From Jimgerdemannia flammicorona (lineage: Eukaryota), in contig RBNJ01000139.1 of the NCBI GenBank assembly GCA_003990765.1, forward strand, positions 1 to 39,522: a stretch of 39,522 nt of DNA, written 5' to 3'. The notes below the pieces were generated by a model, which saw nothing but the letters and a program-made list of their open reading frames with translations, was not told the origin of the DNA and did not search any database. Positions within the stretch are counted from its first letter, which is position 1; every line of letters starts with the position of its first letter. Positions 1 through 39,522 of the stretch are shown one piece after another. Both the position numbers and the translations under genes were made by a program.

Positions 1-1475
1 GGGGTGGGGGGTGGGGTTTCTTGCTCTGTCGCTTTGTCATCCCGACCGGCTGTGTTATTGCCCATGATTATATTATAGAGACACCAAATGAGTGACTGGA
101 GTTCGCCAGCTTTCATACTATATACTGTTCTCCATAACTTGAATACAACAAACCAAAGTAGGCCGAACCAATTGATCGCATGTATTATAGCTCGGTAACA
201 AAGATCGGTCAATATGGTATCGCCACGAAACTTGAGAAAAAATAATTCAAATGATTGGTTTTTAAGCTTCGACTTAATCCGATTGTTTTGATCCGTGCCG
301 GGAACACATCGACACTGCTTTCCGTAATGCGAAGAATTACTTCCAACATGACATTTCGTCTTTTCGTTGCAGTGCTCTGGAAAATAATTCGTGTGCACTG
401 ACGGTATTTATCCCCGCTAGGTGCCTATAATTCGTGTAATTCGTCAAATATCGATCTTTAGTCGGCTAATAGACGTGTGGTACAACACACGTTGTTGCGA
501 TCAGTATATTATTGTATTCCAAGAAATAAAAATAAAAATCGGTTTTCCGGTGCAGAAACATGATCTACGGGAAATTACCTAGGCCGACCAAAAACTTGCC
601 ACTGCAGAAGTAAAAAAAGAAAAAGCCTCGGTTCTGCGTCCGACGTTGGAGCTACTCAATTATGGGATCAACGGAGTTTTATCCGCCATTGTTCATATGG
701 AGCTACAAGCTGAAAATTGTGCGGGTTCGCTTATTGAGCCTAGTGTGATCTTGATTAATAGAACGAACGAGCAAAAATCCCTGAAATAAATAAATAAATA
801 AATAAATCCACGAACCAATGCCGTCTTCCGATTTTTCAACGTTGCATAAAAAATTTTAAACCACGCTGTCACCGGATATGACCAAAGCGGGTAAAGGGGG
901 TTATGCACACCAAAGTCGGGGTGCTCGGAAGAGCGGATCGTCATAACATTGCACCTGACCTTATTTAAAAATTGGCGTATTTGGGTGTTTTTTTTTTTTT
1001 TTTTTTTCATCCCAAGCATGGTATCGCGTGATCGATCTAGAACCGCAGGCCAATTTCGCTCTAAATCCGTTGCCGCCTCCTTCGTTTCACCCCCTTACTT
1101 TCAATTTGTGTAGTTGATATTCCGGCTCCATTTTTAGTTAGTACAATGAATGGTTGGTATTCGTACTGCGTGAGTGACAATCGGGTAATCCAATCAAAAC
1201 AAACTTGGCAAGCAGCCCATTTAGTTGAAGGATCAAGATCAATTAAAGTTGCTACCCCCAACAAATAAACAATATAATTACTTGTCAAACTAATTTGTAG
1301 AAACCGCCATGTTTATGCTTGGCATTTATTTTGTGTTTGTGTTTCGAGAAAGGAAAATAAAATAAAATAAAATAAAATGATGCTATACAAGGTACACTGT
1401 GATTCGATCGACCGCACAGCGGCCACCCGTCAACCACAATGCGTTTATGGATGAGTACTTGATGCATGGTATCGT

Positions 1476-3280
1476 TCAAGCGAGGCCGCACTGGATATCA
1501 TTGCTACCGGCCGCATTGCAGACGGTGCCTGGGCTACACTGACGTTGGATCCAGGAACCGTTGAGGCACTGCTTGTAAGCGACGTCCTTTCCAGGGTTGG
1601 TACAGACGGATTGACCGGCATTGGAGCTGGAACAATCGGAGCCGGGGGAGGTCGGCTTGGGGTCCTCGGACGTCATGGCGGTGATTGTCTTTGGCTTCTT
1701 AGATCCCTTGCCGGCCTTGGTCTTGGTCGCGGTCGCGGTGTTGGTCGCGATCTTGCCGGTGATCTTGGACGTCTTGGGTTTGGGGCCAGGGCCGGGTGTA
1801 GCACAACTGGACGGGGCCGAGCCCTGGATGTTATTGACGGCAGTAAGGAGCTCACCGTTGTCTTGGTGGATGTCCCAAACCATCACGCCGCCGAGCTTTT
1901 GGCAGAGGGCGTAGTTAATCTTGGTCTTGAGGGAGACGGGGTCGTCGTAGGAGATGAAAATCTTGGTGCTCGGATTGAAGAGCCACGGGGTTTGGGAAAC
2001 GGAGTCGAAGTAGCGGGTCCAGCCAGCGCCGGCGGTGGTCGGGCTGGTGAGAACACCCTGCGAGCGGAGGTTTTTCCACTTCCAGATACCCGAGGTGCCG
2101 CCGGGGTCCTTGGAGCAGTAGGGGTCCTGCCACGAGGCATCGTCACTGTCACCGAGGGGGTTGCTTGTCGCGCAAGCCTGGTACTGGAAGCCGGTCTTGG
2201 TCATGTCTACGGTGGCTTTTATCGAGTGTCCGTAATAGGCGAGGCCAGCGACAATTTTTCCGGCAGGGACGCCGGCGGCCCTCCAGGCTTGGATGCCATC
2301 TGTGTACGAGAACGGGGCGCCCCATCCATTCTGATTCTTGAAGGGCGCATTGGGGCCGGTGGTGGAGTTCCAGGCGCCTGTACAAAAAGGAAAAAGAATC
2401 GATTTTAGGTTTTAGATAAATGACTTTCGCCAAGGCAAAATTCGGCGTTTTTCGAGCAAAGGTACTTACCGTTAATATCGTACAACATGAGCTGGAACCT
2501 GTCAACGTAGGGAACGAAGGCGGAAACGTCCTTGGAAGGACCGCTGGGCGTCTCGAAGGGGACGGCGCGATTGGCCATGGTGATCTCCTTCTTGGCGCCT
2601 TTGAAGTTGGTGTTTAGGGCTGCACGGAGCTCCTTGAGCAGGATGAGGAGGTTGGGGGTATCGTTCTTGACGTCGAAGGCGTTACAACCGGCGCCCTGGC
2701 GGCCGGGGTACTCCCAGTCGATGTCGACGCCGTCGGTGTTGTACGTGGTGATCTGCTTGATGTTCCAGTCAATGAAAGTCTTGCGGGCGCTCGCCGAAGC
2801 GACGATCGTGCTGAAGGCGATGCAGCCGCTCCAGCCACCGATAGAGATCAAGACCTTGCTGCCTTTGGCGTGGGCACCCTTGACGACCTCGGGAAGTTGG
2901 ACAGAGACTTGGTAGTCATCCGCCCATTTAGGTGTGCCGCTTGCGTCGTTTGCGATTGCGAAGGCTAGGGGTGAAGCATGTCGATCAGTTAGTGGACAGT
3001 GCTGAAGGATGGCATGGATGCAAGTTCAGTGATGCTAGTTACCATAGTTGATATGCGTGTACTTGGAGTAATCGATATTTGCCACAGGATAACTGGCATA
3101 CAACCAGTTCGGTAGATAGCCGACCTAAGGAATTGTGGGAGATATCCGGTGAGCGACGGGTCGATGCTGTATGTCAGATCGAGGATTTCAATGCCGTGGG
3201 GAAATACATACGAGGACAGCCTTTGCGGAGGCTTCAGTGAAAACCGCTCCAAGGAGTGCGATGGCGAAGAGCGACTTCAT
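1476..3280 (-). CDS. Secreted GH18 chitinase with Thr/Lys/Pro linker and C-terminal Cys-rich CBM19-like module (~515 aa)
   Basis: Exons 3280-3212, 3124-3043, 2964-2470 and 2377-1476 join in frame through GT-AG introns (1548 nt). Signal peptide MKSLFAIALLGAVFTEASA; GH18 motifs YTHINYAF, SIGGW, catalytic DGVDIDWEYP, MLYD, ISYDDPVS, LGGVMVW; C-terminal C..C..YKQCLNGSWIQRQCSPGTVC..C. Confidence 0.95.
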
Positions 3281-5929
3281 TGAGCGATTGTTTGGTGAGT
3301 TGATCTGTGAAATTCAGAAGTCAGGGTGTCTTACCTTTATATCCCTCAATTTTGACGCAGGAAATGAAATTACGTGACGGCAAGCCATTTTACGAAACGG
3401 GAAAGCCGCCAATTGATTTTTTTTTTTTTCGAGCGGTCTCAATTTTCCGGACCGCCAAATCGGGGCAAATATTGTGAGGCTGCGAGGTCATGTTACGTAA
3501 TTACGTTTAATCATGAAATCCTGGTGACAGGCCATAAACTTCATGTTACGTTTGGTGCGGTCCTATGTCGTCTTGTATTGAGCCAACTTACGGAAATTAT
3601 TCAGCCATCTGTATTCCGGTTGCGGCGTATTCTTTCATTATCTTGCTTGTTACAGACTCAAAAACGTGGTTTCCTCCGACTACAACTTTGTATTATTTTC
3701 CGCATTCGATCATGTTTGTCGTTAGGCACAAGTAATGCAAGGTGTTTTGATTCCGCGTATACCATCCCTAACATTACAAGCGTCATGCACTCTCGTGTAA
3801 CCAGGGCCTTAGGGGGCCTTGGCAGATGCCTGATGTTCTATACCACCGATCATATCTAGCCCGCGATCAAATGCGGCGCACAGGAACTGGACCCGGTTGG
3901 TCCAGCCCCCTTTTTCTGACCGAACACCGTAAGACATCACGTGATTATGTCACCCAAACCTGGATCGTCGGAAAGACGCCGAGTGGTACGGACGGTCGAA
4001 TCCGAGATTCAGTCACGCAGGTCACGCAGCCACCGGAGCGGAGTTTACGAGTTTCCGTAGCTCCGTAGAGGATAATAATAGATCACATCCATACATATAA
4101 ACCCCTGTTGGTCACTTTCCCCTTCTTAGATGTTAAGTCGCTGGTGAGCTGTCATGCTTGAACGTGCAATTCGAATACCCTCACACTTTATCCGTCTTCA
4201 TATTCACAATGCGTAGAACTCCGCCATATGGAACTTATTGTTCTGATAATCGGGACATGGTGAAGTGTGTCATCAATGTCGTCGTTCTTGTATCTATCCG
4301 GTTTTTCCGTTACAAAACAATCGTGTTTACTTTCAGTGTTTCCAAATAACTCAAGTTGCTGTTTCACTTCTGGTAAAGTCGACGCTCATGAATTCGTGTT
4401 CGTTTGTTTATGACACTGTTTGCCGAAAGGTGGTAAGAATAACTCACGCTTGAATTCAGACATCGTTGAAAACGGACACATTTCATGTTTCCTCCTTGCC
4501 AGCATTCATATGTAACTTCAGCCAGTCGGCCCTTGAAAAGGTTGCATTTTCTTGTATTTTTGTTTTGCTTCTTTTTATTTTGTTCCATGTTACCTTTACC
4601 TCCCCCTTCTTCGACGGCTTCTACTCTTCTATTTCTAGAACCGCCCTAAAAAAAAACGAATAAAATAGGAGCTACATCCCGGGCAGTCGATAACTAGATA
4701 GGTTACTCTTTGCTTGATTGCTTGCTCTCAATTCGTGATTTCTTTCCTTTCTGCCTTTACCATCTTTAATTTTCAACCCCAGAAATTACAGAAACCTTTG
4801 TCATCACACGTCAAAAGACGGGGCCAGTGACACAACTAACATGCAAAGTTTATATGGGGAATTGCGTTTCAGAAGCACAATCATCACAGATATATGACAC
4901 AGAGAGCCAGAATATAAGCCCAAGAACCTCTCGATCTTGTCTCACGTCTTCGATGCTTTCGTGGGTTTATGATGTACAAATTTTCTCGACTTCCTTTTCG
5001 GCTTCTTTTTCTCGTTCTTAGCTTTCTCCTATTCTGACACAACATTTTTGCTGACGCAGATCACTGTCAGTCGTTAAATCGGATTTCTTGCCGCTATATC
5101 TCCTCTACCAACTGATTACTGAAATCCATATTTTGTAAATATGTTCTGCAAACACGTAACATTGCAAAGTGATGGTGAAAATTCCCACTCGCTGGAAACG
5201 TCTGTTGGATGGACAGATAGTTGGAAACACCTGCCATCTCTTTTTATTGATCGGCTTTAACGTCAGTTTCGCAATAAACTCGACCAAGCTTGCCTTACAC
5301 ATCGAATTACAATTTCACAATCTTTGTCACTCTGTCCGCCCAACTTCATTGAAGGTGGTTATTTTTGTATGTCGCCAAACGTCGATGAAATGCTACCCTG
5401 GAATATTGACATTAGCGACCACAAGGGTCTTGCTTGACTTTCATCTGCGGATAAATCAGCAACGGTAGATGGCAAGCGTCGAGTAAAGATGAAAGAGAAG
5501 GATTGATCCCAAGGTGTACACGACGACAATAGTCATACCACTAAGCTCCGTAAATCAAATAGCGGGAGTATCGTCAACAAGAAGTGGTTCCTTTCTTTCA
5601 GAACGATCGATTTAAAATGCTATTCGGACGAATTTATTACCGTGGTGGATGCGGCAAACTCCTTGAGCAACAAGGCGCATTCATAAGGAAAAAGCGTAAA
5701 GAGCAACACTAGAAGGTCTATGTATAATAAAAATGGGAGGAAAGAAAGCCTCACCCTATAATATAAAATATACATACACAAACAGATACGGTAGGTACAT
5801 GTAAAACAGGAACGTATGAGAAATCATCATGTCAATATTGGAGGAGTTTGACGGAGTGCCTATTGTTTGATCTATACATTATTCTTTGTGTATCTGAAAC
5901 CATATTGGCACAATCAGGTTTCGCGTAAT

Positions 5930-6290
5930 TCAGATGGTACGGGAGCTTGAGTTTTAAAGCCTGGGACACACGGCCATCACCTTCTCCACAAACTCTCTGG
6001 AGGGCTCGTCACATTCATTAAGCTTCAACTGCTCCAACGTTATCCGTCTCCTTTCCCCCTCGTGAGATTAGGACTCATGAAGAGGCAAATGTGCCGTAGT
6101 TGACGGCCATAACGCAGCAGAGACAACAGCACAGCATCATCCACCCTTATGTCGTTCACCACATGAAACGCGCACATTTTTCGGCAGTTGTCTATAAGTT
6201 GGTTCAGTGAAGCGCTGGTAACGCTGTTGGATACAACCGGGCCGACGAAAAAATTGGCAAGCGAGAATGTGTCGAGCGACAGGCAGCAGG
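5930..6290 (-). pseudogene. Fragment of an F-box/RNI-type Cys-containing LRR protein C-terminus
   Basis: Translates LNQLIDNCRKM..VDDAVLLSLLRYGRQLRHICLFMSPNLT, then after a frameshift TLEQLKLNECD..VMAVCPRL*. No 5' part is found; it abuts the TPR fragment. Confidence 0.45.
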
Positions 6291-6294
6291 CGGA

Positions 6295-7400
6295 TCGCCA
6301 GCGTCCATTCGTAAGCAGCTCCGTCTCGCCGCATTTGTCCTGGCTGCCATAGAGCTTAGCCAGATTGTTCAGGGATAATGCCGTGTCGGGTTTCTCTGAT
6401 CCCAACACCTTCCCACTTATGGCCAGTGTCTGTTCGTACAGCGGCTCCACCTTGTCATACTTGCTCGTAGGATCTGTTTACTGTTTTTAGAAAGAGCATT
6501 AGAGCATCACGCTATCGTTCAAAAAGGGATGCTTGTATGGCGTCTGCTTGGAGAAAGGCCCAAATATCGAGAATTCGGGTTGCCAAGATATTACGTTTCT
6601 TGTTTTCTTGGAATGACAACTTCCACACCGTAGCCACTGTCTCTTGTAGGTGCTCGGGTTGCTGCAATCACTGTCAGTGAGTAGCACTTTAGGATTTTTT
6701 TAATCAACTTAAGGTAAGCTTTAAAAGTTGTCTTAGTCCGTTCAATATAAGAACAGGTGATATTTATGGCCACCGGCAGGTAGTCGAGCTCCTGCACAAT
6801 ATTCCGAGCATTGATTGTTGTGGCATCATCAAACAGAGGTCGCCAATCAAGCAGATGAAGAGCCTACTCGTTAGCCATCTTATCCACTTCTATTACGGTC
6901 GCCCATAAAGGGACATGATTTCGAGTTGTAACGATAACGTCTACGCCCGTTGCAGGAAAATAAGGATCTGCATTATCAAGATATCCAAAAGACGCAACCA
7001 GCCCGTTCTCGATCCAAGTCATTCACGAACTAAATCGATCAGAGTTTCGTCATTGCCGGACCCGTTTGCCTCTATGTGTCTCCCGAGCTTCCTCTCCAGC
7101 CCGCGAAATTCATCCAGAGTCGCCTTGCTACCATCGACACGGAGCCAGAATACGTAATCATAGTCGTCGCGGCGCTGGTAGCAATAGTTTAGCATAAGCT
7201 CGGATTCCTCATGTCACCAATGCCTTTGTTTGAGTGTATACTTTGTTTATTCTGTCTGGTTGTCTTACATGGAAATACCGCACAATACTTTCATCTCTCA
7301 ATAGCTGCACCACATCTTCATCATTCATAATAATAATATACGGCACCGAATACCAAGTTAGGCATTTTGGTCGCGATGACCCTGGCTTCGGTAGCAAAAT
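6295..7400 (-). pseudogene. Degenerate NB-ARC/STAND NTPase-TPR (fungal NLR-like) gene
   Basis: Motifs in the expected order, with frameshifts and stops: WYSVPY; decayed Walker A GIGDMR(K)SELMLNY; YDYVFWL; Walker B ILDNADP (~6975); ELDYLPVAI..SYI (GLPL-like); kinesin-light-chain-type TPR EPLYEQTLAISGKVLGSEKPDTALSLNNLAKLY. Confidence 0.8.
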
Positions 7401-7681
7401 TGTCCCATTGAATTAGCAGTATAAGCGTAAGCGCTAAATGTTTATACATGTTTAAAAAGGGGTGGAGGGAGGGAGCTTCAAATAAGACACATAAGTACTA
7501 AGCGCGAGTAATGATACAGATAAGATTCATGAATGCTGAGTGCGAGCAATCAGGGCTGAAAGGAAGAAGACAACTTAGCAAATGGCAGCGGCCGACATCT
7601 TGTTCAATGAATAAGAGTTGAGAAGGCCTGGAGAAATAGAGGAGAAATTGCAGTGTGTATAAGATATGCATGTATAGTGGA

Positions 7682-8833
7682 CAGCTCCTTTCTCTGCTAC
7701 CATACCAGTCACAAGGTATGGGTAGGCAACTGTCTGGGTCCTCTTTCTCCTAACTTTACACTCTCTACCCCAGTGTGGTTTGCTGTACCTGCAAGAGTAT
7801 AGTGGGAGGAGGGCAATGGTGATAAGTTGCTCCTTTATCAGTGTCAGATTAGTGCTTCTTTTACTTTTTTATAGTTTCTGGTATCTCCAGCTATATCTGG
7901 GATATACCTATTTTAGTATAGTACTTTCTTCTCTATAAGATATTGTCTCAGTATATTATGGATTATACGTATATAGAGTCAGCTGACCTTGGATATCAAG
8001 TACCAATATAGATTATCTGCAGATTGCCAGTATCTGTAGTGGGGCCCTCTGAGCTTTGATAAGCTTTCTGGTAAGTATGATTCTAATATAAGTAACTGCT
8101 TTTTAGAAAGAGTCAAGATGAGAAGAGAGATGGTCATTATAGATAGAAGGCAGAGCAATTATAGTAAACCAGTAGAGTGCTAGGCTGAGAGTAGTCATTA
8201 GGGCTAGAGCAGATACTATATCAGTGAGACCTTCTGATTGATGCTAGATAGATATCACTCTTAGTAGCTCTCAGTAATATATAAGATTAAACTCTCTAAT
8301 AATTAGATTATTGAAGGACTTAAGGCTATCTAAATCAGATATCTTGACTGTACTTAACTAGAACTAAGAGCTGATGTAGCAATATAATCAAGATCTACAG
8401 GCTTGAGTAGTGGGGTCTTCTCTCACCTTATGTATAAGTTCTCTACCCATCTTATTGAAGAGAACTAGGCCCTACTCACTACTTGGTATCTTATAGAGGA
8501 TTTTTATTTACCTATTACTCTACTTAGAGTGGCAGAGACTATACAAATTGGCTCAAACATAGTCTTATATATATATTGGGGTTTCAGATATATACCTTCA
8601 GTTATAAGTATATAATTACTTTCCCCTGATGGTAGAAAGAGCATGATGTACAGAATAAGATACAGACTAATATAAGCCCTGCTGTGCCTAGTATAGTTAA
8701 GCTGCTAGACAATAGCTAGCCTAAATTCATAGAGATACAGTACTTGGTGGGAGAGTGGGGAAGGGTTTTGACCTTTATAGTCTAGGTTCTCTTTCAATAA
8801 AAATCCATAGAGAGAATGTTCCTGTTATAAAAG
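7682..8833 (+). mobile_element. Non-coding non-LTR (SINE-like) retroelement, copy 1, heavily C>T/G>A eroded
   Basis: Colinear along its length with the reverse complement of 30367-31550 and starts at the same AGCTCCTTTCTCTGCTACC. AATAAA near the 3' end; flanked by ATATGCAT(G/A)TATAGTGGA at 7664-7681 and 8846-8863 (TSD, preceded by a TA run). Confidence 0.85.
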
Positions 8834-9419
8834 ATATATATATATATATGCATATATAGTGGAATGTATAGTGCACGGGTATGTTTGTGCAATTGACACA
8901 TGATCCCACTCTGATCCAGAATATGCAAGGAGCAGGAAGTGTAGATTGTGGTATTTTTATTTTTATTTTTATTTTTATTTTTCGCAGATAAAAATGGAAA
9001 GCCTTGACAGACGTGCAGTCCTCGGCCTACGCGATCATGAACTGTTCAGCGGGGCTGTGTGCTTGTGTAGAATCTAACGCAGACTGAGTGGAGCCTATGT
9101 ACTCAGCAGCATGACTCATCGGCCTGCGAGCCCGTAGTAATCCTCAAAGCAATTCGTGAATTTGGTGAATTTAAAATTTCACATGACTAATGTTACATGG
9201 GAAGAGTCTCTTTGTTTTTTATTATGCGTCAATTCAGTCTGGCTTAATGGCAAACAAATCGGAGGTAACGAGCTCAAAAATACTTGTGTGCTATGTAATT
9301 ACTACAGGCGCCGTTAGACACAACCTTGATACCAGTCGTCAGCCGTGCTGACAATGCCATACATTGCATGCTCGCCAAGAATCGCAAATGAGAAAATAAT
9401 ATCTCATGCATACAAGAAA

Positions 9420-10452
9420 ATCACCTTAGCATTCTCATCCCAACTCATTCATCCCCACGCACGGTTCGAATAGCTTCCAGTGCTTCATGTCTGTCTCACT
9501 ATCCGCTTCCCAGTTGTTAGTCCACAGGACGTGGATGACGGAGTCGACAATCTGCGGCATGACAGGGAAGAGGGATGACATATATTAATACAGAGGCTTC
9601 AGAAAGAAGTAGTTACGGTCATCGAGAAGGGGAGGGAAATAATAATACTGAATACCGCACGAAAAATCGCACTGTCCACCCTAACCACGCACACTATGAC
9701 ACGTCTACAAACTCCCAACTCCGAAGTCGGCGAAACCTACCTCATCCTCTCCCAGTACGTGACGACAGTCTTGTAGGTGGCAGAGACGTTGAGCGCCTCC
9801 ATCAGGCTGATGACGGTGCTGTTGTGGTAGAGGGGTATGAATAAGAATATAAGATCGTGTTCCGTTATCACACCCAACACACAACAAAACCAGTATATTC
9901 CACACAATACATACCACCTTAACCTCCCATTCCTCATCTTCTGGTTCCCATAAAAATGTTCTTCAGGGTCTCAAGAAACTGGATATTCATGTCGCCGGCG
10001 CAATCCTTCCTCTCTCTCCCATCCTTTTCAACTCCTCCCCCAATTATCATCGAACCGGAACTTGCGACTATGCGAGGTCGCCGGCGGGACTGAGGTCCAA
10101 CGTCCGTCCCGGATCACACCAGGCCGCAGGCTGGGGAAGGAAAGGTGTCGCGGGATGAGGGGAGGTGTGTGCGAGGATGCGTCTTAATGCGGACTGGCAC
10201 GGTTTTGCTGGTTGAGGCTATTGGAGCATGACTCAGACAGAAGACCGTGGTGGGAGCAGTTATGTCTGGCAGCGAGCCTAGGGGTGGGATTGAGGCAAGA
10301 GTCCGTGTCCGTGTTGCCGTGTCTTCAAAGGGGTGGTCTAGGCTTGCTAACATGGGACCACCCGTGGTTGCATCGGTGGGGCGAGGGGGTGTGTGGAAGG
10401 AGGCGGAGAGGACGAAGAGATTGTCGGAGAGGGAGGGGTCCGTGGAGTCCAA
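9420..10452 (-). pseudogene. Possible disrupted intron-containing gene of unknown function
   Basis: GC-rich exon-like blocks bounded by GT/AG (TVISLMEALNVSATYKTVVTYWERMR; IVDSVIHVLWTNNWEADSETDMKHWKLFEPC). I could not join them in frame, and no family was recognised. Confidence 0.3.
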
Positions 10453-10646
10453 GCGGAATGGTGATTCGGCAGAATGGTCAGAATAGCGGTAAGGTAGAGC
10501 GATCTACGAGGTTAATAGTATTGTTTTATTTCAACCAATGATATTGTCCCCTTATTTATTTCAAATAAAAAACAAAGCGCCGCAGCAAAAAATATAAACG
10601 TTGGAAAAACCGAAATTACCCTCCCGTTTTTCGTTCGAGTGGCAGA

Positions 10647-12499
10647 ATGAAGACAATTATTCTTATATTTCTGGCTTGGATTGTTGCCGCCATTGGCACT
10701 AGAGGGTCTGTAGTTGCTTTATATGTTGGTCCTTCACTTTGCCACAAGTTCTCAGAGGGACTATTTGTTCTTCGGTTTACAGTGATGACGAAATCATAAC
10801 GCCAAACCCCAGGGTTCAAGTGGGGATGTTGGTGGAGCACAATCCTGTACGGCCCAACGCTGTTGTTGAAGGTAGAGTAACGCAACCATGCCTTTTCTAG
10901 GCATGTACTCTACCTCTCTTACATCAAGAAACCTCCCCCATTCTACCAGGCAAAGTGCGACTTTTCGCCAAGGAACCGTACGAGGCTTTCTCGATCTACC
11001 TTTCTTTCTCGTGCGTTGAATCGTTCACAATAAAGACGAAGCTCGATGATAATGCGTTCCTTGCCGACGACCTCCAGACCCCGCTTTCTTTGCTTAAGAA
11101 CTACTCGGCCGTTGCAACTGATGAAGACTTCGACCAGACAAATCGGATATTGTCGTCCCCGACCGGAAAATGGATAAGCGTCAGAGAGCAGCGCATCCTT
11201 TTTGATACTGGAGTGTACCTAGAGATCAATCGCACAGGTATTCTTAAGATTCGTTAAATGAATGTACTCTGATTACTGTTGTTTGTAGTTTGCTTATATC
11301 CATGTCGACGTTCATAGAACCCTTGTACGGCGAACACATTTTCCCCTTCTTTCTCGTTCTTCCCGACACGAATTTTCCTCCGGAAGAGAAAATCAGCATG
11401 GATTACGTGGACCAACTACATGAAATCGTAAGTGCAGTTCCCATCCAAATCTCAGATTTTACTCTCGGTTCCGCATATTCATTCCCTCTTGTACAATAGA
11501 AAATGTTCTCCTACAACATTCACTATGGTTATAAAGTCCAGATCCGTAACAGCACCGCCTCGCCGGTCGGCCTCGCCGTGCAAACGGACTTCACCCCTAC
11601 GGTTCTTTCACCGCGTCCCTCATCTTCTGCCCCGCTCACCATCACACACACCTACACCTGCCGTCTACCTCACTGTACCGGTCAATACACGAGTACTAAA
11701 ATGCTGGCTACGCTCCCTATGGGGGACACCTATGCCCTTGGTTCGGACACTGAATTTTCTTCGTGCTCAGTTCCTATTCAGGTTCACGCTTCTAAATGCA
11801 AAATTCTCCATTTTATTTTTGGTAGGCGACACCATTCCGCTCACACTCTACTTCACATCCGACACCCCGGAACCCACCGATACCATCTTTTACCTCGTCG
11901 CCACCGTTTCAGGGCACTTTACTGCGCTTCCAGTGCATCCGAATCGACCGTTGTCTTGGAGCTCCTCTCACCAATTTCCGATTAGGAGTTTTTTCCACGA
12001 AGATCCCATGACCCTCGATATCACTTTTGATAAACCCCTGGAGCTTTCCGTCCCCCTGAGCGCCCTCAAGTTGCCATCCTTCCGTGCTCGCCACAGCGTA
12101 TATAACTACACCCTAGACCTTCAGCTCATGGCCAAGAACTTTTGGAGTCCACAGACCGCGCAGGATGTGTTCACATTCAAAATCCCCATCACTATCGTCT
12201 CAGCGTGGTCTTCTCTCCCTTCGCCAAAATCCTACGATGGAGGTCAATCCGTTGCCACACCCTACTTTGCCAACCGTAGTGTGAAGCAGCTAACGGCCCA
12301 TGAGAGGGATCTAGGTGCAAGGCGAGAGAAAGATGTTTTTATTGTGAAGGAACGCCTGGAGGTGGGAAGGCATGGAAGTAAGTGGCTTCCGGAGGATTTA
12401 CCCTTCGGGTGTTGCTGGCAATGGCTCTCTAAGACGAGAGATGTGTACACTCCCACTGGGTGTAACAGTTTCACACCTTTTGGATGTACCATTTATTAA
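10647..12499 (+). CDS. Putative secreted arrestin-like beta-sandwich protein (~494 aa, 6 exons)
   Basis: Exons 10647-10705, 10783-10846, 10901-11237, 11318-11427, 11500-11740 and 11826-12499 join in frame via GT-AG introns (1485 nt). Hydrophobic N-terminus MKTIILIFLAWIVAAIGTRG; arrestin-like segments GKVRLFAKEP..IYLSF, GEHIFPFFLVLP, LPSF..YNYTL..KIPITIV. Confidence 0.65.
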
Positions 12500-13307
12500 C
12501 TACCGCTTTATCAACAAGGTTGTAAAGTGGAGGTTTCCCGATGAAAAAAAGGCAACACAATGTCAGGGTTTTCATAAATTAAATATGATGAGTTTAGTTA
12601 ATGTGAAGTTGTAAACAAATATTTAGCCGTTATGAAGAGCAGGCCCGTGGGCGACTCTTCCATGGAGCGCTGGCATCCACGCAAGCGCCGCGCTAGCAAA
12701 CAAACCAATATCACCATTCTTTCCGCCCTCTTGCATTATCTGTACCTTCGTACTCGTGGCAAACCCGAGAAATTAAATGTCAATCCCATGCCGTTCCCTT
12801 GCAGTACACGCTATGAGCATGGTCAACTCAGGTCGCGTAGTCGAGGTCTTTAATGAAGCTGTGGCATCAAAGCCAGTTGTGACGAATGTGTCGTGATGCA
12901 GGATGCGGGTGTCATCCTCCCTTCAACCCACCAACGTCTTTGTGATGATACATCGCAGTATTTACGACAAGGTCCCTTTCAGACCACGCATCGCCACGGA
13001 CCTCACAGCATGCTTGGGTCGCGCTATTGATGATCGACATAAACTTTGATGCTTCAATGTCGAGTAGTTCAAAGTAAATGCGCACTCTTGGCCAGTCACT
13101 GCGGCGGGCGACCATCCGAAGACACATAATAAATATTATTTTTTAAATACATTTGCCCGCTTGCTCAGCTGACAATATTTAATCTCATCACTGGCAAATA
13201 TCGTAGATTACTCCCTTTTTGTAAATGAATTCGGGATATTTACAAAAGGTCAAAGTGCAACTATTATGGAGATAAACAACTACCGACATCACCATATTGA
13301 TATTGGT

Positions 13308-13344
<37 letters not shown>

Positions 13345-14699
13345 CGAGCTATCCACGTCAAACCCACAATATCAGCAGGCTGTGGTGCTTCGGGATTAAA
13401 AGGTGAAGAATTGCATCTTGACAACATAACTACACAATCGACAATGAAGATCGGGAGAAAAGGAATGATGCAAAGGCCTTGATGAGATTTTGCAAAGAAT
13501 GCCAGATTCTTACAACATTGAGGTTGGGCTGGCCTCACAAAATTGGTAGAGTTGGATGGCTTGACCCCGTGCTGCAAAGATGGTACCATCTCATCGATTA
13601 GGTGTTGTATAACGTCGATTGGCATACGATGCAAAATCTCAAAGGCCTAAGGGTGAACACAGGCAAAGAGATTTTAAGCACAGAATAGTTTCAATAAAAA
13701 TATTGGCTTCCAGATATTGTTGGAGACCACATCTTAATTTAATGATGTGGTGTCATAATTTGACAGAATTGAATAAAAATCCTCTTTTAAAAATATATAT
13801 TAGTAATTAATGAAAATTCTAAGTTTATAGAATTATACTTAATCAATCAAAGAATATATGCTATCGTTTTTATGATATATTTTTTTCCTTATAATGTTCC
13901 ATGATATTTAATTTGGTGAAGCGACCAATGGACAGCTATGAATCAATGCCTGTGAGGTAACCTTAAATAGATATAGGTTGAACAACACACCAAAAATAAT
14001 ATGGTCGCCTTTATGCATTTTACTCAGACATCTTTTGTATTCGCACATGAACCGAATTTATGGATCTTGGAAGGTCTACATTGTCATTTCGTGACAAGCT
14101 CAGGAGGTAAAAAACCACCAATCAATCAGCATTGATCTCTATCATGAGCATCATTCTCTGGAACAACAGGAACATGCAATTGCTACATCTACACATATCA
14201 TTACGGAGGTCACGGCATTACTGAGTAGTTTTGAACATATAGTAGTGCAGGTGCGCTCTCGGCAGAGGCCTCAGCGGATCGGCGGGGAAGGAATCTCGAG
14301 ATAGCGATTTCAACTTGGTGTAGGAAAAAGAAAGGAGCATCTGATATATAGGCACGGTCCATCCTTGCCATCATTCTTTCACTGGGCACTGTTCACTTTT
14401 GACATCAAAACCTTTCACTGATCTAACACATAAAGATGAAACACAATAGTTATGTAGGTTCTTATTTCCAAAAAGTAGTGCTCAGAACGGGATGGGATGC
14501 AAGACCGAGACATGATCTACCACATTTAATATCAAAGGGCAATGATTTGCTGTTTTGCCAACATTCTGGTATTACAGTTTATTTTCAATGACTACATTTT
14601 AGGGTAATGAGTGAAGCTCTTTTCTCAGTTGATATATATTCTGCCCACCATAAATCCTCCATCTTCTGTCACTATTTATTCCTCCACAGGTAAGATTTA

Positions 14700-16240
14700 T
14701 TTGTCTGCAGCCTTTGGCTTATTGCCCGGAAAACCACCTGCTTGCAAATAAAGGAGCAAGATATTCATTATGTATAAGTCAGGTAGGACTTTCAGATGGA
14801 AATACATAGATATAAAGACAGTACTGGGATATAAATATACAAATGATAATATACCTCAGAAGATTATTGCTCACAGGTTTTCCAACTCAGTCTTTGTATA
14901 ATACTTACTGATGGATCCATTGACAAATCTGAACTTGGATTCAGAGATGGACTCAGATCCAGAGGTGATCTCAGCTTGAAGTTTCTCAAGATATACCATA
15001 GATTCAGAGATGTTATCTAGCTATTCCTCACTAGCAATATCTGTCTCTATACTTTCAAGATCTTCAATACCATGTCAATGGTGAGTTGTATTTCAGGGAC
15101 AAGTTTCCAGTATCTTTTGTAAATGTTAGAATATTTGGATGTTGTTCCAGGGATGAGTTCCTCATATAATCCAGGGGAAGTCACATTGAGTAGATGTAAT
15201 ACAGTTCCATGAGGGTGGCACCTTACTGTAAGTTACTATAGAAGTATTCTAAGGTAATATATGTCAGATTTTTTATGCATAGTGAATTTTCCTTAAATAC
15301 TTCAGGTGGAAAATATTCCACCTGGTTATAAATTTGGCTGCATTGCTTATATCAACATCAATAATCATGGGGTTAATATTGGGTTTATCTAAGAATATAA
15401 TGTTTCTCAGATATAAGTTATTGTGGATATGAATCACTTGTAACTAGCAAGTGATATCTATAGTAATCTGCTATATATTCAATCAAAAACTTAGTAGAGA
15501 CTTAGTAAGAAGTTGTATAAGATTACTGCCAGTAGTATATTTCAATACTATAATATAGCAACTAGTCATATCATCTATTAATAATCTTATAATGGCTGGT
15601 GTTAATACTCTATAATATTTGGAGGGTTGAAAATAAAAGTTGAGTAGTATCTATATAATAAGTAGAGCAGGAGTATCTAATAAGAGTTAGTTATAAAAAG
15701 AATATAAAGACCAATTTCTGTAGATATAAGAGAGTAAATTGCAATAATCTTATTCTAGAGTTGATTTATTGTTAAATAATCATTTTCTTTCAATACCTTC
15801 AATACAATAATTTTTTTTTCTTTCCAATTATCACTCACTTTGGTTTTATATATAATGCTAAATCTATCTTCACCTAGCTTCTCAACTAGGCTAAATTTAC
15901 AATAAGGTATCCAAGTCATACAAACTTCAAGTTTGATGATTTGAAGCTTTATTAGACACTTTATAAGCTTCTTGTCATCACTGTAGAAGCCAGATTTAAA
16001 CTTTAACATAACTCTGATATCAGAATTTTCAATTATATCTATAATATGAATAAGTTGTAATAGGCTTAATACTATTTTGTAAAGTATAGCCAGTTATGAG
16101 CTAAGTGTCTTTGCTTAAGTAGTAATGGACAATTGGTAAAGTTCTTACATATTATTGAGAGAGGGTTTGATCTTGATGAAGTTTATATTTTACTTCAGAA
16201 AATCAGCAATAATACCCAATGTCTTATTACTGATAACATT
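14700..16240 (-). pseudogene. Degenerate TKL-like protein kinase, the C-terminal part of the LRR-kinase gene
   Basis: MTWIPY..LGEDRFSIIYK..IVLKVL (subdomains I-II); IHNNLYLRNI (HRDLH.GNI-like); IIDVDIS (DFG position); YFPPEV..SDIY; GLYEELIPGTTSKY..YWKLVP. Many stops and frameshifts. Confidence 0.8.
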
Positions 16241-18025
16241 ATCTGATGAATAGTAGATAGATAAGTAAACATATATAGGTGGTAAGCTAGTATCTATTAT
16301 ATAACAGCAAACAGTAGTTCACATAGTTCAAACATACTTTATAGTCATGATCATGTTCTTGTGTTGTCTAAAGACAACAGAGAATAGATGCATAAATATC
16401 CAGAGGTAATGAACCAGTACTCATTATATAGCTACAAATAGCAGTTTACAAAATTCAAATATACTTTAGAGATTTAGTATAGTCACAGTTATGTTCTGCT
16501 TCTCTATCAGTATATATGCTCTTCTTTGGCCCATTACATTATCTAAAGGTAAACAAACACACATAGGTAGTGAGTTGGTATTCATTATATAGCTATAAAT
16601 AGCAGTTAATAGAGCTGAAACATACAATCAAGATCCAGAATAGGTATAGTCATGTTCTGCTTCAAAGACTTGATCAGTATGCAGTACATGTGCTCTCTTA
16701 TAGCCAATTCCATTATATGAAGATAAATGGAGGATAGATGAGAAAATGCATATGAGTAACTATCACACAGTAGCAAATAGTAGTTCATATAGTTCAAACA
16801 TATATCAGAGATTCGGTATAGTTATGGTCATGTTCTGTTTCAGAGACTTGGCCAGTATATATGTATACTCTCTTATTACCAATTTCATTATCTAAAGATG
16901 AACAGAGGATATATAAATAAATATGCACTGATAAACTGATATCTATTATATGGCTGCAAACAGCACTTTACAAAGTTCAAATATACTTTAGAGATTTAAT
17001 ATCATTACAGTCATGTTTTGCTTCAGAGACTCTGTCAGTATACATACCTCTTCTTGGCTAATTACATTGTCTAAAGATGAACAAAAAAAAGGATGAATAA
17101 ACATGCACAGGTGGCAAGTTAGTACTTATTACATATATAGCTATAAATAGTAATTTTAATGGAGTTGAAATATATAATCAAGATCCAGAGTAGCTATAGT
17201 CATATTTTACTTCAGAGGCTTGATCAGTATATATGCTCTCTTATGGTCAATTTTATTGTCTAAAGATGAACAGAAAATGAATGGACAAATGCACAGGTAA
17301 CCATCACTCAGCAGCAAACAGCAGTTCATATAGTTCAAATATATATCAAGATTCAGCATAGTTATGGTCATATTCTGCTTCAGAGGCTTAGTCAGCATAT
17401 ATCTGATTTTATTATCTAAAGATAGACAGAGGATGGATGAATAAATATGTATAGATAATGAACTAGTATCTATTATGCAATAAATAGCAGTTTACAAAGT
17501 TCAAAAATATATTGGAGATTTAGCATCACTATGGTTACATTCTTCTTCTGAGACTTGGCCAATATATACTCCTTCTTGGCCAATTACATTGTCTGAAAAT
17601 GAACAAAAAAAGGATGCACAGATAGTAAGTTAGTACTCATCATATAGCTATAAACCACAGTTGCTAGAGTTAAAACATATAATCAAGATCCAGATTATAT
17701 TCTACTTTAGAGACTTGGCCAGTATGTGTGATCTCTCTTGACCAATTCCATTGTCTAAAGATGAATAGAGGATAGATGGGCAAACATATACAGGTAACCA
17801 TCATATAGCAGTAAACAGCAGTTTATAAAGTTCAAATATATATTAGAGATTTAGTATAATTATAGTTGTGTTCTACTTCAGAGACTTGGCCAGTATATAT
17901 ACTCCTTTATAGCTAATTCAATTATCTAAAGATGAATAAAGGACAGATGAACAAATATATATAAGTAGTGAGCTGGTACCCATCATGTAGCTGTAAATAG
18001 CAGTTTGTATAGTTTCAACATATTA
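16240..18025 (-). repeat. Tandem array of ~11 exon+intron units (~170 bp), each exon one 28-aa RI-like/NLRC3-like LRR
   Basis: Acceptor TCTTTAG-like sites near 16243, 16368, 16543, 16716, 16892, 17071, 17260, 17416, 17593, 17755 and 17926. Exon 17070-16987 is exactly 84 nt between AG and GT and encodes NVISQEEVCILTESLKQNMTVMILNL; consensus N.I...G...LA.SLKQN.T...LNL. Confidence 0.85.
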
Positions 18026-19453
18026 TAATATATCAGCTCAATAGAGGCAAATTATAAGGTTTAAGCAGCTATATAGATTGGCTTGAGCCCTTAGTTACTT
18101 TGTTAAAAAGCAACAAAATGTTCAGTTGGTCTCTAAAAGTGTGAGTTCTTCTGTTAGTATAATGTGAATGATTTTGGTAATTTCCTTAATAGGTATAAAT
18201 CTGTATAATATAGTAAATCGGTAGATTTCTTTAAGTAGTAGCTAAGTTCTTTAGGCTTCATCTGGCAAGTGGACCAAAATGTGATAAATATCTCAAAGTT
18301 CTTTAGGCTTAATCTGGTAAGCAGACCAAAATTGATAGACTTCTTTATATCAGAAAGTAGACTAGAGTAGAAAAGAGAATAAAACTTACAATTTTCTTAA
18401 TAGTAGTTTTAGAGTAGGTATTTCTCCTAAGTATTGCAATCTTTTTCTTAAATTAAGTAACTCTTAGTAAGTATATATATCTCTCAAAGTATATTATAAG
18501 TAAACCTATCTTTTGTTTTTTTCTTTAACTTTTCAGATTGAGATTTATTCACTCAAATCTCTGAGATATTTTATATAAGTATGATTGCTACATATCTATA
18601 ATCTTCTTGGCTTTCTAGTCTGCTTAGTTCTGGAATAAAATATAAAATAAATATATTTATTATTTAATATAGAATAAATATTTTTAATCTTCATATCTAA
18701 TCAAAGGCACTCATTGGGTCTTCATTATATTTGCATATACTAGTGAAATTGAGAATTGTTCTGATATATGATTCTTCTTTCCTTTCTTACTCCAAGTTAT
18801 TTGAGAACTCTGAAAATATTTTAATAATGATTTTTAGCTACTAAATATATATTCATTTAATTTTAATTTGCATATTATATATATATATATAACTACTTAT
18901 ATATATTGAATCTGAACTCTCAGGCTCATTATCATAATAGTGCCCAGTATTCATTTCTTGACTATGATAAGGAGTAGTAGTAGTGGGAGATGCTATTATA
19001 GTATGTAGTAAGAGTTGTTGCAATTGACTTAAGATTTCTGAACCTATTGTCACATAGTGGTCGCTGAGTTCTTCAAATATGTCAGATTCTCTTCAAGGTG
19101 TATCTCTTAGACTAACTCAAGTTTGTTATAAGCAAGGTCTTATTGGAGTACCTTCCCAAGGTCTTATAGTCCTCAAACTTCTTATCTTTAAACTGTCTTG
19201 TTATCTCTTAGATTGCTTACAAGGAAGTATATATATTGTACTGAGAAGACTGACTTTATTTCAGAGGAAATAAGAGGGGTATTTATACAAAATATAATTT
19301 AATAGTTGCTAAGATATAAAGCTAAATATAAATTCCAATAACTAAAACTACTAAGTTCCAGGGCTGGTACTGATGATTGTACAGGTTCAGGATGCTGGCA
19401 TTATTTAGTATCACATCAAAATGCTGGTACTGGAACAATTTTGCATTACCTCA

Positions 19454-19549
19454 GAATACCAGTGCTGGCATTATCCAGTGTTATATGAGAATACCAGTGC
19501 TGGCATTATCCAGTGTTATATGAGAATACCAGTGCTGGCATTATCCAGT
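19454..19549 (+). repeat. 35-bp tandem repeat inside the gypsy A LTR
   Basis: GAATACCAGTGCTGGCATTATCCAGTGTTATATGA x2 plus a partial third copy; the sister LTR (~32834-32893) has one unit fewer. Confidence 0.85.
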
Positions 19550-19875
19550 ATAATAAAGAACTTTAGAGCAGAAAGTTCAGGATCATAGAGGCTTCATCAT
19601 CATCATTACTGAAGGAGATGAGATCTGCGAACTTGTCATGTAAGTCACACGTTTCGTGTATGTCATACAGGATAATGTCATCACATTCAGCTGTGGTGGG
19701 AAAATCAGGAACAAGGAGATCTAGAGCTCTCCAGTCTATGAGGTTCTCTTCCACAAAATAGAGAACAAATATGAAGTCTTGGAGAGGTCTAACCTGGATG
19801 CTTGGGCCTTGGAATACTGAGATCAATCCTTGCAGGAATTGGTCTGGGTTGTTCTGAAGGATAGAATGCCAGAAG

Positions 19876-22800
19876 TGTTGAGATTATAGGTTACAACTCG
19901 ATATAGCACTTGATATAGATAATTTGTGGCATAGTAGAGTTGAGGTGACATTATCAATAATTGTGTAAAAGCACATAACATTAGGTGATCAATAAACATT
20001 CTTCTTCTCCCATTCTTCCTATTCCTCCTGAGTTCACAACAAAGGTTATAAGCCCTGCTAGCGAAAGTGGATAATATATACACCTCTTTAGTATACACTA
20101 CACTACAATGTACGAAGATGTCAAACTTAGGAAGTCCAAGCTCAAGTGCTGCGGTGCCAAGTCTGGCAAGTAACACAAGCAGAGCAGGTACTAGTGTGGG
20201 TACTACAGTCCCTCTGGTGGGTGCCCCAGTGATTACTCCAGTGGTAGCTATGACAACAAAAAGAATGATTCCTGTCTTCGACAGTAAGGATTATACCATA
20301 TAGGCATACCATATGAGGAACCTCTTGGAGGAATGTGGTCTAGAGGGCTACTGGAAGCTACAGGCTCAAGTAATGAGATACAATACAGCAAAGGATTGCA
20401 AGATGTTGAGGGAGATCACATTCACTCTATTGAATGAGTAAATGAAACTCATTATAAATGCTACGATAGCAAATGAAGCCTGGGAGACCCTACATGATCA
20501 TTATCAATAAGCATCCGTGTCCAACAGATTCCACCTGAAGGGACAGTTATTCAATCTATGGAAGAAGCCCAAGAAGAGTATTCAAGAGTATGCCAACTGT
20601 ATTAACGATCTGACAAATTAGGTGAATTCTCTTTCTATGCCAGTGGACCTCATCAGAGAGGAAGACAAGGTCCTGGCCCTTATACGAGGTCTTCCCAACA
20701 TGTTTAATGTGGTCATGTCCACTATGTGGGAATCTGATAAGCTCTCGGACTATAAGTACATCATCATGAGCCTATTAAATGATGAATCAAGGCAGAACAA
20801 TGGTGCAAATGAAGACTATGATGAGAAAGCGTTCTATGGCATGCATGGTTGAGACAAAGAAAAGCCAAGCAAAGGATAAGAACAACATAATGGTCAATAT
20901 GCCAAATTTGGCAGTAAGTGCTTCTACTGTAATAAGCCTGGACATTATGTCCAAGACTGCAATCTTAAGAAGAAAGAAAAGAGAGACCAATGTGGTCAAG
21001 CAAATGTCATGGACACCAACAATCAAGGTGGCAATGGAATGTTTTTCACAGAGACAGAGAGCTACCAATATGCTAATGTAAGCTATATATCTGATAGCAC
21101 TAATGTATGCAGCAAAGAAGTTTGACTCATGGATTCTGGTACAACACAACATATGACAGTGCACCGCGAATAGTTCTCTACGTACAAGAAGTTCAAGCAT
21201 CCCGTACCTATCAAGCTAGGTGACAACAATGTGATCTATGCTCAGGGCAAAGGAAATATTGGTATACATCTGCATGGAAAGGTCGAAGAACCCTCAGGCA
21301 CCTTTGCGAACATACTATATACTCTGGATATAGGCAAAAATCTCTTCTCAATAGGACGAATGATGGCCTGAGGAGACAAAGGAGTAAATATATGTCTGAA
21401 TAGAGTAATGGTAATCGATCTAAAGAATAATAAGGAATTAATGTATATATCGAAAAGAGGAAATCTTTATGCAATCGATGGTATGCCAAACAGTACATCA
21501 GCATATTCTGCAATGACAAATGACACCTGGCATATATGGCATGAATAATTAGGACACATTGGCCAGACAAGCTTAGAACAGATGATGAGGAATAGCTCAG
21601 TGAAAGGATTGCTGAACTGTACATCTCCGAACTTCTTTTGTGATGACTGCGTAGTGAATAAGGCTTCTCAGAAATCTTTTCAGGAATAGATGAAGTGAGC
21701 AAATGGTATACTCGACCTTATACATATGGACATTTGCAGTCCCATACATATGTTGTCACACTCCAGGAAGAAGAACTTCATTACTTTCATAGATGACTAC
21801 ACTCATAAGGCTCACATATACTTCCTCTCTACAAAGAGCAAAGTATTCAAGAAATTCAAAGAATTTAAGGCAAGCATGAAGAATGATACGAAATGTCAGA
21901 TAGGGATGCTACACTCGGATAATGGGATAGAATATGTAAATAAGTCCTTTAAATATTTTTTAAAAGAGTATAGAATATGACATATTAGAATGGCTCCCTA
22001 TATACTGCAACAAAATGGTATGGTGGAACAGTTCAATAGAACAATCATTGAGATGGCCTGAACAATGATGAATGCAGCTGGCCTGCTGCAATCCTTCTGA
22101 GCCAAAGCATTGAACATAGTGGTATATATACGTAATCGATTCATTTCTCAAGCCTTATGCAAAGAGAGTGACATACAGTCTAAGGATGATAACCTTATAC
22201 CTGAAGAACTGTGGAGTGGATCTAAGCCTGATGTCTCACACTTATGGATATTCAGAAGTGAGGCTTACATATTGGATAAAAGTAGAAATAGAGGAAAATT
22301 CGAGCCTAAGGCAGATAAGCATATATTCCTTGGATACAACAGATCAGCATATAGGTTGTGGAATATGTAAAAGCATGGTATAATCATCTCTCATGATGTT
22401 CAGTTCAAAGAGAAAGTAAAGGAAATTTGTGTGGAAATTTCTATACCCATAATCAATCCAATGGCAAGTGGAATTACGCCAATAGTGAGCGTGAATACTA
22501 CACCAATGATTCCAGTAATGGCAACACAACCAATGCCTACAAGATCAATAGTGCAAGCACCTACAAGACCCCCTGAACCGAGAATTACGGAGATTTCGGA
22601 TAATGAAGAGGACATCTCTCTGAAGGGTAAGAAAAAGCACAAATCTGGGATGGATAACGAAGTCCAAGTAGATCTGGGAAATTACTGGGATCCACCCAAG
22701 TTATCTTGTCACAAGCAATATCATATGAACTATGCCTGCGAATGCACTTACATAGCAATGATCAGTGAGCCGGTACACTACAATGAAGCCATTCATTCGA

Positions 22801-24790
22801 GCAATAAAAAGGAGTGGAAAAAGGCTATGAATGAGAAGTATAACTCACTCATTGAGAATGACACATGGGACTTGGTCCCTCTTCTGGCAAATTGACAAGC
22901 CATAGGATCCCAATGGGTGTATAAAATCAAGTGCGATAGCAACAGCAGCATAGAATGATACAAGGCCTGATTCATGGCAAAAGAGTATTCACAAGACTTT
23001 GGAGTCGACTACAATGAGATATTTTTCCTGGTATTCAAGCTTACTTCACTTAGAATACTTCTTGCGATCAGAGCCAAGTATGATTATGAGATACATCAAA
23101 TAAATGTTAAGACAGCCTTTCTAAATGGAGATGTGGATACTGAACTATATGTTCTTCAACCACAAGGATACAAACTCTATGACAATGAGAAGGAGTTAGT
23201 ATGCAGACTATGCAAAGGCCTCTATGGTATAAAACAGGCGGTAAGGCTATGGAATCGAAAGATCGACAATTATTTTATAGAAGAGAACAGGTTCAAATGA
23301 TGTAAAGCAGATCTATATATATATACTCATCATACATCCTCAGGATGGTATACCTGGAAATTTGGGTTGACGATATCATTCTGGTCAGGATGACAAGTGA
23401 GATCAATAAAGTAAAGGTAGTATTACACAAGAAGTTCAAGATGACAGATATGGGTGATACGTCTTTCCTTTTGGGGATATCCATCATACATGACAAGAGT
23501 ACATATACTATATACTTAAGCTAAGAAGCCTACATTCAGACAATACTCAAGCGATTTGGCATAAGCGAGTACAAGCCAGTCAGAACACCAATGGAGACAT
23601 CTGTAAGACTAAAGAAGTCCAATACACCTGATGATAATGACATTCCCTATTGATAAGTGGTGGGATCTCTTATATATCTAATGCTTGGGATGAGATCCAA
23701 CCTATCACATGCAATTAACAAGGTGGCACAATATACATCATGCTATGACAACTCACATTGGATGGCAATCAAGCGCATATTCAGATATATACATTAAAGG
23801 TACAAAGAGCTATACGCTCAATTTGGATGATAAAGGAGTTAAAAGATTAAGCGAGAGTACTGTTACAGTAAGCCTTTCTGGTGTGTGTGATACTGATTGG
23901 GCTGGGGACTTAGATGACAGAAGGTCTACAATAGGATACTTCTTCTATCTTGATGATGGTAGAGCCATTTCATAGCAAACTCATAAGCAATCATCAGTGG
24001 CAACATTGTCTATACAAGCAGAATATCAAGCATTATCAACAGTGATAAAGGAGGCTATCTGGCTTTGTGAACTGCTAAAGGATCTGGGATTCCCTCAAGA
24101 ATCTATAACTATATGACAGGATAACCAATCCACCATTGCTTTGGCAAAGAATCCTATACATCATGCAAGGACTAAGCATATCAATATACAGCACCATTAT
24201 ATACGAGAATGCATTGAAAATGAGGCTATATACCTGTTATACATCCCTATGGAGCAAATGGCAGTAGATTTGCTAACGAAGGCCCTTCCAAAGGCAAAGT
24301 TTGATTTTTGCATACAAGAAATAGGTATAATGATGAGTGATAAGCAAATAATGGCGAATGATAGATAAAAATAAATATTATGGTGAAATGATAGGTAGAA
24401 TGAGTGTTATGGCAAATATTTGTGATGGAAACCTATAACATTGCTCAGGATTTCCATTTTTTCACTACTTCTCTTACCTATTTTTATGTTTATAAGTAGG
24501 GAATTTTGAACTTTTTTGGTCATCTAGATAGTATCTCATTGGTAATGTTTTGTTTTCTACTTAACTTAGCTAGAGATTGATCAGTTTTATTTATATTTGT
24601 ATTCTTTATCTCGTTGAGTGGGAGTGTTGAGATTATAGGTTACAACTCAATATAGCACTCAATATAGATAATTTGTAGCACAGTGGTATTGGGGTAACAT
24701 CATCAATAATTGCATAAAAGCACATAACATTAGGTGATCAATAAACATTCTTCTTCTCCCATCCTTCCTATTTCTCCTGAGTTCACAACA
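19876..24790 (+). mobile_element. Full-length degenerate Ty1/copia retrotransposon with a Ty5/Hemivirus-type PBS
   Basis: 166-bp LTRs TGTTGAG...CACAACA at 19876-20041 and 24625-24790. TSD AGAAG/AAAAG; the empty site in the sister LTR (~33216) has a single AGAAG. PBS GGTTATAAGCCCT; PPT GAGTGGGAG; gag CFYCNKPGHYVQDC; PR MDSGTTQHM; IN DLIHMDIC; RT KTAFLNG and WVDD; RH DTDWAGDLDDRRST. Confidence 0.95.
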
Positions 24791-27700
24791 AAAAGTCTTC
24801 TACTTCTTCACTATTAAGAGTGATAGTGGACTGGGCTTCTGTAGCCACCCTGGCTTCTAGTGCATTAATATGGCGGGATGATAGATCTCTGAAGTCTGAG
24901 ACTCTGATATACTCTAAGTTGGGGATCGACCATGGTGCATACCTGAAGATCTGATGAATCTTCTTAGCTATCCTCATTTCACATATATCCATAGGAGTGG
25001 CATCTTGTAGCTCTTGGGTACTGGCCTGTGGGAACTCTTGGCAGAGGAGGTTTCTTATTTCATACTCCTGCCACATTTGGAGGCATTTGGTAGCAATAGT
25101 AATCCTTGTTTCCATTTCATAGTGGTAGAGAATGAAGTAATAAGGGTCTGCAGTACTCAGGTTGACACTAGGAGTCCTTCTTGAGCAGGTCCCCATGGCT
25201 CTTCTGATGTCTTGAAATATTCTTTCCTTGACCGAGATACCTTGGTGATTCCTTGACCTTGAGGTTTGACAGACAGCAGGTATTTCATTTGTGGTAAGTC
25301 TTTGAGCTATTTTGGAATTGATGGTTCTTGTTAGTTACTGCTACTGCAGTTCCTTGATCCTTCTTTTATATTCTTCAGGATGCTTATACTGTGGTTACAA
25401 TGACTCATAGTTGGTCATCATTACTCATCTTGTATGCCATATGATCTTCTTGTGCTCTGATCTGGTGGCTTGTAAGGAAAGGCTGTCTCCTGTGCTGATG
25501 TCATCATTCTGGGGTCACTATTACATCTTCTTCCTGAATAAGGATCTTCCTGAGCATCCTTATTCATTGGTCCAGTTCTGAAAAATTTTCTGATCTCATA
25601 ACCTCTGGCAAGGGGTCAAAAAGTGGTATTTATGGGCTGGCATCTTCTCTTTGTATTTTGGCATGATGGTGAAGAGTTGCTCCCTTCATATAGAGTAAGG
25701 GCCTGATTCTGATCTTGACCAATCAGTTGATGGTTCGAACTCCTCTGACTTCGAAAGTCTCACAGATGAGTAGTTGCCAGTACTGTATCCTTTAGAGAAT
25801 GGTCCAGACAGATAGCCTGCTGGTCATGGGACATGCTGTTACAATTCACAGACTAGAACCTTATGGGTGGTCATCACATTTTGCTTCTCTTGTATAGGTT
25901 TGTGGTACTTCTTGAGTCTGTTCCTATATACCATGGTAGGCTGTATGGTCCCTGAGATTTTTCTAAGCCAGAAGGTAGTTCCCTTGATATCTTGTACATA
26001 GAAGGGTCCTTCCCATTTGGGCTCCAGTTTTCGCGACCATGAGGCTTCTACCATATTTCAATACAGTAGAACCTTTTCTCTGATTTGGATGGGTTCTAGG
26101 GCCTTGTGATTCTTTTCCATATTCTTTCTTGTCAGCACTTATAACTTGGTGATGTAATCTTCAGCCTTCTTCCTGATTTGGTATAGTCTCCAGATTTCTG
26201 CATCAACTCATCTCCAAGTTAGGTCTAGATTTGTAGCTGAGGTTCCATCAGAATCTTCTTCTCTGAAGAGCAGCTCTCTTGGGGTAAAATGTATGCTCTG
26301 TGACTGTATGTCTCATAGGACAGAGAGGGTGGTTGGGAGATGGTTATCCCAATTCTCATATGTCTCTGAGATCTTCACTAAGATGTTCTTGAGAGTCTTG
26401 TTGGTTCTCTCTGTCTGTCTATTTCCTTAAAGGTGGTACATGGTGGTCTTGATGTGCTGGATCTTGTATTTCTGATACATTATCTCATGAAATCCATTGA
26501 CAAATTCTGTGCCATGGTCTGTTGTGATTTGCTTTGGTGTCTTGTAGCAGCAGATGATTTCTCAATATAGGAAGTCAGCTATAGAGAGGGCATTGGCTTC
26601 TTATAATGCTCCTACCTCTATCCATTTAGTGAAGAGGTCTACAATAACTATAATATAGTGGTTTCCTGATAGTATTACTGGTAGTAGTCCAATAATATCT
26701 ATTGCAATGTGGTGGAAGGGGATAGACTCAATTCTTGATGACCCAGGTGCCTGGTCTTGCTGATCTTGTTTCTGTTTTTGGCACTTGTCACACCCTTTGA
26801 CAAATTGGCACAGGTCTTCTTCCATCTTGGGCCACTACATGGTTCTTCTTGCCTTATCATATGTATTGGTTCCTCCTAAGTGTCCTTGCTCATGTACTTC
26901 CTTCATTACTTGATACTTCTTGTGTTCGGGTATTACTAGCTTTCCTCCTTTTCTGAGTGTGGTGTTGTCTAATTCAAACTGTTTCCAAGTCCAGTTGATA
27001 ATAGTGATTGTCCAGGGTTTGAGGTGGTTGGGCATCTTCTGCTGCCCAAGGTAGCTAATTAATCCATAGTATAGCTCCTTATTCATATTGAATAATCTTG
27101 ATGAGGATGTTTTGGAGTGTCCTTGAGAGTGCATCAGCATTGGTGTTGGTCTTTTCTGAGCAGTACTTGATAGTACAGTTATACTCTTATAGCCTGTAGA
27201 TCCATCTGGTATATATTCCTTTGGGGTTCAGAGTGTTGAATAGTCAGGTAAGAGCAGAATGGTCTGTTTGAATGGTGAAGTGTTTCTTGGCTAGGTAGTA
27301 GTGGAACTTGTCTACTGCCCAAACTACTGCTAAGCATTCAAGCTTGCATGACTCATAGTTCTGTTCTGCTCTGCAGGTACCTCAGCTTGCATAGGAGATA
27401 ACATATTCATGTCTATCTTTCTTCTGAGCTAGGACTGCTCCAAGTCCTATAGTACTCGCATCTATCTGCAGGATGAATTCTAGGTTCCAGTCTGGTCTTC
27501 TGAGGATGGATGCTTGGGTCAATCTGATCTTGAGTTCATTGAAGGTTTCTTAGTATTCCTTGGTCCATTCAAATTTGGTCTCCTTCTTCAGTAGCTTGTA
27601 GATAGGTGCTACAATGTTAGAGTATTCTTTGATGAATCTTCTATAGTAGCTGGCCAGTCCAAGGAAGTCATAGACTTCTGTAGTTGTTCTGGGTCTTGGG

Positions 27701-28603
27701 TAGACTGCAACAGCCTCGATCTTCATAGGGTCTGTGTGGATTCCAGTCTGGTTGATGAGGTGTCCTAGGTAGGTAATTTCTTGAGCTACAAACTTGCATT
27801 TCTTGGGCTTGATGTAGAGGCCATGCTCCTTGAGCCTCTTGAGGGCTAGCTGTATATAATTGACATGTTCCCATACAGTGTTGCTGAAGATGATCACATC
27901 ATCAACATAGACAAAGAGCTATTTTCCAATCTTGTTGCTGAAGACTCTGTTCGTCATTTGCTGGAAACTTGCTGGGGCATTGTACATTCCAAATGGTATT
28001 CGCAGGTAGATATAGGTGGCATTAGGTGTGATGAAGGCTGATTTCTCACTGGCATCTTGAGTGAGATCAATCTGATGGAAGCCTGAGAACTGATCCAAGG
28101 TGGTGTAGTATTTGGCTTTGCTTTCAAGGGTGGTGAGGATTTCTTGAATATTTGGCAAGGGCTGCTTATCCTTCTTGGTAATGGCATTGAGTTTCCTATA
28201 GTCAATGCAGAGTCTTAGTACAAACTCTCCAGGCTTACTTCCTTTCTTTGGGGCTAGGATAATGGGTGAGGCCCAGGGGCTGATATGTAGCTCACTTGAT
28301 GATTCCAGCTTCTTCCATTTCCTTGAGTTCTACTTGCAGCCACTCTCTGTAGGCAGGTAGTATGGGTCTGACTTTCTGATAGATGGGCTTGATATCACTG
28401 GTGTCAACTTCATGATAGTACTTGGGCTCTTGATTATGGATATTCCTAAAGTCTGTAGCAAGTACTCATTCATTCTGGTGCAGGATCTTGAGAAGTTATT
28501 CCTCCAGGGGAAAGTTTTCTCCAATGGTATATGTGTGCTTGTTCTGGTCCTTGTCTTTCTTGTGCTCAAGTTCGGTAATCTTGGTGGCAGCATAGGCTCC
28601 TCT

Positions 28604-29014
28604 TCCAGTAGATCCAAAGCTTTATTCTCCTCTCTTGGTCTTGATGAGTTCAATGGCTTCTATGATCTTTGGCTTCTTGACTTCATGGATCAGTATCTGG
28701 CCAATCCTGTCATGCTTCTTGACTTTGAAGGAGGTGGTATGGTTGTGATTTCTGACTATGAGGAAGATCTTGCCAGTGTAATCAGGGTCAATTACTCCTC
28801 CTTTAACTGAGATTTTGCCTTTGGCCAGACTGCTCCTGGTCTTGATAATTCTGGCATGGTTTTCTAGTAACTTGACTCCAATTTCAGTGCCAAGTAGGGT
28901 GGTGGTCTGTGGTTCGAGGGTAGCATCTTGAATGCTGGCAAGGTCCATTCCTATGGCTCCTTCAGTCTTGTATTCTGGGATCTTGGCTTCAGGGTGAAAC
29001 TTCTTAATCTTGAG
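28604..29014 (-). pseudogene. Trimeric dUTPase domain within gypsy A pol, between protease and RT
   Basis: All five motifs: AIGMDL, RSSLA, GGVIDPDYTG, RIGQ, RGE*SFGSTG (premature stop in motif 5). Confidence 0.93.
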
Positions 29015-30366
29015 GGTGATGTCTGATTCTTGTTCCTCCTCATTGTCACTGTCAGCTTGAAGCTCTGGGGGCTGGTCATCTTCTTTGGCTTTCCTTTTTG
29101 CTTTGGCAGCTTCTTGCTCATATTTCTGTTGGCAGATTTTCCTGACTTTACTGATACAGGACCAGCAGTCATTCAGGTGTTCAGAGTAGTATATTCTAGT
29201 ACCATGGGGGCATCTTCCTTGAGGGGCATAGCCATTGATGATCTTGTGGTACCACTGCTCATCTGTGAGCTTGGGTGTCTTGTTCTTGTTCTTGTTTACC
29301 AAGTGCATGAAGACCTCTGTGTCTTCTTCATCTCCTTCCTCTATGTCTAGTAGGACTCCTTTGTGGACATTGATAGAGACTCGTACCTTTCTCCCTCTGT
29401 AGTTGATCTGCATCTTCTGGGCATTGAGGTCAATGATGGCCTTGGTCTTGTGAAGCCATTGGTTGCCAATGAGGATATCATAGTTGATAGCACTTGTAAC
29501 AATCATGTCTACTGGGATGATAGCTCCTCCTATCTTGATGGGGACTTCTCAGATTTTGCCAAGGGGGGTAGCTCATGTACCATCTGCTGTAACATAGACC
29601 ATCTTGGTGGACTCTTCAATATCCCAACCCTAGGTGGTCAATTGCCTTCTTGCTCATGAGGCATCCTCCAGCACCAGTATCAATGATGGCATCAAAGATA
29701 CAGTCTTTGATCTGGTAGGGAGTATAGGCTGATGTCTTGCACTGGTCTTCAGATTCTTCACCTGAGTTCTCGGATTCTTCCTGTGTATTGTGAGCTTCTA
29801 CAATCTTGCACTCTTGATTCTTAGCAGTAGTTGCAAGTCCTACTCTCAACTGCTGTCTGAAGGCAGGGACTTCAGCTAGCTATCCAAAAGTGGCATTGAC
29901 CTTCTGTTCTTTAAGGTCCTTGTAGATATCATACTGGTGGATCTTGGTCTTGTGCAGCTTCTATTCCTTCTTGCCTTCACTTTCTCCTGAAACTGGAGTA
30001 GTGCCTTCTATGATTTGGTGGGTAGCTTCATCTAACTCCATGTCTTGATCAATCTCCTCAGGTTGGGTCTTACTTTAAATAGTGACAGCTGGGGTCTTCT
30101 TTGATCTTCCAACTGGCTTGCTGTTGCTCTTCTTGTCATAGGGCTTGGACCAGGTTCTGGTACCTTCAGTAGCTGGGTAGAATTTGAGCTCCTCATAGTA
30201 TTCTTCATCATCAGTATCACTGATCTCCTCGATGACTACTGCATTGGTTTGTTTTCTGGTTCTGCTAGCATTGCTTGGTTGGGCTTTGCATCTTGTTTCA
30301 GTCATGCAACTCTTTGCATAGTGGCCTTCTTCTCCACATCTGAAGCATGTAATATTGTATTCTTCT

Positions 30367-31550
30367 TTTTTTTTTTGTTTAACAGACTCTATGTCCTGCG
30401 GATTTTTATTGGAAAGGAACCTAGACTATATAGACCAAAACCCTCCCCCACCACCCATCAAGCACTGCCCCCCCATTAATCTAGGCTAGCTATTGTCCAG
30501 CAGCTCGACTATACCAGATGCAGTAGGAAAAATTAGCCCATACCTCATTCTGTGCACCATGCTCTCCCTACCACCAGGGGAAGCCCAGCCATATGCCAAC
30601 GACCGAAAGTGCATGCCTGAGAACCCAACGTATGTACAAGGCCATGCCCGAGCCAAATAGAATAGCCCCTGCCACCCCAAAGAGAATGACAGGCAAAGAA
30701 AAAACCCTCATCAAAGCACAACATTGTGGGTAGGGCCTGGTTCTCCTAGTCGAGGTGAGTAGAGGACTTACATGTGAGGTGGGAGGAGACTCCCAATACC
30801 CCACTACTCAAGCCTGTGGGCCTTGATCATATTGCTGTGTCAGCTCCCAGTTCCAGTTGAGTGTAGCCAAGATGCCTGAAATGGGTAGCCTCGGGCCCCC
30901 CGACCCCCCTGATGACTGGGGCCCAATCCCATGAATTGCCAAAAGAAGCCGAGAGTGACACCTACCACCTAACCGCACCGCACCAATCAAAAGGCCCCAC
31001 CAAAGCAGCACCTGCCCCAGCCCCAACGACCGCCCCCAGCCTGGCACCCTACTGGTTCACCGTAATTGCCCTTCCTCCTATCTGTGATGGCCATCTCCCC
31101 TCCCATTCTGACATTACCCAAAAAACAGTCACCTATGCCAGAACTGTGCTCACCGGGAAGCTCGCCAAAGCCAGAGGGCCCCACCACAGGCACTGAGGAC
31201 CTGCAGGTAACCTACACTGAGCACTTGATGCCCAAGGTCAGCCAACTCCCTACGTAGCCCAAGACACACCAAGATAACTCCTAGTTGGCGACAGCAAAAG
31301 GAAGAAGGTGCCGCACCAAAATGGACACACCCCAGACACAGCTGAAGGCACCAGAATCCACGAAAAAGTGGAGGAATCACTGATCTGACACTGATAAAGG
31401 GGCAACTCATCACCATTGCCCTCCTCCCACCATGCCCCTACAGGCACAGCAAACCAACCTGAGGTAGAGGGGGTAATAATAGGGGAAAGGGGACTTGGAA
31501 GATTGCCCACCAAACCTTGTGACTGGTAAGGTAGCAGAGAAAGGAGCTAG
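30367..31550 (-). mobile_element. Non-coding non-LTR (SINE-like) retroelement, copy 2, inserted into gypsy A gag
   Basis: Poly(A) tail (T run at 30367-30376), AATAAA ~30 nt upstream of it, 15-bp TSD ATATTG(T/C)ATTCTTCT at 30352-30366 and 31551-31565. Interrupts gag just before the zinc knuckle; GC-rich, no recognisable ORF. Confidence 0.9.
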
Positions 31551-32410
31551 ATATTGCATTCTTCTGTAGCAGCTGCAAATCTCTGTACTGGTCTCCTGTT
31601 AGTGCTTTGGACTTCTCTGACAACATCACCAAGGTGTGCAGTCATCTCAGTGAACTGCTTGGTGAGTTTCTCCACTGGGTCAGCTTTGGCTGTCTTGGGA
31701 GTAGGTGGAGTTGGTTGTCTGTTTATAACTGTAGTAGATAAGATGCTAGTTGGCTTTGATGGCTCTATCTTGATACTAGTTATTTTCTCCATTGAGTGTT
31801 TGGCAGGATGTCTGGCAGTCCAATATCTCTGTGCAAAGACCACTTTCTGATCAAGGGTCAGTGTAGCTGGGGTAGATCAGATTGCTAGGACAATTTCAGG
31901 GTGAACTCCTTTGAGAAAGATTGAATCTACTATTTGTTCCTTGAGGCAGTCATCATAGCTAGCCAAGACAATTTGGTGGCAAATTTGGGTATAGAATGAG
32001 TTGAGATCTTCACTAAGTCCCTGGCAGATAGTATTGAGTTGATCCTTGAGAGCTTGCTTGATCTCTTTGGTATAATATGTTGTTCTGAGGAAGACCTTCA
32101 TGTTGGCAAGTTTGGCTGCACTAGTATCAGCAATGGTAGCTGCATTGAACTTGTCTCTAGCAGGTCCTCTGAGGTTAACTGGTAGAAGGGCTAATTGAGC
32201 ATCTACACCAAGGGCTCGTATGGCAGCAAATTGTTCAAAGTCTTCAATGAAGATCAGGATTGACTCTTCAGTAATATATCCATAGAATGTGGGGGGGTGC
32301 ATTTCCATCTTGTCTTGAATTCTTGCAGGAGTGACTCTTGTAGTCAGGGTAGTTGTTGTGGGGGTTGTTCATTTTTCAGCTTGAAAGTGAGGGATTCATC
32401 TTGAATCACC

Positions 32411-32425
32411 AGCCAATGGGCACCA
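32411..32425 (-). promoter_or_regulatory. tRNA primer-binding site of gypsy A
   Basis: TGGTGCCCATTGGCT lies 3 nt inside the 5' LTR boundary; identical at 38366-38380 in gypsy B. tRNA identity not determined. Confidence 0.85.
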
Positions 32426-32428
32426 AGT

Positions 32429-33950
32429 TATCATGTAGTGGTTGCTGAGTCCTTCAAATACATCAGATTCTCTTCAAGATATATCTCTTAGACTAACTCA
32501 AGTTTGTTATAAGCAAGTTCTTATTGGAGTGCCTTCCTAAGGTCTTATAGTCCTCAAACTTCTTATCTTTAAACTGTCTTGTTATCTCTTAGATTGCTTG
32601 CAAGAAAGTGTATATATTGTACTGAGAAGACTGACTTTATTTCAGAGGAAATAAGAGGGATATTTATACAAAATATAATTCAATAGTTGCTAAGATATAA
32701 AGCTAAATATAAATTCCAATAACTAAAACTACTAAGTTCCAGGGCTGGCACTGATGGTTGTACAGGTTCAGGATGCTGGCATTATTTAGTGTCACATCAA
32801 AATGCCAGTGCTGGAACAATTTCACATCACCTCAGAATACTAGTGCTGGCATTATCCAGTATTATATGAGAATCAGTGCTGGCATTATTCAGTATAACAA
32901 AGAACTTTTAGAGCAGAAAGTTCAGGATCATGGGGGCTTCATAATCATCATCACTGAAGGAGATGAGATCTGCAAACTCATCATATAGGTCGCGCATTTC
33001 ACATATGTCACACAGAATGATGTCATCACGTTTAGCTGTGGTAGGGAAATCGGGAACAAGGAGATCTGAAGCTCTCCAGTCTATGAGGTTCTCTTCTACA
33101 AAATAGAGAACAAATGTGAGGTCTTGGGGAGGTCTAACCTAGGTGCTTGGGCCTTGAAATACTGAGATCAATCCTTGCAGGAATTGGTCTGAGTTGTCCT
33201 GAAGGATAGGATGCCAGAAGTCTTCTACTTCTTCACTGTTGAGGGTGATAGTGGACTGGGCTTCTGTAGCCACTCTGGCTTCTAGTGCATTGATATGGTG
33301 GGATGATAGGTCTCTGAAGTCTGAGACTCTGACATACTCCAAGTTGGGGATCAACCATGGTGCATACCTGAAGATCTGATGGATCTTCTTAGCTGTCCTC
33401 ATTTCGCATATATCTATGGGAGTGGTATCTTGTAGCTCTTGGGTACTGGCCTGTGGGAACTCTCAGCAGAGGAGGTTTCCTATTTCGTACTCCTGCCATA
33501 TTTGGAGGCATTCAGTAGCAATGGTGATCCTTATTTCCATTTCATAGCAGTAGAGAATGAAGTGATAAGGGTCCACAGTACCCAGGTTGACACTAGGAGT
33601 CCTTCTTGAGCAGGTCCTCATGGCTCTTCTGATGTCTTGGAACATCCTTTCCTCAACTGAGATACCTTGGTAATTCCTTGACCTTGAGGTTTGGTGTGCA
33701 GTAGGCATTTTGTTTATGGTAAGTCTTTGAGCTATTTTGGGATTGGTGGTTCTTATTGATTGCTGCTATTGCAGTTCCTTGATCCTTCTTTTATATTCTT
33801 CAGAATACTTGTGCTATGGTCACAATGACTCACAGTTGGTCATCATTGCTCATCTTATATACTATATGATCTTCTTGTGCTCTAATCTAGTGGCTTGCAA
33901 GAAAAGGCTGTCTCCTGTACTGATGTCATCATTCTGGGGTCACCATTACA
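32429..33950 (-). repeat. 5' LTR of gypsy A (1522 bp)
   Basis: Homologous to 19048-19875 plus 24796-25525; adjacent to the PBS. Confidence 0.9.
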
Positions 33951-34585
33951 ATAGCTAAGATATGCAATAATGTACTCTTTTTTGTCTTCCTTTTGAGCTA
34001 AGACTGCTCCTAGTCTCTGTGTACTTACATCTGTCTGCAGGATGAATTTTTGAGTCCAATTGGGTCATCTGAGGATGGGTGTCTGGGTCAGTCTGACCTT
34101 GAGTTTATCAAATGCTTTTTGTTGTCTACCAGTCTACTGGAACTTAGTGTCCTTCTTATTGAGTTCATAGATTAGATCTGTGATATTGGAGAATTCTCTA
34201 ATAAATCTGTAATAGTAGGAGGCAAGTCCCATGAAGGCTTGGGCTTCTGTTACAGTGGTGGGCCTTGGGTATGCTGCTACTACTTGTATCTTGAGGAGGT
34301 CTGTGTGTGTTCTATCTCGATTGATAATATGGCCAAGATAGGAGATCTCAATTTCTACAAACTTGCACTTCTTGGGTTTGATGTAAAGGCCATGTTATCT
34401 CAGTCTCTTCATTATCTGCTGTATGTGCTGCAGATGTTCCTCAGGTGTCTTGCTGTAGATGATTACATCATCAATATAAACCATCATCCATCTTTCCATA
34501 TCATAGTGGAAGATTTTGTTCATCATTCCCTAGAAGCTTGCTGGTGCATTGCACATCCCGAATGACATTTACAGGTAGATGTAGG

Positions 34586-35209
34586 TAGTGCTCCTAATGA
34601 GTCAATTTAATCCAGATTGGATTCGGATTGATTCGGATTGAATCCCATCCAGATGGATTCGAATCAACCATTGTTTTGATTTCCAAATTAGATAATTAAA
34701 TGTTTACATCATTAACTCAATGAATAATCATCCAAATTTGATGATCTTGGTGTCATTTGAAAGCCCTTAATAAGGCCTATCTAATGATGCCAAGAACATT
34801 GAAATCCAATCATGCGTTGCTGAGTTATGAAGGAACCTGTCTGAATCGCCAATTTTGGAAATTCTTCGATTTGCCAATTTTGGAAATTTCGTCAAATAGA
34901 ACGTTTTCCTTAATATCTCGGCAACGCGTAATCTGATTTTAATTTTCTTGATATCATTAGAAAGGCCTTATTAAGGGCTTTCAAATGACACCAAGATCAT
35001 CAAATTTGGATGTTTATTCATCGAGTTATTGATGTAAACATTTAATTGTCCAATTTGGAAATCAAAACAATGGTTGATTCGAATCCATCTGGATGGGATT
35101 GGAATCCAATCCGAGTTGATCTGGATGGGATTCGAATCCAATCTGAGTTGATCCGGATGGGATTCGAATCCATCTGAATCCCATCTGGATTGACTCATTT
35201 GGAGCACTA
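34586..35209. mobile_element. hAT-type MITE / foldback element (624 bp) inserted into gypsy B RT
   Basis: TIRs TAGTGCTCC.AATGAGTCAAT / ATTGACTCATT.GGAGCACTA; 8-bp TSD GAT(G/A)TAGG at 34578-34585 and 35210-35217; long inverted arms with repeated GGATTCGAATCC-type motifs; no ORF. Confidence 0.9.
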
Positions 35210-35800
35210 GATATAGGTTTCATCTGGGGTGATAAAGGCTGACTTTTCACTTGCCATTTCTGTGAGTCTGATTTGGTGGAATCCTGAGTATAAGTCCAAG
35301 ATGCTGTAGTACTGTGCTTCATCTCCTAGTATTATAAGGATGTCGCTGATGAAGGGCAGTGGTTGGTAATCCTTCTTGGTAACTGTATTGAGTTTTCTAT
35401 AGTCAATACAGAGTCTTGGGGCAAATTCTCCAGGCTTGCTTCCTTTTTTTGGGGCTAGTACAACTGATGAAGACCAGGGGCTGCTGGCTTCTTTGATAAT
35501 ACTGGCTTCTTCCATCTGCTTGATTTCTTCTCTGAGCCATTCTCGGTAGGCTGGTGGGACAGGTCTTGCCTTCTGGTAAATTGGTTCAGTGTCTCCAGTA
35601 TCTACCTCATGATAGTAGTGTAGAGTCTTTTCTTTAATATCCTTGAAGTCTGTGGCAAGAACATCCTCAAATTCATAGAGTATTTTCTTGAGTTCCTCCT
35701 TGAGTGGGAATTTATTTCAAATGGTATAGCTGTGCTTGTTTGTGATTTCCTTCTTCTTATACTCCAGTTTGGTGATCTTGGTACTGGTGAATACTCCTCT

Positions 35801-36215
35801 TCCTGTAGATCCAAATTCTTTATTTCCTCTTTTCATTTCCTCCAAATTCTTGACTTCTATGATCCTTGGTTGTAGGATCAGAAAGATCAGCATCTGTGCC
35901 AATCAGTCCTTCTTCTTGACTGGAAATGGAATTGTAGGATTGTGATTCCTAGTAATGAGCAGAATTTCTCCAGTATAGTCAGAATTGATAACTCCTCCTT
36001 CAATAGTAATTTTGCTTCTGACTAGGCTGCTTCTTGTCTTGAGAATCCTAACATGATCCTTTGGAATAGTTATCTCCAGTCCAATTATGAGTAGGGTGGT
36101 TGTCTGGGGTTCTAGTATGGCTTCTTCTACTGTAGTGATATCCATTCTAGCTACATTTTCTAACTTGTATTCTGACAAAACTGCATCAGGGTGGGTCCTT
36201 CAAATCTTGACCTTG
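35801..36215 (-). pseudogene. dUTPase domain within gypsy B pol
   Basis: Motifs ARMDI, RSSLV, GGVINSDYTG, LAQ, RGNKEFGSTG, with in-frame stops. Confidence 0.9.
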
Positions 36216-39200
36216 ATTTTTTCTTCATCATCACTATTCTCTAGAAGGGCTGGTAGTTCATCATCTTCCTCCTCCTTCTCTTCTCTAATCTGTTTTTCGA
36301 GAGCTTTCTGTCTTCTTTCCTGGTAGATCTTCTTGATTCTGATGGTGCACTGGTAGCAATCATTGACATACTCCATACAGTACATCTTGGTCCTATGAGG
36401 ACAGACTCCTTGTGGTGTATAGTCTTCTGTGATCTTCTTGTACCATTCTTCTTCACTCAACCATCCTACTTTCTTCTTCAGAGTAGTCACCATATAAGCT
36501 TCCTCTTACTTGCTCTCTTCTTGCTCCATGTCAGGCAAGACTTCTTTATTGACATTAATGGGGATTTGTATCTTCTGTCCCCAATAGGTGATTTGCATCT
36601 TCTGAGCATTGAGATCAATTACTGCTCTGGCTTTATAAAGCCATTGATTGCTGATGAGGATATCATAGTTGGTGGCATTGGTTATGATTATATCTACTAG
36701 GATAGTTGCTCCTCTAATCTTGATGGAGACATCTCAGATTTTTCCCAGAGGAGTGGCTCTTGTACTATCTGCTGTGATAAACACCAACTTGGTTGCTTCT
36801 TCAATCTCCCAACCTAGGCAGTCTGCTGCCTTCTTGCTGAGAAAACATTCTCCTGCTCTAGTATCAATGATGGCTTCAAAGATTCTATCTTTGATTTGAC
36901 ATATTGCATAGGTAGAGGTTTTGCAATTGTCTTCACTTTCTTCTCCTGAGTCCTCTTGAATGTTATTGGTCTCAGTTATCTTCCATTCTTGCTTCTTGAT
37001 TGTTTTGGTGAGTCCAAACCTCATTTGCTGTCTGAATGTTGGGATTTCTGTGAGCTGACCAAAAGTTACATTGACCTTTTATTGGCTAAGATCCTTGAAG
37101 ATATCATACTTAAAGATCTTGGTCTTGTAAAGTTTCTTTTCTTTTTCTCCTTCACTGGCTGGAGTAGTTCCTCAGATAATATCTTAAACTGCTTACTCCA
37201 GCTCCATATCTTGGTCCATCTCTTTGACTTAGCTTTCTGTAACAGTTTCCATCTACTTTTCCACTGGGTTCTTCTTGGGTCTTCCTGGTGGTCTCTTGTA
37301 GGGTTCCTTGTGAACATCCTTCTTAGTGGTCTGGGCAGAATAGGCCTCCTATTCTTCTTTATCAGAATCTCCAATTTCTTTGAAGGTAATTATGTTGGCC
37401 TGCTCCTTGTTTCTAATAGCATTACTTGGTTGGACCTTGCACTTGATTTCACTCATATATTCATAGAAGTAGTAGCCTTCTTCTCTACAGATGTAGCAGA
37501 TATCTTTCTTCTTATCTGAGGTGGCAGCAAACTTCTGAACAGAGCAGTGATCTCTTCCTCTTATCTCCTTTACCACATCTCTCAGGTGGGCAGTCATTTC
37601 TGAAAACCTCTTGATAAGTTCCTCCAAAGGGTCACTGTTCTTTTGCTGCTCTGTAGTTTTTGGCTGAGGTGTGTTTCAATTGATCATTGTAGTAGGGATC
37701 ATACTAGTTGTCTTGGGTGCTTCGATTCTGACTCCTGTGACCCTCTCCATCATATGGTCTTATGGGTGTCTGGCTATCCAGTATTGCTGAGCATAGGTGA
37801 CCTTCTGTGGTAGATCCAGAATTACTGGTGATGAGTGGATGACCATGACTATCTCTGGGTAGACTCCTTTCATGAAGGTTGCTTCTGCTACTTGGTCTCG
37901 GATAGTATCAGCATAATCTGCAAGAATTATCTAGTATCAGATTCTTGTGTAGAATATGTTTGGATCTTCACTCATTCCTTGGCATATTGTATTGAGCTGA
38001 TCCTTTAGAGCTTGTTTGATTTCATCTGTATAGTAGGTAGTTCAAAGCCAGGTCTTCTGTGCTACCAGTGTAGTAATGGTATCATTTCTCACATAGTTTG
38101 TAGCTGTGAATGCTGCTCTTGTAGGGCCTCATAGGCTAAAGGGCATAAGGGCTACTTGCTGTACTGCTGTCAGAGTTCTTACAGTGACATATTGCTTGAA
38201 ATTATCAATGAAGGTGATAATTGATTCATCTGAGATATATTCATAGAATACTGGTGGTCTCATATCCATCTTGTCTGGGTATTGGGGCTTGGTTTGTATG
38301 ATTATTTAGGTAGTGGCAGTTGTTTATTGTTCAGCTTAAAAGTGAGGGATTTGTCTTGAATCACCAGCCAATGGGCACCAAGTTGTAACATAGCAGACAC
38401 TTACTCTTGAAAGTAAGTTGGACTTCTGTATCTTGAATACTTGACTGTTCTGACTCTTGTAGAGTCTTTGGGGTTACAGAGGTAGGTGAGTTCGAAGTAT
38501 ATCTGCCTGCAGGCTTACTAGTTCCTTGCTATCTCTTTGCTTTGAACTATTTTGATCTGAGGCTTTATTTACTCTAAGATACTGGGTTATTTATATAAGT
38601 TTTGCTAGCTATAAGATAGCTAAGTTATAACTATGTTTCCTATGAGTCATTTCTTTCATAAGTGTTAAATCCTTGACATCTATTAAATCTTTAACAATCA
38701 TTGAAGAGTTTAACATCTGTGAATAGTTTAACATTCGTGAAAACTTTAATATTTGTAAAATGACTGCTATCTGGACTATATTATATTTGGAAATCAGATT
38801 CAGGTACTATGATCAAATGTCTTATTCTCCTGATTCATACTACTAATTCAGATCAACCATCACACTATATTTAGCTTCTGATAAATTAAAGAAGTTCAAG
38901 AGCAATTTATTTAGCATGAGTGATATCAGCTTAATCATAAAGACTTGGGGGTCAATATTCAAATTAAAACCAATCATTCTTGACCAAGGAACCCACTGGC
39001 CTACAGGAGTCTTCAATAATGAAAAGAACCATACTATTATTAATAAATATAGAGAGATGGTTATAATAGTGGTGAGGAGTCTTTATAGTGAAGAACTTTA
39101 CAATTATATCTATGAGATTTACAAGAATTGTGTCAAATATCAGATAGTGGGAAAAAGAGAGTATAATAAGCAAAGAGATGAAGTTTGGACAGGAATTAGA

Positions 39201-39522
39201 TATATGGCAATATTGGTAAAGAGTAGGTTTCTTAATTTTTTTCCAAATTCCTCACACTTGATGACTTTTTGAGAATTTAACCAATCTTGTTAAAAATATC
39301 CAGGGATATACAGAATACTGTACCCCTACTGAAATTTCAAAAGTAACAGTCAAAGAGCAAGTTGCATGCAAGTATGACACAGCCTGCACAACAATAGTGG
39401 CCATAATCTGAGGATCTTTGAGCATGAACTAAAGTCATGTTTCAGCATATGTCAATAGTAATTGAGACCATTGATGATTGATATATTTACAGAGTAGTAG
39501 TGATGAAGGGGAGGGGGTCCCC

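Follow-up and report, generated by a model that had tools for sequence, protein, structure and literature searches.

A decayed array of one-repeat-per-exon leucine-rich repeats next to a kinase remnant in Mucoromycota-type fungal DNA

What is the tandem repeat of about 170 bp that lies in AT-rich, CpG-poor DNA of this contig, and does it belong to the kinase-like sequence beside it? The window (the whole stretch of DNA that was analysed, 39,522 nucleotides) carries on its minus strand, from 18110 to 16153, eleven tandem units of about 170 bp each and a partial twelfth. The first-pass annotation had read this apparent satellite as some 11 exon-plus-intron cassettes with 84-nt phase 1-1 exons, a reading that was confirmed by alignment of the units and by the 84-nt AG..GT exons of relatives. 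Each cassette consists of one exon, 84 nt long and of phase 1-1 where intact, and an intron of about 85 nt (83-105 nt among the cassette introns measured). The exon lengths were set by homology and manual count. The array is composed as follows.

18026..18110, minus strand: u0, the first unit, incomplete and degenerate, at the upstream limit of the array
16153..17925, minus strand: u1-u11, exon-plus-intron cassettes, each exon predicted to encode one 28-aa RI-type LRR
~17925-17842, minus strand: u1 exon, 84 nt
~17754-17681, minus strand: u2 exon, 74 nt
~17592-17511, minus strand: u3 exon, 82 nt
~17415-17345, minus strand: u4 exon, 71 nt
~17259-17176, minus strand: u5 exon, 84 nt
~17070-16987, minus strand: u6 exon, 84 nt
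~16891-16804, minus strand: u7 exon, 88 nt
~16716-16626, minus strand: u8 exon, 91 nt
~16542-16465, minus strand: u9 exon, 78 nt
~16367-16338, minus strand: u10 exon, truncated, 30 nt
~16242-16153, minus strand: u11 exon, the last, 90 nt

Of the 11 exons, three are 84 nt long, and those of 78 and 90 nt likewise keep the frame. Unit lengths along the minus strand were 171, 161, 178, 156, 189, 179, 174, 175, 175 and 129 bp, followed by the last unit, and alignment among the units held over their whole length. Alignment of 17926-18110 with u1, u4, u5, u6 and u7 placed u0 at the upstream edge, its likeness being restricted to the intron and the 3' end of the exon, and in the same alignment nothing further upstream aligned with the units. 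A direct-repeat search found 13 families in the array, for instance a 54-nt core present ten times, mostly 161-183 bp apart; none of the 34 rows returned by Tandem Repeats Finder fell in 16.2-18.0 kb, because the units are too diverged. Comparison of the units revealed a threefold grouping, in which u1/4/7, u2/5/8 and u3/6/9 were 76-81% alike, while 22 of the other 27 unit pairs were 63-75% alike and five, involving u1 or u8, 75-79%. The array of 11-12 cassettes arose by tandem duplication of blocks of three units. Conservation among the units of the window was 73% in exons and 72% in introns; since exons are kept no better than introns, there is no sign of selection on the array in this form.

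Phase-1 translation of the exons gave N.IG.EG...LAKSLKQN.TIT.LNL with a period of 28 aa, and the exon peptides conform to the RI-type pattern LxxLxLxxNxIGxxGaxxLaxxLxxNxxL (28-29 aa). The last exon translates as NVISNKTLGIIADFLK followed by a stop and N, the same reading as in the first-pass annotation. A profile of the 11 exon peptides drew 451 proteins at E <= 0.001 (best 3.5e-36), and Pfam LRR_6 (PF13516) was present in all 50 of the 50 best matches, at E 1e-25 to 1e-208, which bears out the proposal of 28-aa RI/NLRC3-type LRRs. Searches with the peptides themselves were empty: none of the six exon peptides scanned, out of ten (27 aa, decayed and containing X), matched LRR_6 at E <= 10, a profile search of the PDB returned no LRR protein, and a word-indexed protein search with the 168-aa read-through of three exons gave no matches. 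Judged by sequence similarity, the array is one of ribonuclease-inhibitor-type (LRR_6) LRRs.

The closest LRRs to those of the window were found in eukaryotic cassette genes of soil metagenomes, in seven loci (L001-L007) and in the deposited read-through "proteins" P0070, P0071, P0098, P0099, P0116 and P0138, with scores of 25-30 bits per repeat; most other proteins compared scored 11-19. These genes share the 84-nt phase-1 exons bounded by AG..GTATGT, with introns of 63-95 nt and one of 247 nt. Between AG and GT, 24 of the 27 units in the seven loci measured precisely 84 nt; because L002 and L003 are almost identical, the independent units number 20, of which 17 are of this length. Unlike in the window, the metagenome exons were mostly open, a TAG occurring in just one unit, which L002 and L003 share. 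P0098 and similar database "proteins" are read-throughs of unspliced sequence, whose alignment to the window runs through exon and intron alike (E 6e-14). L001 and P0016 carry ankyrin repeats ahead of the LRRs. In a small sample of the relatives' exons, variation was greatest at the x columns of LxLxxNx.

The copy in the window had been called dead, and the evidence agrees. The LRR exons contain at least 9 in-frame stops, the kinase core described below has 4 stops in 126 codons, and indels that break the frame are present. Of the 11 units, 10 retain the acceptor AG and 4 the donor GT, in whose place the other 7 have AT. Differences among the units comprised 219 transitions against 55 transversions. 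The observed/expected ratio of CpG was 0-0.06 at 15-19 kb, compared with about 1 at 1-7 kb and 0.8-1.2 at 9-13 kb, and was 0.72 and 0.07 at 7-9 kb, the site of a retroelement fragment. Classical RIP was considered and rejected: TpA/ApT was high (0.95-1.10), but (CpA+TpG)/(ApC+GpT) was 1.12-1.41 and thus not low. The almost complete loss of CpG is what deamination of methylated CpG, with further AT drift, would leave. A silenced copy would have decayed by C-to-T and G-to-A changes until CpG was nearly gone and most donors were broken, with stops and indels accumulating. The region is a pseudogene of a Mucoromycota-type fungus in methylated, transposon-rich DNA.

Downstream of the array, spacer and kinase stretch follow directly, that is, without a nucleotide-binding domain.

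16072..16152, minus strand: spacer of 81 nt, possibly an intron, separating the last LRR exon from the kinase stretch
15758..16071, minus strand: pre-kinase region and kinase N-lobe (..TWIPYCKFSLVEKLGEDRFSIIYKTK..), predicted from homology to P0216
15273..15650, minus strand: predicted kinase core in a different frame, with ..IVLKYTTGSNL.., the catalytic loop IHNNLYLRNIIFLD, and IIDVDIS at the DFG position
15047..15274, minus strand: predicted kinase C-lobe (KKSDIYYLRILL, two stops and L, through to YWKLVPEIQLTIDMVLKILKV and a stop), ending at a TAG at ~15049-15047

Among the relatives found for the kinase stretch, the closest was BC937DRAFT_86469 of Endogone sp. FLAS-F59071 (P0216, 769 aa), a hypothetical protein from Mucoromycota that carries PF07714 at E 1.9e-22 and about 11 arrayed RI-type LRR_6 repeats. 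By phmmer it matched the window at E 3.2e-5 overall in two collinear pieces, aa 7-111 at 16069-15776 (domain E 0.00079) and aa 239-299 at 15274-15092 (domain E 0.025), the latter in the same frame as the N-lobe. By tblastn the pre-kinase region and N-lobe matched at E 7e-5 with 28% identity across 106 aa, and a weak collinear piece (aa 184-210) fell in the kinase core. The pre-kinase region and N-lobe lie in a frame that is open over 112 aa (15758-16093), longer than any other of the region; in the Atlas the nearest clusters to this stretch were from Mucoromycota and the nearest named clusters had kinase families, while kinase-clan families were returned for 15273-15443. An HMM of three kinases, run against six frames of the whole window, gave a sole match at 15590-15342 (E 0.0066), a value attained by 0 of 200 block shuffles. 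The homology to P0216 and the three-kinase HMM uphold the proposal of a TKL kinase downstream on the same strand; the stretch from 16071 to ~15047 is, on these matches, a decayed TKL-like kinase of the family of the Endogone protein.

The window has TWIPY where the pre-kinase region of P0216 has AWVPP, IHNNL against HEDL at the HRD position and DVD against DVG at the DFG position. The catalytic residues are not kept in the window, and in the absence of the HRD and DFG residues this copy could not be an active kinase. Pfam kinase models (PF07714 and PF00069) matched neither the five separate frames nor the 126-aa read-through of the kinase core, PDB sequence searches gave nothing relevant here either, antibody light chains among the PDB matches (E 0.07-2) being rejected as chance, and a word-indexed protein search with the 112-aa ORF gave no matches. 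Against the window, tblastn with the kinase domains of four LRR-kinase matches (P0004, P0005, P0011 and P0036) found nothing at E <= 0.01, and the kinase domain of P0052 reached just E 0.099 by phmmer. The top LRR-kinase matches were rejected as relatives, the two best in the order LRR then kinase not being fungal; P0004, from a metagenome contig, has a SidE_PDE domain, and P0005 is from a diatom. A literature search on "WIPY" with "kinase" found no paper.

We asked whether the array and the kinase had formed one gene, as the first-pass annotation proposed when it let the array continue into the kinase. The position on the same strand, 81 nt on, stood; continuity in one protein is favoured, in the order LRR then kinase, with a probability of about 0.55. 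The gene would have comprised the LRR array, a phase-1 intron, a pre-kinase linker and the kinase, and it would have produced a soluble LRR-kinase, the kinase being controlled by a ligand bound on the concave LRR face. Since every LRR exon is symmetric, the frame would survive gain, loss or skipping of units.

Several features of the junction argue for one gene. At 81 nt the gap is about as long as a cassette intron (83-105 nt), and its start resembles one, the 5' end being ATATGTAAG where the cassettes have GTATGT and the 3' end AAAATAG. The AG at 16073-16072 is the sole acceptor past the last stop that preserves phase 1, as the cassettes require, and no other frame of the region runs as far without a stop as the one with which the kinase stretch begins. 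No second kinase remnant was found upstream and no LRR downstream. The order LRR then kinase is known elsewhere: P0196 of Hyaloraphidium curvatum (804 aa, "kinase-like domain-containing protein") has N-terminal LRR_6 and a C-terminal PK_Tyr_Ser-Thr domain (aa 523-797). Unlike the window, P0196 has a long coiled-coil-like linker without a WIPY-like region, and its kinase gave no tblastn match at 14.4-16.15 kb at E <= 10.

A serious, if somewhat less than even, contender is that two genes meet here: the LRR tail would belong to one kinase-first copy, and the kinase head beside it to the next tandem copy or to a neighbour, which in a variant of the same reading was brought close by a deletion after the copy had died. 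The kinase of the upstream copy would have been lost to retroelement insertions above 19 kb, and the LRRs of the downstream copy at the edge near 14.75 kb. P0216, the only close relative of the kinase, speaks for this, since its order is the reverse of that in the window, the kinase occupying aa 135-311 and LRR_6 lying nearer the C-terminus; its own repeats do not stand out in likeness to those of the window (rank 83 of 165). Homology to P0216 begins at residue 7-8, and its first Met falls opposite an ATA (16087-16085), which a single G-to-A change could have made from ATG, resembling the start of a separate gene. A TAA in the LRR frame stands at 16150-16148 inside the spacer, directly after the last LRR exon. 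The spacer resembles the cassette intron over its first ~23 nt only (15/23, manual count), and as a full cassette intron it was rejected, its score being reached by 37 of 300 shuffles. Unlike in the window, no kinase was seen in any of the seven metagenome loci with the closest LRR cassettes (94 of 176 ORFs scanned, on mostly short contigs).

The flanks bear on the same choice.

14750..15046, minus strand: CpG-free stretch between the kinase end and normal DNA, with no LRR or kinase match
18111..19046, no strand assigned: AT-rich (14-34% G+C) DNA, poor in CpG, upstream of the array; neither a coding remnant nor the 5' end of the gene can be recognised in it

The upstream DNA is bounded at ~19047 by a repeat common to 32428-33224, and ends of retroelements fall at ~19047, as the loss of an upstream kinase to insertions would have it. 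Against two genes, no minus-strand match to P0216 was found at 18.1-19.05 kb by tblastn at E <= 50 or by phmmer to E 1000, though equally decayed pieces were recovered at 15-16 kb, and no LRRs were found below 16.15 kb. From TAA to ATA there are 62 nt, which leaves very little room for terminator, intergenic gap and promoter, and the acceptor ahead of the kinase stretch is in the phase that the cassettes need. Two ORFs scanned within the 940 bp upstream of the array (18111..19046) had no Pfam matches, NACHT and NB-ARC included.

Far less probable is a membrane receptor kinase like the LRR receptor kinases of plants and oomycetes, with the LRRs outside, a membrane-spanning segment and the kinase inside. 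Where the first-pass annotation had seen no obvious transmembrane segment, the first 19 residues of the junction ORF (ILYKIVLSLLQLIHIIDII) scored 2.03 in a Kyte-Doolittle scan, and the metagenome protein P0176 combines LRR_6, a clear hydrophobic segment (2.38) and a kinase. The junction stretch, however, contains K, Q, H and D, lies in DNA where decay enriches I, L and F, and aligns with a non-hydrophobic stretch of P0216, whose maximum anywhere is 1.36. RI-type LRRs are typically cytosolic, and the N-terminus is unreadable, so that no signal peptide can be read. That the units are a non-coding satellite, LRR-like by chance and lying beside unrelated junk, has a negligible chance: the equal conservation of exon and intron parts and the empty Pfam and PDB searches with the exon peptides would suit it, but the peptide profile drew 451 proteins with LRR_6 in 50 of the best 50, relatives have the same 84-nt AG..GT exons, and the neighbouring stretch matches a real kinase.

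Among known systems, the animal ribonuclease inhibitor and the NLRC3/NOD-type LRRs (LRR_6) have the same 28-aa repeat type as the window, and proteins named NLRC3, NLRC5 and NOD2 were among the matches of a close relative. Vertebrate NOD-type genes carry one LRR per 84-nt symmetric exon; a literature search on 84-bp LRR exons in NLRs gave nothing useful. The animal NOD-type differs from the window, whose array adjoins a kinase without a NACHT or nucleotide-binding domain. The layout of ROCO/LRRK proteins is absent as well, just 81 nt and a linker of ~50 aa separating the last LRR from the kinase. That the sensors of fungal NLRs are not LRR-based, as had been claimed, agrees with the statements of two papers, which name mainly WD40, TPR or HEAT repeats (ankyrin also). 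The brown-algal precedent cited in the first-pass annotation also held: as described by Zambounis et al. 2012 (PMC3341825), LRR-ROCO genes have a single exon per LRR and the array is remodelled by exon duplication and shuffling. According to the same description they differ from the window in their 72-nt exons (24 aa), LRR type, ROC-COR partner and kingdom.

The suggestion that the design is new for fungi could not be maintained. LRR_6-kinase proteins are already in public fungal proteomes, unnamed, being deposited for Endogone sp. and Hyaloraphidium curvatum. The survey of Soanes and Talbot 2010 (PMC2939053), in its account of soluble fungal proteins with LRRs and a kinase, reports four from Batrachochytrium dendrobatidis and five from filamentous ascomycetes; the ascomycete proteins are described there as lacking introns and judged to be bacterial transfers, and that account names no examples from Mucoromycota. 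A few word searches of the open-access literature found no paper on fungal LRR_6-kinase proteins, too narrow a base to establish absence.

The relatives show, at the level of predicted exons, that a design of one RI-type LRR per symmetric exon exists in Mucoromycota-like genomes. With one repeat per symmetric exon the number of repeats can change while the frame stays unbroken. An immune or receptor role is purely conjectural. Mucoromycota and related soil fungi might possess a family of soluble RI-type LRR sensors built of 84-nt symmetric cassettes that are duplicated, lost and moved between genes, with kinase, ankyrin, MYND or NACHT partners placed before or after them, the window holding a dead member of the LRR-then-kinase kind; as a whole this proposal is unlikely. 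The window is only a pointer to such a family, because the copy is dead and the fusion putative. If the proposal were true, the family would be for fungi what exon-shuffled receptor repertoires are for brown algae and NOD-type receptors for animals, and it would offer a concrete place to look for exon-level variation and diversifying selection.

Analysis of the nucleotide sequence between 16.2 and 18.0 kb by direct-repeat search revealed 13 repeat families, one of them with a 54-nt core in ten copies spaced mostly 161-183 bp apart, while Tandem Repeats Finder reported nothing for this interval. The apparent satellite had been described in the first-pass annotation as about 11 exon-plus-intron cassettes, and 11 units alignable end to end were recovered on the minus strand, together with a partial one:

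16153-17925, minus strand: units u1 to u11
18026-18110, minus strand: partial unit at the upstream edge of the array, placed by alignment

Nothing upstream of the partial unit aligned to the cassettes. With a shared anchor as the cutting point, the units measured 171, 161, 178, 156, 189, 179, 174, 175, 175 and 129 bp, plus the last unit. Each has two parts. The coding-looking part begins after TTTAG or CAG and measures, by homology and manual count, 84, 74, 82, 71, 84, 84, 88, 91, 78, 30 and 90 nt; its phase-1 translation reads N.IG.EG...LAKSLKQN.TIT.LNL. The non-coding part opens with GTATGT or GTATAT in 4 of the 11 units and with ATAT.. in 7, contains branch sites resembling TACTAAC and finishes with a pyrimidine tract and AG. 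The copy is dead, as had been stated, with at least nine in-frame stops in the phase-1 LRR reading and AT.. donors in 7 of 11 units. Three unit classes were distinguished (within-class identity 76-81%); 22 of the 27 other pairs were 63-75% identical, and the remaining five, with u1 or u8, 75-79%. Since each class recurs every third unit, the array grew by the copying of three-unit blocks. Inter-unit differences comprised 219 transitions vs 55 transversions, and exon and intron parts were alike in conservation among the window units (73% vs 72%).

Scanned singly against Pfam, none of six 27-aa exon peptides matched, and a PDB-sequence profile search with the exon peptides returned no LRR protein. 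A profile of 11 exon peptides (2 of 13 rows left out), scored against 1.84 billion representative proteins, retrieved 451 proteins at E <= 0.001 and 101 at E <= 1e-10, with a best E of 3.5e-36 and 10-18 matched stretches per protein. Because Pfam LRR_6 (ribonuclease-inhibitor type) was present in all 50 best of these 451 matches, the predicted identity of the exons as RI-type LRRs, claimed previously, is sound.

Six database proteins (P0070, P0071, P0098, P0099, P0116 and P0138) proved to be short, unspliced read-throughs spanning two LRR exons with their intervening intron, and the alignment of P0098 to the window runs through exon, intron and exon (E 6e-14). P0087 and P0146 are of the same kind; such read-throughs stay open by chance, some unit lengths being divisible by three, and they are gene-calling artefacts, yet mark places where LRR cassettes occur. 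Seven metagenome loci (L001-L007), found with the alignment of the six proteins, showed a unit spacing of mostly 147-165 bp and frames that were open save for one TAG. Exactly 84 nt separated AG from GT, mostly GTATGT, in 24 of 27 units, or in 17 of 20 when only independent units are counted, L002 and L003 being near-identical; on this basis the intact relatives carry the predicted splice sites and phase, and the 84-nt phase-1 exon design put forward for the window is borne out. Introns were at least as alike as exons in the arrays of L002 (80% vs 75%; 15 and 21 pairs), L004 (80% vs 68%) and L005 (78% vs 72%), and the most variable peptide columns in the relatives' arrays were the x positions around LxLxxNx. 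Exons diversifying after recent unit duplication would give such a pattern, which in this small sample is suggestive only. In L001 (1-1763) the LRR exons are immediately preceded, on their own strand, by a long ankyrin-repeat ORF of 409 aa (Ank_2 E 2e-62). Since ankyrin repeats come before the LRRs both there and in P0016, a close ANK-LRR relative, ankyrin-plus-LRR_6 is one architecture of the cassette family.

Pfam and PDB searches of the separate frames downstream of the array, and of read-throughs with X at stops, found no kinase. In the protein-language-model Atlas, the clusters nearest to a 112-aa ORF were unnamed ones from Mucoromycota, the nearest named ones carrying kinase families, and a 56-aa ORF (15273-15443) fell among kinase-clan families (such as RIO1, APH, Kdo and Pkinase) with scores of 0.87-0.93, weak evidence by the tool's own figures. 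An HMM of three kinase domains from the search matches, run unfiltered over six frames of the whole window, matched once, on the minus strand at 15590-15342 (E 0.0066), a value reached by none of 200 block-shuffled windows (best shuffle 0.037). The Endogone sp. FLAS-F59071 protein BC937DRAFT_86469 (P0216; 769 aa, LRR_6 and kinase families), listed by a word-indexed search that had P0016 as its query, showed similarity to the window with E 3.2e-5: its residues 7-111 correspond to 16069-15776 and residues 239-299 to 15274-15092, in one frame, with weaker collinear pieces in between. AWVPP, GGFAKVYKTK, HEDLHPGN and MIDVGLS of P0216 face TWIPY, EDRFSIIYKTK, HNNLYLRN and IIDVDIS in the window, window stops stand opposite W and Q, and the changes are mostly G-to-A or C-to-T. 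By three lines of evidence, the Atlas placement, the HMM match and the P0216 match, the stretch is a kinase remnant, on the strand and side of the last LRR exon where a kinase had been claimed.

Array and kinase are read here as one gene, with a probability of about 0.55. Homology gives the last LRR exon (90 nt, 16242-16153) a phase-1 end. The start of the 81-nt spacer resembles that of a cassette intron (15 of 23 bases, manual count), and its end reads AAAATAG; this AG, the sole acceptor once the kinase frame's final stop is passed, is in phase 1 and opens the longest stop-free frame of the region. A search of the window found no further kinase remnant and no further LRR. Two abutting gene remnants would be a lesser but appreciable possibility: P0216 has its kinase N-terminal and its LRRs C-terminal, its Met1 stands opposite an ATA codon (16087-16085), a TAA comes after the last LRR exon, and over its full length the spacer does not resemble a cassette, its score being reached by 37 of 300 shuffles. 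In addition, the closest LRR relatives carry ankyrin repeats or nothing recognisable, without kinases, and the P0216 LRRs are not specially close to those of the window. The LRR-kinase fusion of the first-pass annotation is favoured by shared strand and proximity and disfavoured by the reversed order in P0216 and the kinase-free relatives.

A kinase occurs in 6 of the best 150 profile matches. Of these six, P0004 and P0005 have the LRRs before the kinase and P0011 and P0036 have them after it; the Hyaloraphidium curvatum protein P0196 likewise has the LRRs first. Both domain orders exist in nature. P0004 (1502 aa, on a 44.8-kb metagenome contig), third in the profile search ranking, combines an LRR_6 array, PK_Tyr_Ser-Thr and a SidE phosphodiesterase domain; an intracellular bacterium or the host of one is its probable source, and it is unrelated to the window's kinase.

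The following features surround the locus:

1479-3025, minus strand: GH18 chitinase-like gene, two open frames (E 4e-25 and 6e-27)
6043-6863, minus strand: TPR_12/TPR_10-like fragment (E 2e-6, below Pfam's cut-off)
7683-8806: inverted copy of 30400-31548 (retroelement part), 70% alike, inside the gene-like region
19453-19549: perfect 35-nt tandem repeat, 2.8 copies, inside a repeat common to 32428-33224
19874-20043 and 24623-24792: 170-bp direct repeats, 91% alike, flanking about 4.6 kb
25000-38400, minus strand: two related retroelement copies, 27398-29981 matching 33967-37156 at 68-71%
28625-29548, minus strand: ORF carrying a dUTPase domain (E 1.3e-21) and part of a retroviral protease

Positions 1-13000 hold ordinary-looking genes, with G+C up to 58% in the GH18 stretch. 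The ORF adjoining the TPR_12 fragment reads like the pre-repeat region of NB-ARC-TPR proteins, and together they may represent what is left of a fungal NLR-type gene, about 8 kb away from the LRR array. The CpG observed/expected ratio stays near 1 over 1-7 kb and between 0.8 and 1.2 over 9-13 kb; in between, at 7-9 kb, where the retroelement fragment sits, it is 0.72 and 0.07, the local depletion lying at 8-9 kb. From about 14750 to 39522 CpG is nearly gone (0-0.4; 0-0.06 at 15-19 kb) and the (CpA+TpG)/(ApC+GpT) index is raised, a signature that resembles methylated CpG being deaminated within silenced repeats and not classical RIP. The upstream boundary of the array, at about 19047, is the end of a long retroelement, itself split by a second element with the 170-bp terminal repeats, between which plus-strand ORFs read like gag with a zinc knuckle. 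Because 19047-19879 and 24793-25525 match the continuous 32428-33950, the segment 19874-24792 looks like an LTR retroelement inserted into another element's end. Given the loss of CpG from about 14750 and the retroelement bound at about 19047, the pseudogene lies where a field of silenced transposons begins.

Endogone provided the closest kinase relative, and the LRR matches include Jimgerdemannia and several Mortierellaceae; by sequence similarity the nearest relatives point to Mucoromycota. In the literature, the repeats ascribed to fungal NLRs are WD40, TPR or HEAT, in line with the earlier statement that their sensors are not LRRs. Soanes and Talbot (2010; PMC2939053) report a few fungal proteins with LRRs and a kinase, in a chytrid and ascomycetes, the ascomycete genes being intronless and likely of bacterial origin. 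Exon-per-repeat shuffling, also cited earlier, is indeed described for brown-algal ROCO genes (PMC3341825), which like the window have one LRR per exon but differ in exon length (72 nt vs 84 nt). The Endogone and Hyaloraphidium LRR_6-plus-kinase proteins are deposited as hypothetical proteins, and word searches of open-access literature found no paper on such fungal proteins. The window adds a dead member to an existing but undescribed family and points to its cassette design.

Follow-up and report, generated by a model that had tools for sequence, protein, structure and literature searches.

The window, the 39,522-nt stretch of DNA from the fungus Jimgerdemannia flammicorona analysed here, holds two copies of what is probably a high-copy, non-coding SINE-like retroposon of the RNA polymerase II (Pol II) type, with a head that would act as a portable internal promoter, a reading drawn from sequence comparison. 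Its retroposition products, copy number, modular structure and shared motif and head are directly observed. Although large, the family would be ordinary in kind; its notable feature is a head common to a sister family and, over the first 14 nt, to a resident LINE. A bolder reading, which we hold to be possible rather than probable, is that a LINE of the L1/Tx1 clade supplied, from its 5′ end, a portable ~46-nt promoter cassette that founded non-coding Pol II retroposons in this fungus: joined to unrelated bodies, it gave rise both to this family of 2,000 copies and to a minisatellite family resembling SVA.

Two window copies with different target-site duplications

Consensus comparison identified copy 2 (30367..31550, reverse strand) as a full-length member of subfamily A, including two extra 5′ bases and an A tail, with 92.4% identity to the 1175-nt subfamily A consensus. 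Copy 1 (7682..8833, forward strand) is older, heavily C>T/G>A-mutated and has a D-type head. Both begin with AGCTCCTTTCTCTGCTACC and are homologous end to end, as the earlier note had stated: alignment of 30400-31548 (reverse) with 7683-8806 (forward) gave 69.7% identity over 1160 columns (E 2.5e-136). This low identity stems mostly from copy 1, which has decayed through C>T and G>A changes: it is 30% diverged from consensus A, and 261 of 344 changes are of these two kinds. The changes peak at CpG and are present at CpA and CpC too, and the decay may reflect methylation-driven deamination.

The different target-site duplications (TSDs) of 15–18 bp described previously were recovered as 15 bp for copy 2 (5′ copy 31551..31565, 3′ copy 30352..30366, both reverse strand) and 17 bp for copy 1 (7665..7681 and 8847..8863, the latter after an A/(TA)n tail, 8826-8846, that has decayed; all forward strand), each pair having one G/A difference. 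AATAAA lies near the 3′ end of both copies, as claimed (30405-30410, reverse; 8796-8801, forward), and copy 2 does end in a clear poly(A) tail of AAAC plus about ten A (30367..30380, reverse). Its conserved 3′ module, common to subfamilies A and B (30378..30503, reverse), comprises a G-rich tract, TATATA (30427-30432), the AATAAA signal and GAGTCY (30384-30389). By comparison of A with B, the adjoining variable middle (30503..30980, reverse) is replaced or strongly diverged in subfamily B and contains a ~77-nt core (30800-30876, reverse) that is present twice in that subfamily.

A family of at least 2,000 copies with a common 5′ end

We searched the element's own genome (231 Mb). The best 40 of 6052 candidates gave 45 matches, nearly all beginning at query positions 3–7; this sample is enriched for full-length copies, and a second was therefore anchored on the last 83 nt. 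Of its 30 loci, 12 cut by a contig start and one interrupted by a repeat were left out, the latter (L067) being a candidate truncated copy that actually contains the palindromic repeat seen at 34586-35209 of the window. Thirteen of the 17 informative copies reach the common 5′ end and four are truncated (consensus positions 117, 125, 765 and 906). Copies running variably upstream into a LINE ORF2, the outcome that the earlier note had set against its own reading, were not seen: none of the 17 continued upstream into shared sequence, no sampled copy in this or the other fetched loci extended into LINE ORF2, and no two sampled full-length copies had upstream sequence in common except other repeats.

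A 12-nt motif near the 3′ end had 2014 exact genome matches versus 11 for its control, so that the family numbers at least 2,000 copies. Of 61 copies having both flanks, a TSD was located in 45; these TSDs measure 14–17 bp in 36 of the 45, start with a purine in 42 and are preceded by a pyrimidine in 34. Element starts are spread over ~6 nt, often with a few extra bases; CAGCT directly precedes the 5′ motif in 41 of 97 ends, and most copies have a G near the start. These observations support the proposal of a long, non-coding, SINE-like family with a defined start, mobilised in trans by target-primed reverse transcription.

Subfamily B has its first ~570 nt and last ~130 nt in common with A, and a different middle in which the ~77-nt core is doubled. 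The two body types are accompanied by four head variants: among 147 heads, 127 were of type A/B, 7 of type C, 2 of type D (window copy 1 and L277) and 11 stood on elements with a variable-number tandem repeat (VNTR). This diversity appears to imply several source copies. The longest stop-to-stop frame in the two subfamily consensuses is 125–133 aa, and neither consensus contains a conserved open reading frame. Among the long contigs listed, an exact 5′ motif could be paired with only 27 of 100 3′ motifs, the false pair L258 having been removed. L258, at first sight a LINE-head chimera, is a 5′-truncated element copy that landed in a LINE and is flanked by a 14-bp TSD.

Neither Pol III signals nor a ribozyme

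The absence of tRNA A and B boxes, reported earlier, was borne out: ARAGORN predicted no tRNA genes, and consensus A contains no sense A box and a single B-box-like 9-mer, at position 724. Consensus A also has eight internal runs of four or more T; together with the missing A box and tRNA, these argue against Pol III. Rfam searches returned four matches for copy 2 (E up to 10), all far below the gathering score, and three for four more loci, all outside the element, so that no Rfam family was recovered. The element thus lacks the classical features of Pol III SINEs, namely a small-RNA head and A/B boxes, and is non-coding, TSD-flanked, A-tailed and present in high copy. It also has the features of Eg-R1/Sadhu-type Pol II retroposons, which are non-coding, without a small-RNA head, and have TSDs and poly(A) or its signal.

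The GC-rich hairpins singled out in the earlier note do exist (31400-31421 and 30893-30924), but a special role is unsupported: in both consensuses, 150-nt windows folded no better than dinucleotide shuffles (sense-strand z −2.1 to +2.1), and such hairpins are expected from a G-rich strand of 59% GC. The GGGCCCC hairpin, moreover, lies within the part replaced in subfamily B and is missing from copy 1.

The fixed start had been attributed to an internal promoter or to self-cleavage. Generation of the 5′ end through ribozyme self-cleavage of read-through transcripts, the route known from L1Tc and R2, would suit the G near the start of most copies, and the accessible text on L1Tc offers a precedent in a promoter head doubling as an HDV-like ribozyme (PMC3185411). 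We nonetheless consider this origin very improbable, as no HDV descriptor match begins in the first 12 nt of consensus A, consensus B or three LINE copies, no hammerhead core or Rfam ribozyme was found in the element, folding stands at shuffle level and the starts scatter over ~6 nt. Loose HDV descriptor matches do occur elsewhere by chance. A 7-bp G-U-started pairing of the element start with positions 266–272 was considered as an HDV P1 and rejected: no other part of the fold is present, and the pairing is disrupted in subfamily B. The defined start is supported, self-cleavage is not, and an internal promoter is the best reading, with indirect support from reuse of the head.

Five public sequencing runs had matches (shares 0.04–0.32, all contigs). 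No transcription start was visible in four runs, for which contigs only were available. In two of them the depth at head and tail far exceeded that of the middle, and one had a contig skipping the element; but two of the runs are labelled RNA by guesswork and the flank is itself a repeat, and we took none of this as evidence of transcription.

A resident L1/Tx1-like LINE

An endonuclease search revealed an abundant APE-type LINE in the same genome (150 scored of 4968 candidates), and the best-scoring family of that search was surveyed. It is ~5.8 kb long, with two open reading frames, a poly(A) tail and TSDs that, read by eye, are similar in size to those of the element. ORF2 has APE and RT domains; its best match among solved structures is human L1 ORF2p (E 1.6e-43, versus 4e-15 for R2), and named homologues include TX1 proteins and fungal and plant elements. 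The fungal homologues, like a GH18 chitinase in the window, suggest a fungal host. We call the clade L1/Tx1-like, a provisional label taken from these homologues and not from a tree. A motif at the LINE 3′ end had 2991 genome matches versus 2 for its control. Searches of the genome with Pfam PF14529 and, in a search without a positive control, PF13966 returned nothing, and PF00078 gave 150 matches whose ~480-nt length is suggestive of LTR-type reverse transcriptases.

In a 3′-anchored sample of 30 LINE loci, one of them contig-cut, 12 of 29 stop within ~1.1 kb and 17 run past the fetched stretch. Truncation within ~1.1 kb does not differ between the element (4/17) and the LINE (12/29; Fisher p 0.34). 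The fixed 5′ end, which the earlier note had found surprising, is therefore unremarkable: it would be the RNA start, reached because an RNA of 1.18 kb is short at the LINE's own truncation rate. This LINE is the likely driver of the element, although its role as the enzyme source is inferred, whereas the retroposition products are seen directly.

The head and its link to the LINE

The proposed internal Pol II promoter is the head, ~46–49 nt (31502..31549, reverse), which is common to a composite family with a 9-bp VNTR. It includes a 14-nt motif, CCTTTCTCYRCTAC (31531..31544, reverse), that also forms the 5′ terminus of the L1/Tx1-like LINE, and a small hairpin, CTACC...GGTAG in the consensus (31506..31534, reverse), that is predicted in all four head types. 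Homology of the VNTR family to the head stops at the 3′ arm of this hairpin. No compensatory change was found in the hairpin among 28 heads, whose differences are almost all C>T or G>A, so that covariation is not demonstrable there.

The LINE 5′ terminus bears the 14-nt motif of the element as CCTTTCTCCRCTAC: the LINE starts with CACCTTTCTCCACTAC or close variants, the element with CAGCTCCTTTCTCCGCTAC, and none of 200 shuffles reached this match. The pattern CCTTTCTCCNNTAC had 2621 genome matches versus 47 for its control. Among 91 sampled matches from the first 100 listed, there were 65 element starts, 19 LINE, 1 VNTR composite and 6 unrelated, so that 85 of the 91 mark the 5′ end of the element, the LINE or the sister family. 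Scaled up, these counts give ~1,870 element starts versus 2014 ends, and ~550 LINE starts, with one UTR type escaping the pattern, versus 2991 ends; as motif survival differs, both estimates are rough. In metagenome contigs the head pattern occurred at six loci, none matching better than E 0.004.

Past the 14 nt, homology between the element and the LINE 5′ UTR appears weak. Scores against two UTR types were reached by 644 and 657 of 1000 shuffles, and against a third by 11 of 1000 for its consensus and by 94–979 of 1000 for its seven single copies. Nor did the element body match three full LINE copies colinearly (best blastn E 0.21, with the whole-length score reached in 8 of 30 shuffles). 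Candidate tblastx matches between element and LINE (best E 1.3e-6) were short, non-colinear and in reverse frames, and were read as composition. The earlier note had suggested looking for a LINE sharing the 3′ end. AATAAA followed by GAGTCC shortly before the tail is an order common to element and LINE, including divergent LINE subfamilies, but the alignment scores were matched by 17 and 142 of 200 shuffles and are not significant.

These comparisons bear on the possibility that the element arose long ago from an L1/Tx1 LINE by internal deletion with loss of the ORFs, as a counterpart of RIME or NARTc, and that its body goes back to an extinct or unsampled LINE lineage; the mechanism would be the same, but a LINE would be the source of head, body and tail alike. 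The 5′ motif found in both would fit such a descent, as would the AATAAA...GAGTCC arrangement ahead of the tail in all sampled LINE subfamilies, the G-rich sense strand of both (410 of 1175 bases in the element, 2239 of 5846 in the LINE) and a patchy ~50-nt alignment to one LINE UTR type. With the body lacking a colinear DNA match to any of the three full LINE copies, we regard this derivation as unlikely.

A sister family with the head and a 9-bp minisatellite

In one of the sampled 5′-motif matches (L252), a 9-bp minisatellite takes over after the first ~46 nt of the element. A pattern for the junction of head and GGCAA had 50 genome matches versus 1 for its control, and 30 fetched loci comprised 19 VNTR composites, 8 LINE-internal matches and 3 others. 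The head is intact from CCCTTTC or a close variant in 13 of the 19 composites, and the element head matches 15 of the 19 at E < 1e-3 with the VNTR directly after it; as these loci were drawn by a pattern using part of the head, the share of head-bearing copies is biased upward. The composites consist of a C-type head, ~0.9–1 kb of repeats, a ~245-nt arm, AATAAA and poly(A), and TSDs are present where both ends are visible. The ~245-nt arm had no match to the element or the LINE. A VNTR element accounted for 1 of 66 sampled non-LINE starts, which makes this family much smaller than that of the element.

L1-type LINEs copy any polyadenylated RNA, and the poly(A) signal, the Pol II features and the absence of Pol III boxes would suit any Pol II RNA. 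The copies could in that case be retrocopies, mostly dead on arrival, of a host long non-coding RNA that is transcribed at one source locus, or a few, from a conventional promoter upstream; the fixed 5′ end would then be the start site of that gene. One host gene could hardly account for at least 2,000 copies with four kinds of head and swapped middles, together with a second family that opens with the same head, and the lack of upstream sequence, other repeats apart, common to the sampled full-length copies also stands against this origin, which we judge improbable.

A proposed mechanism

If the head is instead a portable internal promoter, as we favour, the element's cycle might run as follows. 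The first ~46 nt, of which the first 14 equal the LINE 5′ terminus, would act as the promoter, so that Pol II transcription could begin no more than a few bases from the left end of the element at any landing site. The poly(A) signal would be used, the RNA being cleaved and polyadenylated ~25 nt after AATAAA, as the TATATA and AATAAA motifs suggest. The LINE ORF2, the probable enzyme behind the products seen, would nick a pyrimidine/purine junction and copy the RNA from its poly(A), and this copying would leave TSDs mostly of 14–17 bp and add a few untemplated bases at the 5′ end, which would now and then be truncated. The head is seen from the sequences to be modular, bodies having been swapped behind it to yield subfamilies A and B and a separate family of head, 9-bp minisatellite and other 3′ arm.

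Comparison with known retroposons

We found no published description of the element family, nor any report of fungal elements sharing a head that derives from L1, in a literature covered thinly for subscription journals and Repbase Reports. Fungal non-autonomous elements are represented by the Eg-R1, Egh24 and BG_Non-LTR set of barley powdery mildew (10.1101/242271). Like Eg-R1 as described there, the element has no Pol III A/B boxes, has internal T runs, an AAUAAA signal and TSDs, and is inferred to be a Pol II product (10.1101/242271). Compared by description, Eg-R1 differs in its length of ~670 nt, in genomic copies reported without poly(A) and in encoding a peptide, and the accessible text of that report gives neither a link of the head to a LINE 5′ end nor a VNTR sister family (10.1101/242271). 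The same source describes eight Blumeria families as most alike in their first 100 nt, two of them sharing 88 nt (10.1101/242271), so that head sharing between such families appears to have precedent. Many independently transcribed Blumeria SINEs have also been reported (10.64898/2026.05.04.722472).

Sadhu elements of Arabidopsis are ~900 nt, non-coding and polyadenylated, with TSDs of 7–18 bp and no small-RNA head (PMC2848041). They resemble the element in having LINE-type target sites and a conserved 5′ motif that includes a pyrimidine patch, and their transcription begins close to the start, as proposed for the element (PMC2848041). They differ in being from a plant, in having 16–21 full-length copies and, in the accessible parts of the source, in having no named driver LINE (PMC2848041); the element, by contrast, has at least 2,000 copies and a 5′ motif in common with a resident LINE. 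The Sadhu motif given there, CAATCGTTSC (PMC2848041), is not at the starts of the element consensuses. Available accounts of Eg-R1/Sadhu-type elements leave the origin of the promoter and the driving LINE open, whereas the element, its candidate driver and the sister family share a head short enough for direct testing.

In the RIME/ingi and NARTc/L1Tc pairs, the non-autonomous partner shares the LINE 5′ head, an internal Pol II promoter starting at +1 (PMC1874656, PMC5786205). That head, Pr77, measures 77 nt and reportedly doubles as an HDV-like ribozyme (PMC5786205), whereas 14 nt of the element are firmly LINE-shared and no ribozyme was found in it; its candidate driver, unlike the RIME and NARTc partners, is L1/Tx1-like. 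Should the cassette reading be true, the L1 clade would have its own equivalent of the trypanosomatid Pr77 head, together with a minimal internal promoter of L1 type. As only RTE, Ingi, Vingi and R2 are given in the accessible text as sources of ORF-less bipartite derivatives (PMC5786205), L1/Tx1 LINEs would, if the head is a promoter, join the few clades founding ORF-less partners.

The VNTR sister family resembles the hominoid SVA in its pyrimidine-rich head, VNTR, unique 3′ arm, poly(A) and TSD, SVA being L1-dependent (PMC3956500). It differs in having no Alu-like or retroviral part, a 9-bp unit and a head common to a non-VNTR family, and the likeness is one of analogy only. In Candida the LINEs are of the L1 clade, and the accessible account describes little as known of SINEs and SVA (PMC3956500). 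If the head is a promoter, fungi can form SVA-like composites through the addition of a minisatellite downstream of a promoter that was borrowed; otherwise the element would be one more large SINE-like family, mainly of use in repeat annotation.

Genomic context of copy 2

The insertion of copy 2 splits the gag of a Ty3/Gypsy-type element, a paralogue of which elsewhere in the window is uninterrupted at the same point. Just downstream of copy 2 and outside it lies a zinc-knuckle coding stretch of this host gag (30306..30347, reverse), labelled from a reading of the frame. A GH18 chitinase is encoded elsewhere in the window.

The resident LINE and its 5′ motif

The L1/Tx1-like LINE of the same genome (loci L116–L135) is abundant and has a G-rich sense strand. 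It carries at least three types of 5′ UTR, each of around 80 nt, and several types of 3′ UTR. The 5′ motif of the LINE is predicted to be able to pair with a complementary stretch around 60 nt downstream; this pairing scored z < −2.5 against dinucleotide shuffles in 4 of 10 copies, and one compensatory pair was found, in L130.

A composite sister family sharing the head

An SVA-like composite family was represented by 19 loci within L286–L315 (for example, L297, L305 and L314). Its members are built of the ~46-nt head common to the 1.18-kb element, a 9-bp minisatellite, a unique arm of ~245 nt, AATAAA, poly(A) and a target site duplication (TSD), and a genome-wide pattern search for the junction between head and minisatellite returned 50 matches. 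Another short repeat, with units like ATGGGAGATGAG, is arranged as two inverted arrays at L236; it resembles the 9-bp VNTR of the composite family but is not identical to it.

Over L005, contig depth in two public runs (X1 and X2; contigs, not reads) was far higher at the head and tail than in the middle. This may be a sign that, in the organism of these runs, the two ends also flank other bodies, which would be expected to give such a profile.

Sites of insertion and truncation

A purine-rich stretch of the LINE's antisense strand may be an insertion hot spot: three independent insertions of the element (L070, L074 and L143) all lie within ~25 nt of this one site. Three of five 5′ truncations of the element (L074, L081 and L258) fall at consensus positions 117–125, immediately ahead of a G-rich tract and hairpin.

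Other features of the window

A repeat of ~1.7 kb, probably an LTR judging from our reading of the frames, occurs at 19047–20043, 24623–25525 and 32428–33950 in copies 88–91% identical, one of which is split by an element (about 20044–24622) labelled copia-like on the same kind of reading. Two diverged and broken Ty3/Gypsy-type elements lie on the minus strand (26835–33950 and 33967–38384), the first with a dUTPase domain after the protease. Inserted in the second is a MITE-like palindrome (34586–35209) that contains short repeats; pieces related to it also break up L067, L101 and L231. Tandem Repeats Finder gave no report of the tandem array at 16222–18026, which is AT-rich and degenerate with a period of ~170–180 nt. 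A GH18 chitinase gene of at least two exons lies at 1476–3025 (minus strand); it encodes a linker rich in Pro, Thr and Lys as well as a Cys-rich tail.
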